In this document: positions 1 to 64,000 of the stretch, piece after piece
Layout: every line of letters starts with the position of its first letter
How positions within the stretch are numbered: the stretch's first letter is position 1
Assembly: GCA_965243495.1 (NCBI GenBank)
Contig: CBDEUZ010000007.1
Location: forward strand, 1,511,743-1,575,742
DNA from: Dehalococcoidia bacterium
GTDB lineage: Bacteria; Chloroflexota; Dehalococcoidia; UBA6926
DNA: 64,000 nt
Reading direction: 5' to 3'
Notes under the pieces: generated by a model
The model's input: only the letters and a program-made list of their open reading frames with translations
The model's database searches: none
What the model was told of the DNA's origin: nothing
Translations under genes and position numbers: made by a program

Positions 1-1
1 C

Positions 2-1438
2 GACACGCTCAAGAACGTGACATGGTGGCGCGACGATTTTGCGTCCAACTCTCTCGACGAAACGCTCGACGCCGTTGACGTTGAAGCCATCGAAAACTGG
101 GGAATCAGACTACCCGATGACGCCCGCTACATGGGTCTGTGGGTTCGCAGTGCCGAACAACCCGATCCTCGCTCCAATTTGGCCGCCATCGTTGAAGACG
201 GCAACGGCCGCTACTTCACCATGTTCATGGGCACCCTCGAGAGCACGGAATGGACATACAGAGAAGCCCCGCTCCAGCCGATTCGCAGATTCTCTTTCCG
301 CCGCGCCGTCCCCACGATTGAACCCACCGGGCCCTTCACCCTCGTCTCTCTCCAGATTGTGCAGCGCTCCCGCTCTGAGGGCATGTCCGCCGGCGCATTC
401 TACATCGACGAGATCATGACGCGAACCGCGGCAGAGGGTTCTGAGCCGGCCTCAGTGCGCCGATTTACCAACAAGGATGATCTGGCCATAATCCAGATCG
501 GCCCGCTAACCCGCACGGATTCTCTGCAGCTGCTCGGCGGCGCAGGACGTGACGGCGGCCCCTCGCTGCTCTTTAGTTGGGGGGCAACGACGGCATTCGT
601 TCAACGCGGTTTCTACGCCGGCCCGCAGACCTATGAACTGCCGATGCTCGTCAGCCCGGGTATCTTGCGCGCATCCGGCCTCCGCGTCGGTGACACCCTC
701 GATATTGGAAGCGGTAGCGCACGCGTCCCAGGCACAATCGTTGGCGTCGTGGACTTCTTCCCCACCATGAATCCGACCGAAGGCGCGGGCTATGTCATCA
801 CGGAAATCCAGGGGTTCTTGCGCCACCAGAATCTTGTCGGGCAGGGGCAGGAAGTTCAGGCGAACGAGGTCTGGTACAGGCTCGATGAGGGTTTGGCAGG
901 TGAGGAACGGGCTGAGGCACTGCAGGGCATGATGGAGTCTGTCGCAGCAAGCCAGATCATCGACCGCGAAGAGTTGATCGCCACCTCGCAGGCAGACCCA
1001 CTCGTGGCGGCGGGGTGGGGCGCCTTGCTATTAGTAGCCTATGGCGCAGTGCTCTTCCTGGGTGGAACGTGCTTTGTTGCTCACTCCATCCTGACGGTCG
1101 GTGAACGGGGTAGGCAATTCGCCCTGCTCCGCACGCTGGGCCTCAACGGCCCGCAGATCCGCGCCGTGGTCTGGTTTGAGCACATGTTGGTTGTCGGCAT
1201 CGGAATCGGAGCCGGATTCCTGCTGGGACAGAGAACGGGGGCGCTCCTGATGCCATTCCTTGACCGGACGCAGGACGGTGTTGCCGTATTGCCCCCGTAC
1301 ATTATCGAGACCAGCGCCGTCTCCATCGGCATCGTCTACGCGCTCATGGCCGCCGTGTTCATCGCCGCCACGGCATTCGTCGTGCGCATGTACAATACGC
1401 TAGCCCTCGGCCAGACACTCCGAATCGGGGAGGACTGA
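2..1438 (+). CDS. ABC transporter permease, FtsX/MacB-like (5' partial, continues upstream of window)
   Basis: The reading frame is open back to nt 2; the track ORF begins at the first GTG at 17. The C-terminal ~120 aa has three closely spaced TM helices typical of the FtsX domain, preceded by a large soluble domain. ABC ATPase genes lie directly downstream. Confidence 0.6.
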   Translation, partial: DTLKNVTWWRDDFASNSLDETLDAVDVEAIENWGIRLPDDARYMGLWVRSAEQPDPRSNLAAIVEDGNGRYFTMFMGTLESTEWTYREAPLQPIRRFSFRRAVPTIEPTGPFTLVSLQIVQRSRSEGMSAGAFYIDEIMTRTAAEGSEPASVRRFTNKDDLAIIQIGPLTRTDSLQLLGGAGRDGGPSLLFSWGATTAFVQRGFYAGPQTYELPMLVSPGILRASGLRVGDTLDIGSGSARVPGTIVGVVDFFPTMNPTEGAGYVITEIQGFLRHQNLVGQGQEVQANEVWYRLDEGLAGEERAEALQGMMESVAASQIIDREELIATSQADPLVAAGWGALLLVAYGAVLFLGGTCFVAHSILTVGERGRQFALLRTLGLNGPQIRAVVWFEHMLVVGIGIGAGFLLGQRTGALLMPFLDRTQDGVAVLPPYIIETSAVSIGIVYALMAAVFIAATAFVVRMYNTLALGQTLRIGED

Positions 1439-1453
1439 GGAGCAGTCATACTG

Positions 1454-2362
1454 ATGACAATGACCAATCACAATCGCCCTCGCGATGTCCACATCATCTG
1501 TAGAGACCTGTTCAAGATCTACAAAGCGCAGGATCTTGAAGTAGTCGCCCTGCGTGGGCTTGATTTTCAGGCGGCGCGCGGCGAAATCGTCGCAATCGTG
1601 GGCGCGAGCGGAAGCGGCAAATCCACCCTGCTGAACATCCTCGCTGGTTATGACGCACCTTCCGCCGGCGATATCCGGGTCGGTGACCGTGATCTACTCG
1701 TCATGCGTGGGCGCGCTGTGGAATCCTATCGCCTCCGTGAAGTCGGTTTCGTCTGGCAGCAGACGGGTCGCAACCTTGTTCCCTATCTCACTGCGCGCGA
1801 AAACGTCGAACTTCCCATGTTGCTCGCAGGGGTTGGTGGCTCGGAGCGCCGTGCCAGGGCAGAGGAACTATTGGACGCCGTCGGCCTTGCTGAAAGAGCG
1901 ACCCACCACGCGAATGAGCTGTCCGGTGGTGAACAGCAACGCGTCGCCATCGCCATCGCTTTGGCGAATCAGCCTGACCTGCTGCTTGCTGATGAGCCGA
2001 CGGGCGAACTCGATACGGAAACCGCGCGAACAGTCTTGAATCTCTTTCAATCACTGCGAGACCGCTACGGTACGACTGTCGTCATCGTGAGTCACGACCC
2101 GGAGATTTCCAACTTCGTCGACCGCGTCATCATCATCCGTGATGGCCGCGCGAGCGCCGAGATTGTTTCACTGCATTCCTTCAGGCCGACCGAAGAGAAC
2201 GGCTCTGCTGAATCACCTCGTGAATACATCCTTGTCGACAGCATGGGTCGATTACAGTTGCCGCGAGAACTGATGGACCGTGTGCGCCTGCGGGAGAGGG
2301 CGGTGGTGACCGTTGATGGGGATCGCGTCGTTGTGACTCCGTCGGAGTCGGGTGAGTTCTAG
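1454..2362 (+). CDS. ABC transporter ATP-binding protein with ~80-aa C-terminal extension
   Basis: Walker A GASGSGKST, ABC signature LSGGEQQR, Walker B LLLADEPT, H-loop SHD. The 4-nt gap to the next gene suggests an operon. Confidence 0.85.
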   Translation: MTMTNHNRPRDVHIICRDLFKIYKAQDLEVVALRGLDFQAARGEIVAIVGASGSGKSTLLNILAGYDAPSAGDIRVGDRDLLVMRGRAVESYRLREVGFVWQQTGRNLVPYLTARENVELPMLLAGVGGSERRARAEELLDAVGLAERATHHANELSGGEQQRVAIAIALANQPDLLLADEPTGELDTETARTVLNLFQSLRDRYGTTVVIVSHDPEISNFVDRVIIIRDGRASAEIVSLHSFRPTEENGSAESPREYILVDSMGRLQLPRELMDRVRLRERAVVTVDGDRVVVTPSESGEF

Positions 2363-2365
2363 CCG

Positions 2366-3100
2366 ATGACCAACATGTCACGAGACGGGGCGGGGCCGGC
2401 CATTCTTGCCGAGGCGCGCGGCGTCGAGCGCATTTATACGCTGGGAGCGGAGCGCCTGCACGCTTTGCGCGGCGTTGATATGCAGGGCGCGGCAGGGGAA
2501 TTCATCGCGCTCATCGGCCGTTCCGGCTCCGGCAAGACCACCCTTCTGAATATCCTCGCCGGACTTGACCGTGCTACTGCCGGAGAGGCATTTCTGGCCG
2601 GCCAACAGCTAAACGGACTCTCGGAAGAAGGCCGCGCCGCGCTGCGGCGGCAGCACGTTGGCATCGTCTTCCAGTCATCGTCACTTATGCCGTTGCTCAC
2701 GGCAGCAGAGAATGTTGAACTGCCGCTCCGCATATCCGGCTGGTCACGAAGGGACCGTGAAGAGCGCGCCCGTGAAGCGCTGGATCGGGTGGGGCTGTTG
2801 CACCGGATGCGGCACCGGCCCTATGAACTCTCCGGCGGCGAACAACAGCGCGCCGGTATTGCCCGTGCAATCGCGTCTCGGCCCTCCGTGCTCATTGCAG
2901 ACGAGCCGACGGGAGAACTGGATTCAGTTTCGGCTCAGACCGTCTTTTCCCTCTTCAGGAGCCTTGTTGAAGAAGAGAAAGTCCTCATCATTGCCGCCAC
3001 GCATGACCGCGCCATCATGTCAGCGGCGGACCGTGTCCTCGAACTGCGGGACGGACTCTTTACCCGAGAATCAACCCCCGAGCGCGAGTCTGTGCAGTAG
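2366..3100 (+). CDS. ABC transporter ATP-binding protein (second ATPase of the operon)
   Basis: Walker A GRSGSGKTT, signature LSGGEQQR, Walker B VLIADEPT, THD H-loop. Confidence 0.85.
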   Translation: MTNMSRDGAGPAILAEARGVERIYTLGAERLHALRGVDMQGAAGEFIALIGRSGSGKTTLLNILAGLDRATAGEAFLAGQQLNGLSEEGRAALRRQHVGIVFQSSSLMPLLTAAENVELPLRISGWSRRDREERAREALDRVGLLHRMRHRPYELSGGEQQRAGIARAIASRPSVLIADEPTGELDSVSAQTVFSLFRSLVEEEKVLIIAATHDRAIMSAADRVLELRDGLFTRESTPERESVQ

Positions 3101-3114
3101 TAGTCTCTCTCGTT

Positions 3115-3993
3115 TTACCCCCGCGCCGCTGCTACCATCTCCGCGATTACGGGCAGGTCCTCCGCCCGACGGTACGCAATCATCAACTCATCCACGCCGA
3201 ACGACTCCATTCGCTGCAGGTGGTCCCGCAGGCCTGCCGCATCCGTGAACACCAGCTCGGCCGCTAGTTCTTCATAGGTCGCCGTGTTCGGTTCGCGTCC
3301 GCAGAGTTGCTGCAGGTTGAAGTTGCGGCCGAAATTCGTCACCCACCACTCGCGCACCTCTGCGGGCTCCACATAGCCGAGCGTCGTTGTGACTTCAAAG
3401 TCAGGGTTCTTTGCGGCCTTTTTCGCCTCTTGCGCCGTGCCCAGCAGGGTGGGGTTGCTCGTATAGAGATGAACGCCGTCCGCCGTGTCGAGGGAAATAT
3501 CAAGCCAATAGCGGCTCATGGACGCGATGGCGATGGAGATGTGCTCCTGAACCGGCTGCACACGCTGCGAGACCTCTCTGAACGTGAACGCCACCCCCTC
3601 CATGCTCACCGTCTCGCCCGAGAGCAGCCCGTTGATGATCGTGATCGCCTCTGTTACGGCCTCGTCCGGTCGATCGGCGTCGATGCTCGCTATATACGGA
3701 CGTGAGCCCCGACCAATCGAGAGATCGACCCGTCCCCCGGAGAGCTGATCAAGCGTCGCGGCACCGTGGGCGATGACGGCGGGATTCCGATGATACGGCG
3801 CCATGACCCCGATGCCGATTCTGGGTTTCGTTGTATATGCCGCCGCCAGTGCCGCCGTCGTCCAGACTTCCCACTGCGAAAATGCCGCGTCCGGAACCCA
3901 TATCCTCTCGAAGCCATAGGAATCGTAGTCCTTGATGTAATTCACCAGGTCTGTGACGGGCGTTCGGACGGCAAGCTCAACACCGATGCGCAT
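3115..3993 (-). CDS. LLM-class (luciferase-like) flavin/F420-dependent oxidoreductase
   Basis: The N-terminal MRIGVEL.. TIM-barrel start and overall length match luciferase-like monooxygenase family proteins. Confidence 0.6.
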   Translation of the reverse strand: MRIGVELAVRTPVTDLVNYIKDYDSYGFERIWVPDAAFSQWEVWTTAALAAAYTTKPRIGIGVMAPYHRNPAVIAHGAATLDQLSGGRVDLSIGRGSRPYIASIDADRPDEAVTEAITIINGLLSGETVSMEGVAFTFREVSQRVQPVQEHISIAIASMSRYWLDISLDTADGVHLYTSNPTLLGTAQEAKKAAKNPDFEVTTTLGYVEPAEVREWWVTNFGRNFNLQQLCGREPNTATYEELAAELVFTDAAGLRDHLQRMESFGVDELMIAYRRAEDLPVIAEMVAAARG

Positions 3994-4033
3994 ATACGTA
4001 GAACCTCATTTCCTGAATCTGTTTGACTAGCGT

Positions 4034-5359
4034 GTGCCCTGTGGAATTGGCCGTCAAGCGCGTGCGTCTATCATTGAAGGGAACGATAGTAGAACAGCAG
4101 GAGGACAACCGCGAGTGATCGAGGATATTCTTTCCGACTTTCAAACGATCCTGGATGATCCGGGGCCGTTCTTGCAGTTCATCGTTGTATGGGGCGGCGG
4201 AGCGCTGGTGTTGATGCTTGCCGTCTGGTTGGTGCTGCCGCCGCTTGTACGCGGTTTGCTCCGCTCCCTCGATCGTGTTTTCCCGGGCGGATTCGAATGG
4301 TTGCAGGCGGATCTGAGTTCGATGATCGTGAGGGCCGCATGGCTCATCATCGTGATCGCTACAATCGAAATTGCCGCGTCGTTCGCGCTCGGCTATTCGT
4401 CGCTCGCCAGAGGGTCGATGTCCGCGGCAGGGCAGTGGGTGTTGGAATCAGCCCTCGAAAATGCGCTGCCCGTTCTCCTCATCGTCATCGGTGGCATTAT
4501 CACCATGCGCGTCGTCACCTTCAGCGTTCCCCGCCTGGTTGAATCCAACATCCGAGCCCGGGCGAATGTCACTCTTGAAGAGGAAATCCAGAAGAACATT
4601 GACACCCTCTCGGATGTCGTCGTGGGAACGGCGCGTACAGCCATCGTGTTGCTGACCATCTTTCTTGCGCTCAGCCAGATTGGCGTCGACCTCGCGCCGC
4701 TCCTTGTCGCTGCAGGCGCGATTGCGGTCGGCGTCGGATTCGCCGTCCAAAACCTCATTCGCGATGTTCTCGGCGGCATCTTTATCACGCTCGAAAATCA
4801 ATATCGCATTGGTGATGTTGTCAGCATCGCCGGCATCGCCGGTCTGGTTGAAGACATCAATCTCCGCCGCACGCTCCTACGCGACCTTGACTACAAGCAG
4901 CACACAATCCCCAACGGCACAATCACCACCACAACCAACTACACGAAAGACATGTCCCGCGTGAACATGAACATTGGCGTGGCCTACAAGACAGATATTG
5001 AGCATGCCTTTGAAGTGCTGAACCGGATCGGGAAGGAGTTGGCGGAGGAAGAGGAATGGGCCCCCGTATTCCTTGAACCCATCCAGGCGCTGCGCATCGA
5101 TAACTTCGGAGACTCCGCCATTGAAATCAAGGTTCTCGGCGAGGTTCTGCCAATCCGTCAATGGGAGGTTTCGGGCGAGTACCGGCTACGCGTCAAGAAG
5201 GCCTTCGATGAAGAGGGCATCGAGATACCGTTCCCCCATCGCACGCTCTACATGGGCGATGCCTCTCCGGAAACCATCGGCGTGCAAGGCGCCATCATGG
5301 AGGCTCAGCAAAGCACAGCACGTGCGGCGCCCCCTGAGAGCAACGCCTCAGACTCGTAG
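4034..5359 (+). CDS. mechanosensitive ion channel, MscS family
   Basis: N-terminal TM helices followed by the conserved MscS core (IGDVVSIAGIAGLVEDINLRRTLLRDLDYKQHTIPNGTITTTTNY). The true start may be the internal GTG near 4116. Confidence 0.8.
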   Translation: MPCGIGRQARASIIEGNDSRTAGGQPRVIEDILSDFQTILDDPGPFLQFIVVWGGGALVLMLAVWLVLPPLVRGLLRSLDRVFPGGFEWLQADLSSMIVRAAWLIIVIATIEIAASFALGYSSLARGSMSAAGQWVLESALENALPVLLIVIGGIITMRVVTFSVPRLVESNIRARANVTLEEEIQKNIDTLSDVVVGTARTAIVLLTIFLALSQIGVDLAPLLVAAGAIAVGVGFAVQNLIRDVLGGIFITLENQYRIGDVVSIAGIAGLVEDINLRRTLLRDLDYKQHTIPNGTITTTTNYTKDMSRVNMNIGVAYKTDIEHAFEVLNRIGKELAEEEEWAPVFLEPIQALRIDNFGDSAIEIKVLGEVLPIRQWEVSGEYRLRVKKAFDEEGIEIPFPHRTLYMGDASPETIGVQGAIMEAQQSTARAAPPESNASDS

Positions 5360-5395
5360 CGCCAATCCCGGAGAGACAGGCACACAATTAAGGGC

Positions 5396-6196
5396 ATGGC
5401 AGAGCCGCTCAAAGAACACTGGCCGGAGATCAAGGCCCACATTCGGGCCGTCGACCACGTCCTCATCGCCTCCGACTTTGACGGAACCCTGTCGCCTATC
5501 GTCCCCCGCCCGGAGGACGCTTACATCCTTCCGGAATGCGCCGACGCCCTCAGGCAGCTGACTGAGCAGCCCGGATACGCAGTCGCGATCGTGAGCGGGC
5601 GCGCGCTTGAAGATGTTAGAGAGCGCGCTGGCCTGCCGAATGCCATCTACTCGGGAAATCACGGAATTGAGATTGCCGCGCCCGGTCTGGCTTTCGAGGA
5701 CGATGGTGCGGAACAAGCCCGCCTCCTGATGGTGGATCTGCGTCGAGCGCTTGAGCCTGCCGTCAGTCAAATCAGAGGGGCTTTCGTCGAAGACAAAAGT
5801 GTGAGCCTCAGCGTCCATTCCCGTATGACCCCCGAAGAGTTGGAACCGAGAGTGCGGGAAATTGTCCGTGACGCGACGGCGGACGCGGTCGCTGAAGGCA
5901 AAATCACCGTCGTGCAGGGCAAGAAAGTGCTGGATATCCGTCCCGCCGCCGCCCGTGACAAAGGCGCGGCCCTGCGATTCATCATGGACACGCTGCTGCG
6001 AATGTCAGAAACGCACCTCTTTCCCATCTACATCGGGGATGACACAACGGACGAAGACGCTTTTCGGGAAATCAATCTCTCAGGCGGACTCTCCATTCTT
6101 GTTGGCGGCCCTGACCGCGATACCGCCGCAACGTACCGGCTTGATTCGCCCGTTGATGTAGCCGTGTTTCTAACGGACTTGGCAAACGCGCAATAG
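5396..6196 (+). CDS. otsB: trehalose-6-phosphate phosphatase (HAD-IIB)
   Basis: HAD motif I (VLIASDFDGTLSP) and a C-terminal ..YIGDDTTDEDAF.. motif; size and pattern fit OtsB. Confidence 0.75.
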   Translation: MAEPLKEHWPEIKAHIRAVDHVLIASDFDGTLSPIVPRPEDAYILPECADALRQLTEQPGYAVAIVSGRALEDVRERAGLPNAIYSGNHGIEIAAPGLAFEDDGAEQARLLMVDLRRALEPAVSQIRGAFVEDKSVSLSVHSRMTPEELEPRVREIVRDATADAVAEGKITVVQGKKVLDIRPAAARDKGAALRFIMDTLLRMSETHLFPIYIGDDTTDEDAFREINLSGGLSILVGGPDRDTAATYRLDSPVDVAVFLTDLANAQ

Positions 6197-6261
6197 CGCG
6201 TCGCGCCGTGCGATTCGCTATGATTGTCTCGACGGTAGGGGAAGAGGGACAGGACTGGGCT

Positions 6262-6720
6262 ATGGACGCTTCAGAAATCATGTCAAGCCGTGTGTACACC
6301 ATTCGCTCCGACGCAACGGTTGTCGATGCCGCTAATGTCATGCTCGATCACAACATCAGCGCCCTGCCTGTCCTGAATGACCGTGATCGTCTGGTTGGCA
6401 TCATGAGCCACTCAGACTTCTTCCTGATGCCCATCAATGACCCCGCGATGCGGGGAACGGTCTTTGAGATTTTTGGCAACATCTTCGTTAATCGGGAAAA
6501 CATAGGTAACCTGCATTCTGTCCTCTCCAGGACTCTCGTCTCGGATGTGATGTCCACGCCCGTCGTGACCGTCAAAGAGGGCACACAAGTGGAAGAAATC
6601 GTTAGCATCATGTACCGGCGCCGCCTCAAGCGGCTTCCCGTCGTCCGTGACGAGAAGCTCGTCGGCATTATCACCCGCCACGACTTTGTTCGGCTGGCTG
6701 CAACAATCGGACGGGAATAA
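6262..6720 (+). CDS. CBS domain pair protein
   Basis: Two CBS motifs (…ISALPVLNDRDRLVGIMSHSDF… and …RLPVVRDEKLVGIITRHDF…). Start chosen at the ATG that has a GAAGAGGGA RBS upstream; the track ORF starts earlier at 6208. Confidence 0.75.
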   Translation: MDASEIMSSRVYTIRSDATVVDAANVMLDHNISALPVLNDRDRLVGIMSHSDFFLMPINDPAMRGTVFEIFGNIFVNRENIGNLHSVLSRTLVSDVMSTPVVTVKEGTQVEEIVSIMYRRRLKRLPVVRDEKLVGIITRHDFVRLAATIGRE

Positions 6721-6724
6721 GAGG

Positions 6725-8269
6725 ATGGCAACCACCATTACGCGCGGCAAGTACGTCCTCGTTCGAGCCGATCTGGCAGGCGATAGCACAGTCCTGACCG
6801 ATGGCGCAGTAGCGCAAACCGATGGGCAAATAGTCGCAGTCGGCTCATATGACGATCTGCGTGCCCAATACCCGGACGCCGATATCGTTGGCAACGGACG
6901 CCAATTCCTTATGCCCGGCATGGTCAATGCTCACCACCACGGCCGCGGTCTCTCCGGCCTCCTCCTTGGCCAACCGGACGGCGGCTTGGAGACGTGGATC
7001 AACCATGCGTGGGGTCGTCGCTCTGTTGAGCCGTACAACATGATGTTGATTACACTCCTCAACCTCATCCGCTCCGGCACCACGACGGTCATGTTCAACC
7101 AGTCCGCCACGCCCCGCCGCATGGTCTGGGATGAGGCTCAGGCCAACCTGCGTGCCTTTGATGAGGCCGGTGTCCGAACTGCCTTCTCCCTCGCGTTCAA
7201 GAACCAGTGCTACCTCGTGTACGGTAACGATGACGATGTGCTGAATAAAATGCCGGATGACCTCGCGAGCGGCGTGCGCGGCGTGATCGAAGGCTCCATC
7301 CTCTCCGATGAAGACTACTTCGCCATGACGGCGGATCTCATCCGCGACTACCCCGTCGATTCAACCAACATGGTGCGCGTCCTCTACAGCCCGCAGAGTT
7401 ACCACTGGGCTGATGAGGATACGCTGGCCCGCATCGCGGAAGTGGCCCACACGGCGGATGTCGGCATCCACACACATTGCGTCGAGAGCTACTATCAGCG
7501 GCTGTACGCCGAGCGCCTGCACGGGCAGGGGCAGACCCCCACCCGCCGCCTCTATGAACTTGGATTCCTCGGCCCCAAGGTGTCCTTCGCACACGGCGTC
7601 TGGCTGACAGAGGATGACATCGCCCTGATGGTTGAAACGGGCACCAGCCTCAGCCACAACCCAAGCTCCAATCTGCGCCTCCGCAGTGGCATCGCCCCCG
7701 TCCTTGAGATGCATCGGCAGGGCGTCCATGTTGCGCTTGGAACCGACAGCACATCCATCAACGATGATGACGACCTGTTCCAGGAAATGGCGCTTGCGAT
7801 GCGCCTGCACCGCCCGCCGGGTCTGGACGTTCCCAATCTCACATCGCATCAGGTCCTCCACATGGCCACCCTCGGCGGCGCGTATGAGACCACATTTGGC
7901 GAGGACATGATCGGCTCACTTGAAGTTGGCAAGCGCGCCGACATGGTCCTGCTCGACTGGGATCGCATCTCGACTCCGTACGTCGCTGAGAACCTCGATG
8001 TCCTGGACGTGCTCGTATCACGCGGCCGCGCCTCGGACGTGGAAGGGGTCATCGTCGAGGGCAAGACCATCCTTGAAGACAAGCAGTTCAAGACAATCGA
8101 CGCTGTTGGGGTCGTAGAGGCCGTCCGCGAAGAGTTGAGTTCCTCCGAACCTGAGGACCTCACGCGCCGGCGTGACCTCGCTGCCCGCCTGGAGCCCTAC
8201 CTCCGCGACTACTACGCAGACTGGCACGTCCCTGAGCAGCCCATGTACCACTACCAGAGTTTGGGGTGA
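6725..8269 (+). CDS. amidohydrolase-family protein (chlorohydrolase/aminohydrolase-like)
   Basis: Metal-binding HxH (MVNAHHHG) and a downstream HTHCVES histidine, as in amidohydrolase_1 enzymes. ATG at 6725 has an AAGAGGA RBS; the track ORF start at 6647 overlaps the CBS gene. Confidence 0.7.
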   Translation: MATTITRGKYVLVRADLAGDSTVLTDGAVAQTDGQIVAVGSYDDLRAQYPDADIVGNGRQFLMPGMVNAHHHGRGLSGLLLGQPDGGLETWINHAWGRRSVEPYNMMLITLLNLIRSGTTTVMFNQSATPRRMVWDEAQANLRAFDEAGVRTAFSLAFKNQCYLVYGNDDDVLNKMPDDLASGVRGVIEGSILSDEDYFAMTADLIRDYPVDSTNMVRVLYSPQSYHWADEDTLARIAEVAHTADVGIHTHCVESYYQRLYAERLHGQGQTPTRRLYELGFLGPKVSFAHGVWLTEDDIALMVETGTSLSHNPSSNLRLRSGIAPVLEMHRQGVHVALGTDSTSINDDDDLFQEMALAMRLHRPPGLDVPNLTSHQVLHMATLGGAYETTFGEDMIGSLEVGKRADMVLLDWDRISTPYVAENLDVLDVLVSRGRASDVEGVIVEGKTILEDKQFKTIDAVGVVEAVREELSSSEPEDLTRRRDLAARLEPYLRDYYADWHVPEQPMYHYQSLG

Positions 8270-8360
8270 GCCGACTAGCGCGCACAAATCGGATAGACCC
8301 CGGAATCACCAACTGCAATCATGTCCTTGAACCAACTGAAAACAGCAGTGGGGTAGGGAC

Positions 8361-9449
8361 ATGACAGCAATAGCCGAAAGAAACACCCAGCCGGACGTCC
8401 TTGCAGACGAACGATGGCAGGCCATCTGCAACCATGATGCGGCCTGGGAAGATGCCTTTGTCTTTGGCGTCAGAACCACCGGCGTCTACTGCCGAACAAC
8501 ATGCCGAGGCGCGCCCGTCCTCCGTAAGAACATCGAGTTCTTTGAGGCAATAGCCGACGCTCGTGCCGCCGGATACCGCCCCTGCAAGCGATGCCGACCT
8601 GACGAGGGCGGCCCCCACGCCCGCGCCGTCACTGTCGTCACGCAAGCGTGCGAACTTATTGATGCCAGCCCCGATGAATTACTGACAGTCGCCGTGCTTG
8701 CCCGGCACATCGGCGTCACCGATCACGCTCTCCGCCGTTCCTTTGAACTAGTGCTCGGCATCACTCCGCGCCAATACGCCGAGCAGCGGCGGCTTGAGCG
8801 ATTCAAGGACGACGTTCGGAACGGCCATGACGTCACATCGGCGCTCTATAACAGCGGGTTCGGCTCGGCCAGCAGACTCTATGAATCCTCAGACGCGCAT
8901 TTGGGCATGACACCGGGGCAGTATCGGCGTGGAGGGGCAGGGGCGATCATCTCCTATGCAATCGTTGACAGTCCACTTGGTCGTCTACTCGTTGCGGGCA
9001 CGGGAAAGGGTGTATGCCGAATCTCCATCGCTGATGATGACGAGTCTCTGGAATTGGCGCTGAGAAAAGAATTCCCTCAGGCAGAGCAATCCAGGGATTC
9101 TGGCCAACTGAGTGAATGGCTGAAGATCGTCGCTCTTGCCGTGGGTGGGGAGTCGACGGATGCAATCGTTGAGTTGCCGCTGGACGTGCGCGGGACCGCT
9201 TTTCAGCGCCGCGTCTGGGAAGCGCTCCGCCGCATCCCTCGTGGTGAAACCCGGACCTACTCTCAGGTCGCGGAGGACATCGGACAGCCGAGTGCCACCC
9301 GCGCTGTCGCCAACGCCTGCGCCAAGAACCCGGCCCCTATCGTCGTCCCATGCCACCGCGTTGTGCGAACTGACGGAGGCCTCGGCGGCTACGCTCTCGG
9401 TGTCGAACGCAAGAAGAAGCTCCTCAACCAGGAAGGTGCGATGGAGTAG
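8361..9449 (+). CDS. ada: bifunctional Ada: methylphosphotriester-DNA methyltransferase/AraC-type regulator + O6-methylguanine-DNA methyltransferase
   Basis: N-terminal Ada Zn-Cys cluster (CRTTCRG…CKRCRP), central AraC HTH, and the C-terminal MGMT active site IVVPCHRVV. Confidence 0.85.
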   Translation: MTAIAERNTQPDVLADERWQAICNHDAAWEDAFVFGVRTTGVYCRTTCRGAPVLRKNIEFFEAIADARAAGYRPCKRCRPDEGGPHARAVTVVTQACELIDASPDELLTVAVLARHIGVTDHALRRSFELVLGITPRQYAEQRRLERFKDDVRNGHDVTSALYNSGFGSASRLYESSDAHLGMTPGQYRRGGAGAIISYAIVDSPLGRLLVAGTGKGVCRISIADDDESLELALRKEFPQAEQSRDSGQLSEWLKIVALAVGGESTDAIVELPLDVRGTAFQRRVWEALRRIPRGETRTYSQVAEDIGQPSATRAVANACAKNPAPIVVPCHRVVRTDGGLGGYALGVERKKKLLNQEGAME

Positions 9450-9504
9450 TGCCGCCACTTAGCGTTCACGCCGGAACGCGGCTTATCATCTCGATTGACT
9501 TGGC

Positions 9505-9540
9505 ATTGCCGGAACGCGAACTTGAGCCGTAGCGCAGCTA
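9505..9540. repeat. family-D REP-like element
   Basis: ggaacgcgaacttgagccgtagcgcagctaccgcc, between the convergent ada and MFS genes. Confidence 0.7.
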
Positions 9541-10800
9541 CCGCCTCACTCCCCGCAACTCCGGCAGCATAAGCCGTAAAACCATCACTACTACGAACCC
9601 CGTACCCGTCAGTAGCGCCAGCGCCATCTGAGGCCCAAGGTTCTCCGGCTCCGCCATCCATCCCACCGTCAGCATCCCCAGCGGACTCGCGCCGATGCCT
9701 AGCGCGATGGCGCCCATCGCGCGTCCCCGCATCTCCGGACTCACTGCTCGCAGCGCGATAGTTGGCTGCATCGTCGCAAACCCGGACATGCCCAGGCCTG
9801 CAACCATCAGGAGAACAAGAGAAACCGTGTACCACTCTGAAAGGGCGAAGAGCACCATGATTCCTAACATGAATGTCGAGCCCAGCGAATAGACCTGTCC
9901 ATGGTTGCGTATCTGTCGTGAGGCAATGATGATCGCACCCGTCAACGACCCCACGCCGGCCGCGCCTGCCAATACCCCATACAGAAAGGCGTTTGCGCCC
10001 AGCACGTCACGCCCGATCACTGGCACCATTGTCAGGAAGGGAAATCCGAAGAAGTTGAGGCTGACGGTGATTGTCAGGGCGGCTGCAAGAGCCCGGTTGG
10101 TGGCGAGCACCGTCACGGATTCCTTCAGTTGTCTAAGTACGGGCGTCTTTTCCGCGCCCATCGACTCAGTCCTGGGAATGGTGAAGAGAACCCAACCCGC
10201 CGCCACGTACAGGCCCAACATCAGCCCATACGAACCTGAGAAGTCAACCAACTCAATGATTGCCCCGGCGAAAAGCGGCCCCACGATGCTGCTGCCCGTG
10301 AGGGCCACAACATCCAGAGAGATGGCATTCGTCAGCGCGTCCCCGCGGAAAATCTCCGCGAAATAGGCGCGTCGCGCCGAGAAGTCCACCGCCCACGCTG
10401 AACCGGTAAGGAAAGTCGCCAGGTAAGCGTGCCAAGGCTCCACGTTTCCGCCTACTAGCACCGCGAGCATCCAGCCGACCACTGCCACGTTGAGGATTTG
10501 CGTTGAAATCATCACGTACTTGCGCGGAAAACGGTCTGACAAGCTGCCCGCTACAAGCCCAAGCAGGAACATGGGAGCCATCCGGAACACACCAACGAGC
10601 GCCACTTGCGACGGCGAGTCTGTCAGTTCAAGAACCAGCCATGACAGAACCGCCATCTCCATCATGCGGTTCATATACCAGATCCACCCCGCCATCCAAA
10701 GGCGGCGGAAGACAGGGTTGCGGAGCGAGCGGAATGTGCGGAAACGGTGCGAACGCTCGCGTCGCGCCGCTCGTTCAGTCGTAGATGGATTAATGCTCAT
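9538..10800 (-). CDS. MFS transporter
   Basis: 12 predicted TM helices and MFS-like loop motifs (…GSLSDRFPRKYV…). Confidence 0.8.
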   Translation of the reverse strand: MSINPSTTERAARRERSHRFRTFRSLRNPVFRRLWMAGWIWYMNRMMEMAVLSWLVLELTDSPSQVALVGVFRMAPMFLLGLVAGSLSDRFPRKYVMISTQILNVAVVGWMLAVLVGGNVEPWHAYLATFLTGSAWAVDFSARRAYFAEIFRGDALTNAISLDVVALTGSSIVGPLFAGAIIELVDFSGSYGLMLGLYVAAGWVLFTIPRTESMGAEKTPVLRQLKESVTVLATNRALAAALTITVSLNFFGFPFLTMVPVIGRDVLGANAFLYGVLAGAAGVGSLTGAIIIASRQIRNHGQVYSLGSTFMLGIMVLFALSEWYTVSLVLLMVAGLGMSGFATMQPTIALRAVSPEMRGRAMGAIALGIGASPLGMLTVGWMAEPENLGPQMALALLTGTGFVVVMVLRLMLPELRGVRR

Positions 10801-10870
10801 AACCGCGCCTCGTTAGCGGCGCGGTGACCGGAAAGTGGACAACCGTAGAATACTATCCGCTTGGTTGTCC

Positions 10871-11671
10871 TCAAACGCTGCAGCTCTTAAGGAACTCGTC
10901 AAGCTCTTGGATGTATTGCTCAGGGCGTGCTGCGCGCATGCTGTGTCCCACGTCCGGCCACAGCCGGAAGTCCAGGTCAGGCGCGGCGATGCTGCGGTAG
11001 TACTCAAGCTCCTCCGGCATCATGTAGCCGCCGGCGGCGATGTCTGCCACAAGCACCAGCGTAGGCACGCCGATGCGCCGCATGTGGTCCTCGCAGCGGA
11101 ATGCCCACTGTCGGTTGTCGGTCAGCAGCCGTGTAACGGCGTGCGGCGAGAAATGATGATGGCGATAGACATGCTCATCCGCTTCCTGCTCGGACATGCC
11201 TTGCTCTTTCGCCTCTGCTCGAATCTCCGCCTCCGGCCTGTTGTGGCGGGCCAGTGCCTGCTGCAGGCTCGTTACGTGAACGTTGACCATCTTCCAGTAG
11301 ACCGGGTCTTCGAGGAACGCGCAGCATATCTTGTCCGCGAAGTCGGACGCCATGATTGTGCCGATGTTGCCGCCCCATGAGTGCCCCGCGTACGCTGGCT
11401 TTTCCAGGCCGAGAGCGTCAATCAACTCTGCAACGTCCGTCGCGAAATCACGCAGCATATAGCCCGTAACGGGCTTGTCCGTTTGCCCATGGCCGCGGTT
11501 GTCCGGCGCGATGATGTGATATCTGTCCTGGAAAGCCTCCGCCACCGTAGCCCACGACGAGGCCAGCCCTGTCCACCCATGTACAAGAAGCAGGTCGGGA
11601 TTCGACGGGTCTCCCCATTCGAGATAGTGCATCTTGAGTCCCTGGATATCGGCGAACTTGCTCTCCGGCAT
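10871..11671 (-). CDS. alpha/beta hydrolase
   Basis: HGWTG oxyanion region and nucleophile elbow GHSWGG. Start moved to the internal ATG (MPESKF) with a GGGGGA RBS. Confidence 0.7.
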   Translation of the reverse strand: MPESKFADIQGLKMHYLEWGDPSNPDLLLVHGWTGLASSWATVAEAFQDRYHIIAPDNRGHGQTDKPVTGYMLRDFATDVAELIDALGLEKPAYAGHSWGGNIGTIMASDFADKICCAFLEDPVYWKMVNVHVTSLQQALARHNRPEAEIRAEAKEQGMSEQEADEHVYRHHHFSPHAVTRLLTDNRQWAFRCEDHMRRIGVPTLVLVADIAAGGYMMPEELEYYRSIAAPDLDFRLWPDVGHSMRAARPEQYIQELDEFLKSCSV

Positions 11672-11746
11672 GGCGTTCCCCCAGTCACGCGCGGCGTCGC
11701 CGCCGCGTCTACGTCCCACTCAGAGCAAAAGTGTAGCACGCCCCCC

Positions 11747-11947
11747 TCTTCGTCATTCCCGCGAAAGCAGGAATCCAGTGCCGCCCACAGGGCGGGCTAC
11801 CACCCCTGTCCACCTAAGCGGCTTCCCTGGTTCCCCCTGAGCCTGTGGAAGGGTGCCCCCATCATGTCGCCAAAGCCGGAACGGGGCGGAGAAACGCCAC
11901 AAATCAACCAACCCTGATCGCGAACTTAAGCCGTAGCGCAGCTACCT
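11747..11947. repeat. family-A and family-D REP-like elements upstream of otsA
   Basis: tcattcccgcgaaagcaggaatccagt at ~11749; gatcgcgaacttaagccgtagcgcagctacc at ~11917. Confidence 0.75.
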
Positions 11948-12057
11948 GTATTTGACCAGTTACAGGCCGACGGCTAGGGTTAAGGCACGTCGCGAGACTC
12001 TTTTCGTACCGTGCAGCCGTAAGGTGAGCCTACCGGGTGGGGCTAGGGAGCAAGGCG

Positions 12058-13500
12058 ATGCAGCAGATACAGCGTCTTGTCGTCGTGTCCAACCGATTGC
12101 CGGCATCCACACTTCCCGGCGCGTCACAAGACCAGAGAAATCAACCTGTGGGCGGCCTTGTGTCGGCCGTGCAGTCAGCCCTTGAGCAATACGGCGGCAT
12201 GTGGTTCGGATGGAGCGGCACCGCAACGGAGCGCCGTTTGGCCGGGGAGCCGTCGGTCGCTCGTAGCGGCAGCATTGACGTTGGCTCGATGAACCTCACT
12301 GCTGATGAGGTCAATCTCTTCTACTCCGTTTTCGCCAATCGAACTCTCTGGCCGCTTCTGCACGCCTTCCCCAATTTCATCCAGCTTCGCCATGATGCCT
12401 ATCGCGGATATCGACGCGTCAATCGCAGATTTGCCGAAGGCCTCTATCCCCTCCTTCGAAGTGGGGACGCCGTTTGGGTGCAGGACTATCATCTGATCCC
12501 CTTGGGTTCGGAACTACGTCGAATGGGATGGAAAGGCAAGATCGGCTTCTTCCTGCATACGCCGTTCCCCGCCGCGGAAGTCTTCTCAATCCTCCCGTGG
12601 GCGAGGCAGCTCCTTGAAGAGTTTGTTAACTATGACCTGGTCGGATTCCACACGAATCGGTACGCCCACAACTTTCTTGACACCCTTCAAGCGGAAATTG
12701 GAGGCGCTGTTGACGAGGGCGTATTCGATGGCCGATCCGGAACAGTTGGAGCAGGTGTCTATCCCATCGGAACCGACCCGGATCAATTCCAAAAATGGAC
12801 GCGTGAATCAGTTGAAACGGAGGCCAGGGATCTCCTTCAGAGGCTCCTGCCCCGCACCCCTGTAGCACGCAAGAAAGTTGTCCTCGGAGTGGACCGACTC
12901 GATTACTCCAAAGGGATACCCCAGAGGCTAAGGGCGTTCGAGGCAATGCTTGACCGGTATCCGGCCGTTCGGGGCAAGGTCACATTGATCCAGATTTCCG
13001 CCCCCTCCCGCAGCCGCGTGCCGGAATACGTCCAGGAACGTGAACGAGTGGACGGACTGGTCGGGCGCATCAACGGCCGATTTGCCGAGGCGGACTGGGT
13101 GCCTGTCCACTATCTCTACCGCTCCTACAACCAGCAGGAATTGGCCAACTTCTTCCGGGAGGCGGACGTCTGCCTCGTGACCCCGCTTCGGGACGGCATG
13201 AATCTCATCGCCAAGGAATTCGTCGCATCCCAGGGCCCTGATCCCGGCGTTCTGGTGTTATCCCGTTTCTGCGGCGCCGCTGAGACGATGCGGGAAGCCC
13301 TGATCGTCAACCCGTATGACCTTGAAGCCACAGCCGAGGCCATGCACAACGCCCTGCTAATGACACACCGCGAACGCCGCCGTCGATGGATGGCCCTGTA
13401 TGAGGACGTCCAGACAAACACCGCCAAGGCCTGGGCCGACAACTTCCTTGCGGACCTCACTGCAGGCAGCAACACGTACGTCCCTCAGTCCGCAATATAA
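12058..13500 (+). CDS. otsA: alpha,alpha-trehalose-phosphate synthase (GT20)
   Basis: GT20 hallmarks (VVVSNRLP, GFFLHTPFP, VNPYDLEA…). ATG at 12058 has a GGGAGCAAGG RBS. Confidence 0.85.
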   Translation: MQQIQRLVVVSNRLPASTLPGASQDQRNQPVGGLVSAVQSALEQYGGMWFGWSGTATERRLAGEPSVARSGSIDVGSMNLTADEVNLFYSVFANRTLWPLLHAFPNFIQLRHDAYRGYRRVNRRFAEGLYPLLRSGDAVWVQDYHLIPLGSELRRMGWKGKIGFFLHTPFPAAEVFSILPWARQLLEEFVNYDLVGFHTNRYAHNFLDTLQAEIGGAVDEGVFDGRSGTVGAGVYPIGTDPDQFQKWTRESVETEARDLLQRLLPRTPVARKKVVLGVDRLDYSKGIPQRLRAFEAMLDRYPAVRGKVTLIQISAPSRSRVPEYVQERERVDGLVGRINGRFAEADWVPVHYLYRSYNQQELANFFREADVCLVTPLRDGMNLIAKEFVASQGPDPGVLVLSRFCGAAETMREALIVNPYDLEATAEAMHNALLMTHRERRRRWMALYEDVQTNTAKAWADNFLADLTAGSNTYVPQSAI

Positions 13501-13526
13501 TTGTCGGATACAGTCGGGATACAGGT

Positions 13527-14285
13527 GTGATGCGAACCCTCATTGTTTCGGACATACACTCAAACATCGTCGCGTTTGACGCCGTCCTGCTCGACGCGAA
13601 CGCGCGTGGCCCGGTCGACAACATCTGGTCGCTGGGAGATGTGGTTGGGTACGGTCCGCATCCCAATGAGTGCCTTGACACCCTGCGGGGCTTTGAGCAC
13701 GTGTCCATAGCCGGCAACCATGACTTGGGCTCGATCGGAGCCATCTATCTGGGCATGTTCAATGAGGAGGCAGCGATTGCCTGTGAGTGGAATGGCAAAC
13801 AGCTTTCACCGGACAACCGCGTCTACCTTGAAGGCTTGCCGAGAGTTGTGAACCAGGGAGAATTCACGCTCGCTCACGGCTCCCTGCGTGACCCCGTCTG
13901 GGAATACCTCATTCACGAAGAAGCCGCGCGAGGCTCATTCGCTTTGTTGGAGACCCCTTTCCTCTTGATTGGCCACTCCCACCTCCCCCTGATCTTTGAG
14001 GAGATCGTCTCAGCGCCTGACGCCCCGACCCGTGTCCATTCGGTTGGCCGCCTCAACCATGGCTCCCTCATCCACCTGCCTGACAATGTCCGCCTTATCC
14101 TCAACCCCGGCAGCGTGGGACAGCCCCGTGACGGCGATCCCCGTGCTGCCTACGCGATTCTTGACACGGACGCCCATACATATACGCAGTTCCGCGTCCA
14201 ATACGACGTTGAATCTGCCCAGAAAAACATTCAGGACGCTGGCCTGCCTCTAAGCCTCGCCGAGCGTCTCGCATACGGTCTCTAG
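13527..14285 (+). CDS. metallophosphoesterase (calcineurin-like)
   Basis: Motifs IVSDIHSN, GDVVGYG and GNHD. Confidence 0.8.
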   Translation: MMRTLIVSDIHSNIVAFDAVLLDANARGPVDNIWSLGDVVGYGPHPNECLDTLRGFEHVSIAGNHDLGSIGAIYLGMFNEEAAIACEWNGKQLSPDNRVYLEGLPRVVNQGEFTLAHGSLRDPVWEYLIHEEAARGSFALLETPFLLIGHSHLPLIFEEIVSAPDAPTRVHSVGRLNHGSLIHLPDNVRLILNPGSVGQPRDGDPRAAYAILDTDAHTYTQFRVQYDVESAQKNIQDAGLPLSLAERLAYGL

Positions 14286-14296
14286 GGCACGCACGC

Positions 14297-14983
14297 GTGA
14301 GGCAGACGGCTCTCAATTTCTTCTCGACCGATGCCCTGACGCTTGAAGGCATCATCGCCGAGCCGTCCGGTGAGGAAATTCCGGAAGGCGGTGGTGACCT
14401 CCCCGGCGTTGTCTTCTGTTCCCCGGAGCCGCACCTCGGCGGCACAATGCTCAGTCCCGTCGTTGAGGCGCTGACACGAGAAGTTACTCCCCGGGGCTTT
14501 GTCTCGTTTCGATTCAACTATCGTGGCGTTGGCGAATCCCAGGGTGAGAACGCCTTGGGGCAGGGACAGGTGTCAGATGCGCTCGCGGCTGTTGAAATGC
14601 TGCGGGAATGGCCGGGCGTCGATGGACAGCGAATCGGAATCGTTGGCTATTCATACGGCGCAAGTGTCGCACTGCGCGCCGCCGCCCAGCAGCCCGAAGG
14701 TGTCCGAGCCGTCGTCGCAGTCTCACCCATACTGGACATTCCCCTAATTGGCATTCCGAAAGAGGGCGGCCTGTCAAACGTAGAAGTCCCCGTGAGATTC
14801 CTCATCGGAGGCAATGATGCGCTCACAACCCCGGAAAACCTTGGTGCGTGGGTTGATGGAATCGGACGCGACGATGTGACCGCCATGGCGCTCGAAGGTG
14901 CAGACCGCGCATGGCAGACCAGCCGCCCCGCGTTGGCCGCTGCCACGGCTGGTTTCCTGGATGCAACAATGGCTCTCCGTTGA
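14297..14983 (+). CDS. alpha/beta-fold hydrolase (dienelactone-hydrolase-like)
   Basis: GXSXG nucleophile elbow (GYSYGA) in an alpha/beta-hydrolase-sized protein. Confidence 0.5.
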   Translation: MRQTALNFFSTDALTLEGIIAEPSGEEIPEGGGDLPGVVFCSPEPHLGGTMLSPVVEALTREVTPRGFVSFRFNYRGVGESQGENALGQGQVSDALAAVEMLREWPGVDGQRIGIVGYSYGASVALRAAAQQPEGVRAVVAVSPILDIPLIGIPKEGGLSNVEVPVRFLIGGNDALTTPENLGAWVDGIGRDDVTAMALEGADRAWQTSRPALAAATAGFLDATMALR

Positions 14984-15069
14984 CACGGAACGTCCCCGTA
15001 CCTACGATTTTCACCTGAGACGTTCACGATAAAAGAAGACGGACAAGCACAAGCAGGGAGGCAAACTAG

Positions 15070-15369
15070 ATGGGGACGTACGTGTTGCTCAGCACGCTGA
15101 CGGATGAGGGACGCAAGACCGTAAAGCATCGCCCCGAGCGGATCCAGGAAGTCAACCGCGAAATCGAGTCGTGGGGCGCAAAGGTCACCGCCCAGTACGC
15201 GGTGCTTGGCAACTATGACTTCGTCAACATTGTTGAGGCTCCCGACAACGAGACGATTGCCCGGGTTTCCCTTGAACTCGGCGCGCGAGGCACCATCCAG
15301 ATAGTCTCGCTGCCCGCATTCCCTATCGAGCAGTTCATCGCCCAACTCGCCCGCACCCGCGACGACTAG
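15070..15369 (+). CDS. GYD domain protein
   Basis: ~100 aa with …GNYDFVNIVEAPDNETIARVSLELGARG…, characteristic of the GYD family. Confidence 0.7.
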   Translation: MGTYVLLSTLTDEGRKTVKHRPERIQEVNREIESWGAKVTAQYAVLGNYDFVNIVEAPDNETIARVSLELGARGTIQIVSLPAFPIEQFIAQLARTRDD

Positions 15370-15399
15370 ACAATCCTTGCACGCTCATCCTGAGCCTGC

Positions 15400-15492
15400 C
15401 GAAGAATCCCCGTTCGCCCTGAGCGTAGTCGAAGGGGGCTCCCGAACGGGGAACCATGCATCGTCATTCCCGCGAAAGCGGGAATCCAGTGC
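15400..15492. repeat. family-B hairpin + family-A element
   Basis: ccccgttcgccctgagcgtagtcgaagggggctcccgaacgggga … cgtcattcccgcgaaagcgggaatccagt. Confidence 0.85.
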
Positions 15493-15497
15493 CTTCT

Positions 15498-16523
15498 TCA
15501 GGGCACAACGTCCCTCACGTAGCCCACATAGTCTGTAAACCGTCGCGGCGCAAACCCGAACGCTTGCTCAACCGAATCGAGCGCTGTCACGTTATCCACC
15601 CGCAGCTGGCTTAGCTCTGCGGCCGTGATCGGCGGATCCCGCAGCACGCGCCCCATCAGCGTCGCGCCAAATTGAATGATGGATCGCGGCATGGGTAGGC
15701 TGTAGACGCGCTTGATTCCAAGCTCCGTCGCAAATGCCCGTGCAATATCCACGAGTGCGATGTGCTCCGGCCCGCCGATTTCATACACGTGCCCCGCCCG
15801 CTCCGGTTCCGTCACGCACAGCGTCAGCGCCGCCGCAAGATCGCTCACGTACATCGGCTGCAACAACGTCCGCCCCCCGTCGGGGAACGGCAGCAGGGCC
15901 ACCGGCCCCGTCCGTAGCAGCTTGACCGTCCGACGCGACACGGCATCGGAAACCCCTAGCACCAGCGACGGCTTCACCACCGTCCAGCCCAGCCCGCTGT
16001 TCCTAACCGCATCCTCCGCTTGCCAACGCGACCGCCCGTACGGCATCTCCGGGTCATCGGAGGCTCCAAGAATCCCCAGATAGATGAGGCGGTTTGTCCC
16101 CACGTCCTTCATGGCGTCGATGAGCGACTGTGTCGTGCCCACGTTCGTATCACCAAATGAACGCCCCTCGGTCTCGCGGATGATGCCAACCGCGTGGACG
16201 ACGACGTCCGCGCCGGAAACTGCCCCTCGCACCGCGTTCCAGTCCCGCGCGTCACCCTCGATGACCTCAACCGACTCACGTAGGACGGCCTCGCCGCGAT
16301 CGGCACGGTCGCGCGCGGCCACAACATCCTCACGGGTCAGCTTGCCGATATTCACGAGCGTTTCGATGGCGTCGAACGCAACTGCAAGCGACCGCCGCCC
16401 ATCACTGAACACTCTTTCCGGCGAGCGGGACAGCACACGGATCGGCCCGTGGCCCGCAGCCACCAGTGTCGCCACAAGGTGCCGCCCCACAAACCCCGAC
16501 CCACCCAGAACCGTAACCCTCAT
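15498..16523 (-). CDS. NAD(P)H-binding SDR-like / NmrA-like oxidoreductase
   Basis: Rossmann motif VTVLGGSGFVGRHL at the N-terminus. Start taken at the internal ATG (MRVTV…). Confidence 0.6.
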   Translation of the reverse strand: MRVTVLGGSGFVGRHLVATLVAAGHGPIRVLSRSPERVFSDGRRSLAVAFDAIETLVNIGKLTREDVVAARDRADRGEAVLRESVEVIEGDARDWNAVRGAVSGADVVVHAVGIIRETEGRSFGDTNVGTTQSLIDAMKDVGTNRLIYLGILGASDDPEMPYGRSRWQAEDAVRNSGLGWTVVKPSLVLGVSDAVSRRTVKLLRTGPVALLPFPDGGRTLLQPMYVSDLAAALTLCVTEPERAGHVYEIGGPEHIALVDIARAFATELGIKRVYSLPMPRSIIQFGATLMGRVLRDPPITAAELSQLRVDNVTALDSVEQAFGFAPRRFTDYVGYVRDVVP

Positions 16524-16639
16524 CAATGACCTCTTTCGCTCTACACGCGCTCTTATTGCCAGTCTAACTGCGCCCCCACTCGTCATTCTGGCCGCAGGCC
16601 AGAATCTGATGCACATTGAATAATCCAACACCTTTTAGC

Positions 16640-17140
16640 AATAGACCTGAATTGCATGTCATTCCGAGCGCAGCCGAGGAATCTAAAGCCGCATTACGCG
16701 AACCTAAGCCGTAACGCAGTTACTTCCATCGCCCCGCCTGCGCCCACATTCGTCATTCCCGCGAAAGCGGGAATCCAGTGCGGCGCGAAGCGCCGTCTTT
16801 GTCATTCCGAGCGCAGCCGAGGAATCTAAAGCCGCATTGCCCACCCATGCCGGAACGCGGCATTCCAACTCCGCAGGCCAATCACCGCCGGATCGCGAAC
16901 CTAAGCCGTAACGCAGTTACCTCCATTGCCCCGCCTACCACCTATTCGTCATTCCCGCGAAAGCGGGAATCCAGTACGGCGCACAGCGCCGTCTCTGTCA
17001 TTCCGAGCGCAGCCGAGGAATCTAAAGTCGCATTACGCCAACCACCGCCTAAGCGCCAACCAAAATCCGTAACGCCCCCACGCTCACCCTGAGCTTGTCG
17101 AAGGGCGAGCCGTAACGCAGTTACCTTGCCCCGTATATTC
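16640..17140. repeat. cluster of REP/MITE-like palindromic elements (families A, C, D and B-like)
   Basis: Family A (tcattcccgcgaaagcgggaatccag) near 16752 and 16947. Family C (gtcattccgagcgcagccgaggaatctaaag) near 16657, 16801, 16997. Family D (cgcgaacctaagccgtaacgcagttac) near 16697, 16891. A B-like unit near 17077. Confidence 0.85.
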
Positions 17141-17211
17141 GCCCAATGCTATTCTCGCCGCGTGCGCGGAAAGGCCGCGCGCGAATGGGGATAAAGGGAA
17201 GGGTGGCAAAT

Positions 17212-18090
17212 ATGGCCGACTATGAAAACATCCTGTATGAGAAGCAGCGCAAAGGCGTACTGATAACGCTCAACAGGCCGGAGCGGCTGAACGCCATCAG
17301 CCCCGACCTCGAGCGGGAACTCCACGAGGCGCTCGATGAAGCCGAGGCCGATCCTGAGGTTCGCGCCATCGTGCTGACCGGAGCGGGCAGGGCATTCTCC
17401 TCCGGCTATGACATATCCGGCGAAGCCGAATTCGAATGGCCGTACGCGCTTCCGAAGAACACAAGTGTGGCGGCGCATCTCGACCACTGGCGCACGTCGG
17501 ACCGCAAGAACATGCGCTATTTTCTGCACCTTTGGGAGCTGACCAAGCCCGTCATTGCGGCAATCAACGGCTGGTGCATGGGTGGCGGCTCCTGGTACGC
17601 CAACGCGGCCCACATGACCATCGCCGCCGAGGATGCCGTGTTCGCGCAGCCGGAAGTTCGCCACATGGACAACACCAGCTTCTTCTGGGTCCTTAATGCC
17701 GGCTATAAGAATGCCCTTCGCTACGCGCTCACGGGCGACCACATCGATGCGCAGGAAGCTCTCCGCATCGGCATCGTCAACACCATCGTGCCGCCGGAAG
17801 ATCTGATTGATGAGGCATTCAAGATTGTTGAGCGCATTGCGCTGGTCTCTCCGGAGACGGTGAAGATCAACCTCTACGTCGCCACGATGGGACTGGAGAT
17901 GATGGGTCTGCACAATGCCCTGAACCTGAACGCGGAACTGTCCGCCCACGCCCACACCTCCGTGAGCGAGGAGGGCCGCCGTCCCTTCGTAGAGGCGCAA
18001 ATAGAAGGTGGTCTCCGCGGCTACCTCCAGGCCCGTGACGGCCCATTCCAACCGGAGCCCTTCGGCCCGCGTTCTAAGCCGCGAGAGTAA
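17212..18090 (+). CDS. enoyl-CoA hydratase/isomerase family protein (crotonase fold), paralog 1
   Basis: …ITLNRPERLNAIS…LTGAGRAFSSGYDI… crotonase motifs. RBS GGGAAGGGTGG before the ATG. Confidence 0.8.
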   Translation: MADYENILYEKQRKGVLITLNRPERLNAISPDLERELHEALDEAEADPEVRAIVLTGAGRAFSSGYDISGEAEFEWPYALPKNTSVAAHLDHWRTSDRKNMRYFLHLWELTKPVIAAINGWCMGGGSWYANAAHMTIAAEDAVFAQPEVRHMDNTSFFWVLNAGYKNALRYALTGDHIDAQEALRIGIVNTIVPPEDLIDEAFKIVERIALVSPETVKINLYVATMGLEMMGLHNALNLNAELSAHAHTSVSEEGRRPFVEAQIEGGLRGYLQARDGPFQPEPFGPRSKPRE

Positions 18091-18123
18091 ATCTAACTAA
18101 CGCAGAAAGGAGCAACCAAAACG

Positions 18124-19014
18124 GTGCCCAACTACGAATACGTCCTGTACGAAAAGCAGCGCAAGGGCGCGCTCATCACACTGAACCGCCCTGAAGCCCT
18201 GAACGCGATCAGCCCGCAGATGGAGGATGAACTCCACTTGGCGCTCGATGAGGCCGAGGCGGATCCCGAGGTTCGCGCCGTCGTTCTGACTGGAGCGGGC
18301 AGGGCATTCTCCGCCGGCTACGACCTGGGAGCGCCGGATGCCCCCATGCGCGAGTTCGTTTGGCCCTACGGCGTCGCGCCCGGCCAGAGCGTTGCCGAAC
18401 TGCTGGATTCGTGGCGCACAAACGACAACGCCGGTGTCCGCAAGCTCCTCCACATGTGGGAGTTGACGAAACCTGTCATCGGCGCAATCAACGGCTGGTG
18501 CATGGGCGGCGCGTCCTGGTATGCCACCGCAACCCACATGACGCTCGCCTCGGACCAAGCCGTGTTCGGACAGCCGGAAGTACGCCACATCTCCAACACC
18601 AGCTTCTTCTGGGTGCTGTCCGCAGGCTACAAGAACGCGCTGCGCTATTCGCTGACCGGCGACCACATCGACGCCGAGGAGGCGCTGCGTATCGGCATCA
18701 TCAACAAAATTGTCCCGCACGAGGACCTGCTTGATGAAGCATTCAAGCTTGTTGAGCGTATCGCGTTGGTCTCGCCGGAGACGGTCAAGATCAACCTCTA
18801 CGTCGCCACGATGGGCCTTGAGATGATGGGCCTTGCCAACGCGCTCAAACTCAATGGGGAACTCTCCGCACTGGCCCACTCCTCAAGTCGTGAGGACTAC
18901 CGTAAGGAGATGTTCGATGGCCTCGAGCAGGGCGGACTCCGCTCGTTCCTCACAGTGAGGGACGGCCCGTTCCAGCCGGAGCCCTTTGGCCCCCGCTCGA
19001 AAGTCAGAGACTAA
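18124..19014 (+). CDS. enoyl-CoA hydratase/isomerase family protein, paralog 2
   Basis: Highly similar to paralog 1 (MPNYEYVLYEKQRKGALITLNRPEALNAIS…). Confidence 0.8.
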   Translation: MPNYEYVLYEKQRKGALITLNRPEALNAISPQMEDELHLALDEAEADPEVRAVVLTGAGRAFSAGYDLGAPDAPMREFVWPYGVAPGQSVAELLDSWRTNDNAGVRKLLHMWELTKPVIGAINGWCMGGASWYATATHMTLASDQAVFGQPEVRHISNTSFFWVLSAGYKNALRYSLTGDHIDAEEALRIGIINKIVPHEDLLDEAFKLVERIALVSPETVKINLYVATMGLEMMGLANALKLNGELSALAHSSSREDYRKEMFDGLEQGGLRSFLTVRDGPFQPEPFGPRSKVRD

Positions 19015-19103
19015 TCCTGTCCGTCATTCCCGCGAAAGCGGGAATCCAGAACCCAAAGAACAAACCAACCAGAACAGAGCAGACAAGGAAAGAGAGGAAA
19101 GAA

Positions 19104-19985
19104 ATGGCCGACTACGAAAACATCCTGTATGACAAGCAGCGCAAAGGCGTGCTTATCACACTGAACCGCCCCGAGGCCCTGAACGCGCTCAGCCGCGACC
19201 TCGAAGACGAACTGCACGTTGCGCTTGACGAGGCGGAGGCGGATCCCGAGGTTCGCTACATCATCCTCACCGGTGCCGGCCGTGCGTTCTCGGCGGGCTA
19301 CGATATCGCCGGTGGCCGCGCCCCAACCGTCTGGCCGTACGGTCTGCCGGAGGGCACGAACATCGCCCAGATGCTGGATGACTGGCGCACGCGTGACAAG
19401 CCGGATCGATTCATGCACCTCTGGGAGCTCACCAAGCCCGTCATCGCCGCCGTTAACGGCTGGTGCATGGGTGGAGGCTCCTGGTACGCGCTCTTCTCGC
19501 ACATGACGTATGCGTCCGATACCGCCGTGTTCTCGCAGCCTGAGGTCCGCATGATCTCCAACACCAGCTTCATTTGGACGCTCAACGCGGGCTACAAGCA
19601 CGCACTGCGTTACAGCCTCACCGGCGACCACATCGACGCTGAAGAAGCGCTCCGCATTGGCATCATCAACCAAATCATCCCGCAGGACGACCTTATTGAA
19701 GAGTGCTTCAAGATTGGCGAGCGCATCGCTCTGGTGTCCCCGGAGACTGTGAAGATCAACCTGTACGTCGCGACCATGGGCCTCGAGATGATGGGCCTGC
19801 GCAACGCGCTCATTCTCAACGGCGAACTCTCCGCCTTCGCCCACGCCTCCAAGCGTGAGGACGTAATGCGGCCATTGGAACAGGCACGTGAAGAGGGCGG
19901 AATGCGCGGCTTCCTCCAGCAGCGCGACGGTCCCTTCCAACCGGAGCCCTTCGGTCCCCGCTCAGCCGCCGCCCGCGGCAACTAA
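19104..19985 (+). CDS. enoyl-CoA hydratase/isomerase family protein, paralog 3
   Basis: MADYENILYDKQRKGVLITLNRPEALNALS…; a tandem paralog. Confidence 0.8.
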   Translation: MADYENILYDKQRKGVLITLNRPEALNALSRDLEDELHVALDEAEADPEVRYIILTGAGRAFSAGYDIAGGRAPTVWPYGLPEGTNIAQMLDDWRTRDKPDRFMHLWELTKPVIAAVNGWCMGGGSWYALFSHMTYASDTAVFSQPEVRMISNTSFIWTLNAGYKHALRYSLTGDHIDAEEALRIGIINQIIPQDDLIEECFKIGERIALVSPETVKINLYVATMGLEMMGLRNALILNGELSAFAHASKREDVMRPLEQAREEGGMRGFLQQRDGPFQPEPFGPRSAAARGN

Positions 19986-20057
19986 CGTTTAGCCGCCAAT
20001 CGAAGGAAAGGCATGGGCGGCCAACAGGCCGCCCATGCCGTCTTTTCCGCCCTCCAA

Positions 20058-20375
20058 CTCGTCATTCCCGCGAAAGCGGGAATCCAGTACGACGCACAGC
20101 GCCGTCTCCTCCCCGTTCGCCCTGAGCCTGTCGAAGGGGGCTCCCGAACGGGGACCTGACCCAACTCGTCATTCCCGCGAAAGCGGGAATCCAGTATGGC
20201 GCACAGCGCCGTCTCCTCCCCGTTCGCCCTGAGCCTGTCGAAGGGGGCTCCCGAACCGGGACCTGGCCCACCTCGTCATTCCCGCGAAAGCGGGAATCCA
20301 GTACGACGCACAGCGCCGTCTCCCCCCGTTCGCCCTGAGCGTAGCGAAGAATCCAAAGCCGCATTGCGCAAATCA
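20058..20375. repeat. 3x tandem composite REP-like array (unit ~100 bp: family A + linker + family B hairpin)
   Basis: ctcgtcattcccgcgaaagcgggaatccagtacgacgcacagcgccgtctcc…ccccgttcgccctgagcctgtcgaagggggctcccgaacgggga repeated three times at ~20058, 20163 and 20269. Confidence 0.9.
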
Positions 20376-20388
20376 AATGCGGTAACGT

Positions 20389-21060
20389 ATGGCCATGAAC
20401 CTCCAAATTGACCCCAAAACCACCGCCCTCATCGTCGTCGACATGCAGAACGACTTCTGCCATGCGGACGGTTTCTACGCAAAGGCCGCAGGGCGAATTG
20501 AACCCCTTGGCCTTGACCCCCAACTCGTAACCGACGCCATCCCGCCCATGTCGGCACTGCTTGAGGCCGCCCGCGCATCAAGCCTCTTCATCGTCCACAC
20601 CCGCATCGAGCGAGACGATTCCCCCGACGCCGTCCACCTCATCCACAATGTCGTCGCCCAGACCTTCGGTGCTGTAGCCGACGCCCCCGGCGGCCCAGCC
20701 CTCACGCCCGGCACGTGGGGCGCGGACATCCACGACGCTCTCGCCCCACAGGACGGCGAATACGTCGTAACAAAGCGCAGCTTCTCCGCCTTCTTTGGCA
20801 CCGACCTTGAGACCGCCCTCCGCCGCCGCGGCATCCGTACCGTCATCCTCGCTGGCACAATCACCTATGCCTGTGTCCTCCACACCGCCTTCGATGCCAA
20901 CGTCCGCGATCTGGATGTCATCGTGGTCTCGGATGGCACAGCCTCATGGGCGCCCGACCTCCAGGCCCCAACCCTCCGTATCGTCGACCTCATCCTCGGC
21001 GGCACTGCAGCCACCGGAGAAATCATCGAAGCCCTCGCCCTCGCCACTCGCGAGAAATAA
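20389..21060 (+). CDS. isochorismatase-family cysteine hydrolase
   Basis: …ALIVVDMQNDFCHADG… together with the family's catalytic K and C positions. Confidence 0.7.
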   Translation: MAMNLQIDPKTTALIVVDMQNDFCHADGFYAKAAGRIEPLGLDPQLVTDAIPPMSALLEAARASSLFIVHTRIERDDSPDAVHLIHNVVAQTFGAVADAPGGPALTPGTWGADIHDALAPQDGEYVVTKRSFSAFFGTDLETALRRRGIRTVILAGTITYACVLHTAFDANVRDLDVIVVSDGTASWAPDLQAPTLRIVDLILGGTAATGEIIEALALATREK

Positions 21061-21065
21061 ACTGC

Positions 21066-21150
21066 GCAATCTCCCCGTTCACCCTGACACTGTCGAAAGT
21101 CCCCGTTCGCCCTGAGCGTAGTCGAAGGGGGTTCCCGAACGGAGAAACCT
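21066..21150. repeat. family-B REP-like elements (1.5 copies) at the left island border
   Basis: ccccgttcaccctgacactgtcgaaag + ccccgttcgccctgagcgtagtcgaagggggttcccgaacgg. Confidence 0.8.
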
Positions 21151-22761
21151 TCCCCCACTTACGCCAACGACATTCATAACAGGCCCGCTGAGAGCCATTT
21201 CCGTGGAATCGACGGGGCCGATGGGGCTATCGTCGGGCATCGGAATCGTGTAGGCAATGCTGGCTTTCCCGGGACTGATTCGGATTTCTTTGACGAACGA
21301 CCGGATGAAAGCCTTGGTCTCGGTCAACTCGCTGGTCTTGAGGAATTCACCCATTTCTCTCGCGTGGGCTGCGATTGTTTCGACCTTATCCAGGATCACC
21401 CGTCGCTCTGCAAGGGCGGTTCGGGCTTCCTCGGCTGCTATTTCCAGTTGCGCCTTCCGTTCTCGGTGTGTCGCGATGCGTTCGGACGCGTCCGACATCT
21501 CAATGGTCGCCGTTTCGATGGCCTCCAAGATCCGGTCCAATCTCTGCTTCAGGTCCGCGAGCTCGCTTTCGATGGTCGCAAGACGCTCGCGCTCCTCTCT
21601 CGCCATGCCGTCCATCTCCTCATCCAGCAACCGCACCAATCCCCGCACGTTCTTCTCGCTCAGGATGTTCTCGCGGATCTGGTCGATGATGAGGCGTTCG
21701 AAGCGCTTTGAGTTCAGGCGTGGGCAATCGCAGGTCCCGCTGCCCCGCTTGAGGAGCGATTGGCACACGTAATACGTATACCGACCGCCCTTGGCTTCAG
21801 AGGCCGATAGCGGCCTGCCGCAGTTGTCGCACGTGACAAGGCCACTGAGCACGTAAGGGCTGGAGGCTCGCATCGGGTGAATCACTTTCGGTGAGCGCGA
21901 CCCAAGGAGTTTGTTGACGCGCCGATACTCCTTAGCAGTCACGATTGCAGGGAATGCCCCCTCAACCCGGACGGGCGGCGCGCCGTCCTTGGCCGTGATA
22001 CCCCAGACCAGCGTGCCCGTATGGACTTCATTCGTCAGGATCACGTGGATTGTGTTCTTGGGCCACGTCTTGCCCCTCGGCGATGGGATACCCTCACTGT
22101 TGAGTGTCTTGGCAATCTCCATCGTTCCACGCCCCTTGAGCGCCATGTCGAAGATGCGGCGAACGATGGGCGCGGCGGACTCATCGAGTTCGAGCTTCGG
22201 CCTCTTCTTTGCGCCGTCCTGCACCAAAACGCGCCGGTAGCCGAATGGTGCATGAGGGCTCACCCAGAAGCCGCGTGACGCCGCCTCGCGCATCCCGCGC
22301 GTCACTTCCTGGGCGAGATTCTCCGAGTAGAACTCATCGACGCTCTCGATGATGGCCTCCATGAGCTTGCCGGTCGGAGTGTCGTCGGCGTGCTCTGTGA
22401 TGGAGACGACCCTGATGCCTCGCCTGCGCAGCATTGCCTTGAATGCGACGGCGTGTTCGCGCTTCCGGGTGAATCGCGAGAACTTCCAGACAAGGATTTC
22501 CTTGAACGGCGCGTTCGGCGAGCTCGCCTCGTCGAGCATCTTGCGGAACTGGGGCCGATCCGCGATGCGCCCACTCTCCGCCTCATCGATGTACTGCCGT
22601 GCGACGATATAGCCGTTCTTGTCGGCATAGTCCCGCAGTGCCCTCAACTGCGCCGCGACGGACAAGTCTACATCCTGCCGGTCACTGGAGACGCGGGCAT
22701 AGAGGGCGGCGGTCGGCAGTTGTTCCTGTTGTTGGGATTCCTTCTTCTGCTTGCCTTTCAT
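21079..22761 (-). CDS. large serine recombinase (resolvase N-domain + recombinase domain + Zn ribbon + coiled coil)
   Basis: N-terminal resolvase catalytic region (AALYARVSSDRQ…), a Cys4 zinc ribbon (CDNCGRPL…C…C), and coiled-coil-like C-terminal helices. The C-terminal tail runs into a family-B repeat. Confidence 0.8.
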   Translation of the reverse strand: MKGKQKKESQQQEQLPTAALYARVSSDRQDVDLSVAAQLRALRDYADKNGYIVARQYIDEAESGRIADRPQFRKMLDEASSPNAPFKEILVWKFSRFTRKREHAVAFKAMLRRRGIRVVSITEHADDTPTGKLMEAIIESVDEFYSENLAQEVTRGMREAASRGFWVSPHAPFGYRRVLVQDGAKKRPKLELDESAAPIVRRIFDMALKGRGTMEIAKTLNSEGIPSPRGKTWPKNTIHVILTNEVHTGTLVWGITAKDGAPPVRVEGAFPAIVTAKEYRRVNKLLGSRSPKVIHPMRASSPYVLSGLVTCDNCGRPLSASEAKGGRYTYYVCQSLLKRGSGTCDCPRLNSKRFERLIIDQIRENILSEKNVRGLVRLLDEEMDGMAREERERLATIESELADLKQRLDRILEAIETATIEMSDASERIATHRERKAQLEIAAEEARTALAERRVILDKVETIAAHAREMGEFLKTSELTETKAFIRSFVKEIRISPGKASIAYTIPMPDDSPIGPVDSTEMALSGPVMNVVGVSGGRFLRSGTPFDYAQGERGLSTVSG

Positions 22762-22969
22762 GGGGGTTCTCCTTCTGTTGAAATTGCTCGGACAGTACTC
22801 GTCCGATACTTGTCATAACCATACGAGAGCAGTCAAGGGGGTTGGTGACACATGAGAGTGAGGATCCAAAGGGGCAATCGCGGCTACTGGCCCCTAGAGA
22901 TTTTGAGATAAGGTGGCTGTGTCATATCCTGTAGCATGAAGGCGCGAGCAATCCAGTTGCGCACCAAGC

Positions 22970-24550
22970 ATGGCACAGAGGATTATGACAACGTTGACCC
23001 AGAAGAGAATTGGGGAAAAGCGATTCCCTAGCGTTTACACAAAGAACTTCGGCCCCATCGCTGAAGGTTCCGTGGAACTACGGCCATTCACAGTTTTCGT
23101 CGGGCCTAGCAATACTGGCAAATCTTACTTGGCTGTTCTTATTTATGCCCTGCACGAATTCTTCAGCGGGACAAGAACTGAATTCTTTGCCGGCACCCCA
23201 ATGAGAAGGACGCGGAGCTTGCCCTTGCCGGGGTTTGGAGATGATGCCCCAACGCAGAAGCAGATTCAAGAGGTTATCAAGTGGATTGAATCCCTAGATT
23301 CGCCCAGTTCCTTGGGAACGCGGCGGACGGGCGAACTCGACATCCCAGTTGCGGTGGCATCTACAATATGGCCTCCAATCGATGACTTCCTCACGTCGAC
23401 AGCGAGGCTTAGTCTAGCGGTCGAACGTGCACTAGGTGTCTCAGATATGGGTGATCTTGTTCGATATGGGAGCGGGCGGCCTCTGGAACTCAAGATAGAC
23501 CTTGGTGACGGCTCTGACTCGGTAATTGATCAATTTGAATACCAGGCTGAGACCTCCTCGTGGTTGTCTTCTCTCTCTGGAGTCAATTCAGAGCACTCAC
23601 TACCGACCTTGACCTTAAGTCGAGAAGAGGCCATGGCTCTGGGCGGTAATGTTCGGCATCGAGGGCCGCTTAGGCACAGCGATGATTTCCTAGTCGCCAT
23701 GACGCTTCATGAGATTGAAGAATCGATAATCAACAAGTTGGTAGGAGACTTTAGGGAGCCAGCCCACTACTTGCCAGCAGATCGGACAGGCATTATGCAT
23801 GCGCATCTGATTGCTGTAGCTTCTGTGATTCGGTCAGCAACTTACACCGGCCTGCGGGCAGAGCGGACTATGCCACAGTTGTCTGGAGTTATCGGCGACT
23901 TCCTCACGCAACTGGTAACATTGCCAAATCAAGTGCAGCGTGACCCTGCCGTTGCAAGAAGCTTGGCCAAAGATTTAGAAGCCAAGATACTTGACGGTGA
24001 AATTGACATTAATGAATCAATGACCGGCTATCCAGAATTCCGTTACCATCCACAAGGATGGGACAGACCGCTCCCCCTCATGAACACGTCATCAATGGTC
24101 TCTGAATTAGCTCCAGTGGTTCTATACCTTAGGCACGTGGTCGATCCCGGTGAACTCCTCATCATCGAAGAGCCGGAATCTCATCTCCATCCTGCAATGC
24201 AGGTTGAATTCGTACGACAGCTTGCTACCGCTATGACAAAGGGAGTTAAGATTCTCATTACAACCCACAGCGAATGGGTCTTGGAGGAGCTAGCCAATCT
24301 AGTTAGACTCTCGGCGTTGGGTGCGAATGACCGCTCAGCGATTAACCATACCGGACCAGCCTTGGATTCCGAAGATGTGGGGGTCTGGTTATTCGAACCG
24401 AAGAAGCGACCTAAGGGTTCGATCATTCGAGAAATCCAGTTCGATCCAGAACTGGGGGGTTATATCAGCGACTATGAGGACGTTGCTATCGATACGCATA
24501 ACACGTGGGCCCGAATCTCCAACCGCATTGAGGCACTTCAACAGGAATGA
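22970..24550 (+). CDS. ABC-type/AAA_21-like ATPase (defence-associated)
   Basis: Walker A FVGPSNTGKS near the N-terminus and a distal LIIEEPESHLHP (Walker B/D-loop) typical of AAA_15/AAA_21 SMC-like ATPases (the GajA/PtuA/OLD family class). The gene is visibly AT-richer. Confidence 0.65.
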   Translation: MAQRIMTTLTQKRIGEKRFPSVYTKNFGPIAEGSVELRPFTVFVGPSNTGKSYLAVLIYALHEFFSGTRTEFFAGTPMRRTRSLPLPGFGDDAPTQKQIQEVIKWIESLDSPSSLGTRRTGELDIPVAVASTIWPPIDDFLTSTARLSLAVERALGVSDMGDLVRYGSGRPLELKIDLGDGSDSVIDQFEYQAETSSWLSSLSGVNSEHSLPTLTLSREEAMALGGNVRHRGPLRHSDDFLVAMTLHEIEESIINKLVGDFREPAHYLPADRTGIMHAHLIAVASVIRSATYTGLRAERTMPQLSGVIGDFLTQLVTLPNQVQRDPAVARSLAKDLEAKILDGEIDINESMTGYPEFRYHPQGWDRPLPLMNTSSMVSELAPVVLYLRHVVDPGELLIIEEPESHLHPAMQVEFVRQLATAMTKGVKILITTHSEWVLEELANLVRLSALGANDRSAINHTGPALDSEDVGVWLFEPKKRPKGSIIREIQFDPELGGYISDYEDVAIDTHNTWARISNRIEALQQE

Positions 24551-25020
24551 GTCTTGCTTCTGAAACACGAATAGCCGTTAACAGCAGCTGTGTCGTAAAT
24601 AGAATCCAAGAGCAGTCGTGCAGATTGACGAGGCAGAACATTTCCAGTGATTCCCTGACGATCAATCTAAGGAAGTCCGCAAGCCCCGCAGACCCAAACG
24701 TCCCTCATTGCGACTTCATTTTCTTTGGCCGGATCGATGGGAACAGCCGTGAGTGGATCGTCCCTATCGAACTCAAGCGTCGCAGAGTTGACGCCGAAGA
24801 GGCGAGACGGCAACTTCAGGGCGGCGCTGATGTCGCGGATAAGATAACGCCCAAACAAGGGAGCTTTAGTTTCAAAGCTATAGTAGCAGCGCGAAAGTTC
24901 CCACCTAAGTTTAGGCAGGATCTCAGAAAGAGCGGGAACCAAGTTCGGTTCCGTGGGGTTGCATTTGTTGTTGAGACTGTCAGGTGTGGCAGTTCTCTTG
25001 CCGCCACTCTTCTAGAGTGA
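24547..25020 (+). CDS. small protein with PD-(D/E)xK-like nuclease motif, translationally coupled to the upstream ATPase
   Basis: ATGA start/stop overlap with the ATPase. Candidate motif HCDFIFF…(20 aa)…IELK (D…ExK). Confidence 0.4.
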   Translation: MSLASETRIAVNSSCVVNRIQEQSCRLTRQNISSDSLTINLRKSASPADPNVPHCDFIFFGRIDGNSREWIVPIELKRRRVDAEEARRQLQGGADVADKITPKQGSFSFKAIVAARKFPPKFRQDLRKSGNQVRFRGVAFVVETVRCGSSLAATLLE

Positions 25021-25377
25021 GTGAAAACTAGTCCCCGCGACTTACTTAGCCCGCCACACTGACCAGCCCCCAGCCCAGGGTGACTTCAACAGGCGCGGGT
25101 AAGCCAGCCAGATTGTGTTTTGCCCTGTCTTACAAACGGCCCGTACCAGTCCGCTCCTCCGCTCCCGAGGCGTCACCAAAGTGTCCGATGACAAGCTTTA
25201 CCAACTCCTGTATCAACTCGTCGACACGGTTCCGACGCGTCGGCGACCAGTCCCCGGTCAGTTCGCTAAAGGGACGCCTTCCACTCATTTGAGCAAGCCC
25301 TCTCTGCTCGCGGCTCTGGCTGTGGTATTCTCCACCACTGTTCCCATTATCTTCTGCCAAGTTTCCTCAGTCTCTTA

Positions 25378-25791
25378 CTACCGCCCTGCGACCCCTGCCG
25401 GCCCGCGCTTTCCCGGAATCAACTCGATGGGCTTCGGAATCAGCCACTCTGAGCCTGACTTGACTGCGCCGTGGAAGCGGCCGTCTCGGGCCAGCTGCCG
25501 GACGCGACGCACGGAGACACCGAGCTCGATAGCAGCCTGCTTGACGGTGACATTCGCCACGTCATCTGCGGGTGCCTCGTCCTCCAGGTCAAACTCAATG
25601 GGTTCGCCCTCTCTGAGCGTGCTGACCTCGTGGATGAGGAAACCGATGACCTCGCCGTGATCGTCGAGCCGCTTGAGGATGCGCTCGTGGTCTGTCGGCG
25701 TGAAGTAACCCTCGCGAAACGCCCAGAGGACTTCGAGCATGTCGCCTTCGTTGTCGTACCAGACTGAGACCTTTCTGGCCGTCATGTTCAT
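25378..25791 (-). CDS. DUF2283-like domain fused to excisionase/MerR-type HTH (putative antitoxin)
   Basis: N-terminal …VWYDNEGDMLEV… (DUF2283-like) and C-terminal …KQAAIELGVSVRRVRQLARDG… HTH. Confidence 0.5.
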   Translation of the reverse strand: MNMTARKVSVWYDNEGDMLEVLWAFREGYFTPTDHERILKRLDDHGEVIGFLIHEVSTLREGEPIEFDLEDEAPADDVANVTVKQAAIELGVSVRRVRQLARDGRFHGAVKSGSEWLIPKPIELIPGKRGPAGVAGR

Positions 25792-26105
25792 TCCCCCCTG
25801 ATTCTCCGGTCGAGGTAAGCGGTGAGGATGAAGGAGTAGCCGCGCTCCTGCTTCACTACGATGCAGACGTACCGATTCCTGCCGCGCAAGTCCGGGTACA
25901 GGCGATAGTAGAGGCGCACGGCGGGGCCGGATCGCGATGGCGCAATGGCGTCCGGCTCGGCAAGCGTCTCCGCAAACCGGTGTACTTGGAATGCCATTTC
26001 GGGGTGCCGTCGGAGGATATGCCGTAGCCTCTCATCGCTCAGCCTGACCTCATTTCCCCTCTCATCGACAAACCGTCGCGGTCCGTTTCCCTCACTCATT
26101 ACCAT
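25788..26105 (-). CDS. DUF4258-like small protein (putative toxin partner)
   Basis: 105 aa; 4-bp overlap with the downstream DUF2283-HTH gene. The DUF4258/DUF2283 pairing is a recurrent two-gene arrangement. Confidence 0.4.
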   Translation of the reverse strand: MVMSEGNGPRRFVDERGNEVRLSDERLRHILRRHPEMAFQVHRFAETLAEPDAIAPSRSGPAVRLYYRLYPDLRGRNRYVCIVVKQERGYSFILTAYLDRRIRGE

Positions 26106-26541
26106 ACCGCAAACTATACCTCTCGTTCCAACTCAGAGAAGCTCAGATCGCCTGAAAGTGGGCGCTGGCAAAACTGCCATTTGTATCTGGATTGGTACAA
26201 CAGCCAGATACAAAAGATGCAAAAATGTCAATTCAGCCGCTTCGTCCTCAACCCGGTGGCATCTCGGCCACAACGGCCGTTCTTGCGGTAGAGTTGCGTG
26301 GCCCGAATGATTCCACCCCGCACTCACTCCAGATAGGAAAGCGGTTGCCAAGATCGTCCACACGGCGCATATCCTCGGTGTCCCTGCGTCGGGTGGAGCC
26401 AGTTTTGACCTCGAATCCCTTTGCACCGAGTTAGCACCGCGAAACCTGTTGAGGTCAGACAGGGATAAACGAGGCCTGGCAGATATGCCGGGCCGTGGTC
26501 TCTGGGAAACACTCGAAACGGATGTTGGCAGTGCAACTGTT

Positions 26542-28521
26542 CTATCTGAAGTGTTCAACATTGTGTCTCACCGTCGGTGGCTGGCTGGCGTGTCTCCATG
26601 CGGAGGCGAACGGTCCGCGTTTCGCGAGAATATCGGTCGTTGTGCTCAAGAACGGGGCCCATGAAACCTTCCTCGTCGCAAGTATGAAGTTGGACTCGCT
26701 GGCATCCGACTCGAAGACGAAAAGCACCCGTGGCCATCGTCCTCCGTGATCCTTGCGGGCATAGTCGCTCTTGAAGTACCGGATGTAGGACTGCAGACGT
26801 TCAGTAACTCGCTTGAGAGTTGTGGCGCGGCGCTCGAACTCAAGGAAGTACGTGTGCCACTCACCCCTGAACGCAAGCTGGAATGAGGCATCGGGCATCA
26901 GCACGTGGCTCTTGACGTCGTGGGAGTAGATGATCTGAGAGCGTGCGGTAGGCAGAAGGAAACGGACATCGTAATCGCGGGAGAACTTGGCTTTGGCGGT
27001 CAGTGTGGCAGCGAAGTCTGTGATGCCGGCGTGATGGTCTGGTTGGGCTTCCATCGTGCGGAGAGCAGTGCCGAGGTAGGGGATATTGATCGTTTCGCCA
27101 GCAGGGAAAGGCTCTGAACTCCAGCGATCAAGAGTCTGGCCGACGGCGGCGCGGTCTCGGCGGGAGAGGTAAGTGAGGGTCTTCTCTCTAAGCACGTGGC
27201 CGTATTCCGTGGAGTGAATCAACCCCTGGCTCTTCAGCGACCGTAGTAGTTGATTAACGCGGCGCTTGGTGACACCACCCAGCAGGCCGGCGAGTTGCTC
27301 AGTGGTGGACAGCGGCCAATCCGCGAGGACATCGAGGGCGTCCTTCTCTGCGCGAGGCAGAGTGATTGCCAGAGATGATACAAACTGCTTCTCAGGGGCC
27401 GGCATTGTAGCAACTACCCTCTGATCGTAGATGAGATCGGGAATTGGGAACGCCGGAATGGGGTGGTTCTTGTTGGGATCCCTGATGAATTCGTCCTGCG
27501 TGTCAAGGATGTCGTTGAGGCTGGCGTGCGGAACAATCGTAGAGAACTGCTCCCTCAAGTCGAGGATGCCGCCTAGTTGCCAGACTAGGGCCGACGTGCT
27601 GTTGTTGAGGACCCTGGACTCCGTGGCAACCAAGGTGTCTTCATAGCCGCGGGACAACAGCCGGAGCGCCCTGCGCGTTGCTTGGTCAGAGGGCGTGACA
27701 ATGAGGGTGGTATTCGGCTTCTGGAAGTAGTTCAACCGCCCCAGACTTCTGATGCGATAGCGAAGATTGGCGGCCGACAGCATCGGGCCCTGTCGAACGA
27801 TGCCGAAGGAACGACCATCAGGCATGGTGAGGAGGGCATCGTACGGCCCGCTGCGGTAGTGGTCGAAACGGACCGGCGCCCCGTGGGCATCCGCGATGGC
27901 GACCTTTGCGGCGATGCGGTAGATGACTGCGATGCTATCCAACCGCTCCGCAAGTAGCTGAAACCACTGGCGCGACACGGGCCGGGTGCGCACGAACTCG
28001 CTCAACTTACCGTCGCCGGCAGCCTCGATGATGCCCTCTTGAGTTGGGTACCAACGGACTTGAGGACGCGGACCGAATTGCCTCAGCCGGTGCTGCACCG
28101 ATTCGGCGTAGCCGAACGACTTGAGCGTTCGCAGACGGTCACGCAGCGTGGACTGCGGCACATGTCGCAGCTCGGACAGATCCTCGACGGTGATGAGCGG
28201 CGTTCGACAGAGCATCAGCAGCGTCTGCCGGAGTGGGCGTGACATACCCTCAGGTTGGCGCGGATCGAAGGATGCCGTCGGCTCGGCGAGGACGGCATAC
28301 CTCGCCTCGTCGATCCGCCCGGGATCCTCGCCGAACCTGCTGATGACCGCCTGCGTCACGGCATAGCCGGCGCTGCGGCGGTCCAGGTAACGCCACAGCG
28401 TATGCCGCGAGACATCCAGATGTGCGGCTGTCCGAACACGACCGTGCCTCAGCACGTAGGCCTCCATGTACAGCCGAATGGCTCGCTGTAGCTCCGGGAC
28501 AACGGGATTACTCTTGCCCAA
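26542..28521 (-). CDS. large multi-winged-helix protein with C-terminal replication-relaxation (Replic_Relax)-like region
   Basis: Several wHTH-like segments (…RRVNQLLRSLKSQGLIHSTEYGHVL…; …LSELRHVPQSTLRDRLRTLKSFGY…) and C-terminal …LMPDASFQLAFRGEWHTYFLEFERRATT…, resembling plasmid/ICE replication-relaxation proteins. Confidence 0.4.
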   Translation of the reverse strand: MGKSNPVVPELQRAIRLYMEAYVLRHGRVRTAAHLDVSRHTLWRYLDRRSAGYAVTQAVISRFGEDPGRIDEARYAVLAEPTASFDPRQPEGMSRPLRQTLLMLCRTPLITVEDLSELRHVPQSTLRDRLRTLKSFGYAESVQHRLRQFGPRPQVRWYPTQEGIIEAAGDGKLSEFVRTRPVSRQWFQLLAERLDSIAVIYRIAAKVAIADAHGAPVRFDHYRSGPYDALLTMPDGRSFGIVRQGPMLSAANLRYRIRSLGRLNYFQKPNTTLIVTPSDQATRRALRLLSRGYEDTLVATESRVLNNSTSALVWQLGGILDLREQFSTIVPHASLNDILDTQDEFIRDPNKNHPIPAFPIPDLIYDQRVVATMPAPEKQFVSSLAITLPRAEKDALDVLADWPLSTTEQLAGLLGGVTKRRVNQLLRSLKSQGLIHSTEYGHVLREKTLTYLSRRDRAAVGQTLDRWSSEPFPAGETINIPYLGTALRTMEAQPDHHAGITDFAATLTAKAKFSRDYDVRFLLPTARSQIIYSHDVKSHVLMPDASFQLAFRGEWHTYFLEFERRATTLKRVTERLQSYIRYFKSDYARKDHGGRWPRVLFVFESDASESNFILATRKVSWAPFLSTTTDILAKRGPFASAWRHASQPPTVRHNVEHFR

Positions 28522-28848
28522 CAGGGTCTTGCTTCCTCATCGCTGGATCGTCGTAGGGCGACATTCGCCCCCACAATTCTCCGGATAAAGAGCAAGTTAG
28601 GTAATGGCCTGTAGGCCATTGTCAGAACAAGAGTTTTGTGCTAGGCAGCACGCTTTGTCGTGTGATGGCTACCACCTAGGTGCTCTAGAGAGAGTCCCAC
28701 TGATGGACGAATCTCGCCGGCAAGTTGGTGATCAGATAGGATGCGTAGTCTCTGGGCGCGAAGATTGAAACTGCCTGAAGAGGTCTGGAATCCGCTTTAG
28801 GACTTGCCGTACTATTGGGTTCGCGCTCAACTAACTACGGAGGAACTC

Positions 28849-29223
28849 ATGCCCATGCGCCGCATCTTTGTTAGCTTCGAGTACGATAGGGACAACGATT
28901 TGAAGAACAACTTCTTCAAACAAGCCGAGCAAAACTCTTCGCACCGTGTGGTCAACTCCTCGTTGAATAGGGCGTATGAGACGCAAGAATGGAAGGCGAA
29001 GGCACGGGCTGCGATTAATGGCAGCGACGTTGTGGTCATCCTAGTTGGCCGAGACACGCACAATGCTCCGGGCGTCCTGACTGAGACTGAGATTGCTGGA
29101 CAGTTGCGGAAGCCAATTCTCCAAGTGCTACCGCAGGGAAGAACGTACACTGGAGTGCCTGGTCTGAATGCTCCCATTCCGTGGCGGTGGAAAACAATCA
29201 ATGGCGCTCTTGATGACCTGTAG
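28849..29223 (+). CDS. TIR-like (DUF1863/MTH538-like) domain protein
   Basis: …RIFVSFEYDRDNDL… then …DVVVILVGRDTH… beta-strand pattern of TIR-like flavodoxin-fold proteins. GGAGG RBS 6 nt before the ATG (MPMRRIF). AT-richer region. Confidence 0.5.
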   Translation: MPMRRIFVSFEYDRDNDLKNNFFKQAEQNSSHRVVNSSLNRAYETQEWKAKARAAINGSDVVVILVGRDTHNAPGVLTETEIAGQLRKPILQVLPQGRTYTGVPGLNAPIPWRWKTINGALDDL

Positions 29224-29267
29224 GACTCTCTATCTTTCCGCCCCCTCTGAGAATGTGGAGCAGCGGA

Positions 29268-39031: not shown

Positions 39032-39812
39032 CGGGTGGAATCGCAATCTTCCGGTTTGTCTACAAGGTCAGTAAGTCCGATCTGCCGCATCATGGTCGCA
39101 TAAGAAACGTTTAGGAATGAATCGACATCCCTTGTCAATCGTAGATGGATTCGGCCTAATTCGCCGGGCGAGCAATTACTGCCTCAATCGCAGTCTTGGC
39201 CTCACTGATGGCTCGCTCAACTTGTGCCGTCTCGGCGTATCTGCCAACCGACTCCAAACCATGCTCTGACGCATAGCCTTCCGTAACGTCGAGCAAGGCA
39301 CGCAAGTCAGTCGTCGAAATTGTCACGGTCGTCATGACTGTCGCTCCTCCCTCTATAGTCTAGCCTTCCACTGTCCACTGATCGACTTTGCTCGAAGAGA
39401 CGCCCCAACTATAATTCTCTGACTCGTCGCGAGCCTTGCGTCAACTCAATGGCATCAATGGTCAAATACAGGCAAACTCCGTGCCGAGCACTAGCAATAT
39501 TAGCGCGTTTGTACTCCTCCCGTCAAAGCGGATGCGCTTCAGAGAATCGGAAGGCAACTGTGAACGGGGAGTCTCGCTCGCAAGGCGGCCGAGAGGCCGA
39601 GACAGACTCCGCCGGCCTCGTGCGTTTAGGACCGGGCACTATTTTCGCGACCGCTGGACACTGAGAGATCCGTTACTGCCGCCCCATGACCACATGCTAG
39701 AGCGTTCAATACTGAAGATAATGTAATGACAAGTTGTTCGTGACACCTGAACGACAGAAGACCCAGATAGCAGATCGATTGTGGATGAGTTCGTCGCGAT
39801 AGGAGGTTAGCT

Positions 39813-40394
39813 GTGACTACCGGCTCTTACTATGTCTACGCATTGAAGGATCCTACTTCATCTCCGGCAAGGGCATTCTATGTCGGAAAAGGGACGGGTA
39901 GCAGGGCTCACGATCATCTCATAAGGCCAGACAAGACGCGAAAGTATGCTCGCATCAAGGAAATACTGGACGCTGGGCATGAGCCTCTGGTCGACATTCT
40001 GATCGATGGCTTGTCGGAGACCGACGCACTACGTCTGGAAGCAGAGCTCATCGCTGGTTTCGGGACAGAAGAAACTGGAGGGGTCCTGACCAATTCCGTC
40101 GTTCCCAGCGGGATAGTTTCCGGGGCGAAGTCTCGGATAGTTGTTCCTGAAGGTGCAGTTGAGCAAGCTCAAATGGGGCTGACTATGCTTATGAGATCTG
40201 TTGCAAAGTTGATTGAGGTAAATCCTCAGGGCGCCACGAATGCTGAAGTCGCAAGTAGCTTAGGGCTTCGAAGCGATTATGAGGGGAAACAGAAGGACTA
40301 CCTGTCCTATAGTCTCCTAGGCCTGTTGCTGCGTGAAGGGCGAATTTTCCGCGACGACCGCACCAAGCGGCACATCTCGACTAGATTCGTGTAA
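39813..40394 (+). CDS. GIY-YIG nuclease-domain protein with C-terminal wHTH-like domain
   Basis: YYVYAL…FYVGKG…R…H pattern of the GIY-YIG superfamily. AGGAGG RBS 7 nt before the GTG. AT-richer. Confidence 0.5.
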   Translation: MTTGSYYVYALKDPTSSPARAFYVGKGTGSRAHDHLIRPDKTRKYARIKEILDAGHEPLVDILIDGLSETDALRLEAELIAGFGTEETGGVLTNSVVPSGIVSGAKSRIVVPEGAVEQAQMGLTMLMRSVAKLIEVNPQGATNAEVASSLGLRSDYEGKQKDYLSYSLLGLLLREGRIFRDDRTKRHISTRFV

Positions 40395-40426
40395 AGGACT
40401 CAGTTGGCTGCCCTCTTTGTCACAAT

Positions 40427-40473
40427 TCCACCTCCAAAACGAACGTTCGCAATGAAGCCAATGATCTGCCACC
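40427..40473. repeat. 47-bp direct repeat, copy 1 (tccacctccaaaacgaacgttcgcaatgaagccaatgatctgccacc)
   Basis: Matches 44172..44218 with one mismatch. Confidence 0.9.
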
Positions 40474-40623
40474 CGCACCTTCATTTCTCTTGCCACTTGT
40501 GACGGGCGCACGAATGACCGTCACGTTGTGAGGTCCGGGCTGTCGGACTCGCTGATGCTGAGCCGCGCTGGCCTCCAACCTGTGGGATGGGAGGCACGAG
40601 GGGCAATGCTCCCCAGTACCTAA

Positions 40624-43600
40624 CTAGCTCCCGCTTACCCAGCGCACACCTTCGGGCAGACGAGGCCAAGCGACTAGAGTGCCGTCTGTGGTAATAGCCA
40701 GCGTGTGATTGGTACGGACCACAATGCTCCGGTATTCCCCGTCAGGAGGACTGGTTCTGCGGCCTCGCTCGTTGCCCCAGCACACAACGGTGTTGTCGGT
40801 TGCTACCGCGCAGGTGTGAAACTCGCCCATGCTTACGCTCTGATAGGTTCCAGCAGGTCCGTCGGTCTGGCCGTGCTTGTTGTATCCCCAGCAGGAAATG
40901 GTGTCATCAGTTGTAATGGCGCAGGTGTGGTACTTGCCGGCGCTGACATTCTTGTAGGCGCCAACGGCCGCGCGCGCCTTGCCGTCCTGATTATTGCCCC
41001 AGCAGGCGACGCTGCCATCCGTGGCCACGGCACAGGAGTGGTCGTCACCGGCGCTGATGCTCTGGTACGTCCCTGTAGGCGCGTTTGTCTGGCCCTTCCG
41101 GTTGTCTCCCCAACAGATAATGGCGTCGTCGGTGGCAATGGCGCAGGTGTGTGCCGAGCCAGCGGATAGCGCCTTGTATGTGCCCGTGGGCGCAATGGTG
41201 CGGCCGTTTGCGCTGAGTCCCCAACAGGCAACGGCGTCGTCGGTTCCGATGGCGCAGGTGTGGTCATCGCCGGCCACAATGCTCTGGTACGTACCAGAGG
41301 GAGCGTTGGTTTGACCGTGTCCACCATATCCCCAGCAGGCAATGGTGTCGTCGGTTGCGATGGCGCAGGTATGGTCGTAGCCGGCAGCCAATTGCTTGTA
41401 GGCGCCCGCCGGAGCGTCGGTCTGGTCAAACTCGTCATATCCCCAGCAGGAAATTGTGCCGTCACTGGCGATGGCGCAGGCATGTTCATAGCCCAGTACA
41501 GCGGATTCGAACGTGCCGGAGGGCGTGTCGGAGCGGGCGTCAATATTCCATCCCCAGCACTTGACCGTGCCGTCTGTCGCAATGCCGCACGTGTAATTGC
41601 TAGCAAGAGCCGTGGCCTTGAAGGCGCCCGACGGTGATTCGGCTTGACCGTCGGCGTTAGTCCCCCAGCAGGAAACTGAGTCGTCGGTTGCGATGGCACA
41701 GGTGTGATTGCGTCTCGCGACGATACTTTTGTAGGTTCCCCCAGGCGCATTGGTCTTGCCACTGCCGCTATCACCCCAGCAGGCAATGGTGCCGTCGGTG
41801 GCGATGGCGCAGGTGTGGTATTCGCCCGCGCTTATGCTCACGTAGGAGCCCGCAGGCGCTCGGGTTTGCCCCCTGTTGTTCATTCCCCGGCAGATTACCG
41901 AATCATCACTCTTTATAGCGCAGGTGTGAACGAAGCCGGCCGTGACCGCCTTGTACGTGCCGGACGGGAAATTGCCCTCCCCGTGATCATTCAGACCCCA
42001 GCAGGAGATGGTGTCGTCAGTCTTGATGGTGCAGGTGTGCTCCCAACCGATGGCCATCGACTTGTAAGTACCGGCGGGCGATGCGTTCTGGGCGAAGCTG
42101 TGGTATCCCCAGCAGGCAATCGTGTCGTCAACAGCGATGGCGCAAGAGTGTCGGGAGTGCGATGCGATGGCCTTGAATGTACCTGCCGGAGGAGTGGCCT
42201 GATTGAATGTGTTCCAGCCCCAACAATCGATTGAACCGTCTGTGGCGATGGCACATGTGTGAACGCTTCCTGAAGCCAACGCTTTGTAAGCACCTGCAGG
42301 CGGGTCGATTTGACCTCGATGGCCTTCTCCCCAGCAATGGAGCGATCCGTCGGTGGCGATACCACACATGTGGAAGGAACCGCCGCTCAACTCCACGAAA
42401 GTGCGTTCCGGGTTAGTGGATGCCAGTAATGTCGCGGGATCGGATAGCGCTACCACTGTCCCTGTTGCGCTGCTGGTCAGGCTCTCCGAATACCCGTCGT
42501 CGTCGGTAAAGCTGACCTGCACCTTAATGGTCTTCCCCTGGTCATCGTCGGTGAGAGTGTAGGTCTGCCCGGTGGCCCCGGGGGTGTTCGTGTCCGAGCC
42601 GCTATCACTGCGTATCCACTGGTAGGTGTACTGCGGGTTTGAGAGTCCGTTTCCATCGCTGATTCCTGAGGTGTCGGCAGTCAGCGTCTCACCCACCTGC
42701 TCTGTGCCCGTGATGGTTGGCAGGCCGGTGGGTGTTTCGTTAGTCGGAGTGGGATCCGCCGGCGTGGTGAACCTCGCTGCTGGTTGGGACCACTCGCTCA
42801 GCCCGTGGGCGTTACGGGCCTTAACCCGGTACCGGTACGTGGTCTCCGGCGCCACGGTCGTGTCCGTGTAACTGGTGACTGAACTGCCCGTGTCGTCCTC
42901 GATGACATCGAATACGCCGGAGTCGTGGATTGCAGGGTTCCGCCTGAGCACCTGGTACCCCGTGATGCTGGTGTCCCCGGGGTCATCCCACGCAATTGTG
43001 ACTGAGTTGTGTGCGACGGATTCAATGGTGGGACGTGACGGCGTCGCCGGTGGCGCAATCGTCGGGGCTACTGTGGCGGGATTGTTCTGAGGAGTCTCTC
43101 CGCCACTACTCCCCCCTACGGCAGAGGTTACTGATGCAGTGGCAGCGCTGGTCAGCGACTCCGAATACCCTCCCTTATCGACAAAGTCCACGCGTACCTT
43201 GATGGTGTTGCCCTCGTCGGCTGCCACAAGGGTGTAGCCGGAGTCCGTGGCGCCCGTGATAACGGTGTCTGTGCCTCCGCTGCTTGAGATCCACTGAAAG
43301 CGGAACTGTACTCGGTCCAGCCCGTTGCCGTCCGTAATGGCCCCCGTATCTGCCGTCAGGGTTTCTCCGACTTCCGGCGTGCCGCTAATGACGGGAGTGC
43401 CGGTGGCCGCCACGTTGTCAGGTCTGGGCTGTCGGCCTTGCTCAAACTGAGTCGTGGAGGCCATTTGATAGAAGGCAGACCAGTCCGAGGTCCCGTGAGC
43501 ATTCCTTGCCCGAACCTGGAACCAGAGCGTGGCGGTTGGATCGAGTTCGCTGATTATGGCTCCCGCCCCGTAGAAGGCGATCTCAACGCCGTCTCCCGGC

Positions 43601-43983
43601 AAGTCAGTCCATTGGCCATTTCGGTACAACTGGACGTCGTAGGAATCGGCGCCCGTCACATCGTTCCACTGCAGGTCGACGCCCCCTATGAAGACGGCAG
43701 TTCCGGTAGGTTTGTTTGGAGTGTCCGGAGTTGAACCTTGGGCAGACACGGTTAAGGCGCTGGCAAGCAGAGCGATTAGTACCGACAGGAAGACCACCAG
43801 CAGCATGGCCGGATGAGTCGACGGACGGACAATCGGGCTGGCCTGCCCCGATGCTTCCCGGTCCGTCCGTTGCGCCTTTTCTGTTCTCGTATGCATGTCT
43901 TGGTGGTTACTCAGCAGAGACCCGCCCTCAACGTGCGTTCCTGTAGCTGCTCGATTAGCTACGAAACAGTTGTGAAAACACAA
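40624..43983 (-). CDS. secreted/surface protein: signal-anchor + 2 fibronectin-III-like domains + ~17 RCC1-like (CWG) beta-propeller repeats
   Basis: Hydrophobic segment MLLVVFLSVLIALLASALTVSAQG (the true start may be the ATG at 43806 or 43896). Two ~90-aa FN3-like modules. Tandem 37-38-aa repeats of HTCAIATDG(T/S)I(A/S)CWG.N..GQ…P.GTY.S. Confidence 0.6.
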   Translation of the reverse strand: MCFHNCFVANRAATGTHVEGGSLLSNHQDMHTRTEKAQRTDREASGQASPIVRPSTHPAMLLVVFLSVLIALLASALTVSAQGSTPDTPNKPTGTAVFIGGVDLQWNDVTGADSYDVQLYRNGQWTDLPGDGVEIAFYGAGAIISELDPTATLWFQVRARNAHGTSDWSAFYQMASTTQFEQGRQPRPDNVAATGTPVISGTPEVGETLTADTGAITDGNGLDRVQFRFQWISSSGGTDTVITGATDSGYTLVAADEGNTIKVRVDFVDKGGYSESLTSAATASVTSAVGGSSGGETPQNNPATVAPTIAPPATPSRPTIESVAHNSVTIAWDDPGDTSITGYQVLRRNPAIHDSGVFDVIEDDTGSSVTSYTDTTVAPETTYRYRVKARNAHGLSEWSQPAARFTTPADPTPTNETPTGLPTITGTEQVGETLTADTSGISDGNGLSNPQYTYQWIRSDSGSDTNTPGATGQTYTLTDDDQGKTIKVQVSFTDDDGYSESLTSSATGTVVALSDPATLLASTNPERTFVELSGGSFHMCGIATDGSLHCWGEGHRGQIDPPAGAYKALASGSVHTCAIATDGSIDCWGWNTFNQATPPAGTFKAIASHSRHSCAIAVDDTIACWGYHSFAQNASPAGTYKSMAIGWEHTCTIKTDDTISCWGLNDHGEGNFPSGTYKAVTAGFVHTCAIKSDDSVICRGMNNRGQTRAPAGSYVSISAGEYHTCAIATDGTIACWGDSGSGKTNAPGGTYKSIVARRNHTCAIATDDSVSCWGTNADGQAESPSGAFKATALASNYTCGIATDGTVKCWGWNIDARSDTPSGTFESAVLGYEHACAIASDGTISCWGYDEFDQTDAPAGAYKQLAAGYDHTCAIATDDTIACWGYGGHGQTNAPSGTYQSIVAGDDHTCAIGTDDAVACWGLSANGRTIAPTGTYKALSAGSAHTCAIATDDAIICWGDNRKGQTNAPTGTYQSISAGDDHSCAVATDGSVACWGNNQDGKARAAVGAYKNVSAGKYHTCAITTDDTISCWGYNKHGQTDGPAGTYQSVSMGEFHTCAVATDNTVVCWGNERGRRTSPPDGEYRSIVVRTNHTLAITTDGTLVAWPRLPEGVRWVSGS

Positions 43984-44171
43984 TTGTAAGGATTTGGTGT
44001 GAGTACATCGTTAAATCAGCGGCCTTTTGCGCAGAAATTACTGTGATTTTGGCGTAAAGAGGGACATATGCCGCCGATTATCCAGAAATCCCTCAACCAG
44101 GCGTCGATTAGAGTGGCGGGAAATGAAGAGGCTCGCGGGGTCAATCGAGTGCGCCTGACCGCCCCCTACAA

Positions 44172-44218
44172 CTCCACCTCCAAAACGAATGTTCGCAATG
44201 AAGCCAATGATCTGCCAC
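44172..44218. repeat. 47-bp direct repeat, copy 2
   Basis: tccacctccaaaacgaatgttcgcaatgaagccaatgatctgccacc; it directly abuts a family-A REP element. Confidence 0.9.
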
Positions 44219-44350
44219 CGTCATTCCCGCGAAAGCGGGAATCCAGTTCGGCGCATAGCGCCGTCTCTGTCATTCCGACTGCACCCCCATGTCATTCCGA
44301 GCGCAGTCGAGGAATCTAAAGACTCCATTGCGCCACCCCCGCCCGTCTTT
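44219..44350. repeat. REP-like cluster (A + C fragment + C)
   Basis: gtcattcccgcgaaagcgggaatccag then gtcattccgagcgcagtcgaggaatctaaag. Confidence 0.85.
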
Positions 44351-44392
44351 GCTACCATCTAGCAGGGGAACACAGGAGAAAGAGAGCCAACG

Positions 44393-45274
44393 ATGCCCAA
44401 CTATGAGACCGTCCTCTATGAAAAGCAGCGCAATGGCGTACTCATCACGCTGAACCGACCCGAAACACTGAACGCCATCAGCCGCCAGTTGGAGCGCGAT
44501 GTCTCCGAGGCGCTAACTGAAGCGGAGAACGACCCCGAGGTCCGCGCCATCGTCCTCACAGGCGCAGGTCGCGCCTTCTCTTCCGGTTACGACATCGGCG
44601 CAGGCCGCGGTGAAACCGTCTGGCCGTATGGACTCCCCGAAGGCACGAGCGTCGCCGCCATCCTCGACGACTGGCGCGACCGCTCCCGAGATGAGACGGC
44701 CAAGCTGCTTCAGATCTGGGAACTCACCAAGCCTGTCATTGCCGCCGTCAACGGCTGGTGCATGGGTGGCGGCTCCTGGTATGCCCTCGCCTCCCACATG
44801 ACATACGCTGCCGAGGAAGCCGTCTTCGCCCAGCCCGAGATCCGCATGATCTCCAACACCAACTTCTTCTGGACCCTCAACGCCGGCTACAAGCACGCCA
44901 TTCGCTACGGCCTCACAGGCGACCACATCGATGCACAAGAAGCGCTACGCATCGGCCTGGTTAACGGCGTCGTCCCCGGTGATGATTTGCTTGAACACTG
45001 CTTCCGCGTCGTCGAGCGCATCGCCCTCGTCTCGCCTGAGACGGTCAAGATCAACCTCTACGTCGCCACCATGGGCCTCGAGATGATGGGACTCCGCAAC
45101 GCGCTCGTCCTCAACGATGAGCTGTCAGCCCACGCCCAGAGCTCGCAACGCGAAGACTTCAAGCGCGAAATGATGGACGCCCAGAAAGAGGGCGGCCTCC
45201 GCGCATTCCTCCAAGTGCGTGACGGCCCCTTCCAGCCGGAACCCTTCGGCCCCCGCTCCCGCGTTAGGGAGTAG
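44393..45274 (+). CDS. enoyl-CoA hydratase/isomerase family protein, paralog 4
   Basis: MPNYETVLYEKQRNGVLITLNRPETLNAIS…; closely related to the 17.2-20.0 kb triplet. Confidence 0.8.
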   Translation: MPNYETVLYEKQRNGVLITLNRPETLNAISRQLERDVSEALTEAENDPEVRAIVLTGAGRAFSSGYDIGAGRGETVWPYGLPEGTSVAAILDDWRDRSRDETAKLLQIWELTKPVIAAVNGWCMGGGSWYALASHMTYAAEEAVFAQPEIRMISNTNFFWTLNAGYKHAIRYGLTGDHIDAQEALRIGLVNGVVPGDDLLEHCFRVVERIALVSPETVKINLYVATMGLEMMGLRNALVLNDELSAHAQSSQREDFKREMMDAQKEGGLRAFLQVRDGPFQPEPFGPRSRVRE

Positions 45275-45393
45275 TTGCCATAGAAGCCCTACAATGGTAG
45301 GGCAAGCGGGGGTAGCGAACCCTCTGTCATTCCCGCGAAAGCGGAAATCTAGACTACGATTGGCACGCTAAGCTGGTAAGCAAACCGGAGCGG

Positions 45394-45468
45394 GCGGGGG
45401 TAGCTCAGTGGTAGAGCTCCTGCCTTCCAAGCAGGTTGTCGCGGGTTCAATTCCCGTCCCCCGCTCCA
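45394..45468 (+). tRNA. tRNA-Gly (anticodon TCC)
   Basis: Cloverleaf: acceptor GCGGGGG/CCCCCGC, D arm AGCTCAGTGGTAGAGC, anticodon loop CTTCCAA, T arm GCGGGTTCAATTCCCGT. Confidence 0.8.
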
Positions 45469-45476
45469 CCGCCCAC

Positions 45477-45785
45477 TTATGAACTGATAACTTGGCGCAA
45501 AGCGTCGTTTAGCCGCGTCTGCCAGCCTTTTCCACTCTCTCGGAAATGGGCAACGATGTCTGCGTCCAGCCGCACAGTAACCTTTTCCTTTGTTGGCGCC
45601 TTTTGCTTGCCACGCCTACGAAGCGACCACTCCACCAGTTCGGGATCAACCTCTATGGCAGGGCGAGCGCGAGCCCAATCCTCGTCTGTCCATTCCGGAA
45701 CATCCGGGTCTTCAGCAATGTGCCGCTGAATCTCCGCTTCCTCTTCGTCGGTAGGGACGTGTATTTTACGTTCTCTCACGGACAT
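45477..45785 (-). CDS. brnA: BrnA-family antitoxin
   Basis: …KEKVTVRLDADIVAHFRESGKGWQTRLNDALRQ… C-terminal BrnA signature; overlaps the brnT stop. Confidence 0.6.
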   Translation of the reverse strand: MSVRERKIHVPTDEEEAEIQRHIAEDPDVPEWTDEDWARARPAIEVDPELVEWSLRRRGKQKAPTKEKVTVRLDADIVAHFRESGKGWQTRLNDALRQVISS

Positions 45786-46032
45786 ATCTATTTCTCTCTT
45801 GCCTGCTCGCGCTCCTCAAGCTTATGATGCGTCTCCGTTCGTCCCTCATGGTGTACACGACATAGTGCAATCGACCACCAATGAGTCCGATGGCCGTCCA
45901 GCGGGTTTCGTCATGTCGGTCGCTGGATCTGATCACCGCCGTTTCCCACTCAAAATCCTCGATTATCTCGAACGCGGGGCGGCCTGCCCGGACGTTAGCA
46001 GCATTCTTCGCCGCATCCCACTCGTACTCCAC
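45766..46032 (-). CDS. brnT: BrnT-family toxin (RelE-like)
   Basis: N-terminal MEYEWDAAKNAANVR…, typical of BrnT. Confidence 0.6.
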   Translation of the reverse strand: MEYEWDAAKNAANVRAGRPAFEIIEDFEWETAVIRSSDRHDETRWTAIGLIGGRLHYVVYTMRDERRRIISLRSASRQERNRYVRERT

Positions 46033-46175
46033 AGCTATATTGTACAGACAATATGGCTAATGTCTATCAATCGGGCACGCAGATTCGGGAATCTTCACAC
46101 AAGCCGGAACAAACTGAATCCATGAGTGCGGCCGGACTAACTAGATTGATACAACAAGAACCCGCCGCTTAAAAA

Positions 46176-48020
46176 TCATTCGACAGTCACCGACTTCGCC
46201 AGGTTCCGCGGCTGATCGATGTCCGCCCCCCGCAGCAGTCCAATCTCATATGCCAGCATCTGCAGCGGCACCGTCGCCGCAATTGGCACCAGGTGCTCCG
46301 GCGTCTCCGGCACGAAGATCGCCTCATCAGCCTGCCCGCCAAGCTCATCGTCCCCGTCCGTCAACAAGCCGACCACGTGCCCCGACCGCGCGCGTATTTC
46401 TGAGATATTGATCGCCATGCGGTCCCGCAACCCGCCCTCCGGCGCAAGCGCAATCGTCGGCATGTGCTGATCGATGAGCGCGATCGGCCCGTGCTTCATC
46501 TCGCCCCCCGCGCTGCCCTCCGCGTGGATATACGAGACCTCCTTAAGCTTCAGCGCCCCCTCCAGCGCGATGGGATACATAGGCCCGCGCGCCAGCAGCA
46601 GGCAGTTGTCGTTCGCCGTCAGCCGCTCGGCCACAGCCCGGATAGCATCTCTCCGTTCCAACGACTCGCTCACGATGCCCGGCAGCCGCTCCAGGTCCAG
46701 CAGGTGCTGGCTCACCTCGTCCTCGTGCATTTCGCTCCGGCCCGCCGCCGCGTCGATTGCCAACAGATAGAGGCAGATAATCGCCGACGTAAAACTCTTT
46801 GTCGCCGCAACCCCCACCTCGAGCCCGGATCGCATATCCATCGTCTCGCACGCGATCCGCGCTGCCTCGCTATCCAATGCATTCGTCACCGCCACGCAGT
46901 CCGCCCCGAGGCCTGATGCATGCTCCAGCGCCGCCAGCGTGTCCAGCGTCTCACCCGACTGCGTAATCGCGATGAGCAGGTCTCCCTTGCCCATCCGCGC
47001 ATTTCGGTGACGCAGCTCGGACGCCACCTCCGCCTCCACAGGCACGCCCGCCAGCGTCTCGAAATAGTGCCGACCCACAAGCGCCGCGTGATAGCTTGAT
47101 CCGCACCCGGTGAGGATGATTCGCCGCGCCGCAGCCAACCTCTCGGACAGCCCCGGACCGTAGTCCGGCTCCAGCCGCCCCGACTCTAGGTCCACACGCC
47201 CCCGCAGCGCATCCGTCAGCGCCTGCGGCTGCTCCATGATCTCCTTCAGCATGAAATGCTTGTACATCCCCTTCGCCGCCCGCAGCGGGTCGCGCGTCAC
47301 CTCTGTGAACTCCCGCGCCACCGGCGCCCCGTCCAGAGTTGAAACCTCCACCCCATCAGGCCTCAGCACCGCGATCTCCCCGTTGTTCAGCGGCATCGCC
47401 TTACGCGTCAGCGGCACCAGGGCAGGCAGGTCGCTTGCCGCGTACGTCTCCCCGTCTCCCACGCCGATAACCAGTCCCCCGGCGTTGCCCGCCCGCACAG
47501 CGATCAGCGTGTCCGGCTCCTGTGCGCACGCGACCAAAAACACCAGCGCCCCGTGCATATCCGGCAGGATCGACTTCACCGCCTCGACGGGATCGAGACC
47601 GCGATCGAGCGCCTCCTCGATGAGATGAGGCAGCACCTCGGTATCTGTCTGCGATGTGAATCGATGGCCCCGCGATACAAGCTGCGCTGCCAGTGCGCTG
47701 TAATTCTCGACGATGCCGTTCTGCACGACACTCACACGATCGGTGCAGTCCATGTGCGGATGCGCGTTGGCCAGGGACGGCGCGCCATGCGTCGCCCACC
47801 GCGTATGTCCCAGCCCGAGTGTCCCTGAAACGAACGACCCCTCGAGGTCTGCCCTCAGCGCATCCAGCTTTCCGACGGCCTTATTAGTCCCGAACACGCC
47901 GGATGGCCCAAGGATCGCCATCCCGGCCGAGTCATACCCCCGGTACTCGATGCGCGAAAGCCCATCCAAAACAATCGGCATCGCCTGCCGATGCCCCGTA
48001 TACCCCATAATCCCGCACAT
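46176..48020 (-). CDS. glmS: glutamine--fructose-6-phosphate aminotransferase
   Basis: Starts MCGIMGY (Ntn Cys), has two SIS domains, and ends …VTVE. The track ORF's N-terminal extension runs through REP elements, so the start is set at MCGI. Confidence 0.9.
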   Translation of the reverse strand: MCGIMGYTGHRQAMPIVLDGLSRIEYRGYDSAGMAILGPSGVFGTNKAVGKLDALRADLEGSFVSGTLGLGHTRWATHGAPSLANAHPHMDCTDRVSVVQNGIVENYSALAAQLVSRGHRFTSQTDTEVLPHLIEEALDRGLDPVEAVKSILPDMHGALVFLVACAQEPDTLIAVRAGNAGGLVIGVGDGETYAASDLPALVPLTRKAMPLNNGEIAVLRPDGVEVSTLDGAPVAREFTEVTRDPLRAAKGMYKHFMLKEIMEQPQALTDALRGRVDLESGRLEPDYGPGLSERLAAARRIILTGCGSSYHAALVGRHYFETLAGVPVEAEVASELRHRNARMGKGDLLIAITQSGETLDTLAALEHASGLGADCVAVTNALDSEAARIACETMDMRSGLEVGVAATKSFTSAIICLYLLAIDAAAGRSEMHEDEVSQHLLDLERLPGIVSESLERRDAIRAVAERLTANDNCLLLARGPMYPIALEGALKLKEVSYIHAEGSAGGEMKHGPIALIDQHMPTIALAPEGGLRDRMAINISEIRARSGHVVGLLTDGDDELGGQADEAIFVPETPEHLVPIAATVPLQMLAYEIGLLRGADIDQPRNLAKSVTVE

Positions 48021-48700
48021 CGCCCCTCCGTCATTCCCGCGAAAGCAGGAATCCAGAATCCCCTCGGTGCCCTCCGCTCCCCCTGAGCCTGTCGAAGGGT
48101 CGCCCCTCCCCAAATCATACCCTGCCAGAATCCCCTCCCCCCCTCGACGAGGGAGGGTTAGAGAGGGGGTGACCCCATCGCCCATCTTGGACCCGCCGAA
48201 AGGTCACGGTTCGCCCTGAGCTTGTCGAAGGGGGCTCCCGAACGGGAACCTAGTCACGCCTCCCCATTCGTCATTCCCGTGAAAACGGGAATCCAGTGCG
48301 ACGCGCAGCGCCGCCTCCCACCATCATCCCGACCACACCCCTGTCATTCCGAGCGCAGTCGAGGAATCTAAAGACTCAATTCCGTCCCCAATCCGGTAAC
48401 AATCCCCGTTCGCCCTGAGCTTGTCGAAGGGGGCTCCCGAACGGGAACCTAGTCACGCCTCCCCATTCGTCATTCCCGTGAAAACGGGAATCCAGTGCGG
48501 CGCACAGCGCCGCCTCCCACCGTCATCCCGACCACACCCCTGTCATTCCGAGCGCAGCCGAGGAATCCAAAGACTCAATTCCGCAGCCAACCCCGTAAAG
48601 CCACTCAAATATCCCCTCCCCTTCGATGGGGGAGGGTTAGGGAGAGGGTGACCCATCCGTCATTCCGGCGCAGGCCGGAATCCACCCCGTGGCCCGCTAG
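48021..48700. repeat. ~680-bp cluster of REP-like elements (families A, B, C, E) in the glmS upstream/divergent intergenic region
   Basis: A at ~48035, 48265, 48463, 48655 (variants tcattcccgtgaaaacgggaatccag). B at ~48200 and 48404. C at ~48345 and 48541. E (ccctccccttcgatgggggagggttagggagagggtga) at ~48140 and 48612. Confidence 0.85.
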
Positions 48701-48897
48701 GGCCACACGCCCAACCCCTCAGGAGAGTGCTATGAGGGCGCTGCACACGGGTCAGTGATTGGAACAGCCATCGGTTAACATGAGACGGGTGTACGGAGGA
48801 AGACTGAATAACGCAGGTGAACGATTTACACACGGTGAGCGGTCTCTGTAGAAAGAGCGCGAGGTGTGATTACAAAGGCTAGTGACTCTGCAGAAAT

Positions 48898-49716
48898 TTG
48901 GAAGGAATAGCTTTGGGCAACAGAACATTTTCTTCGCGAGAAGGCCTCTCAGACAATATTGACTTGGTTTACGATGATGCGCCCGGAGGCCTTCGGTACG
49001 GGCTCCGCGAAGTTCTCACCGATCTCGGCTACAGGACGCCGGGTGCTCAACGGGGCATCCTTTGTAAGGCATTGAGGATAAGTCCTGACCAGTACAACTG
49101 GAGTGCCCCAAACATTGAGATTGAGGTCGTGGATCTTATCGCGACTGAGCCTTGGTATAAATTTTTCGATGCTCTGGAAAGAATCCCAAAGTTCCTGCAA
49201 GCGGGACAAGCACCAGATTACCAAGAGAAGATGAATGCACTGTTCAGCGAGGAGCGGGTCGGTTATCGGTTCGAATCGGGTGACATTGTGCGGCTCGGAA
49301 CTGATGAGTTTCACGAAGCAATTGATCAAGCTCGCTCTTCACTGTCGGATGAACGATTTGCCGAACCTCGCAGGCAGTTCGAGCGTGGATATATCTTTCG
49401 AAATAGTCGTCCACCTGACTTGGCTAACGCCATCAAAGAAGCGGTCAATTCAGTGGAAGGTACCCTTCAGATTATCTACAGTCGCCCTGGCGTCTCGTTG
49501 ACAACAATAGTCAGTGAGAACCTTCCTGAAGATTTGCCTAGCGGTATCAAGCAATTGATCCGCTCCCTCTACAGCCAAGGAAGCGGAACTATTGGTGCCC
49601 GACATGCCGCAATTGGAGGTAACGTGCCTACTGACTCGCGCGCTGAACTGGCTCTGCATATCGCGGCAGCACTACATAGCTTTGCCGTGAATGAACTGGA
49701 TTCCAATCAACCCTGA
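48898..49716 (+). CDS. hypothetical protein
   Basis: 272-aa ORF with normal codon usage and no motif I can assign. Confidence 0.4.
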   Translation: MEGIALGNRTFSSREGLSDNIDLVYDDAPGGLRYGLREVLTDLGYRTPGAQRGILCKALRISPDQYNWSAPNIEIEVVDLIATEPWYKFFDALERIPKFLQAGQAPDYQEKMNALFSEERVGYRFESGDIVRLGTDEFHEAIDQARSSLSDERFAEPRRQFERGYIFRNSRPPDLANAIKEAVNSVEGTLQIIYSRPGVSLTTIVSENLPEDLPSGIKQLIRSLYSQGSGTIGARHAAIGGNVPTDSRAELALHIAAALHSFAVNELDSNQP

Positions 49717-49779
49717 CCGTGAAACTGAGCCGTAGCGCAGCTACTCCCTACAATCAACACATCAGGGTAGGGGGATCCC

Positions 49780-50769
49780 ATGTCCGAATCGACCGCCTTT
49801 ATCCTCGGCATCATCCAGGGGATCACCGAGTGGATTCCTGTCAGCTCGCAGGGCGTCGTCGCCCTCGTCTCCACATGGATTGACGACGCCGAGCCCTCGG
49901 ACGCCATCGCCATCGCCCTCTGGCTGCACGTCGGCACCGCCCTATCCGCGACCATCGCCCTGAGACGCGACATCACATCGATAATCCGCGACTCCATCGT
50001 CGGTCGGGTCCACCCTGAGCGCTCGTCCGGTCACGCAGCGCTCACCGCCGCTCACCCTGAACTCGCTTCTGTCGACCCCGAGCTTCTTGAAGGGTTACCC
50101 CCCGGCCACCCTGAGCCTGTCGAAGGGTTACCCTTTACCGCCCAGGCTGGAACGCGGCATTCCAACCCCACATATCCGCCAACCGTGATCGCGAACTTTG
50201 GACGTAGGCACCGCCTACCCCCCGTCATATTCCTCGCCCTCAGCACCGCCGTCACCGCGATAATCGGCCTGCCCCTCTACCTCATCGTGGGCGAGATTGC
50301 GGATCTCCTGGGCAGCGTTGCCATGCTGCTTGTCGGCCTGGCGATGCTCGCAACGGCATTCGCCATCCGATGCGGACTGTGGGAGGGCGAGCGGGGCAGG
50401 GATGATGTCACCCCAAAGGACGCGCTCATCGTCGGTGCCGCGCAGGCGCTTGCCGTCATTCCGGGGCTCAGCCGCACGGGGCTGACCGTCGCCGTACTGC
50501 TCACGAGGGATTGCAGCCACCGCGAAGCCGTCGTCCTGAGTGTTCTTATGGGCATACCGGCGAGCATAGGCGCAGGTCTGCTGGCCCTCACCACGTCCGA
50601 CACCATCGGCGGCTGGCCTGCCGTCGTGGCGATAGTGACCGCGGCAATCGTTGGAACCCTCGCCATCCGAGCCATCCTCGCATGGGCCACCCGCGTCACC
50701 TTGGCCCCATTCGTCGCCGCCGCCGGAACCGCCGTCATCCTCGGCGCCCTAATCGCCCTCCTCGCCTAA
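49780..50769 (+). CDS. uppP: undecaprenyl-diphosphatase (BacA/UppP) with ~55-aa repeat-derived in-frame insertion
   Basis: N-terminal BacA motif ILGIIQGITEWIPVSSQG and C-terminal …PGLSRTG… motif. The central loop, encoded by 50010..50215, is made of family B/D-like repeat DNA. Confidence 0.65.
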   Translation: MSESTAFILGIIQGITEWIPVSSQGVVALVSTWIDDAEPSDAIAIALWLHVGTALSATIALRRDITSIIRDSIVGRVHPERSSGHAALTAAHPELASVDPELLEGLPPGHPEPVEGLPFTAQAGTRHSNPTYPPTVIANFGRRHRLPPVIFLALSTAVTAIIGLPLYLIVGEIADLLGSVAMLLVGLAMLATAFAIRCGLWEGERGRDDVTPKDALIVGAAQALAVIPGLSRTGLTVAVLLTRDCSHREAVVLSVLMGIPASIGAGLLALTTSDTIGGWPAVVAIVTAAIVGTLAIRAILAWATRVTLAPFVAAAGTAVILGALIALLA

Positions 50770-50774
50770 CCCCT

Positions 50775-50900
50775 TCTCGTCACTCCCGCTAAAGCATGTC
50801 CCGTACTCCGATACGGGACGGGAATCCAGAATCCCCTCTCCCTCAGGGAGAGGGTTAGGGTGAGGGGGTTGTCATTCTGAGCACAGCGAAGAATCTAAAG
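50775..50900. repeat. REP-like cluster (A variant, E, C)
   Basis: …gggaatccagaatcccctctccctcagggagagggttagggtgaggggg…gtcattctgagcacagcgaagaatctaaag. Confidence 0.8.
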
Positions 50901-50988
50901 ACCCAATAGTGGCATTCACGCCGGAACGCGACAGCCGAACCTCCACGACCATCTTGGCCAGATCGCGAGCTTTGGCCGTAGGCACTGC

Positions 50989-52344
50989 CTACCGCCCGAT
51001 GTACTCTGCCGGAACACCCGCCACCGTCGTGCCCTCAGCAACATTCCGCGTCACGACTGACCCCGCCGCCGTGTACGCCTTTCCCCCAATCTCAACCGGC
51101 GCAACCAGCATCGAGCCGCTCCCTATAAACGCCCCGTCACCAACGATCGTCCGGTGCTTGTCCTGCCCGTCGAAATTGCACGTCACCGCCCCCGCGCCGA
51201 TGTTCACATCCTCCCCAATCTCGGCATCACCCACGTACCCGAAATGCCCTATCGCCGTACGACTCCCAATCCGGCTCGCCTTGATCTCCCCAAAGCTGCC
51301 GATGTGAGCATCAGTGCCGATATGCGTCCCCGGCCGCAGCCGCGCGAACGGCCCCACCGAAACGCCGTCCTCCAGCGTCACTTCGTCCAGCCACGACCCC
51401 TGCACGACGCACCGTTCTCCAATCTCCGAATCGACGATGTGCGTGTCCGGCCCGATCTCGCACCCCGCCCCAATGACCGTTGCTCCCGTGATATGCGTAT
51501 TTGGCCGAACCACCGTATCCGTCGCAATCGTCACCGTTGAGTCGATGTACGTCGAAGCCGGATCGATAATCGTGACCCCGGACAGCATCAGCGCCTCCAG
51601 TGTCCGCTGTCGCGCCACCCGCTCCGCCTCCGCAAGATCCACCAGCGTGTTCACCCCAATCGCCTCCTCAGCATCGATCTCCAACGTCTCAACCCCCCGC
51701 CCGTCTGCCACCGCCAGCTTGACAAGGTCTGTGATGTAGTACTCGCCGTTGTCACGCAGGGGCAGACGGTCCACCGCCGTCCGCGCCCACGCAAGATCCA
51801 GGGCGTACACTCCGGCGTTCCCCTCCGGCGGCGCGTCCTCAAAACGTGGGTCGCTGGCCTCGATGATCTCGGCCACTTTTCCGTCGTTAGATCGCCTTAT
51901 CCGCCCGTAATCTGCGCCAATGGGCGCGTACATTGTGAAAAACGTAACAGCAACATCAGGCCTTGACTCATGTTCTTCAACGAGTTTGCGCAAGGAATCA
52001 GAAGAAAGCAGGAGTAAGTCGCCGTTAATCACCAACAGATGAGATGCAGTACTTGTGGTATCCGCAAGATAGGCCTTAATCGCTCCGCCCGTCCCATCGG
52101 GGGTTTGTTGCATTACGTAACGATAAACAAGCCCCAGCGCCTCCGGGATCGCCGCTGAATCGTCCCGCACAATCGTCACATCGGGCAGGGCTGCCTCAGA
52201 AATCGCATCTAAAACTCGGCGTAGCATCGGCAGTCCGCCAACCGGGTGCAGAACCTTCGGCAATGAGGTCCCCATCCTTGATCCCCGCCCCGCCGCAAGC
52301 ACCACCGCCGCCCACTCCGTGCTGCCATTTCCTATCTGATTCAT
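50989..52344 (-). CDS. glmU: bifunctional UDP-GlcNAc pyrophosphorylase / GlcN-1-P N-acetyltransferase
   Basis: N-terminal AAVVLAAGRGSRMGTSLPKVLHPVGG and C-terminal hexapeptide repeats. Start set at MNQIGNG. Confidence 0.85.
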   Translation of the reverse strand: MNQIGNGSTEWAAVVLAAGRGSRMGTSLPKVLHPVGGLPMLRRVLDAISEAALPDVTIVRDDSAAIPEALGLVYRYVMQQTPDGTGGAIKAYLADTTSTASHLLVINGDLLLLSSDSLRKLVEEHESRPDVAVTFFTMYAPIGADYGRIRRSNDGKVAEIIEASDPRFEDAPPEGNAGVYALDLAWARTAVDRLPLRDNGEYYITDLVKLAVADGRGVETLEIDAEEAIGVNTLVDLAEAERVARQRTLEALMLSGVTIIDPASTYIDSTVTIATDTVVRPNTHITGATVIGAGCEIGPDTHIVDSEIGERCVVQGSWLDEVTLEDGVSVGPFARLRPGTHIGTDAHIGSFGEIKASRIGSRTAIGHFGYVGDAEIGEDVNIGAGAVTCNFDGQDKHRTIVGDGAFIGSGSMLVAPVEIGGKAYTAAGSVVTRNVAEGTTVAGVPAEYIGR

Positions 52345-52420
52345 CGTCTGGCCCCCGTTGCAGTTGTGCGAAATGTCCACTACATGACAGGATGGATGAT
52401 ACACACCGAACGAGTACGAC

Positions 52421-52936
52421 ATGACGAGCTACGAACACCTCATTCGAGAGATACCGGACTTTCCTGAAGAGGGGATCCTGTTTCGTGATATCACGCCGCT
52501 CCTGCTCGACCCGGATGCCTTTGCATGGGCGATCGATAGGATGACGCAAGACGCCGCAACTGTGGCGCCAGAGGTTGTTGTTGCAGTTGAAGCGCGCGGC
52601 TACCTGTTTGGTGCGCCGATGGCGCGAGCTCTGGACGTGCCGCTTATTCCCGTTCGCAAAGTCGGCAAACTTCCCTATAAGACAGTCAGCATCGAATATG
52701 CGCTTGAATACGGATCAGCCACGGTTGAGATGCATGAGGACGGCATTCAGCCTGGGCAGAGAGCTGTCCTCGTGGATGATTTACTTGCGACAGGCGGAAC
52801 GCTGAAAGCGGCGGAAGACCTCGTGCACAAGGCGGGTGGAAGAACAGTGGGAGCAACGGTCCTTATCGAACTGGCAGAACTATCGGGCCGTGAGCTTTTG
52901 GGGGAATATCCCGTCCATACGCTCATGCACTTATGA
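52421..52936 (+). CDS. apt: adenine phosphoribosyltransferase
   Basis: …IPDFPEEGILFRDITPLL… and the PRPP-binding VLVDDLLATGGT. Confidence 0.85.
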   Translation: MTSYEHLIREIPDFPEEGILFRDITPLLLDPDAFAWAIDRMTQDAATVAPEVVVAVEARGYLFGAPMARALDVPLIPVRKVGKLPYKTVSIEYALEYGSATVEMHEDGIQPGQRAVLVDDLLATGGTLKAAEDLVHKAGGRTVGATVLIELAELSGRELLGEYPVHTLMHL

Positions 52937-52940
52937 CTGA

Positions 52941-53867
52941 TTAGTTGTCCGCTAATACGTCCGCCACAACGTCGTATCGCCCGAATGATGGGATCATGTA
53001 GACGCCGGCAATCATACCGCGCGTTTCCTCAATAAGTTCGCGAGCAATAGCTGCCCCTTCTGCCCGGCCGTTGTTCTCCGCCCGGTGCAACCGCCGCCGA
53101 ATCGATTCGGGGATCACCATGCCGGGGACGTTGTTATGGAGAAACTCTGCGTGGCGTGCGCTCTGCAGCGGCAGCACGCCGAGCACCACTGGAAGCGGGA
53201 ATCCGCCGAGCAGGTCGTGGAGTCGACGCACGGGCGCAGGATCAAAAACCGTCTGTGTCAAGATGTAGTGCGCCCCCGCCTCAACCTTGCGTTTCAGGCT
53301 GGCAAGCTCTTCGTCAATGTGCGGCGCGTTGGGGCTAAGGGCGCAGGCGATTGCGAATGACGTGGGTTCTGGCAGCGTGTGTCCCGCTACCTCCTCACCT
53401 GCGTTCATGCGGCTGAGAGCGCTGATCAGCTGGGAGGACGTTACGTCGGAGAGGCTGCTCGCGTCGGGATAATCGCCGATGGACGGGTTGTCTCCGTGAA
53501 AGACGAACGCGTTACGCACGTTTAGAGCGTGTGCCCCGATAAGGTCGGAGTGCAGGGAGAGGACGTTCCGATTGCGGGTGCCGGTGTGGAGGATGGCCTC
53601 AACGCCCGTCTGCCTCTGTAGGAGGACACTCAGCGCGACTGCGCTCATACGGGCCTGTGCCAACGGTACGTCCGTCGCATTGAAAGCATCAATCCGGACC
53701 TTTTCCATGAGCGCCTTTAGGCTGACCAGCGTGCGATCGGGCGAGAATCCCCGGGGAGGATGGACTTCTACCGTCGTCACGAACTCGCCATCACGCAGCT
53801 TCTGCAAAAGTGCCGTGGGTCGCCCGGCTGGCGGGATGGATGAAGACATGTCAGTTGAAGTACTCAA
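52941..53867 (-). CDS. metF: 5,10-methylenetetrahydrofolate reductase
   Basis: TIM-barrel MTHFR pattern (…VEVHPPRG…, …NAFVFHGDNP…). Confidence 0.7.
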   Translation of the reverse strand: MSTSTDMSSSIPPAGRPTALLQKLRDGEFVTTVEVHPPRGFSPDRTLVSLKALMEKVRIDAFNATDVPLAQARMSAVALSVLLQRQTGVEAILHTGTRNRNVLSLHSDLIGAHALNVRNAFVFHGDNPSIGDYPDASSLSDVTSSQLISALSRMNAGEEVAGHTLPEPTSFAIACALSPNAPHIDEELASLKRKVEAGAHYILTQTVFDPAPVRRLHDLLGGFPLPVVLGVLPLQSARHAEFLHNNVPGMVIPESIRRRLHRAENNGRAEGAAIARELIEETRGMIAGVYMIPSFGRYDVVADVLADN

Positions 53868-53961
53868 ATCTCAAACAGATGGAGTTTAATGCCGTTGTGT
53901 TTGATTCACGATAAAGCTTCCCGTTTGCGTGGGAAAGATGGGCAGTGAAAGACAGGTACCT

Positions 53962-54894
53962 TCACTCGATTGCCATGCCGTTTGCACGGCGCAGGGCGGC
54001 CACGGTTCGAGCGATGCCCTCATGTAGGTCGATCTCCGGTGTCCAACCAAGTTCACGTCGCGCTTTGGAACTATCCAGGTAGATCCGATGCACGTCGCCC
54101 GGCCGTTCTGGAGCATGGACAGGTGCGCGGCTATAGTCGGTTTCCTTGGCCAGCAGGGCGAAAATGGCGTTGACAGACGTTGGCACACCGCTCCCGATGT
54201 TATAGATACCCGCTGCAGGAGCATCAGGGCGTGTGGCGGCGACACCTGCGGCTACGACATCATCAACGTAGATGTAATCCTTCACCTGCTCACCGTCACC
54301 GTGGATGCTAACTTCCTCGCCCGCAAGCATCTTCAAACCGAAGATCGCAATGACGCCGGCCTCTCCTCGTGGATCCTGGCCGGGACCGTATACGTTTCCG
54401 GGACGCAGGATCGCGTATTCAATACCGTTGGCCTCGGCGATGATCCGTGTGTGTTGCTCCAGCGCGTGCTTGCTCGCTCCATAAACGGATAGCGGTCTGA
54501 TGGGGTGCGCTTCATCGCAGGGCAGGTACTCAGGCTCGCCGTAGAGAGCGCCTCCAGTCGAAAACAGCACAACGCGCTTGACGCCGAATCGGACGCACTG
54601 CTGGAGAATGTTGATGCCGCCAACGATGTTAGTGTGAACGTCCAACTCCGGTTCGCGCATTGAGCGTGCGACTGAAACCTGTGCGGCGAGATGAAAGACG
54701 ATTTCCGGTTGTTCGTCCACGAAAACGTCCGCCAAGGCCGGAGCGGCGATGTCCAGTTTGTGCAGGTCGGCGGCAGCGGCTTCGTAGTCATTAATCGGCG
54801 AAGACGAGAGATCGTCAACTACGGTGACGTGCCAACCGTCACTGAGAAGGCGCTTTACCAAATGCGAACCGATGAATCCCGCTCCGCCAGTCAC
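53962..54894 (-). CDS. NAD-dependent epimerase/dehydratase (UDP-sugar 4-epimerase-like)
   Basis: TGGAGFIGSHL Rossmann motif and YGASK catalytic YxxxK. Confidence 0.8.
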   Translation of the reverse strand: MTGGAGFIGSHLVKRLLSDGWHVTVVDDLSSSPINDYEAAAADLHKLDIAAPALADVFVDEQPEIVFHLAAQVSVARSMREPELDVHTNIVGGINILQQCVRFGVKRVVLFSTGGALYGEPEYLPCDEAHPIRPLSVYGASKHALEQHTRIIAEANGIEYAILRPGNVYGPGQDPRGEAGVIAIFGLKMLAGEEVSIHGDGEQVKDYIYVDDVVAAGVAATRPDAPAAGIYNIGSGVPTSVNAIFALLAKETDYSRAPVHAPERPGDVHRIYLDSSKARRELGWTPEIDLHEGIARTVAALRRANGMAIE

Positions 54895-54963
54895 CAGTGC
54901 CCGTGGCTGATTGGAATGGTGCTTTGAATTGATGCTGAACCTCCTGTGTTCGAGTGGTTTCTA

Positions 54964-55037
54964 TGGCTGCCCGGCCAGGATTCGAACCTGGGTCAGAGGA
55001 TCCAAAGTCCCCTGTGCTACCACTGCACCACCGGGCA
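54964..55037 (-). tRNA. tRNA-Gln (anticodon TTG)
   Basis: Reverse complement folds as a cloverleaf with anticodon loop CTTTGGA, T arm CCAGGTTCGAATCCTGG and a CCA end. Confidence 0.75.
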
Positions 55038-55102
55038 AAGCCGGCGTGCCGCGCCCGTTCACTCTGAGAGCGGAAAGGTGGCACGCGCAGACCGTCTCAA
55101 TT

Positions 55103-55188
55103 GGTGCCGAAGGTCGGAGTCGAACCGACACGGGGTTGCCCCCAACGGTGTTTGAGACCGTCGCGTCTGCCATTCCGCCACTTCGGCA
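55103..55188 (-). tRNA. tRNA-Leu (anticodon CAA), long variable arm
   Basis: Reverse complement GCCGAAGTGGCGGAATGG…, anticodon loop CTCAAAC, long variable arm, T arm GGTTCGACTCC, CCA. Confidence 0.75.
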
Positions 55189-55385
55189 TGAAAACGGTTA
55201 GTTCATTATGCGACAGTTTGAACCTGTCAAGCGAATCCGAGGCTAATGGATTTGCAGCAAGCGTCAACTATCGGCATTATTAGCTTTCAGTGGTACGGAG
55301 AGACATAGATGGCAGGATTGCTAGTCGAGTAGTCTGCGGTATGGCATACTACCGATAATCCATATGGGTACCGTGGGAGGTTACC

Positions 55386-55727
55386 GTGTTGAAAGTCGAT
55401 GCTGAGAGGGACCAGGTAACCGTCGTCGCCAAGACGGAGGGTAGGATAGACAGTGGAAGTGCGCAGGAATTCCAGACTGCGCTGGAGAAGGTAATTCAGC
55501 CCGAGGATAAGGCTCTGATTATCGACTTCGAAAACGTGTCGTATATCAGCAGCGCTGGGATGCGAGTGATCTTGCTAACTGCCAAGACTCTTCAGCGTCA
55601 GGGAGGACAATTAGCTTTGTGCTCACTGACAGAGCCTATTCGCGAAGTCTTCAAGATCAGTGGATTCGACAACATCATCGCGATCCACGAGACACGGGCC
55701 GAGGCGGCTGCGGCAATCTCAAAGTGA
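55386..55727 (+). CDS. STAS-domain anti-sigma-factor antagonist (SpoIIAA/RsbV-like)
   Basis: 113 aa with the typical …DFENVSYISSAGMRVIL… STAS core. GGGAGG RBS before the GTG. Confidence 0.75.
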   Translation: MLKVDAERDQVTVVAKTEGRIDSGSAQEFQTALEKVIQPEDKALIIDFENVSYISSAGMRVILLTAKTLQRQGGQLALCSLTEPIREVFKISGFDNIIAIHETRAEAAAAISK

Positions 55728-55801
55728 ATTGGGGGGGCCACGATCCCATTCCGAGTGGTCCGACCTTTTCTCAGTTCGCCGGAGCTTTTTGAGGGAGGCT
55801 C

Positions 55802-64000: not shown

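Follow-up and report, generated by a model that had tools for sequence, protein, structure and literature searches.

The single-strand DNA nucleases of the recently described Ssn family recognise a 28-base hairpin in Neisseria (Chenal 2025, Nat Commun, PMC11893778). The Neisseria Transformation Sequence (NTS), 28 nt long, includes dRS3 and is one of the Ssn-related motifs (SRM), which consist of a hairpin with a GNRA-type loop, a fixed GTC head and a C tail (PMC11893778). SsnA-type enzymes are single-domain GIY-YIG nucleases that bind NTS/SRM solely as ssDNA and on one strand only, and that cut a few nucleotides upstream of the hairpin; their activity is abolished when the sequence of the palindrome is altered and its structure kept (PMC11893778). 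The ssn gene encodes a single-domain, cd10448-type GIY-YIG protein of ~94 aa, typically in the arrangement SRM-> gene <-SRM (PMC11893778).

The dRS3 element is a 20-bp sequence of the pattern ATTCCC-N8-GGGAAT, which bounds repeat units of 50-150 bp in the intergenic NIME arrays and has been described as a phage recombinase target. Rickettsia palindromic elements (RPE) are palindromic repeats that lie in frame inside protein-coding genes, as single units of ~100-150 bp. The mitochondria of Cycas and Ginkgo carry the Bpu elements, which are short interspersed repeats of 36 bp (Chaw 2008, PMC8297867).

Here, we describe the repeats in a 64-kb stretch (the window) of a Dehalococcoidia-class (Chloroflexota) chromosome. 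They probably form an intergenic mosaic of short ssDNA hairpin repeats that is the counterpart of the Neisseria NIME arrays. Judged by its sequence, the main unit itself is already known: it is the 28-base Ssn hairpin of Neisseria, here in a Chloroflexota genome.

Repeat families and their distribution

At least seven short repeat families are found at 14 sites in the window, 13 of them intergenic and one in frame inside bacA (Table 1). At up to 3 mismatches, 13 copies of A, 4 of B, 6 of C, 3 of D and 1 of E are present, and dinucleotide shuffles give 0 copies for each of them. Under looser definitions there are 16 SRM-like hairpins, 7 C, 6 full B together with variants and chimeras, 8 D and 3 E-like copies. 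The modular, recurrent system described in the sequence-only reading is therefore real, and A and C do have a common head, GTCATTCC, as it had stated. Its five families A-E recur on direct comparison, but E occurs only once in exact form, and two further families had not been listed: A2, a hairpin immediately 3' of A (10 copies), and F, GCCGGAACGCGGC (5 copies). The span that it flagged, 16640-20375, consists mostly of three enoyl-CoA hydratase genes (ECH1 to ECH3), around which the repeats are confined to 16581-17124, 19022-19049 and 20060-20382.

All 44 of the 44 strand-specific regex matches are on the + strand, and the modules keep this orientation throughout, whether the flanking genes are convergent, divergent or tandem. 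The earlier interpretation as a MITE fails in the window: an inverted partner or TIR is lacking (0 minus-strand SRMs, and no minus-strand copy of any strand-specific module), and no target-site duplication is visible at the junctions of aligned filled and empty spacers. The correspondence of A to NTS/dRS3/SRM shifts the comparison from generic REPs to NIME/Ssn. The identity of A, the one-strand orientation and the turnover among relatives had all been missed.

Table 1. Positions of the repeat modules in the window and of one adjacent terminator-like hairpin
Feature	Position	Strand	Composition or remark
Repeat sites, kb	9.47-9.54, 11.75-11.95, 15.38-15.51, 16.58-17.12, 19.02, 20.06-20.38, 21.08-21.15, 44.22-44.32, 45.33, 48.03-48.69, 49.72, 50.03-50.22 (in bacA), 50.78-50.99		
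F and D between convergent genes	9470..9541	+	F 9470-9482, D 9514-9541
Fairly complete single unit	11751..11945	+	A 11751-11778 (1 mismatch), A2 variant 11779-11796 (compensated stem), B variant 11830-11860, F 11875-11887, D 11916-11945
Four-module site	15382..15507	+	B/C chimera 15382-15409, B 15410-15449, A 15462-15489, A2 variant 15490-15507
SRM-like variant hairpin CGTCATTCTGGCCGCAGGCCAGAATCTGA	16581..16609	+	GTCA head and GAATC tail kept; inner stem different, compensated
Mosaic, ~2.5 copies of 196-bp unit, first part	16658..17124	+	C 16658-16688, D 16696-16723, A 16751-16778, A2 16779-16796, C 16801-16831, F 16849-16861
Same mosaic, second part		+	D 16891-16920, A 16947-16974, A2 16975-16992, C 16997-17027, B variant 17082-17110, D 17103-17124
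Singleton A, exact NTS	19022..19049	+	between enoyl-CoA hydratase genes 2 and 3
Intrinsic-terminator-like hairpin after ECH3	20010..20039	+	outside repeat families; 13-bp stem then T run; kept in all three relatives
A, exact NTS, array copy 1	20060..20087	+	
A2 hairpin, array copy 1	20088..20105	+	
B hairpin, array copy 1	20113..20151	+	outer stem CCCCGTTCG/CGAACGGGG, inner core CCCTGAGCCTGTCGAAGGG
Array copy 2	20167..20258	+	A 20167-20194, A2 20195-20212, B 20220-20258; 96% identical to copy 1
Array copy 3, diverged	20274..20382	+	A 20274-20301, A2 20302-20319, B/C chimera 20327-20358, tail hairpin 20359-20382
Left island junction	21075..21146	+	degenerate B, full B (21103-21142)
Right island junction	44219..44321	+	A 44219-44246, A2 44247-44264, C half-site + linker 44269-44289, C 44291-44321
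Degenerate A (2 mismatches)	45325..45352	+	upstream of tRNA-Gly
Largest cluster, start	48029..48685	+	A 48029-48056, B variant 48076-48106, E-like 48133-48172
Same cluster, two copies of 199-bp unit		+	B 48207-48245 and 48406-48444; A with compensated stem CCCGT/ACGGG 48269-48296 and 48468-48495, then A2 and C half-site; C 48343-48373 and 48542-48572
Same cluster, end		+	E 48613-48651, SRM variant CCGGC/GCCGG 48658-48685
Singleton D, GTAGCGCAGCTAC type	49717..49744	+	
In-frame 195-nt (65-codon) mosaic inside bacA/uppP	50030..50222	+	B-type half-sites, full B cores, F 50146-50158, D variant 50187-50218
Site with nested hairpin	50778..50992	+	A with 24-nt hairpin nested in loop/3' arm 50778-50829, E 50833-50870, C variant 50871-50900, F 50920-50932, D variant 50961-50992

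Identity of element A

Element A is, on sequence grounds, the published 28-nt NTS/SRM hairpin. Exact copies of the NTS consensus CGTCATTCCCGCGMAVGCGGGAATCYRG, taken from PMC11893778, number 8 in the window, and the degenerate SRM regex from the same source, HGTCWYN(0-2)YYVSBRHN(0-5)WNVSBRGN(0-2)RNCYNB, has 11 true matches against a shuffle mean of 0.68; all of these are on the + strand. At least 120 stretches, drawn from over 15 phyla, contain the exact 27-mer. As ssDNA, A is predicted to form the NTS hairpin at -9.0 kcal/mol (z -4.5), and its non-palindromic flanks, GTC before and C after, are invariant in 10 of 10 aligned copies. The variant inner stems CCGGC/GCCGG and CTGGCC/GGCCAG resemble other SRMs beside Ssn genes.

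The surroundings of Ssn genes were compared at 80 metagenomic loci with an Ssn homolog, where an SRM(+) lies upstream in 50/79 and an SRM(-) downstream in 47/78; loci L040 and L041 have the same arrangement. Searches of the 64-kb window and of the three syntenic loci (21.8 kb each, ~66 kb in all) by regex, tblastn and hmmsearch --max gave no ssn gene, and no Dehalococcoidia label appears among the best 120 Ssn homologs. The sole Chloroflexota-labelled Ssn among the homologs is that of L040, a 7.5-kb MAG contig; this Ssn is 66-70% identical to proteobacterial proteins, so that mis-binning is possible. The B and C hairpin families are widespread in bacteria and viral contigs. Their cores are essentially lacking at the Ssn flanks (0/79 and 1/78) and are absent from the Ssn-free viral loci. 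Since palindromes with a changed sequence abolish SsnA activity (PMC11893778), C and the variant SRMs may not serve one enzyme.

Folding and covariation

In the DNA energy model, A2 folds at -9.1 kcal/mol (z -4.9), B at -13.5 kcal/mol (z -2.7) and the 107-nt array unit at -26.3 kcal/mol (z -3.6). The earlier claim that most families form hairpins holds for A and B, which fold well, as do A2 and F (z -2.7 to -4.9 for these four), but C and D fold only marginally in this model (z about 0). Compensatory stem changes are seen in A (CG to UA in 2 copies), in A2 (3 pairs) and in D (GC to AU in 3 copies). D is palindromic with a GTAG or GTAA head (GTAG/GTAA...CTAC/TTAC). The C/B-type hairpins are built as stem-GAGCGNAGCGAAG-stem, their apex being a mini-hairpin of the GNA type, and the C type carries a GTCA head and a TC tail as in SRMs. 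Moreover, C/B-type hairpins are arranged like NTS, as doublets or as a half-site, a linker and a full site.

The tandem array

TRF reports a period of 107 at 20054-20340, with 2.7 copies and 95% matches. The palindromic 28-nt unit with near-identical 'spacers' was thus correctly recognised at the outset; these 79-nt segments consist of hairpin modules and have 95-96% of their sequence in common. The 3x107-bp array is a tandem duplication of a three-hairpin composite (A+A2+B). Of the former description as a composite-MITE tandem, the composite and the tandem stand, and the MITE falls for want of TIRs and target-site duplications. In copy 3, the 5' half of B is fused to a C-type 3' half at the common GAGCG..CGAAG core, and the tail hairpin reads CCGCATT..AATGCGG. 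The terminator-like hairpin after ECH3 is the left edge of the insertion space of the array.

Strand bias

Irrespective of which way the genes run, every module is carried by the strand enriched in C and A at third codon positions; the GC3 skew amounts to -0.25 in + genes and +0.25 in - genes. The modules of independent Dehalococcoidia loci always occupy the C-rich strand where |skew|>0.07. In other phyla, the orientation of NTS is unrelated to skew (45 vs 48). The magnitude of the skew is unexpectedly unequal among syntenic relatives, being about 0 in L123. No origin lies in the window, and a reading in terms of replication would draw on GC/AT skew. Most native genes would be on the lagging strand so assigned, which is unusual.

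Turnover among relatives

Three relatives of like gene order, L121, L122 and L123, were compared over 21.8-kb syntenic loci, which hold 6, 8 and 0 modules (0 in L123). The spacer between ECH3 and the isochorismatase gene is empty in L121, contains two SRMs in L122 and holds the threefold array here. Between the epimerase gene and ECH1, the relatives have 165-241 bp with 0-2 modules, compared to 580 bp here. The position of the singleton A at 19022..19049 is conserved in L121 and L122, and the element is degenerate in L123. In addition, one and the same module cluster harbours a defence island of 23 kb here and, in L121, a different cassette of 329 aa.

Collectively, module number and arrangement shift fast among close relatives, and module clusters coincide with entry points of foreign gene cassettes. 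The changes take place by local tandem duplication of composites (107-, 196- and 199-bp units), by recombination among modules at the common GAGC..CGAAG core, which gives B/C chimeras, and through copies that are nested or incomplete (half-site, linker and full site).

Repeats read as coding sequence

The repeats generate spurious ORFs, as had been proposed. The apparent 55-residue N-terminal extension of glmS (...LDSCFRGNDGG) is encoded by the first ~165 nt of the 48-kb cluster (48021-48185), and the C-terminus of a serine recombinase (...PFDYAQGERG...) is encoded over its last ~25 codons by the B modules of 21075..21146, read from the opposite strand. The variant hairpin at 16581..16609 is located upstream of the actual start of the epimerase, as the protein of the relatives has 341 aa and the ORF here 377 aa. 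The Pfam BacA match covers residues 6-313 of the 329-aa ORF that carries the mosaic, and BacA of the relatives is 263-268 aa long. In the alignment, the loop of bacA is empty in L121 and L123, and L122 has one B hairpin at the corresponding loop.

Proposed mechanism and alternative explanations

The best explanation, to which we assign a probability of about 0.6, is an ssDNA hairpin mosaic of Ssn-like substrates under a replication-linked strand rule. The modules would act as ssDNA, not as RNA, and could be substrates of an Ssn-like nuclease that is encoded elsewhere in the genome or was supplied in the past. Duplication, deletion and recombination would then arise from nicks that this enzyme makes upstream of every hairpin, in the pyrimidine-rich linker. 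The one-strand rule might follow from replication if the strand that can be cleaved is confined to the template of the leading strand, which is seldom single-stranded; alternatively, copies may be installed as ssDNA into the nascent lagging strand. The Ssn identity of A would supply this specific ssDNA-level mechanism. Against the explanation stand the lack of an ssn gene in the window and the syntenic loci and the NTS orientation in other phyla, which is unrelated to skew; moreover, none of B, C, D, E and F can so far be tied to Ssn.

In a possible, though doubtful, variant, the Ssn site is one member of a replication-strand-polarised community of ssDNA hairpins, and the C/B types are a second cross-phylum family with a hypothetical strand-specific enzyme of its own. 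The one-strand rule would then result from copies being installed or tolerated on a single replication strand. If this is true, the C/B-type hairpins would represent an undescribed second family in many bacterial phyla and viral contigs, with a core in common with the Bpu elements of cycad mitochondria.

The hairpins may instead be orphan relics of horizontal transfer or past activity, shuffled by replication slippage and homologous recombination and having neither a dedicated enzyme nor a function. Tandem duplications, chimeras and half-sites are the expected products of slippage and recombination at hairpins, no ssn gene is present in the window or the syntenic loci, modules were lost or never present in L123, and 19% of SRM-rich genomes have no Ssn homolog (PMC11893778). 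We nevertheless regard this as unlikely. Over 28 nt, eight copies do not differ from one another, copies in distant phyla carry the very same 27-mer, and compensatory stem changes are present, which together favour ongoing selection or recent spread over neutral decay; the strand rule is also strict across 14 sites and in independent genomes.

It is improbable, in turn, that a RAYT (an IS200/IS605-like Y1 HUH transposase) elsewhere mobilises the system as REP/BIME-REPINs, with D as the true REPs and the other modules as BIME-like linker motifs. The ssDNA transposition of the IS200/IS605 type yields a one-strand orientation, as seen here, and D is suitable in its GTAG/GTAA start, its palindrome with a compensatory stem change, and its place at the 3' end of each composite unit. 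However, D folds weakly, the dominant and best-conserved module is the Ssn-type hairpin rather than D, neither inverted REP doublets (REPINs) nor a BIME-like alternating orientation is seen, and no Y1 transposase is present among the window ORFs scanned.

Roles at the RNA level (mRNA stabilisation, attenuation, termination or action as small RNAs, which have been suggested for some REPs) are very improbable, and SsnA does not bind RNA (PMC11893778). The stable GNRA-type loops, the few G-U-compatible cells in A2 and the many copies close upstream or downstream of genes would suit such roles, but a + strand that is fixed whatever the direction of the flanking genes makes the modules sense to some transcripts and antisense to others, and insertion within the coding sequence of bacA is tolerated. 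Furthermore, the modules have neither T tracts nor a terminator signature, the genuine terminator at 20010-20039 being a separate conserved hairpin, and in Rfam searches tRNAs alone reach the gathering threshold, and the repeat clusters give nothing credible at E<=1. A degenerate or mimic CRISPR at 20054-20375, suggested by a regularly spaced, palindromic 28-nt repeat that presumably resembles type I-E repeats loosely, can practically be dismissed, in agreement with the sequence-only reading, because the intervening segments are near-identical hairpin modules and not unique, no cas genes or domains are found among the window ORFs scanned, and the identical 28-mer is present as singletons at many other sites.

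Comparison with known systems

The NTS/SRM-Ssn system is matched in the 28-nt consensus of A with its hairpin, GTC head and C tail, in multiple copies clustered around genes, and in variant inner stems like those beside Ssn genes. It differs in the host, since Dehalococcoidia-class Chloroflexota are unmentioned in the main text of PMC11893778, and in the arrangement: an inverted partner accompanies 0/13 copies here compared to 59/128 in other phyla (-> <- doublets), and the copies are co-oriented singletons on the C-rich strand instead of inverted doublets. In addition, the hairpin stands here in a fixed order with other hairpin families and in tandem composite arrays, away from any ssn gene in the window or syntenic loci. 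What sets the repeats apart from the published system is thus the Dehalococcoidia-class host, the co-oriented singletons, the lack of ssn within reach and the occurrence of B/C families apart from Ssn genes.

As in dRS3/NIME, A contains ATTCCCGCGAAAGCGGGAAT, of the ATTCCC-N8-GGGAAT pattern, and bounds segments of 79 nt (107-bp array) and ~170 nt (196- and 199-bp units), and the intergenic arrays adjoin variable gene content and an integrated element. In contrast, the phylum is different, all copies are on one strand, and the intervening modules are presumably unrelated in sequence to the RS elements of Neisseria. The REP/BIME and REPIN-RAYT systems of Proteobacteria are similar in their short extragenic palindromes in multi-copy mosaics, spurious ORF calls and the GTAG-type head of D, but they differ in their alternating or inverted arrangement, in the RAYT, which is lacking among the window ORFs scanned, and in that the main module here belongs to a GIY-YIG system, not HUH. 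RPEs are likewise inserted in frame without destroying the gene, as in bacA here; they have no sequence relation to the present repeats and are single units, whereas the insertion here is a mosaic of modules. The B/C chimera at 20327-20358 and the Bpu consensus have a 16-nt core, CCTGAGCGTAGCGAAG, in common, and both repeats are short, number in the hundreds and can form hairpins. Bpu belongs to organelle genomes of seed plants, has AAGG terminal direct repeats and shares no known mechanism with the present repeats, and the match may be due to convergence towards a stable mini-hairpin with a GNA loop. Taken together, the system is closer to the NIME mosaics of Neisseria or the BIME mosaics of enterobacteria than to a TIR-MITE.

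Relation of element A to the Ssn system

The dRS3 pattern in element A leads to the study of Chenal et al. 2025 (PMC11893778), in which the 28-nt Neisseria Transformation Sequence (NTS, CGTCATTCCCGCGMAVGCGGGAATCYRG) includes the 20-bp dRS3 repeat and a degenerate Ssn-related motif (SRM) is defined. SsnA, a 94-aa single-domain GIY-YIG protein (cd10448), binds this hairpin as ssDNA only and on one strand only, cuts a few nucleotides upstream, and does not act on RNA; ssnA homologs typically have these motifs on both flanks (PMC11893778). The window contains 8 exact matches to the NTS consensus and 11 matches to the SRM pattern, together with one probable chance hit, all on the + strand, where 0.68 are expected.

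No ssn-like ORF was found in the window or in three syntenic loci of relatives (L121, L122, and L123) by regular expressions, tblastn, and hmmsearch --max. The search of the window used tblastn probes and an hmmsearch profile of three sequences, and the probes recovered genuine GIY-YIG genes in two loci encoding Ssn homologs, L041 and L040, the latter a short MAG contig labelled Chloroflexota. A 193-aa window protein has an N-terminal GIY-YIG motif (YYVYAL...FYVGKG) and matches PF22945 (LEM-3-like, E 1.3e-6), and its gene adjoins a 52-nt repeat; it is not taken as Ssn because its architecture, LEM-3-like with an unassigned C-terminal domain, is different and because it lies inside a foreign island. 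At least 7,963 Ssn homologs reach E<=1e-10, most of them located on very short contigs, and none of the best 120 of these carries a Dehalococcoidia label.

Repeat families and their modular order

The repeats are directly visible on reading positions 16400-20700. The interval flagged by the sequence-only reading, 16640-20375, consists mostly of three paralogous enoyl-CoA hydratase (ECH) genes, with the repeats confined to its ends and one internal spacer. If up to three mismatches are allowed, the window contains 13 copies of A (TCATTCCCGCGAAAGCGGGAATCCAG), 4 of B, 6 of C, 3 of D, and 1 of E; dinucleotide shuffles gave 0 matches for each of the five. A systematic repeat search and motif scripts revealed two families absent from the earlier list, namely F (GCCGGAACGCGGC) and A2, a hairpin that immediately follows A on its 3' side, and added more diverged members to families B, C, D, and E. 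In total, 14 sites hold 16 SRM-like hairpins, 10 A2, 6 full B and variants, 7 C, 8 D, 5 F, and 3 E-like copies, and the + strand carries all 44 of the 44 strand-specific motif hits. The recurrent order, namely pyrimidine-rich linker, A, A2, (E), B or C, TAAAG..., F, ATTCCAAC..., GATCGCGAAC, and D, points to a possible composite unit of ~200-230 bp that also exists in many truncated versions.

The recurrence and modularity described by the sequence-only reading are both borne out. Its view that the 3x(A+A2+B) tandem array is not a CRISPR also holds, as the 'spacers' are near-identical; no cas gene was found among the window ORFs scanned. The spurious ORFs that it attributed to the repeats are confirmed, with peptides such as VIPAKAGIQ and LDSRFRGND and genes that are falsely extended. 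Recognition of A as an Ssn hairpin explains such 'hypothetical proteins' and extensions in MAG annotation, and it keeps such arrays from being called CRISPR.

Coordinates of features in the window (+ strand numbering)
Feature	Coordinates	Description
107-bp tandem unit	20054-20340	2.7 copies, 95% identity (Tandem Repeats Finder)
199-bp tandem unit	48209-48583	1.9 copies (Tandem Repeats Finder)
B/C chimeras	15382-15409; 20327-20358	joined at the GAGCGCAGCCGAG core
Half-site + linker + full hairpin	44269-44321; 48323-48373; 48522-48572	
Hairpin nested in NTS	50778-50829	24-nt GTCCCGTA...TACGGGAC hairpin within A
Probable chance SRM hit	63451	
Core shared with Bpu	20333-20348	16-nt core CCTGAGCGTAGCGAAG
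Non-repeat hairpin after ECH3	20010-20039	terminator consensus
Paralogous ECH genes (four)	17212-19985; 44393-45274	63-78% DNA identity
Island	21079-44167	23 kb, GC 0.52-0.56
Large serine recombinase	21079-22761	in island
GIY-YIG protein	39813-40394	193 aa, in island
52-nt direct repeat	40422-40473; 44168-44219	96% identical; right copy abuts NTS at 44219
RCC1/fn3 repeat protein	40624-43983	1119 aa, 111-nt tandem coding repeats
AbiJ N-terminal domain 4 protein	48898-49716	between glmS and bacA
bacA/uppP	49780-50769	
Mosaic within bacA/uppP	50030-50222	in-frame, 195 nt (65 codons); B-type, F, and D modules

Hairpin structure of the modules

Folding as ssDNA gave clear hairpins for A (-9.0 kcal/mol, z -4.5), A2 (-9.1 kcal/mol, z -4.9), B (-13.5 kcal/mol, z -2.7), and F (-6.4 kcal/mol, z -2.9); the values for E were -9.2 kcal/mol and z -1.4, and C (-1.9 kcal/mol, z about 0) and D (-1.5 kcal/mol, z about 0) folded only marginally. 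Two DNA mini-hairpins, d(GCGAAAGC) and d(GCGNAGC), are reported by Hirao and by Yoshizawa to be exceptionally stable, and standard energy parameters under-rate them. The apex of A is GCGAAAGC and that of the C-type copies is GCGNAGC with variable N, exactly these two forms. Compensatory double changes affect one pair of A in two copies, three pairs of A2, and one pair of D in three copies. Family C keeps the head and tail of the SRM (GTC-ATTCC...GGAAT-C) around an interior that is the B-type core, at which the chimeras are also joined.

Hairpins nested in the loop or arm of an NTS were observed in the window, in the locus L118, where an E-like sequence lies within an NTS, and in several other loci; they fit the tolerance of the SRM loop to extensions (PMC11893778). 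An arrangement of a half-site, an 8-22-nt pyrimidine-rich linker, and a full hairpin recurs for NTS, C-type, and B-type elements in unrelated genomes. Besides the window, it is seen in seven further loci (L059, L104, L069, L086, L105, L018, and L024), in the spacers of L121 and L122, and in six viral loci (L212, L218, L220, L230, L243, and L257), and it could be a trace left either by processing of the hairpins or by a nested insertion.

Action at the level of RNA or DNA

Modules are on the + strand in every case, whether the genes around them are convergent, divergent, or tandem. A role as a known RNA family is rejected, since Rfam gave nothing credible, either at the gathering threshold over the window or in E-value scans that covered two clusters. 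A role as terminators fares no better: the consensus scan found no terminator signature in the modules and flagged only the hairpin after ECH3, a separate, non-repeat structure conserved in all relatives that is the real ECH3 terminator. An RNA role of the modules is thus unlikely, because their strand is fixed whatever the gene direction, Rfam and terminator signals are absent, and SsnA does not act on RNA.

Strand rule and a possible link to replication

The coding-strand GC3 skew in the window is -0.25 for + genes and +0.25 for - genes, and thus the + strand is C-rich whatever the direction of transcription; it is also A-rich. Enrichment in both C and A usually marks the lagging strand. In four independent Dehalococcoidia loci whose strand-referenced skew is appreciable (L049, L035, L009, and L020), every module sits on the C-rich strand; in Dehalococcoidia loci with near-zero skew, the relation of module strand to skew is mixed. 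Across all phyla, NTS orientation shows no relation to whole-locus GC skew (45 versus 48), a comparison that is uninformative because most copies are symmetric doublets. From the skew, in a window without an origin, we infer that module orientation follows replication. It could arise by two routes: selection would keep the cleavable strand off the lagging-strand template, or copies would enter the nascent lagging strand as ssDNA. If the rule does follow replication, it would directly link the site of a strand-specific ssDNA nuclease to fork asymmetry.

In the syntenic region, the native parts of the window have strand-referenced GC3 skews of -0.22 and -0.35; the corresponding values are -0.24 for L122, -0.07 for L121, and about 0 for L123. 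The skew parallels module load: the window and L122 show a strong one, L121 a weak one, and L123 none.

Distribution of the NTS and flanks of Ssn genes

At least 120 stretches of the species-representative genome collection contain the 27-mer without a mismatch. Among the matches listed, its hosts include Proteobacteria, CPR lineages, Planctomycetota, Nitrospirota, Acidobacteriota, Bacteroidota, Actinomycetes, one Rickettsia endosymbiont, and approximately ten Dehalococcoidia MAGs. In the non-Chloroflexota loci of these matches, an inverted SRM lies within 150 nt downstream of 59 of 128 copies and upstream of only 5; such a partner accompanies 2 of 14 copies in the Chloroflexota loci listed and 0 of 13 in the window. 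Among 80 metagenomic loci with a gene for an Ssn homolog, 50 of 79 have an SRM in gene orientation within 300 nt upstream and 47 of 78 have an inverted SRM downstream. L041 and L040, whose products are single-domain PF01541 proteins of ~92 aa each, show this same SRM-gene-SRM arrangement at single-nucleotide resolution. The geometry of NTS doublets mirrors that of the SRMs flanking Ssn genes. Nothing consistent other than ssn was found as the enclosed gene in this convergent layout.

Families B and C beyond the window

C-type hairpins (GTCATYCTGAGCGNAGCGAAGRATC) and B-type cores (CCCTGAGCYTGTCGAAGGG) are found in Nitrospirota, CPR, Pseudomonadota, and Dehalococcoidia loci and, among the matches listed, in the viral collection. 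The C-type shares the habits of the NTS, forming inverted doublets with variant partners and showing a half-site upstream, then a pyrimidine-rich linker of 10-20 nt, and then a full hairpin. C and B modules are rejected as flanks of Ssn genes (0 of 79 and 1 of 78 flanks); no Ssn-like ORF was found in 2.1 Mb of viral loci carrying C or B, and no gene consistently occupies the space between convergent C-type hairpins. In the literature, the B and C cores matched only a paper on cycad Bpu, a 36-bp short interspersed element of Cycas and Ginkgo mitochondria that has a 16-nt core in common with a window module; the match may serve as a lead, not as homology. Collectively, the two families point to at least one further widespread hairpin system without a known enzyme.

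Module turnover among relatives

The true start of GlmS is MCGI, at residue 56 of the ORF, and the named proteins most closely related to it come from Dehalococcoidia or Chloroflexi MAGs. Three close relatives with GlmS 94, 92, and 86% identical (L121, L122, and L123, respectively) are syntenic with the window over BacA, GlmS, tRNA-Gly, ECH4, isochorismatase, ECH3, ECH2, ECH1, and epimerase. In window orientation they carry 6, 8, and 0 modules, on the same strand as in the window. The ECH2-ECH3 NTS keeps its position in three genomes and is present in degenerate form in L123. Between ECH3 and isochorismatase, L121 has an empty spacer of 70 bp, L122 has an SRM variant, a half-site, and an NTS, and the window has the tandem array; the epimerase-ECH1 spacer is 580 bp in the window and 165-241 bp in relatives, with no module, an E-like one only, or C and B. 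The aligned spacers therefore show modules to be gained, lost, and amplified at fixed hot spots over a short evolutionary scale. The proposal that they are MITEs is wrong or incomplete, as no target-site duplication was seen in any filled/empty comparison (spacers and bacA) and no inverted termini were visible in the aligned spacers. No RAYT/TnpA was found among the window ORFs scanned.

The module mosaic in bacA/uppP sits in a loop between transmembrane segments. BacA of the relatives has 263-268 aa, with one in-frame B hairpin at the same position in L122 and none in L121 and L123. The array of paralogous ECH genes is conserved in all relatives and is interrupted by isochorismatase and, in the window, also by the island.

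The island, between isochorismatase and ECH4, has lower GC, is without repeat modules, and is absent from the three relatives. In addition to the serine recombinase, it encodes an AAA_15/AAA_21 ATPase, a Replic_Relax protein, a ThsB-like TIR protein, a cluster of AIPR, DUF4420, Z1, HATPase_c_3, and C-5 methylase, the GIY-YIG protein, and the RCC1-repeat protein. The whole looks like a mobile defence island that has entered within a module cluster. At the same spot the closest relative has a different single gene (L121 14862-16125), whose 329-aa product is secreted-looking with no Pfam hit and which has direct copies of a C/B-type module (CACGTCACCCTTAGCSCGCCGAAGAATC) on both sides. The 52-nt direct repeat brackets a 3.7-kb segment holding the RCC1/fn3 gene and may have originated by duplication or nested insertion. 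The AbiJ-domain gene is absent from L121 and L123, and L122 has a CAP12/PCTIR TIR protein in its place; the glmS-bacA interval, which adjoins the largest module cluster, is thus another variable slot for defence genes.

In the three-genome comparison, module clusters turn over quickly and coincide with the insertion of cassettes and defence islands, and therefore they may mark recombination hotspots in genomes without classical mobile elements at those sites.

Comparison with known systems

The closest known system is NTS/SRM-Ssn, with which element A agrees in both sequence and structure, whereas its association with an ssn gene is not seen within the window and the three syntenic loci. The module mosaics of the window resemble NIME. 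To date, work on Ssn and the NTS has concerned Neisseria, with the system viewed as modulating transformation, and the identical 28-mer is present here in a free-living Chloroflexota lineage. Compared to Neisseria, the Chloroflexota elements are co-oriented singletons on the C-rich strand and tandem composites, with no ssn gene nearby. The configuration also differs from the known one in its companion families, its host, its in-frame tolerance inside bacA, and its coincidence with cassette insertion sites.

Follow-up and report, generated by a model that had tools for sequence, protein, structure and literature searches.

A composite, probably mobilizable integrative element with defence-type cargo at a REP-associated site of a Dehalococcoidia chromosome

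The described systems closest to the element analyzed here include the ssrA-specific islands of Dehalococcoides (DsiB module; McMurdie et al. 2011, PMC3146451). They are read as integrative mobilizable elements (IMEs) composed of a conserved module followed by variable cargo, and tandem islands devoid of an integration module are read as products of accretion (PMC3146451). The resemblance is one of layout: in both cases, which concern the same bacterial class, a CcrB-like serine recombinase (about 540 aa) is encoded on the reverse strand beside attL, and its gene overlaps attL with the 3′ end and terminates at a stop codon outside the island. The ssrA islands, however, target ssrA with a 20-bp direct repeat, whereas the family described here uses tRNA 3′ ends and the present copy a REP-associated site (no tmRNA was found in the window). 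Their six-gene module, with homologs of the small serine recombinase DsiA, RecF, ParB and Mom (families not found in the island by Pfam and NCBIfam searches), is replaced by genes for Replic_Relax, PBECR2 and HTH_17 proteins, and in place of reductive dehalogenases the island carries predicted anti-phage defence genes.

Streptococcal IMEs with a MOBC relaxase (PF13814, equivalent to CONJscan MobC; Coluzzi et al. 2017, PMC5357655) combine their own recombinase with a Replic_Relax/MobC-class relaxase (in the island, a relaxase-like protein of this family) and likewise lack mating-pore genes, but they belong to another phylum, and the large defence cargo distinguishes the present island. Within this cargo, all five gene types of the Mza system (PADLOC MzaABCDE) form one co-oriented, overlapping operon, the difference being an extra C-terminal MutY/EndoIII-like glycosylase domain in the methyltransferase. 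SCCmec elements (CcrAB/CcrC) are comparable in that CcrB is the best NCBIfam match of the island recombinase and in that the composite is bounded by repeated att sequences; the island differs in having a single recombinase gene, a tRNA end instead of rlmH as the family target, a relaxase-like gene and another host. Recombinase-less pseudo-elements occur in tandem in SCCmec.

The window, i.e. the whole 64,000-nucleotide stretch of DNA that was analyzed, comes from a marine or sponge-type Dehalococcoidia bacterium of the symbiont type, with a small genome (about 2 Mb). All features listed for it in an earlier note (crotonases, a large serine recombinase (LSR), Replic_Relax, defence modules, GIY-YIG, RCC1, tRNA-Gly and brnTA) are present (Table 1). 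We consider it highly probable that window 21159-44218 (23,060 bp) is a composite integrative, probably mobilizable element (IME) of a family resident in this clade.

Table 1. Features of the island and its flanks (positions in the window)
Feature	Position	Strand	Evidence or remarks
Crotonase paralogs 1-3	17146-18090, 18124-19014, 19104-19985		Pfam ECH_1 E<=1e-38
Isochorismatase-family gene	20389-21060	+	Conserved left neighbour; Pfam Isochorismatase E=5.6e-42
Host half of attL	21061-21158		REP-type intergenic DNA, end ...CCTTCCCCCAC; core CCAC 21155-21158; L004 alignment
Backbone block 1	21153-22850		LSR gene + upstream region; DNA identity 92% L073, 85% L074, 81% L075
CcrB-like LSR	21159-22761 within element; ORF 21079-22761	-	Pfam Resolvase, Recombinase, Zn_ribbon_recom
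AAA_15/AAA_21 ATPase	22970-24550	+	Slot 1; Pfam AAA_15 E=1e-19; GC 0.51
157-aa partner	24547-25020	+	Slot 1; overlaps ATPase gene; D...ELK motif
Backbone block 2	25251-28668		89% DNA identity to L073
137-aa HTH protein	25378-25791	-	Pfam HTH_17 E=3.9e-6 (excisionase-type)
PBECR2 nuclease-like protein	25788-26105	-	Pfam PBECR2 E=7.4e-9
Perfect inverted repeat	26180-26214		TTTGTATCTGG-N13-CCAGATACAAA; conserved
Near-invariant non-coding block	26421-26520		About 100 nt, directly downstream of Replic_Relax gene; four-way alignment
Replic_Relax (relaxase-like) protein	26542-28521	-	MOBC-class, PD-(D/E)XK; N-terminal wHTH domains
ThsB-like TIR-domain protein	28804-29223	+	Pfam ThsB_TIR E=4.3e-10; PADLOC ThsB E=4e-6
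8xMP-family small membrane protein	29268-29720	-	Pfam 8xMP E=4.5e-37; convergent with TIR gene
Mza five-gene operon	29784-39046	-	Pfam + PADLOC; genes overlap or abut
MzaE/AIPR	29784-31868	-	PADLOC MzaE 2e-76
MzaD/DUF4420	31843-32889	-	PADLOC MzaD 1e-20
MzaC/Z1	32843-35581	-	PADLOC MzaC 4e-142
MzaB/HATPase_c_3	35568-37136	-	PADLOC MzaB 4e-73
MzaA	37043-39046	-	C5-methyltransferase fused to MutY/EndoIII-like glycosylase domain
GIY-YIG-domain protein	39813-40394	+	Pfam LEM-3_GIY-YIG E=1.3e-6
Inner P arm copy	40422-40473	-	Encodes GRSLASLRTFVLEVEL, then TGA stop; ends in core CCAC^C (caret, junction)
RCC1 protein, 1119 aa	40624-43983	-	fn3 + Ig-like + 14 RCC1_2 repeats; Pfam
Outer P arm, element half of attR	44168-44218	-	Stop TAG; core CCAC 44215-44218
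Host half of attR	44219-44392		REP hairpin 44220-44243 first, then up to ECH4 start codon; L004 alignment
Crotonase paralog 4 (ECH4)	44393-45274	+	Conserved right neighbour; Pfam ECH_1 E=1.6e-41
tRNA-Gly	45394-45468		Right of ECH4
BrnA	45477-45785	-	
BrnT	45766-46032	-	

The insert was delimited by comparison with all 25 related species-level genomes that have both the isochorismatase gene and ECH4. The order ECH1-ECH2-ECH3-isochorismatase-ECH4 is kept in every one of them, the isochorismatase-ECH4 gap measuring 7-248 bp in 23 and about 1.2 kb in the other two, and none of the 72 ECH4 loci contains island genes. Locus L004 is a base-precise empty site, at which both window flanks align as adjoining DNA (window 21001-21154 with L004 866-1019, 92.9% identity; window 44217-44400 with L004 1021-1181). 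Relative to the 25 genomes, window 21159-44218 is thus an insertion, flanked by a single junction pair with a common core, so that the comparison with related genomes proposed in the earlier note clearly supports the horizontally acquired element envisaged there; alignment of the flanks for att-like repeats, as the earlier note had proposed, yielded only CCAC (4-5 bp) as sequence common to both junctions. The empty sites all come from other species, and the timing of the insertion is therefore coarse, as the relatives' flanks are only 82-87% identical to those of the window and none is conspecific.

An island of about 23 kb had been recognized before, with borders at 21061 and 44221, and had been thought to split the crotonase array. 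It lies, however, between the isochorismatase gene and ECH4; since the former is located between paralog 3 and the island, paralogs 3 and 4 never abutted. The four crotonase paralogs are mutually 68-76% identical (tblastn). ECH4 orthologs share 91-98% identity in 21 species-representative loci (71-98% across the 25 relatives), and isochorismatase orthologs directly upstream of ECH4 share 80-93% (21 loci, closest genomes) or 61-64% (four more distant loci). The neighbourhood is variable in relatives: isochorismatase and ECH4 are separated by a gene of 331 aa in L005 and L009, ECH3 and isochorismatase by a HicB-like gene together with an IS1595 transposase in L009; an RCC1 gene follows ECH4 in L005, an AbiJ-like gene is located between GlmS and BacA, and brnTA was found in only some related genomes.

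The GC content of the island (0.564) is lower than that of its flanks (0.605 and 0.611), and several genes are indeed AT-richer than the surrounding DNA, as had been noticed: cargo genes have a GC of 0.51-0.57 and a GC3 of 0.52-0.66, versus a GC3 of 0.76-0.81 for flank genes. The composition of the cargo is foreign; that of the backbone genes (GC 0.605-0.62) is host-like. The window has 13 copies of the REP hairpin GTCATTCCCGCGAAAGCGGGAATC, where chance predicts 0; all of them lie around the island and none inside it. REP elements had previously been placed at the borders, and a copy does lie beside the right junction, the left junction adjoining REP-type intergenic DNA. Because every empty site comes from another species, the island might be regarded as ancestral to the clade and precisely deleted elsewhere. 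Such a history would require 25 genomes, with ECH4 identities of 71-98%, to have lost the island, a short intact spacer being left each time, and it conflicts with the REP distribution and the foreign cargo. Moreover, the P′ end of the element is 97% identical to that of a tRNA-Ile sibling of another species, whereas the flanks reach only 82-87%, which points to recent transfer; we regard ancestral presence as extremely improbable.

The LSR is encoded at the left edge of the island. It matches the PHROG integrase family (E=1.5e-110), and CcrB is its best NCBIfam match (E=9.5e-40), although at 137 bits, far under the CcrB cutoff of 900. Related recombinases number more than 4,000, and many of these are encoded beside tRNAs. 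In three loci (L073-L075), sibling recombinases (84-95% identical) adjoin the same PBECR2, HTH_17 and Replic_Relax genes, and two DNA blocks of 77-92% identity are shared, with non-homologous cargo between them. All three loci have a tRNA-Ile in antisense orientation directly at the 3′ end of the recombinase gene, the siblings being inserted precisely at the 3′ CCA terminus of tRNA-Ile(GAT); in about 20 family members that are more distant, other tRNAs take this place. The attB core follows from the far end of another sibling, L163, whose attR reads ...GCCCAC^CAACCG. The insertion site of the island and the tRNA-Ile target have the core CCCCAC^C in common, a likeness of only about 7 bp, and in one and the same MAG, VXMO01, a sibling occupies tRNA-Ile (L162) and the REP site is empty (L004). 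We infer from these sequences that the present copy used a secondary (pseudo-)attB in the REP-rich spacer, beside a REP hairpin, to which the LSR would have joined attP (P arm-CCAC-P′ arm).

The second backbone block is also retained in L074 (77% identity over 25382-28643) and L075 (81-83% over 25378-26124 and 26421-28473). Its Replic_Relax protein, 75-89% identical in L073-L075, exceeds the PF13814 cutoff only just (29.7 versus 25.3 bits), this being its sole Pfam basis, and matches a PHROG family annotated as 'replication initiation by nicking' (E=3e-4); no similarity to plasmid-borne Replic_Relax proteins was detectable. The adjacent HTH_17/PBECR2 pair (84-93% identical in L073-L075) is a candidate recombination directionality factor and/or toxin-antitoxin pair; the 137-aa HTH protein has a TIGR01764 excisionase domain under the cutoff (E=4.5e-5) and an N-terminus that is DUF2283-like by eye only. 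The inverted repeat, whose arms are invariant and whose loop is variable in L161 and L163, is a candidate oriT or operator, and the non-coding block downstream of the Replic_Relax gene, conserved more strongly than the flanking coding DNA, is likewise a candidate oriT. Replic_Relax might nick an oriT, perhaps the conserved inverted repeat, and the excised circle could then be transferred with the mating apparatus that a related conjugative element provides. VirB4, T4CP and other conjugative pore genes were not found in Pfam scans of the longest ORF per position and selected small ORFs; a distant relative (L076), with a 72%-identical recombinase, has Replic_Relax, T4CP-like and VirB4-like genes.

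These data also bear on a prophage or phage-satellite remnant, or an integrated plasmid, in place of a mobilizable island. LSRs are common as phage integrases, in agreement with the PHROG match, and GIY-YIG and excisionase-like genes occur in phages too. However, none of the island ORFs belongs to a capsid, portal, terminase, tail or lysis family, megablast gave no match in 50,697 phage and 72,556 plasmid records, no plasmid replication gene was found besides that of the Replic_Relax-type protein, and L076 has conjugation genes instead. Such an origin is, in our view, very unlikely.

The variable cargo of the island occupies two slots and comprises the AAA_15 ATPase pair, the TIR and 8xMP genes, the five-gene Mza operon and the GIY-YIG gene. 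Slot 1 holds other genes in sibling elements; its ATPase matches PADLOC PD-T4-4_A (E=4.9e-35) with the C-terminal part only, and the 157-aa partner has no match in PADLOC, Pfam, NCBIfam or PHROG. The TIR protein was considered as part of a Thoeris system, but this assignment was rejected, as no ThsA-like protein (SIR2 or Macro/SLOG) was found in the island by Pfam or PADLOC and its neighbour is the 8xMP membrane protein; the adjacent TIR + 8xMP pair recurs in L078. Mza is the only named defence system that can confidently be called complete. Its MzaA has NCBIfam matches to dcm and, in residues 446-651, a mutY-like domain, and the PADLOC MzaA model is absent among the best 25 of 61 matches. The GIY-YIG protein gave a weak match to PADLOC PD-T4-3 (E=7.8e-7) and one to PHROG 5356 (E=5e-16). 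In total, the defence-type modules are the AAA_15 ATPase with its 157-aa partner, the ThsB-like TIR protein, 8xMP, MzaA-E, the GIY-YIG protein and the PBECR2/HTH pair, and the cargo would provide the host with anti-phage defence.

Could these modules have accumulated as independent, unrelated insertions stacked at a chromosomal defence hotspot, and not by one recombinase-borne delivery? The neighbourhood does vary in relatives (the 331-aa gene, IS1595/HicB-like, RCC1 after ECH4, brnTA and AbiJ-like genes), cargo and backbone differ in GC, and the inner P arm implies at least two acquisition steps. Yet the siblings keep both backbone blocks and the slot order at a different chromosomal site, with other cargo, which places the cargo inside the element and not in the chromosome. 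There is one junction pair with a common core and a precise empty site, and Pfam scans of the island ORFs revealed neither a transposase nor a second integrase. A hotspot is therefore an unlikely explanation, and we retain that of a single, composite and probably mobilizable element; the stacking envisaged in the earlier note applies to the RCC1 segment, the other cargo lying within one element.

The RCC1 gene, with 111-nt periodic repeats and a host-like GC of 0.605, encodes a protein of a secreted or membrane-anchored class, and its homologs (76-83% identical) are lone chromosomal genes elsewhere. A direct repeat, described before as a 47-bp border repeat, measures 52 bp (50/52 identical, 96%), and only one copy (44168-44219) lies at the right border, the other (40422-40473) being internal. 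The two copies bracket the RCC1 gene alone, not the whole island, and are not an att duplication at its two borders. The presence of a second end-arm copy at this gene identifies the RCC1 segment as a separate addition and the element as composite. The inner P arm ends in a full junction core with unrelated DNA beyond, which suggests that the segment is an accreted, recombinase-less module, although no second recombinase or P′ arm remnant was found beside the arm. The element may have integrated close to an RCC1 gene, within or next to an older relative of its own family; later excision using the outer arm would have picked up the RCC1 segment, leaving the inner P arm in place. The family may thus capture cargo via pseudo-site integration in or beside an older relative, the inner arm being a scar.

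Within the element the LSR ORF meets no stop codon; it continues over the junction into host DNA, to position 21079. In all eight aligned family LSR ORFs, conservation extends to about ...GVSG, beyond which length and sequence diverge. Among these, five homologs whose 3′ end adjoins an antisense tRNA have a flank-encoded tail after ...GVSG, and the tails of the other two homologs, P0007 and P0016, diverge at this point as well. In the excised circle, the 52-bp P arm is predicted to supply a 15-residue tail and a stop (...VSG^RSLASLRTFVLEVEL), across an attP junction predicted as ...GATCTGCCAC^TTACGCCAACG... Between the two P arms of the window there are 2 nucleotide differences, which are synonymous, and a stop codon immediately follows each arm. 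At the far end of L163, the one sibling element providing such evidence, a homologous P arm of the same length has its stop at the same position and keeps 13 of 17 residues; the inverted symmetry of the window attP (ATGAA/TTCAT at +/-15-19) is not kept there. In the integrated state the LSR tail is read from the host, and the excised circle would gain a conserved 15-residue tail. Such a recombination-state-dependent C-terminus could tip the enzyme's balance between integration and excision. That the state-rewritten tail and pseudo-site cargo capture together form a built-in logic of the element family is an idea we advance only tentatively, considering it rather doubtful.

As an example of horizontally acquired immunity the island is clear-cut, though rather ordinary, and it is a base-precise, comparatively documented one of a small-genome, symbiont-type Dehalococcoidia gaining anti-phage systems. 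The vehicle is a backbone encoding a recombinase and a relaxase-like protein, which offers two exchangeable cargo slots and moves from one tRNA end to another or, in this instance, to a REP-associated secondary site. The family looks large; it could be a source of new defence genes (e.g. the TIR + 8xMP pair) and of serine integrases with defined att sites. Finally, the stop-less recombinase and its conserved circle-specific tail extend an unexplained observation made in 2011 on the Dehalococcoides islands (PMC3146451) and make it testable.

Scanning of species-representative genomes with the fourth crotonase paralog (ECH4) returned 72 loci, in 25 of which an isochorismatase gene lies upstream of ECH4. 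The gap between the two genes is 7-248 bp in 23 of these 25 loci and ~1.2 kb in L005 and L009, where it contains one 331-aa gene of no assigned family (L005 8866-9861, L009 5395-6390); island genes were seen in none of the ECH4 loci. L005 also carries a 641-aa RCC1-repeat gene downstream of ECH4 (10903-12828), and L009 an IS1595 transposase and a HicB-like gene between the third crotonase gene and the isochorismatase gene (1103-3679).

A base-level empty site was provided by locus L004 (VXMO01000008, MAG SB0661_bin_39), which has the same REP context as the window: its positions 866-1019 align with window 21001-21154 and positions 1021-1181 with window 44217-44400. The left junction of the island reads ...CCTTCCCCCAC/TTACGCC... 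(the slash marks the point of joining), the right junction ...GATCTGCCAC/CGTCATTCC... and the L004 empty site ...CCCTCCCTAC/CGTCATTCC..., which defines the insert as 21159-44218 (23,060 bp). The earlier note had proposed that an acquired element splits an array of crotonase paralogs; the insertion stands, but its borders are corrected to these positions, between the isochorismatase gene and ECH4. A search of the flanks for att-like repeats had also been suggested, and CCAC is indeed common to both junctions, but the long repeat noticed there is an arm of the element. The flanking DNA of the compared relatives is 82-87% identical to that of the window. They represent other species, and the insertion is therefore younger than those splits, finer dating not being possible from them.

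The relatives of the window are uncultured Dehalococcoidia MAGs with chromosomes of ~1.9-2.0 Mb, several of them presumably of sponge or coral origin, to judge from their isolate names. The GC content of the window is ~0.61, and that of the island 0.564, against 0.605 and 0.611 in its flanks. This fall is limited to the cargo genes (GC 0.51-0.57, GC3 0.52-0.66); the large serine recombinase (LSR), HTH protein, PBECR2 and Replic_Relax genes of the backbone, as well as the RCC1 gene, have host-like values (0.605-0.62), so that the AT-richness ascribed earlier to several genes holds for the cargo but not for the backbone or the RCC1 gene. The REP hairpin GTCATTCCCGCGAAAGCGGGAATC occurs in 13 copies between 11752 and 48492 (0 expected by chance), none of them within the island. 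REP elements had been noticed at the borders; this hairpin forms the right half of the insertion site. All 13 copies of the 24-nt unit are on the + strand within this one 37-kb stretch, and each 107-bp unit of the REP tandem combines two REP types.

Features of the host DNA flanking the island
Feature	Position	Neighbours
Three crotonase genes in tandem	17146-19985	
REP-unit tandem, 3 x 107 bp	20054-20374	
Isochorismatase-family gene	20389-21060	
Fourth crotonase gene (ECH4)	44393-45274	rightward, then tRNA-Gly, brnTA, glmS

Several further features of the neighbourhood were recorded. The brnTA pair (45477-46032, minus strand), directly after tRNA-Gly, is also found in L003, L004, L010, L012 and L029 and is missing in the other relatives. 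The longest ORF of glmS (46176-48185, minus strand) has an N-terminal extension of ~55 residues across REP-like DNA, and its true start is almost certainly the Met preceding CGIMGY, near 48020. Between glmS and the BacA/UppP gene lies an AbiJ_NTD4-domain gene (48898-49716, plus strand; GC 0.51); the two host genes are adjacent in L009 and variably spaced in other relatives, and this position is a second variable defence spot. A low-GC region at 52-63 kb was rejected as a second island, its content being ordinary two-component and transport genes. A search of Rfam detected five tRNAs alone, and exact-sequence look-up of two flanking host proteins gave no record.

Database relatives of the LSR number more than 4,000; one of them is 100% identical and located on a 1.98-Mb contig. 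Its closest other relatives (L073-L075; 95, 86 and 84% identity) adjoin the genes found beside it in the window, for Replic_Relax (659 or 631 aa), PBECR2 (105 aa) and HTH_17 (135 aa) proteins. Comparison with L073 revealed two conserved DNA blocks, window 21153-22850 (92%) and 25251-28668 (89%), the content differing otherwise. Variable cargo occupies two slots. The first holds an AAA_15 pair in the window and, in the siblings, AAA_15/DUF3226 plus AAA_33, a Gp49/HTH_37 pair or a CYTH protein; the second holds TIR, 8xMP, Mza and GIY-YIG genes in the window and, in the siblings, a PLD-SNF2 helicase with an MmeI-type methyltransferase and others, or a DUF1156/SNF2/AbiJ set. In the closest sibling (L161 13396-23396), the retrieved DNA, which ends before the far end of the element, encodes a PLD-SNF2 helicase, an MmeI-type methyltransferase, M78 peptidase/HTH, DUF4411 and SMODS proteins, a DUF433/DUF5615 pair, a DprA-like protein, and UvrD-like and OLD-TOPRIM/AAA_15 proteins resembling Gabija.

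In L073-L075 the 3′ end of the LSR gene abuts the antisense 3′ end of tRNA-Ile(GAT), and ~20 metagenome family members (54-72% identity) abut other tRNAs, namely Glu, Ala, Gln, Arg, Val and Met. The far-end attR of the sibling in L074/L163 reads ...ATGATCGCCCAC/CAACCGCC... and its attL ...GGATGCCCCAC/TTACGCC..., from which the tRNA-Ile attB is ...GCCCCAC/CA, i.e. the encoded CCA end. The insertion site in the window is not a tRNA gene and has the core CCCCAC/C in common with the tRNA-Ile site. A sibling at tRNA-Ile (L162) is also present in the MAG that contains the empty REP site (L004). We infer that the window copy arose by secondary-site integration.

The neighbourhood varies among relatives, as would be expected of a pure chromosomal hotspot, but this explanation is contradicted, as are an ancestral island lost repeatedly and derivation from a prophage or plasmid, by the occurrence of the shared backbone at another site and by the precise empty site. 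The same three explanations are opposed by the lack of REP copies and of phage or plasmid genes in the island, and by the absence of any match when plasmid and phage databases were searched with the island by megablast. Replic_Relax, compared with plasmids by tblastn, gave no match, and the LSR is ≤33% identical to plasmid-borne recombinases. A metagenome scan with the LSR returned relatives of ≤83% identity (≤70% for full-length ones), among which there was no close sibling or attP-containing circle.

The LSR gene has no stop codon of its own. Alignment of the family ORFs (8/8, A1) revealed conservation through ...GPV(M/I)..VGVSG and divergence thereafter. For the five ORFs abutted by an antisense tRNA (P0002-P0005, P0014), flanking DNA supplies the tail, e.g. 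the antisense tRNA peptide ASWTRTRDLSLIRTAL. In-silico joining of the island ends gave ...VGVSG/RSLASLRTFVLEVEL and then a stop codon; this circle-form tail is encoded by the reverse complement of 44168-44218. The predicted attP junction (outer arm) reads ...AATGAAGCCAATGATCTGCCAC/TTACGCCAACGACATTCATAAC... and the predicted restored attB ...GAAACCTTCCCCCAC/CGTCATTCCCGCGAAAGC.... An attP built with the inner arm would differ from the former at two synonymous positions and would belong to a mobile unit of 19.3 kb instead of 23.06 kb.

The direct repeat reported earlier at the borders as 47 bp is real, but it comprises 52 bp, has its inner copy at 40422-40473 and its outer copy at 44168-44219, and is re-read here as the P arm (the far-end arm of the element). 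The two copies are identical at 50 of 52 positions. Both mismatches are synonymous in the tail frame, the similarity stops exactly at the stop codon of each copy (TGA vs TAG), and the L163 arm is of equal length, with the stop position and 13 of 17 residues kept (GGRSLTALRTFWLEVRL*). These features suggest, from a comparison of three arms with correspondingly thin statistics, that the arm is under coding constraint. Searched as DNA and peptide in all fetched loci, the arm was matched in the window and, at the peptide level, at the far end of L163 alone. Minus-strand peptide matches in L104, L137 and L140 were rejected, since a P arm should lie on the opposite strand, and an inverted symmetry of attP (ATGAA and TTCAT at +/-15-19), seen in the window and not in L163, was dropped as evidence. 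DsiB of the Dehalococcoides ssrA islands has the same recombinase-over-junction layout (PMC3146451).

The inner arm ends with a complete junction core (CCAC/C). The DNA beyond it is neither P′ arm (the LSR-side end) nor local host half-site; next in order are the RCC1 gene and the outer arm. In the L163 sibling there is a single arm, and an RCC1 gene is absent. Homologs of the RCC1 protein (76-83% identity) are encoded by solitary chromosomal genes in other Chloroflexota (L158). In L159 and L160 the 3′ end of the RCC1 homolog is directly adjoined by an intact recombinase gene (13479-14972, minus strand; 55% identity to the LSR) whose reading frame continues into the homolog. The source annotations omit this recombinase gene; the RCC1 gene there is 84% identical in DNA to that of the window. 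After the recombinase gene come toxin-antitoxin and HTH genes and a gene for a 543-aa protein whose Pfam match (MarR_2) is faint; this protein is possibly Replic_Relax-like, though comparison detected no homology.

In the best-fitting model, the element would have inserted itself into a pseudo-site lying 150 bp downstream from an RCC1 gene that was located in or beside an older related element, and later excision using the outer arm of the latter would have carried the RCC1 segment along. Such accretion has been proposed for the module-less Dehalococcoides ssrA islands (PMC3146451). We give the model about an even chance, because a search of 40474-40623, on the right-hand side of the inner arm, found no recombinase remnant; nor was a decayed P′ arm found there. 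A faint likeness of CCGCACCTTCAT to the tRNA-Ile downstream half-site was judged unreliable. A promoter and terminator scan around the segment gave chance-level results.

In the CONJscan scheme the Replic_Relax domain (PF13814) stands for relaxases of class MOBC (PMC5357655), and it belongs to the PD-(D/E)XK superfamily (PMC3424549). Among PHROG families the island protein weakly matched 'replication initiation by nicking', consistent with the relaxase class, and a PDB sequence search gave nothing useful. Locus L076, where a 72%-identical recombinase is coupled with Replic_Relax, looks like a conjugative relative because T4CP-like and VirB4-like genes are also coupled to it; neither was found in the island. 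Between the Replic_Relax and PBECR2 genes lie a perfect 11-bp inverted repeat (26180-26214), with invariant arms and a variable loop, and a near-invariant non-coding block of ~100 nt (26421-26520). Both are better conserved across siblings than coding DNA and are candidate oriT or operator sites.

The genes named in the earlier note (serine recombinase, Replic_Relax, defence modules, GIY-YIG and RCC1) are all present. The Mza system is complete (MzaB-E matches, E 1e-20 to 4e-142). Its C5 methyltransferase (37043-39046, minus strand) is fused at the C-terminus to a MutY/EndoIII-like HhH domain (residues ~446-651; TIGR01084, E=3e-34), which contains an Fe-S cysteine cluster and may act as a built-in T:G mismatch glycosylase offsetting 5-methylcytosine deamination. 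The ThsB-like TIR protein is not assigned to Thoeris because its ThsA partner is absent; it adjoins the 8xMP membrane protein, for which a PDB sequence search gave nothing useful. These two genes are neighbours in two unrelated contexts, the window (28804-29720, convergent) and L078 (17733-18629, co-oriented, inside a type I R-M locus), and are a possible two-gene defence module. Literature searches on '8xMP' and on the AIPR/DUF4420 operon found no relevant description. For the AAA_15 ATPase the resemblance is to PD-T4-4_A. No family was matched by the 157-aa protein paired with it, in which a D...ELK motif, recognized by eye, is suggestive of a small nuclease. The match between the GIY-YIG protein and PD-T4-3 is weak.

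The island is probably a serine-recombinase IME with defence cargo, an element of a kind already known. Its closest described analogue is the group of Dehalococcoides ssrA islands, but its target and its module content, two features by which those islands are defined, are different.

Follow-up and report, generated by a model that had tools for sequence, protein, structure and literature searches.

PD-T4-4, an Escherichia coli system, reportedly goes back to Vassallo et al. in 2022. Its nuclease has been recorded as a PD-(D/E)xK enzyme (PMC10952713; bioRxiv 10.1101/2025.07.10.664194), and in vitro EcPD-T4-4 left all 11 tested DNA substrates uncut (bioRxiv 10.1101/2025.07.10.664194). WonAB of Vibrio cholerae consists of an OLD-type ABC ATPase and a PD-(D/E)xK-variant nuclease, and both genes as well as the ATPase activity are needed (PMC12137116). 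Mutation of WonA K34, R182, E300 or H333 kills defence, and the WonB substitution K71A, which was made to disrupt nuclease activity, abolishes both defence and toxicity (PMC12137116). WonB is toxic only alongside active WonA, and under this toxicity the genomic DNA stays intact and translation stops (PMC12137116).

Here we describe a pair of genes, A and B, in the window (the whole 64,000-nucleotide stretch of DNA that was analyzed, from a Dehalococcoidia bacterium). The pair is a divergent, uncatalogued relative of WonAB and PD-T4-4, and not a new kind of system. It shares with Gabija (GajA), OLD, PARIS (AriAB) and Septu/retron PtuAB the ABC ATPase clade (AAA_15/AAA_21) and the logic of an ATPase sensor with a nuclease effector. 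However, the nucleases of those systems are TOPRIM or HNH enzymes, either fused or separate, whereas gene B encodes a separate PD-(D/E)xK protein, so that the pair lacks the TOPRIM or HNH component by which Gabija, OLD, PARIS and Septu are recognized. A first, sequence-only reading of the window held that described ATPase-nuclease pairs use HNH, TOPRIM or DUF4435 partners, and proposed on this ground that the pair could be an undescribed variant. This argument for novelty was wrong, because restriction-endonuclease (REase)-fold partners of the same ATPase class have been described, in WonAB and PD-T4-4, and are remotely homologous to gene B. The kind of pairing is already known, but the clade is divergent and uncatalogued in the libraries that we searched.

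The gene pair and its ATPase

Both open reading frames and their ATGA overlap lie exactly where the sequence-only reading had placed them (Table 1), and the two-gene module that it described is confirmed. The module is also AT-richer than its surroundings, as had been noticed (GC about 51% against about 60% in the flanks): the GC content over 23001-25000 is 0.52 and 0.51, and on both sides it is 0.59-0.61. The junction reads CAA CAG GAA TGA, with ATG AGT beginning inside it, and this overlap, judged from the sequence, indicates translational coupling of A and B. The region upstream of gene A is its presumed promoter region. One weak sigma-70-like match was found there at 22903-22930, by consensus only and not above the shuffle expectation, and the promoter and terminator scans gave nothing above that expectation.

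Table 1. Coordinates of the gene pair and of the features around it in the window.
Feature	Position	Strand	Evidence or remark
REP-like palindromic repeat, CGTCATTCCCGCGAAAGCGGGAATCCAG	19020, 20058, 20165, 20272, 44217, 45323		
Enoyl-CoA hydratase paralogues	19104-19985 and 44393-45274		73-78% identical in DNA
Three tandem 107-nt units	20054-20374		
Large serine recombinase, left edge of island	21079..22761	-	Pfam Resolvase, Recombinase, Zn_ribbon_recom
Intergenic region, 208 bp	22762..22969	+	5' of gene A, divergent from the recombinase gene
Gene A, 526-aa OLD-type ABC ATPase	22970..24550	+	ORF, Pfam
ATGA stop/start overlap of genes A and B	24547..24550	+	
Gene B, 157-aa PD-(D/E)xK (restriction-endonuclease-fold) nuclease, presumed effector	24547..25020	+	
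N40/R42 codons of gene B	24664-24672		
PBECR2 (Barnase/EndoU/RelE-like) nuclease ORF overlapping a downstream HTH_17 protein	25378-26105	-	
659-aa protein	26542-28521	-	Several winged-helix/HTH matches and Replic_Relax
ThsB-like TIR protein	28804-29223	+	Pfam ThsB_TIR, 4.3e-10
8xMP octameric membrane protein	29268-29720	-	4.5e-37; convergent with the ThsB-like TIR gene
52-nt direct repeat, two copies	40422 and 44168		96% identical; 40422-44219
1119-aa RCC1-repeat/fn3 protein	40624-43983	-	111-nt DNA periodicity
tRNA-Gly	45394		

Gene A carries the Walker A motif GPSNTGKS (residues 45-52, with K51), a P269-A-D-R272 motif, a degenerate signature around S374-S375, the Walker B/D-loop IIEEPESHLHP (398-408), the H-loop TTHS (431-434) and a conserved C-terminal extension of about 80 aa. 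Both motifs named in the sequence-only reading, the Walker A and the distal EEPESHLHP, are thus present, and its placement of the protein in the OLD/Gabija/Septu class is borne out by Pfam (AAA_15, 9.9e-20; AAA_21, 6e-14), by PADLOC and by weak PDB matches to OLD (6p74) and PtuA structures, all of which agree; a PDB search with the gene A sequence alone gave no match. The top PADLOC match is PD-T4-4_A (4.9e-35, 119.6 bits, in two partial stretches); PD-T4-4_A, PDC-M47A and NsnB score best, followed by AriA, GajA and Old. More than 5800 homologues were found, and the best non-identical ones (119 listed) are 42-50% identical over nearly the full length. A 521-aa version of the protein (P0002) is present in a public protein collection with NCBI as its source.

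Gene B and its relation to WonB and PD-T4-4

We compared gene B with Pfam, PADLOC, NCBIfam and PHROGs, and no model matched (PADLOC at E <= 0.1). The PADLOC models PD-T4-4_B and PDC-M47B were among those that failed to match at E <= 0.1, and gene B is therefore not the B component in the sense of the PADLOC PD-T4-4 definition. A word-indexed homology search returned a single relative (P0001) with 54% identity. An exhaustive HMMER search covered 1.84 billion representatives and, with family clusters defined at 50% identity, returned 705 clusters at E <= 1e-3, of which 289 reached E <= 1e-10. Nearly all members are 150-170 aa long, and about 155-160 aa is typical. The exact 157-aa sequence is absent from a collection of 15 billion proteins in which the adjoining ATPase is present, and the source record may lack an annotation of gene B or call the gene differently.

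In an alignment of 126 family members, the core residues D56 (124/126), E75 (125/126), K77 (110/126) and Q89 (124/126) are 87-99% conserved. The family also has four conserved cysteines, namely C15 (kept in 113 of the 126), C25 (126), C55 (119) and C147 (122). The window protein has an H54-C55-D56 triplet and E75-L-K77; the histidine of the triplet is not conserved and is mostly R in the family, while C and D are. No match to TOPRIM, HNH or DUF4435 was found in either protein of the pair. The triplet does not mark an HNH partner, as the sequence-only reading had held, and an identity of gene B as a TOPRIM, HNH or DUF4435 partner was ruled out for want of any library match.

Next, we modelled gene B with AlphaFold2. 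A deep alignment gave a pLDDT of 97.2 and a pTM of 0.92; an alignment of two sequences gave a pLDDT of 38. In the model, residues 37-40, 57-63, 69-76 and 111-115 are strands and residues 83-100 a helix, and these belong to an alpha-beta-beta-beta-alpha-beta core in which D56 starts beta2, E75-x-K77 ends beta3 and Q89 lies in the next helix. The core topology, the D on beta2 and the (D/E)-x-K on beta3 that characterize the PD-(D/E)xK superfamily are all found in this predicted structure, so that we regard the assignment of gene B to the restriction-endonuclease fold as solid at the level of the model. The minimal PD-(D/E)xK fold suggested for the 157-aa ORF by the sequence-only reading is accordingly upheld, by the predicted core together with the conserved D56 and E75-x-K77. 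Searched with Foldseek, neither the PDB nor the viral BFVD yielded a match to the model at E <= 0.001, and there is no solved close structural relative; type II and IIS REases, NucS and Can1/Can2 come closest in structure.

We then compared the gene B family with WonB, represented by nine sequences from Supplementary Table 4 of PMC12137116, and with PD-T4-4_B by profile-profile alignment (hhalign). The comparison with WonB gave a probability of 94.4% (E 8.5e-8, 82 columns), and that with PD-T4-4_B gave 88.3% (E 2.9e-6, 78 columns). In both, [KR]-C-D, (E/D)-L-K and Q are in register, and D56, E75-L-K77 and Q89 of gene B line up with the D, E-L-K and Q that do not vary in WonB. Through the E-L-K motif, K77 may be equivalent to WonB K71, as read from an alignment that V. 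cholerae WonB itself lies outside. Gene B is thus an adjacent, co-oriented small REase homologous to WonB, although the homology is remote, at the superfamily or clade level. Gene A has an intact Walker A, R-motif, Walker B and H-loop (K51, R272, E400/E401 and H433), and its K51, R272, E401 and H433 belong to the same motifs as WonA K34, R182, E300 and H333.

The two systems have in common the two-gene operon, the ATPase motif set GxxxxGKS, PAxR[ST], EEPE-H-L-x-P and TTHS, and a small REase-fold protein of about 140-170 aa with [KR]-C-D on beta2, E-L-K-G on beta3, Q in the next helix and N-terminal cysteines. However, when WonA (truncated at about 400 residues in the supplement) is set against gene A (about 520 aa), only the Walker A and Walker B-to-H-loop blocks align, and the middle insert is unrelated. 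Most WonB proteins have a cysteine (D-G-C) where the gene B clade has D42, and the clade has in addition the conserved C-terminal cysteine C147. The clade peptides QLQAG, EPESHLHP and VGPSNTGKS do not occur in the available portion of the published WonAB and novel-REase hit tables. With PD-T4-4, the pair shares the architecture and the overlapping genes, and PD-T4-4_B has the core R-C-D-F, D-L-K and Q-L; PD-T4-4_B is, however, about 209 aa long with a C-terminal half unlike gene B, and the match between PD-T4-4_A and gene A is restricted to two blocks. As the PD-T4-4 reference we used the pair of Vibrio phage 1.202.O (NC_048066.1 4187-6218; locus L082), whose A protein matches PADLOC at 6.4e-185 over the full length and whose B protein matches at 6.5e-18. 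In this P2-like Vibrio phage the pair is flanked by the repressor and the integrase, and its two proteins are annotated merely as 'AAA family ATPase' and 'hypothetical protein'.

Recurrence of the pair and its proposed function

A genome scan with one genome per species returned 80 loci, mostly from metagenome-assembled genomes (MAGs) of Poribacteria, Latescibacterota, Dehalococcoidia/Chloroflexota, Caldilineaceae, Acidobacteriota, and Alpha- and Gammaproteobacteria. A gene B homologue (HMM match) lies immediately 3' of the ATPase on the same strand at 77 of the 80 loci, as it does in the window and at the locus of P0001 (L001), where, in a genomic setting unlike that of the window, P0001 follows immediately on a 516-aa AAA_15/21 ATPase and overlaps it by 4 nt. 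The commonest A/B junctions in related loci are -4 and -1 nt. The identity between two A proteins tracks that between their B proteins (Mantel r = 0.66; none of 2000 permutations reached r). The pair thus recurs as a conserved neighbourhood, and a small ORF with neither a nuclease fold nor a conserved place next to the ATPase, which the sequence-only reading had named as the outcome that would speak against it, is on neither count what we found. ATPases without a detectable partner nuclease occur at L019, L041 and the duplicate pair L056/L059.

Two loci hold additional copies: in one Poribacteria MAG (L043) the ATPase-nuclease pair occurs in two tandem copies (5965-10233), and at L044 a second ATPase copy lies about 4.5 kb downstream. 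At L041 the ATPase sits inside a 1397-aa longest-ORF call, the upstream part of which is of low complexity in a high-GC genome; this extension looks spurious.

A conserved third gene was considered and rejected, the nearest neighbours being heterogeneous. They are often housekeeping genes, with defence or transposase genes in the minority; besides many housekeeping genes, the neighbours include transposases, GmrSD, DUF1156/HmaB, HEC-06, NsnA, ThsB and a CBASS 4TM effector. Because the neighbours are heterogeneous and no third gene is conserved, the pair is a self-contained mobile two-gene cassette. The ATPase alignment found only distant ATPases and no close relatives among IMG/VR viral contigs, tblastn of B against plasmids gave no match, and tblastn of A against phages matched the Vibrio PD-T4-4 alone.

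Based on these likenesses, we consider it likely that the pair is an anti-phage (anti-mobile-element) defence system of the WonAB / PD-T4-4 type. We infer the defence function, and with it complex formation, the trigger, the ATP dependence of the nuclease, the substrate and an abortive outcome, along the following lines. The A protein probably forms a head-to-head dimer around two ATP sites and would serve as infection sensor and regulator. [quoted passage not shown] A phage cue together with a functional ATPase would make B active, and active B would then cleave nucleic acid, by which the infection would be stopped. The favoured target is RNA (tRNA or rRNA), since WonAB causes translation arrest with an intact chromosome and EcPD-T4-4 cut none of the DNA offered to it in vitro. 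For the substrate and the abortive mechanism we extrapolate from a single characterized relative, and, taken alone, the RNA target and the abortive details are put forward tentatively, with somewhat less than even confidence.

The same machine could instead defend by targeting DNA: the ATPase would recognize phage DNA or replication intermediates and license cutting by B, sparing the host, either in a restriction-like manner or by sensing DNA ends or structures. The closest structural matches of gene B are DNA endonucleases, and OLD and Gabija, which are ATPase-nuclease relatives, act on DNA. However, the PD-(D/E)xK fold supports RNases too, so that the substrate cannot be told from the fold. 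Degradation of DNA in vitro is seen with many nuclease-NTPase systems (bioRxiv 10.1101/2025.07.10.664194), but the 11 uncut DNA substrates of EcPD-T4-4 in the same study and the intact genomic DNA under WonB toxicity (PMC12137116) argue against a DNA target, and we regard it as unlikely here.

The window copy of gene B has a peculiarity of its own. N40/R42 takes the place of the family's D-x-D at the end of its beta1. D40 is found in 110 and D42 in 113 of the 126 aligned members (D/D in 104), and every sequence in the WonB and PD-T4-4_B alignments has the first D. Because N40/R42 replaces this motif, the window protein is possibly attenuated or altered; judging from the residues, it may be fully active, altered or attenuated. 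In the extreme case it would be a decaying or catalytically altered relic that is no longer a nuclease, within a family that is functional. The combination of N40 and R42 is unique to the window copy among the 126, and the ATPases that lack a partner gene show that decay happens. On the other hand, both ORFs are intact and of full length with the ATGA coupling kept, and D56, E75, K77, Q89 and all four cysteines are retained. Moreover, N occurs at position 40 in nine members of the family, and the nearest relative, P0001, has D40/R42, which suggests a tolerated variant of a sub-lineage. Thus, a relic seems quite improbable.

We also considered that the clade, with its enlarged ATPase insert and four-cysteine nuclease, might be functionally distinct and respond to a different cue or act on a different substrate than WonAB/PD-T4-4. 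In that case, C15, C25, C55 (beside D56) and C147 would bind a metal or an Fe-S cluster that gates catalysis, and in the N40/R42 sub-lineage the chemistry of the active site could have changed further. The clade appears to be concentrated in MAGs of Poribacteria, Latescibacterota, Dehalococcoidia and others. We give this possibility little credence.

With this family, the recently described WonAB / PD-T4-4 class reaches into a large clade: the nucleases form 705 clusters (at 50% identity), and the ATPase homologues number in the thousands. Unlike WonAB, the clade comes almost wholly from MAGs of uncultured bacteria in the genome scan. PADLOC-DB v2.0.0, Pfam, NCBIfam and PHROGs miss the nuclease entirely, and the family alignment and model could seed a new HMM by which such systems become annotatable. 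The conserved cysteines and the D-x-D variation are concrete mutational targets. The finding fills in a known class and opens no new question.

The surrounding island

The island that has the pair at its left edge spans about 23 kb (roughly 21.1-44.2 kb) and is bracketed by the two enoyl-CoA hydratase paralogues and by the palindromic REP-like repeats. The limits were drawn from these repeats and the duplicated flanking genes, with apparent boundary zones at 19020-21142 and 44168-45353. The island is typical of the defence islands that integrative elements carry. Adjoining the A/B pair, the PBECR2 ORF and the overlapping HTH_17 gene are likely a toxin-antitoxin-like pair.

This setting at the edge of a recombinase-bearing island beside another toxin pair, the mobility of the cassette beside transposases in several genomes and the toxicity of over-produced WonB alone (PMC12137116) could fit an addiction or stabilization (toxin-antitoxin-like) module in which toxin B is neutralized by A and maintains the island instead of giving immunity, but this is very improbable, given that simple sequestration is excluded for WonAB, in which WonB is toxic only if WonA is there with its ATPase activity (PMC12137116), that the gene order of a large ATPase followed by a coupled small nuclease and the size of A match OLD-class defence pairs, and that a labile small antitoxin is absent.

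Farther into the island, the 659-aa Replic_Relax protein possibly has a role in replication or mobilization of the island. No ThsA was seen near the ThsB-like TIR protein. The island also encodes a GIY-YIG protein and, close to its right end, the RCC1-repeat/fn3 gene, which is flanked by the 52-nt direct repeat as if this segment were a separate insertion.

What the first reader, a model, noticed from the sequence alone, without database searches (positions are those of the whole stretch)
40427..44218. 47-bp near-perfect direct repeat flanking the 3.4-kb RCC1-repeat gene
tccacctccaaaacgaa(c/t)gttcgcaatgaagccaatgatctgccacc occurs at 40427-40473 and 44172-44218 (1 mismatch in 47 bp), bracketing only the 1119-aa surface-protein gene. 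This fits att-site duplication by tandem integration, a cassette insertion, or a recombination substrate that can delete or invert the segment.
Basis: seen in the sequence. Interest (0 to 1): 0.6.

Follow-up and report, generated by a model that had tools for sequence, protein, structure and literature searches.

The report
Duplicated end of a mobile defence island
The repeat is real: it is the conserved end sequence of a 23-kb mobile defence island driven by a serine recombinase, present twice, with a surface-protein gene trapped between the copies; this is an ordinary composite mobile element found in an unusual host, a Dehalococcoidia lineage whose relatives are metagenome-assembled genomes.

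Summary
The repeat is confirmed. It is 52 nt with 2 mismatches, at 40422-40473 and 44168-44219. There are no other copies in the window. A related complete 1.87-Mb genome has exactly two copies.

The repeat does not bracket an independent insertion. In four related contigs, the isochorismatase and enoyl-CoA hydratase genes that flank window 21.1-44.4 kb are adjacent. The whole of 21153-44219 is therefore one 23-kb insertion. It runs: large serine recombinase, conserved backbone, Mza and other defence genes, R1, a gene fragment, the RCC1 gene, R2. R2 ends exactly at the island/host junction.

The same ~55-nt sequence ends two other islands with different cargo in other Dehalococcoidia genomes. 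Its right edge is sharp and meets four different flanks.

I read R as the island's distal attachment-site arm. R1 is then an older or internal island end, which makes the island composite, like SCC composite islands. How the duplication arose is not resolved. The pairing of R with the recombinase is seen only in this window.

Verdict: a new member of a known kind, of moderate interest.

The parts
40422..40473 (+). R1, the internal copy of the island-end repeat (47-nt core 40427-40473)
   Evidence: Low-GC defence cargo lies to its left (GIY-YIG gene ends at 40394). The X' fragment and the RCC1 gene lie to its right.
44168..44219 (+). R2, the terminal copy. Its last base is the right end of the inserted island.
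   Evidence: A host-type REP palindrome starts at 44220. Homology to related genomes with an empty site resumes at 44285-44347.
40624..43983 (-). RCC1-repeat / fn3 / AIR9-Ig surface-protein gene (1119-aa ORF; the true start is probably further downstream)
   Evidence: Pfam RCC1_2 x14, fn3 and IG_AIR9. 111-nt periodic repeats. Homologs at 83-88% lie in ordinary chromosomal contexts without R.
40491..40573 (-). X', a decayed fragment of the fn3/Ig linker of the same gene family. It lies between R1 and the RCC1 stop codon.
   Evidence: 73% nt identity to 43380-43462. It is in frame behind the stop codon. Only 14 of 32 aa are identical. It is conserved in OZ242203.1.
21153..44219 (.). The whole inserted island (23,067 bp)
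   Evidence: The site is empty in L006, L008, L014 and L015. Homology to three related islands starts at exactly 21153. There are no host REP units inside. GC is 0.52-0.58 in the cargo against 0.60-0.65 in the host.
21079..22761 (-). Large serine recombinase ORF. It has no stop codon of its own and reads across the left junction (21152/21153) into a host REP unit.
   Evidence: Pfam Resolvase + Recombinase + Zn_ribbon_recom. The nearest solved structure is SPbeta YokA. Junction alignment. Homologs are 540-643 aa long.
25251..28668 (-). Conserved island backbone (PBECR2, Replic_Relax and small ORFs)
   Evidence: 77-89% nt identity to the islands in L009-L011. Pfam results.
28804..40394 (.). Variable defence cargo: ThsB-like TIR, 8xMP, MzaE/D/C/B, a Dcm-HhH methylase, and a GIY-YIG (PD-T4-3-like) protein
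20389..21060 (+). Host isochorismatase gene, the left flank of the insertion site
   Evidence: It is adjacent to ECH4 in relatives.
44393..45274 (+). Host enoyl-CoA hydratase paralog ECH4, the right flank of the insertion site

Best explanation
R is the conserved distal end of a family of integrative defence islands. Within it, the last ~25 nt are most likely one arm of attP. The islands are mobilised by a large serine recombinase (LSR) encoded at the opposite end.

In this genome the island (21153-44219) inserted between the isochorismatase and ECH4 genes, within a cluster of host REP palindromes. A CC crossover dinucleotide fits both junctions. That gives attP as ..GATCTGCCA-CC-CCACTTACG.. 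and attB as ..AAACCTTC-CC-GTCATTCC..

R2 is the working right end, at the attR junction. R1 is a second copy of that end. It marks where an LSR-island end once abutted a surface-protein gene region, of which X' is the scar. The island is therefore composite: a recombinase-plus-defence part ends at R1, and a recombinase-less RCC1 segment ends at R2.

The composite moves as a unit using R2. The same R1-X'-RCC1-R2 module sits at a different chromosomal site, behind different cargo, in OZ242203.1.

What is shown: the insertion, its limits, and the conservation and sharp edge of R. What is inferred: that the LSR acts on R, the CC crossover, and how the duplication arose.

Predicted consequences:
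- Two alternative excision products, attL x R2 or attL x R1.
- Rare RecA-dependent loss of the RCC1 gene.
For: - Four related contigs have isochorismatase directly next to ECH4.
- Homology to three islands with 84-95% identical LSRs begins at exactly 21153.
- R2's last base is followed at once by a host REP unit. REP units (27 hits) are absent from 20.3-44.2 kb.
- R (~55 nt) ends islands with three different cargos. These are Mza here, HerA/AAA/DUF433 in OZ242203.1, and Gabija-like OLD+UvrD/SMODS in VXMO01000010.
- R's right edge is sharp against four unrelated flanks, while similarity decays gradually to its left.
- The LSR has the full Resolvase/Recombinase/Zn-ribbon architecture.
- Related islands sit at the 3' end of tRNA-Ile, as integrative elements do.
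- The R1-RCC1-R2 module is 93-97% identical between the window and OZ242203.1. Flanking housekeeping DNA is only 71-87% identical to the four relatives L004, L006 and L008.
- RCC1 homologs elsewhere are plain chromosomal genes without R.
- SCC composite islands give a precedent: serine recombinases, recombinase-less segments between att repeats, and even a surface-protein gene (PMC7029136).
Against: - R and the LSR are seen on the same island only in this window. The other ends of the OZ242203.1 and VXMO islands lay outside the DNA I could fetch.
- I could not see the R-side end of the tRNA-Ile islands.
- Dyad symmetry between R's last 25 nt and the LSR-side end is weak: 12 of 30 positions, with an ATGAA/TTCAT pair at about +/-16-17.
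- The conserved block (~55 nt) is longer than one attP arm needs.
- The VXMO copy has CT where the model expects CC.
- No relative has the exact REP arrangement of this site, so attB is inferred rather than observed.
- Serine integrases normally do not recombine attP with attL or attR (PMC3783163 abstract). Simple SCC-style tandem integration is therefore not a given.
- The sequence right of R1 does not resemble an LSR-island left end.
Confidence: 0.6

Rival explanations
1. Campbell-type cassette gain. A circular DNA carrying one R plus X'-RCC1, for example a fragment of another island, integrated by a single homologous crossover at the R already present at the island's end. The result is R-insert-R.
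For: - Direct repeats bracketing an insert are the classic signature of this event.
- R1 and R2 differ at only 2 of 52 positions.
- Cargo to the left of R1 differs between the window and OZ242203.1 while the module is shared. R is therefore a breakpoint of exchange.
- The GC of the RCC1 segment (0.60-0.63) differs from that of the defence cargo.
Against: - Only 29 nt of perfect identity, and about 55 nt in total, is a poor substrate for homologous recombination.
- It needs a prior circular molecule that already joined R to the RCC1 region, which only moves the question back.
- It does not explain the X' scar.
Confidence: 0.17
2. Local tandem duplication of the island's right end, followed by deletions. 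R1 would be a leftover of a duplicated RCC1-R unit.
For: X' (40491-40573) is homologous to an internal part of the RCC1 gene. Some duplication or paralog decay therefore happened here.
Against: - The order is wrong for a simple tandem copy. On the plus strand it reads R1 then X', but X then R2.
- At least two further deletions would be required.
- X' is only 73% identical to X while R1 and R2 are 96% identical, so the two did not arise in one event.
Confidence: 0.1
3. R is the core of a tyrosine-recombinase or Xer-type site (an att or dif-like direct repeat). The RCC1 gene would be a small integrated element of its own, served in trans.
For: - Direct repeats of tens of bp flanking an insert are typical of tyrosine integrase or IMEX elements.
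- R contains a perfect 10-bp palindrome, CGAACGTTCG.
Against: - No tyrosine recombinase appears among the island ORFs scanned.
- R is not part of a tRNA or tmRNA.
- R lies at three unrelated chromosomal sites in three genomes, which does not fit a single dif.
- There is no copy of R at the left end of the 23-kb insertion.
- Both R copies are absent from the empty sites. R is therefore brought in by the element, not duplicated from the host.
Confidence: 0.05
4. R is a dispersed host repeat (REP- or MITE-like), or a regulatory motif that happens to flank the gene.
For: - The host genome is full of short palindromic intergenic repeats.
- R2 lies about 190 nt upstream of the RCC1 ORF.
Against: - There are only 2 copies in 64 kb and exactly 2 in a complete 1.87-Mb relative.
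- Folding is no better than shuffled sequence, with z-scores from -1.1 to +1.0.
- No promoter or terminator consensus lies in or next to R.
- No Rfam family matches.
- R1 sits downstream of two convergent genes, not upstream of anything.
Confidence: 0.03

Closest known systems
Staphylococcal cassette chromosome (SCC/SCCmec) composite islands with Ccr serine recombinases
   Same: - A large-serine-recombinase element forms a composite island.
- Segments are delimited by repeated att-derived direct repeats.
- One segment lacks a recombinase (a pseudo-SCC analogue).
- That segment can carry a surface-protein gene, such as sesJ (PMC7029136).
   Different: - SCC repeats are 18 bp and reflect a core shared with one fixed attB in orfX/rlmH. 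Here the repeat is ~55 nt and element-derived.
- Here the islands sit at several different sites: a REP cluster, tRNA-Ile, next to katG, and next to an EamA gene.
- There is one recombinase gene, not ccrAB.
- The cargo is anti-phage defence, not resistance.
Serine-integrase prophages and islands (SPbeta SprA/YokA, A118, Bxb1, phiC31 type)
   Same: - The domain architecture is the same, and YokA is the nearest solved structure.
- The recombinase gene lies at one end of the integrated element.
- The model has a 2-bp crossover.
- Close relatives insert into a gene's 3' end, here tRNA-Ile.
   Different: - Those systems leave no long direct repeats.
- Here there are no phage genes. The backbone is Replic_Relax/PBECR2 plus defence cargo.
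- The recombinase ORF lacks its own stop codon and reads across the junction.
Tandem accretion of integrative elements at tRNA/tmRNA sites (tyrosine-integrase genomic islands)
   Same: Repeated att sequences mark successive element ends. Older, decayed elements without an integrase lie beyond the active one.
   Different: The recombinase class is different. The repeat is not derived from the target gene. No third copy lies at the recombinase-side junction.

Membership tests
Large-serine-recombinase integrative element | Encodes a recombinase with Resolvase catalytic, Recombinase and zinc-ribbon domains | tested here: met
   Pfam E-values of 6e-33, 3e-22 and 6e-13. PDB YokA E = 3e-16.
Large-serine-recombinase integrative element | A discrete insertion relative to an uninterrupted site in relatives | tested here: met
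   The site is empty in L006, L008, L014 and L015. The left limit of 21153 is defined by three related islands.
Large-serine-recombinase integrative element | Both element ends are conserved among elements with related recombinases (the attP arms) | tested here: inconclusive
   The left end is conserved in 4 islands. The right end R is conserved in 3 genomes. Both ends are seen together only in the window.
Large-serine-recombinase integrative element | An identical 2-bp crossover at both junctions | tested here: inconclusive
   CC fits the window junctions and the tRNA-Ile junctions. The VXMO copy reads CT. attB is not directly observed.
Large-serine-recombinase integrative element | Recombinase-dependent integration and excision | not testable with these tools
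   Needs read data, PCR or biochemistry.
SCC-like composite island | Several att-derived direct repeats delimiting segments, at least one segment lacking a recombinase | tested here: met
   R1 and R2 bracket the RCC1 segment. The only recombinase is at 21079-22761.
SCC-like composite island | All elements integrate at one conserved chromosomal attB, and the repeat is the shared attB/attP core | tested here: not met
   R-ended islands lie at different loci. R is absent from the empty sites.
Integron gene cassette | An attC hairpin site and an integron tyrosine integrase nearby | tested here: not met
   R shows no structure beyond shuffled sequence. No integrase of that type is among the ORFs scanned.
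Dispersed REP/MITE repeat | Many copies per genome | tested here: not met
   2 copies in the window. 2 copies in a complete 1.87-Mb chromosome and 1 in a third MAG.
tRNA-derived att repeat of a tyrosine-integrase island | The repeat equals the 3' part of a tRNA/tmRNA gene, and a tyrosine integrase lies next to it | tested here: not met
   ARAGORN and Rfam find nothing in R. No tyrosine integrase was found.

The most novel reading that the evidence does not exclude
The duplicated end may give the island two alternative right borders. The recombinase could then excise and transfer the defence island either with or without the RCC1 host-interaction gene. On this reading, defence islands act as vehicles that spread eukaryote-like surface proteins between Dehalococcoidia species. 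The module is 93-97% identical between two genomes, while the housekeeping DNA around it here is only 71-87% identical to four other relatives. The recombinase ORF would also change its C-terminal tail between the integrated and excised states, because it reads across the junction into R.
Probability: 0.2. Interest if true: 0.55.

Novelty: new member of a known kind. Interest (0 to 1): 0.35.

Why it matters
- The work turns an unexplained repeat into a map of a 23-kb mobile defence island, with base-level limits, in an uncultured Dehalococcoidia lineage where mobile elements are barely described.
- It identifies a large, widespread serine-recombinase family: thousands of ~70% identical homologs in metagenome-assembled genomes. 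The family has a modular backbone and swappable anti-phage cargo.
- It shows that a eukaryote-like RCC1 surface-protein gene, of a family whose closest homologs here are ordinary chromosomal genes, can ride on such an island.
- The inferred attP/attB pairs, including a tRNA-Ile site, are directly testable and could be useful as new integrase tools.

Tried and rejected
- RNA structure or RNA gene in R: folding of both strands is no better than shuffles. Rfam and ARAGORN find nothing.
- Promoter or terminator in R: none found.
- Weaker R copies, or half-copies, in the window and in all fetched loci: none.
- R core in JGI metagenome contigs and in IMG/VR viral contigs: 0 hits.
- LSR relatives in viral contigs: none.
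- Exact-protein look-ups of the window's ECH4, LSR and GIY-YIG proteins: not on record. I therefore could not identify the source genome or variant alleles of this same island.
- Clear dyad symmetry in the inferred attP: only weak.
- Resemblance between the flank right of R1 and an LSR-island left end (a nested or tandem attP): only a CCACTT hexamer that belongs to X'. Rejected.
- Reading R as coding on the plus strand (ORF 44068-44319): a 1-nt indel relative to OZ242203.1 breaks the frame, and there is no Pfam hit.
- A recurring CCTTC a few bases right of some R copies, and at the left host flank: noted, but judged too weak to interpret.
Full report
OBSERVATION

The repeat exists. It has a single C/T difference. 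The ungapped match is 52 nt (40422-40473 / 44168-44219) with 2 mismatches. No shuffle of the window gave a match. No further copy or half-copy exists in the 64 kb, even at 20 of 52 mismatches.

Between the copies lie three things:
- A 1119-aa ORF on the minus strand (40624-43983) with 14 RCC1 repeats, fn3 and AIR9-type Ig domains.
- Its upstream region.
- A 150-nt stretch between R1 and the stop codon.

WHAT SURROUNDS IT

To the left of R1 is a low-GC block (0.52-0.58, against 0.60-0.65 elsewhere). It is full of mobile-element and defence genes:
- A large serine recombinase (LSR, 21079-22761, minus strand) with Resolvase, Recombinase and zinc-ribbon domains.
- An AAA_15/PD-T4-4-like ATPase, PBECR2 and Replic_Relax.
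- A ThsB-like TIR protein and 8xMP.
- The Mza system (MzaE/D/C/B plus a Dcm-HhH methylase).
- A GIY-YIG protein that ends 28 nt before R1.

To the right of R2 come host-type REP palindromes, an enoyl-CoA hydratase paralog (ECH4, 44393-45274) and tRNA-Gly.

THE DECISIVE COMPARISON

ECH4 orthologs at 91-97% identity exist on long contigs of related Dehalococcoidia. In four of these (L006, L008, L014, L015) the gene order is ECH1-ECH2-ECH3-isochorismatase-ECH4-glmS. Only 55-100 nt separate isochorismatase from ECH4. In the window those two genes are 23.3 kb apart (21060 to 44393). The defence block, both R copies and the RCC1 gene therefore belong to one insertion.

The left limit is fixed to the base. 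Three islands with LSRs 84-95% identical (L009-L011) align with the window starting at exactly 21153. In those three islands the sequence beyond that point is the 3' end of a tRNA-Ile(GAT) gene. In the window it is a host REP unit.

The right limit is the last base of R2. A host REP unit starts at 44220. The three REP families give 27 hits in the host parts of the window and none between 20.3 and 44.2 kb.

R ELSEWHERE

A scan of one genome per species (185,579 genomes) with a 24-nt R core found only two genomes.

OZ242203.1 is a complete 1.87-Mb Dehalococcoidia chromosome:
- It has exactly two copies, and they bracket the same RCC1 gene.
- R1-X'-RCC1-R2 is 93.4% identical to the window, and the R1 side is 97% identical.
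- Both outer flanks are unrelated to the window. To the left of R1 are HerA-like and AAA ATPases and a DUF433 gene. To the right of R2 are katG and dioxygenase genes.

VXMO01000010.1 is another Dehalococcoidia MAG:
- It has a single R.
- R sits at the end of a block with a Gabija-like OLD ATPase plus UvrD helicase, SMODS and DUF4411.
- An EamA transporter gene follows.

Aligning the five copies shows an invariant block from ..CTACAA to ..CTGCCAC. Its right edge is sharp and meets four unrelated sequences. To the left, similarity fades gradually; two copies share a further CCTGTTCTC. This is how the end of a mobile element looks, not a duplicated host target. No R occurs in the empty sites.

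INTERPRETATION

R is the conserved distal terminus of a family of integrative defence islands. In the window the opposite terminus carries the LSR. The LSR ORF has no stop codon of its own and runs across the junction. This explains why its homologs are 540-643 aa long.

A serine-integrase model with a CC crossover fits the window junctions:
- attL: ..AAACCTTC-CC-CCACTTACG..
- attR: ..CTGCCA-CC-GTCATTCC..
It also fits the tRNA-Ile junctions (..GGATG-CC-CCACTTACG..).

I therefore take the last ~25 nt of R to be one attP arm. This step is an inference:
- Dyad symmetry with the other arm is weak.
- The VXMO copy has CT instead of CC.
- I could not see the far ends of the other R-terminated islands, nor the R-side ends of the tRNA-Ile islands.

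WHY TWO COPIES

R2 is the island's present right end. R1 is a second island end lying inside. Its right flank is not host intergenic DNA. It is a decayed piece (X', 40491-40573) of the fn3/Ig linker of the same surface-protein family. X' is 73% identical at the nucleotide level to 43380-43462, but only 14 of 32 residues match. It sits in frame behind the RCC1 stop codon. X' is conserved in OZ242203.1.

The RCC1 segment has host-like GC. Its closest homologs elsewhere (83-88%) are ordinary chromosomal genes with neither R nor X'.

The simplest reading has four steps:
1. An island end (R1) came to lie against a surface-protein gene region.
2. This happened inside or next to another element that ended in R2.
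3. That element's own recombinase part is gone.
4. The composite now moves as one unit, as shown by its different location and different left-hand cargo in OZ242203.1.

SCC composite islands are the closest precedent. They have serine recombinases, att repeats between segments, recombinase-less pseudo-elements, and in one case a surface-protein gene (PMC7029136). Two things differ. SCC uses one fixed attB with an 18-bp shared core. Serine integrases also do not normally pair attP with attL or attR (PMC3783163 abstract). The exact route therefore stays open: nested insertion plus deletion between the two recombinase copies, co-mobilisation of neighbouring elements, or a Campbell-type crossover at R.

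RIVALS

- A dispersed repeat is excluded by copy number.
- An integron attC, a tRNA-derived att and a structured RNA are excluded by the lack of structure and of the matching integrases.
- A simple tandem duplication does not fit the order R1-X' ... X-R2, nor the unequal divergence of X' (73%) and R (96%).
- A Campbell-type gain of the RCC1 segment through R cannot be excluded and is the main rival.

CONSEQUENCES (INFERRED)

- The recombinase, with a directionality factor, could excise either the whole island (left end x R2) or only the defence part (left end x R1), leaving RCC1-R2 behind.
- RecA could delete the RCC1 gene between the two copies. With only 29 nt of uninterrupted identity this should be rare.
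- Inversion is not possible between direct repeats.

VERDICT

The repeat is the duplicated end of a 23-kb serine-recombinase defence island, and the RCC1 gene is a passenger segment within it. This is a new member of a known kind of composite mobile element, and it is of moderate interest.

Noticed in passing
window 11.7-21.15 kb and 44.22-50.2 kb (e.g. 16748-16838, 20054-20374, 48204-48598): At least three families of short palindromic REP-like repeats (GTCATTCCCGCGAAAGCGGGAATCC, GTCATTCCGAGCGCAGCCGAGGAATC, CGCCCTGAGCCTGTCGAAGGGG). They give 27 hits, all on the plus strand, often in tandem blocks of 107 or 199 nt. They occur in close relatives (L004, L006) but not in L008, OZ242203.1 or VXMO. 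Some are read through by long ORFs, such as the N-terminal extension of the glmS ORF.
   Followed up: partly
window 21079-21152; L009 11604-11678; L010 11583-11657; L011 11581-11657: The serine recombinase ORF lacks its own stop codon and reads across the element/host junction. It runs into a REP unit here and into the antisense of tRNA-Ile in three relatives. In an excised circle it would run into the reverse complement of R (..VSG-VADHWLHCE(H/R)SFWRW..). The protein's tail would then differ between the integrated and excised states.
   Followed up: partly
L004 8872-9861; L005 1848-2837: The same isochorismatase/ECH4 intergenic site holds a different insert in the closest relative (ECH4 97% identical). 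It is a 329-aa gene with no Pfam hit, flanked by REP units. This spot is therefore an insertion hot spot.
   Followed up: no
window 29784-39046: A complete Mza-type defence system (MzaE AIPR, MzaD DUF4420, MzaC Z1, MzaB HATPase_c_3). Its cytosine methylase is fused to a C-terminal helix-hairpin-helix, EndoIII-like part (667 aa).
   Followed up: partly
window 48.2-49.8 kb (AbiJ_NTD4 gene 48898-49716): The glmS-BacA interval is a second variable spot. It holds an AbiJ-like gene behind a 199-nt tandem REP block here, KAP NTPase genes in L014, and unannotated genes in L006.
   Followed up: no
window 40443-40452 (and within all R copies): R contains a perfect 10-bp palindrome, CGAACGTTCG, in four of five copies (CGAATGTTCG in R2). 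It lies outside the ~25 nt expected for an attP arm. It may be a binding site for an accessory protein such as the backbone's excisionase-like HTH protein.
   Followed up: no
window 17146-19985 and 44393-45274: Four enoyl-CoA hydratase paralogs, 70-78% identical at the nucleotide level. Three are in tandem and the fourth lies beyond isochorismatase. The arrangement is conserved across all relatives examined.
   Followed up: partly
window 45394-46125: tRNA-Gly(TCC) is followed by a BrnA antitoxin gene without an obvious BrnT partner. Relatives carry HicB and BrnA genes in this interval.
   Followed up: no
window 22850-25250: A variable slot lies between the recombinase and the conserved backbone. 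It holds a PD-T4-4-like AAA_15 ATPase here, and AAA_33/DUF3226/AAA_15, Gp49/HTH or CYTH genes in L009-L011.
   Followed up: partly

Follow-up and report, generated by a model that had tools for sequence, protein, structure and literature searches.

An in-frame mosaic of REP-like repeats in a predicted cytoplasmic loop of a BacA/UppP-family protein from a Dehalococcoidia bacterium

The host gene, its foreign segment and the repeat families

The stretch of DNA that was analysed, 64,000 nt from a Dehalococcoidia bacterium and called the window here, carries a glmS-uppP-glmU locus in which short repeats lie between the genes and also inside the uppP coding sequence. As a preliminary description of this DNA had stated, the uppP/bacA reading frame is continuous, with no internal stop and an intact frame throughout. 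The features needed for the analysis are as follows.

49780 to 50769, + strand: bacA/uppP-family open reading frame of 329 aa, which holds the insertion (ORF list and Pfam)
~50008 to ~50217, + strand: whole foreign segment, codons V77-L146 (protein and DNA alignments with 13 orthologues)
50011 to 50073, + strand: three 21-nt units (HPERSSG / HAALTAA / HPELASV), degenerate derivatives of the B head CACCCTGAGC
50029 to 50115, + strand: repeat-derived block G84-E112, retained by clade I alleles, with purifying selection acting on it
50071 to 50101, + strand: B-core copy 1 (DPELLEGLP), diverged, 71% to the reference (repeat search)
50104 to 50134, + strand: B-core copy 2 (HPEPVEGLP; repeat search and shuffle control)
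50139 to 50219, + strand: D unit (…AQAGTRHSNPTYPPTVIANFGRRHRLP; repeat search, blastn and alignment with four intergenic copies)
48024 to 48705, + strand: mosaic array upstream of glmS (A, B, C, E and A' units), the unit-family reference
50770 to 50993, + strand: mosaic array in the uppP-glmU spacer (A-like, E, C and D units)
11830 to 11946, + strand: intergenic B-D composite, the closest match in the window to the B-D module of uppP

Membership of the protein in the BacA/UppP family was supported by a single Pfam match to PF02673 (BacA) over residues 6-313, with 151.9 bits against the curated cut-off of 33.4 (3.5e-44). The motifs of the family, (E/Q)xxxE, the Ser27 nucleophile and PGxSRxG with Arg174, whose residues have been assigned roles in catalysis (PMC5861054), are all present in the window protein, and Q13, E17, S22, S23, P228, G229, S231 and R232 are invariant in 93 homologues. 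An AF2 model computed with these 93 homologues in the alignment reached a mean pLDDT of 86.6 and superseded an earlier run on a shallow 36-sequence alignment (pLDDT 63.6). Foldseek matched the model to the BacA structures 5OON and 6FMT with TM scores of 0.76-0.78 and a probability of 1.00, in keeping with the BacA fold of six transmembrane helices and two re-entrant helix pairs. The NCBIfam UppP equivalog models (TIGR00753 / NF0013xx) scored the protein below their cut-offs (110.9 vs 354 and 95.5 vs 217.5), but the insertion-free orthologue P0023 scored equally low, and the low score therefore characterises the whole clade. The pair corresponding to E. coli H30/Y260 is likewise absent across the clade in the homologue alignment, with or without the insertion. 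Because the clade falls below these cut-offs and lacks this pair, C55-PP phosphatase activity of the window protein is presumed from its family membership. No promoter or terminator was detected by scans of 49600-51100.

The foreign segment comprises ~210 nt in place of ~4 native codons (RRLS), which amounts to a net gain of 66 codons over the 263-aa syntenic orthologues, rather than the excess of about 55 aa first estimated. It contains two clear copies of CCCTGAGCCTGTCGAAGGG, three degenerate 21-nt derivatives and one ~80-nt D unit; the B and D parts had been recognised at the outset, whereas the B-head derivatives at the upstream end had not been singled out. The 11-nt CCACCCTGAGC is present at both 50010 and 50106, and the two B cores, 85% identical to each other, are spaced by 33 nt. 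Copy 2 matches the consensus at 100% identity over 50109-50127, and the unit orthologous to copy 1 shows exact B-core bases in two relatives (19/19 in L012 and 17/17 in L016). The D consensus matches 50149-50198 at 94% identity, and the unit terminates in a 6-bp hairpin, GTAGGC-ACC-GCCTAC (50204-50218), which is the sole palindromic remnant in the inserted DNA. The in-gene B units are relics, because they keep the core only and have lost the outer 9-10-bp stem of the intergenic copies; their folding z-scores against shuffles were -0.55 and +0.70, compared with -2.1 to -2.6 for intergenic B units. The units of the window's insertion are too diverged for TRF to report them as a tandem array.

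The derivation of the extra loop from family B and family D DNA, also proposed at the outset, was borne out by self-comparison of the 64-kb window with blastn, repeat search, consensus matching and shuffle controls. A family-B 27-mer at 50107-50133 has a second site at 48079-48105 and a family-D 33-mer at 50187-50219 has one at 50961-50993, each with 3 mismatches; 100 shuffles gave 0 expected matches for either. By blastn, 50109-50207 matched 11835-11936 (73.5% over 102 nt, E=4e-14), 50143-50257 matched 50917-51026 (E=9e-10) and 50138-50206 matched 16841-16910 (E=3e-7), while the core CCCTGAGCCTGTCGAAGGG matched ~10 further sites in the window. The repeat search counted nine copies of family B in the window, including 50071-50101 and 50104-50134, and three of family D, including 50139-50207. 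Alignment of the D copies showed an invariant GGAACG.G.C … GA.CGCGA.C.T..G.CGTA followed by a short hairpin. In the composite at 11830-11946, which is flanked by an alpha/beta hydrolase gene and a GT20 gene, B precedes D in the same order and orientation as in uppP.

Every unit of the uppP segment has homologues among the co-oriented mosaic repeats that lie between genes in the rest of the window, where such units occupy ~13 intergenic loci. The other copies all lie between real genes or at gene ends, and the glmU stop codon falls within the D hairpin of the uppP-glmU spacer. Across the window and 16 related loci, uppP is the only genuine gene with internal units. The orientation of the repeats is nearly uniform, with 52/52 matches co-oriented in the window and 108/111 in the related loci. 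An Rfam search of the window at gathering thresholds returned only tRNAs, and the repeats match no known RNA family. As a separate observation, repeat-derived extensions of open reading frames also occur at glmS, at a DUF2779 gene and at a recombinase tail, and are common in such genomes.

Orthologous alleles and the probable growth of the array

Orthologue DNA was obtained, via protein searches, from syntenic glmS-uppP-glmU loci of Dehalococcoidia and Chloroflexota MAGs. Alignment of 13 orthologues shows no internal indels in the first 72 aa or in the last 182 aa, and the loop between these parts ranges from 9 to 103 aa. The short form (…AP-RRLSAP-V…, 263 aa in total) was found in the syntenic loci L002, L008 and L009 and in several further proteins, and the segment is absent from all of the more distant homologues and outgroups. 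Among 93 BacA homologues, the loop has 14 residues in 50 and 15-21 residues in 30; loops of at least 26 residues are confined to a narrow group related to the window, whose own loop has 80. With syntenic orthologues and distant homologues short and long loops found only in this narrow group, the alignments identify the short loop as the ancestral state. The neighbouring glmU shows no internal indels in the same genomes; a second insertion in glmU, considered on account of protein lengths of 412, 452 and 477 aa, was rejected, as these reflect differing start-codon calls only.

It had been recognised beforehand that a segment shared with repeat-free relatives would speak for a native loop, and the orthologue alignment revealed no such sharing, so that an in-frame, repeat-derived insertion stands. 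A native low-complexity loop, whose likeness to the repeats would be convergent or from which the repeats would themselves derive, might be suspected from the periodicity of the peptide and its high content of Pro, Glu and His, traits that some native linkers show. However, we consider this extremely improbable in view of the outgroups and syntenic orthologues without the segment, the many intergenic units in the window and the A-type units of sister alleles, which match features of the widespread CGTC/dRS3 REP family. Moreover, one DNA repeat is read in several frames depending on allele and position (PEPVEG, LSLSKG, PERSRR), which argues for an origin at the DNA level, unlike a native peptide motif. 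A scan of metagenome contigs identified one close relative only, L017, without the insertion. The 72-aa insertion peptide had no match in a word-indexed protein database, and an exhaustive comparison with 1.84 billion representatives returned the UppP fragment P0051 alone; these peptide searches gave no evidence of the module in other protein families.

Mapping onto the known topology placed the insertion in a loop that appears compatible with the fold. By alignment of the family profile with 5OON and 6CB2, the site corresponds to E. coli UppP P79-S86, within the extended loop alpha3a-alpha4 (Gly73-Thr91). Workman et al. described this loop as cytoplasmic and the active site as opening to the periplasm (PMC5861054), and El Ghachi et al. 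reported the same topology and noted that the loop contains a short amphiphilic helix, H3' (PMC5852022). On the E. coli UppP topology, the insertion-bearing loop therefore maps to the cytoplasmic side, opposite the active site. In the AF2 model the core is confident, and block-mean pLDDT values are 52-77 over residues 78-147, where 81-103 form short helices and 104-147 are coil. The inserted peptide is hydrophilic (GRAVY -0.56), with proline making up 18% of its residues, and shows no potential to form a transmembrane helix. Whatever unit forms the 3' junction, an Arg-Arg cluster closely precedes helix 4 in every allele.

The alleles range from an empty site to long arrays. L005 and L007 contain a single B unit (+5 aa, read as HPERSRRV) that departs little from the intergenic consensus CCCCGTTCGCCCTGAGCGTAGTCGAAGGG, L006 has the B head in 21-nt tandem derivatives besides, and the clade I alleles, the window among them, carry long arrays. 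In L015 an exact CGTCATTCCCGCGAAAGCGGGAATC unit lies inside a clean 63-nt CGTC-REP insertion directly 3' of native …CCGTC; L014 has an A-type unit in the uppP loop that reads SFRRKPES, and the loop of L016 has a unit matching window positions 48658-48705 (A/A' type). The orthologous units of L012 form a 21-nt array of 5.7 copies (TRF) with a 63-nt duplication at 98% identity, and tandem duplication is therefore ongoing. The window array is itself a mosaic, its 5' part matching L011 and its B-D 3' part being common only to L001, which suggests recombination among alleles; import of B-D from the L001 lineage by recombination was considered and dropped, as sliding identity delimits no tract. In a neighbour-joining tree the empty and single-B states are interleaved, and repeated gain, loss or recombination is thus required. 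The sampled array lengths are all multiples of 3 and all arrays are stop-free, in a sample drawn mostly through called proteins in which frameshifted alleles may be under-represented.

In the DNA alignment the first B insertion is not clean relative to the empty site. A 9-nt direct repeat, TACCCCCCG, at 50096 and 50216 flanks the B-D module of the window. A single B-D insertion bounded by this repeat as a target-site duplication, at a spacing of 120 nt, was rejected as unproven, because such a repeat arises in 20% of shuffles and, in L001, additional units separate the module from the repeat.

Mis-joined or collapsed repeat-rich reads within uppP, produced during MAG assembly, would offer another explanation. 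Such repeats are hard to assemble, several of the relatives are low-coverage long-read assemblies, and indel errors are evident in glmU, for example in L012 and L016. Against this, the B-D module is found at the same place, in frame and 94% identical, in the independent assembly L001, more than 10 other assemblies have related arrays at the same codon, and the junctions are in frame with collinear flanks. We therefore regard an artefact as extremely unlikely.

On the basis of these alleles, we infer an order of events and a mechanism of insertion as follows. The genome has been colonised by several families of short REP-like units, which make up co-oriented mosaic arrays between genes, and one such array lies within uppP/bacA, in the codons of the loop between transmembrane helices 3 and 4. 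Seeding by a single B unit at a C-rich native site (…CCCCCGTC…) may have been followed by growth through tandem duplication of 21-, 33- and 63-nt sub-units, and further units would then have joined, B and D here and A units of the CGTC type elsewhere among the strains. Exchange by recombination, whether among alleles or with intergenic copies, probably contributed. All observed variants are stop-free, keep the frame and have the Arg-Arg cluster beside helix 4. The older upstream part of the array has become a constrained piece of the protein, with the B-D module (50104-50219) as a younger addition that behaves neutrally.

As regards the moving agent, strand-specific, single-strand and target-specific transposition of the IS200/IS605 or RAYT kind would fit the L015 insertion 3' of …CCG(TC) together with the co-orientation of the units. 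Taken jointly, the series from empty site through one unit to mosaic could represent the birth of a constrained protein segment from selfish REP-like DNA, and the same loci could show how CGTC-type REPs move, although we consider this joint reading rather doubtful.

Selection on the enzyme core and on the insertion

The enzyme core of the window gene, compared with 12 orthologues, has a dN/dS of 0.12-0.23 at dS values of 0.26-0.56. Because the core is under purifying selection, the uppP gene is most likely functional, judging from these comparisons, and not a pseudogene. The preliminary description had offered an incipient pseudogene as one of two readings, in which the insertion has inactivated or is inactivating uppP and the open frame is left over. 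The low NCBIfam equivalog scores and a relative, L097, with a nonsense codon at W33 (TGG to TGA) would be in line with such decay, and in E. coli UppP is redundant with PAP2-type phosphatases. Nevertheless, the low dN/dS holds across the insertion-bearing lineages (dS 0.26-0.40), the catalytic residues are invariant, and the B-D-bearing allele is intact in L001. Given in addition the stop-free arrays in multiples of 3 and the insertion-free orthologues that score equally low, we consider inactivation very unlikely. The description of the enzyme as essential was not borne out, given the nonsense codon of L097.

Selection was also detected inside the insertion, and constraint on repeat-derived sequence came as unexpected. 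The constrained block consists of 27 codons (G84-L88 and A91-E112) common to the six clade I alleles for which DNA was available. Pairwise dN in the block is 0-0.13 and dS 0.28-1.45. Its variable sites fall at codon positions 1, 2 and 3 in the ratio 5/3/18, compared with 44/25/124 in the core, and there are 22 synonymous and 7 non-synonymous states where 26% synonymous would be expected under neutrality (binomial p=3.7e-8). This third-position bias and synonymous excess show that the older repeat-derived block is under purifying selection at the protein level. The block is nevertheless not indispensable, since it is absent from L013, a member of clade I, and from clade II.

The B-D module behaves differently. 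It differs from its L001 counterpart at 7 of 123 bases (94% identity), almost all of them non-synonymous (dN 0.070, dS 0.031), which is consistent with neutrality. Since this divergence is far below what the core dS of 0.36 predicts, the module would be either young or constrained as DNA. The earlier suggestion of an exaptation thus applies in part, to the older block at 50029-50115, and does not extend to the B-D module on which it was based.

A stronger form of exaptation would hold that the repeat-derived loop, or the block GHxAL..AHPELASVxPELxEGLPPGHPE, is kept for a specific function. The third-position bias with its low p value, at dS values up to about 1, and the short helices predicted by AF2 at 81-103 (pLDDT 67-77) are what such a function might leave, and E. 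coli has the amphiphilic helix H3' in the same loop. However, L013 and clade II do without the block, the modules 3' of it vary in nearly every allele, it has no detectable homologue in other proteins among the 1.84 billion representatives, and purifying selection may reflect mere avoidance of harmful residues. Adaptive exaptation is on balance unlikely, though worth keeping in mind; an interfacial helix like H3', a partner-binding segment or a regulatory segment would be its candidate roles, at a similarly low level of confidence. We favour instead, with good though not full confidence, a REP-like array that grew stepwise in the cytoplasmic H3-H4 loop of a functional BacA-family gene, where it is tolerated and has been partly domesticated.

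Wider meaning and comparison with known systems

The uppP array provides a well-resolved, multi-allele case for the small set of selfish palindromic repeats that lie within working proteins. No report of such an insertion in this phylum or in this membrane enzyme was found in the literature searched, nor anything specific on these repeat sequences or on such repeats in Dehalococcoidia. With its natural intermediates and a constrained older part, the array is a usable model for the origin and fixation of new peptide segments. It also calls for caution in annotation, as unusual protein lengths and loops of low complexity can be real in MAGs rich in repeats.

The closest precedents are the Rickettsia palindromic elements (RPEs), short repeats inserted in frame within unrelated housekeeping genes. 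The host frame is preserved, and the inserts have been regarded as compatible with protein fold and function (Ogata et al. 2000 and 2002, as summarised in PMC10969869 and PMC3733652). The uppP insertion resembles RPEs in being in frame with the host open. However, RPEs are usually single palindromic elements of 100-150 bp per site, whereas uppP has a mosaic of several small unit types at one codon. The uppP case is further unlike them in its strain-variable content, in the loss of the B palindrome within the gene and in its Dehalococcoidia host.

Di Nocera et al. 2013 described REPs inside open reading frames, including clusters that encode 43-82 aa, noted that REP ends supply stop codons and proposed neutral insertions in flexible loops (PMC3733652); the Delihas review lists further in-frame repeat insertions in genes (PMC3184786). 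UppP is not among the REP hosts in the supplementary files examined for PMC3733652. The same study found CGTC REPs to be mostly head-to-head dimers and gave their mobilising enzyme as unknown (PMC3733652), whereas the units described here are head-to-tail and co-oriented. The A units of this genome agree in every respect with the published CGTC-1/dRS3 type, having a CGTC tag, an 8-bp stem that begins with AT, a loop of 4 nt and a CCA tail, and the unpaired tag, 8-9-bp stem, 4-5-nt loop and CCA tail were also seen in loop units of L015, L014 and L016. The A unit also contains the ATTCCC-N8-GGGAAT core of dRS3. A consensus scan of the window's own insertion detected no A unit and hence no CGTC-tagged REP, and a GTAG-tagged REP is not present either, as the GTAG of the D hairpin lies in the stem and is not unpaired.

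The preliminary label of a MITE did not hold. The units are like MITEs (Correia, ERIC, Nezha) in being small, non-autonomous, dispersed and, as those occasionally are, fused in frame to an open reading frame, but they are modular and only 20-90 nt long. The insertion has no terminal inverted repeats and no convincing target-site duplication, the 9-nt direct repeat not being significant, and its units are better described as REP-like modules. As strain-variable arrays of different short modules, they are similar to the Neisseria intergenic mosaic elements with dRS3 and to the BIMEs of E. coli. Those arrays are extragenic, whereas that of uppP is part of a coding sequence and subject to a reading-frame filter.

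The uppP segment thus has the features of an in-frame intragenic repeat insertion of the RPE or REP kind, namely homology to dispersed, mostly intergenic repeats, insertion-free orthologues and an open host frame under selection. Insertions of this kind are already known from Rickettsia and other bacteria, and the uppP case adds to them. Its less usual features are the nesting of several unit families at one codon, the strain-variable length and the purifying selection on its older part.

The uppP clade and its insertions

Judged by sequence comparison, uppP of the window and its close relatives, with or without the insertion, form a divergent BacA subfamily. The hydrogen-bonded pair H30-Y260 of the Escherichia coli enzyme is absent from the whole clade, the window uppP carrying valine and alanine instead, and all clade members score far below the NCBIfam UppP equivalog cut-offs. 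Among the 93 sequences of a BacA alignment, 34 have histidine at the H30 column and 33 have tyrosine at the Y260 column.

Substituted uppP residues in the window
49855-49857, + strand, uppP residue V26
50719-50721, + strand, uppP residue A314

In the uppP of one related locus (L097:1321-1419), the TGG codon of W33 is replaced by TGA while the remainder of the gene stays in frame. This change either arose as a sequencing error or indicates that some strains can do without the gene. In a 307-residue BacA homolog (P0044), a stretch of about 40 residues that spans the PGLSRSG motif is duplicated internally in direct orientation; this is either an assembly artifact or a real tandem duplication. Two further loci (L012:4360-5622 and L016:4050-6032) show glmU broken into two or three ORFs. 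Both belong to long-read assemblies of low coverage (their contig names end in "l", and one carries "9x"), and the splits are probably indel errors; single alleles from such assemblies should therefore be treated with caution.

The module of one B and one D repeat unit within uppP (50104-50219) is 5.7% diverged from its counterpart in a related locus (L001:3438-3560), compared with a dS of 0.36 for the uppP core of the same two genomes. The differences within the module spare both the D-unit motifs and the stem of the hairpin. This low divergence may reflect either recent exchange or constraint at the DNA level.

Another relative carries a 63-nt insertion in uppP (L015:3231-3298) with an exact CGTC-type REP at its start, as seen against the empty sites of two insertion-free orthologs (L009 and L002), and the native uppP sequence directly 5' of it reads …CCG(TC). 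The uppP-glmU spacer provides a second filled/empty pair (L002 versus L005), in which the insertion likewise starts after …TCG. These two starting points hint at a target preference of CGTC-type REPs.

Spacer cargo and a putative island

The cargo of the glmS-uppP and uppP-glmU spacers differs between genomes, and part of it encodes restriction-modification or defense-type Pfam domains.

Spacer cargo (Pfam assignments)
48898-49716, window, AbiJ_NTD4 protein
L011-L014 and L016, related loci, genes with DUF2779; N6_N4_Mtase+HNH; Mrr_cat/NA-iREase1

Downstream of the serine recombinase gene, the stretch at about 24-40 kb has a G+C content of 0.54-0.57, against 0.59-0.61 in most flanking stretches. 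It is flanked by isochorismatase and ECH genes, which in L002 lie next to each other, and together these features suggest an integrated element. A long tandem array of 111-nt repeats (40772-42366; at least 14 copies of 60-90% identity) may represent a repeat-protein gene inside this putative island.

Strand distribution of the repeat units

In the window, the + strand holds all 52 matches to the seven repeat-unit consensi and the - strand holds no match, independently of the orientation of the flanking genes.

Example repeat-unit sites in the window
9467-9542, + strand
11751-11946, + strand
15407-15490, + strand
16657-17105, + strand
19022-19049, + strand
20060-20344, + strand
21100-21142, + strand
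44219-44321, + strand
45326-45349, + strand
48029-48651, + strand
49728-49744, + strand
50109-50198, + strand

Fifteen related loci show the same bias (108 matches on the + strand versus three on the - strand), and GC skew is negative over most of the window. These observations suggest that spread of the units is tied to the replication strand or that the units have a strand-specific role.

Repeats at gene starts and ends

Directly upstream of the point where glmS truly starts (MCGI at 48020, - strand) is a mosaic array of about 680 nt (48021-48705). This array is built of A, B, C, E and A' units, contains a 196-nt duplication of 94% identity and produces a spurious upstream extension of the glmS ORF to 48185. 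An Rfam search of the window gave no match to the glmS ribozyme.

The C-terminal tail of the large serine recombinase ORF (21079-22761, - strand), …FLRSGTPFDYAQGERG…, corresponds to a B unit read in reverse complement, and the end of this ORF is therefore supplied by a repeat.

Repeat at the recombinase gene end
21100-21146, B unit at the end of the serine recombinase gene, which is on the - strand

The stop codon of glmU, at 50989-50991 (CTA when read on the + strand), falls in the hairpin formed by a D unit (50913-50993), as it does in two related loci (L007 and L011). This arrangement resembles that of published REPs, whose termini supply stop codons (PMC3733652).
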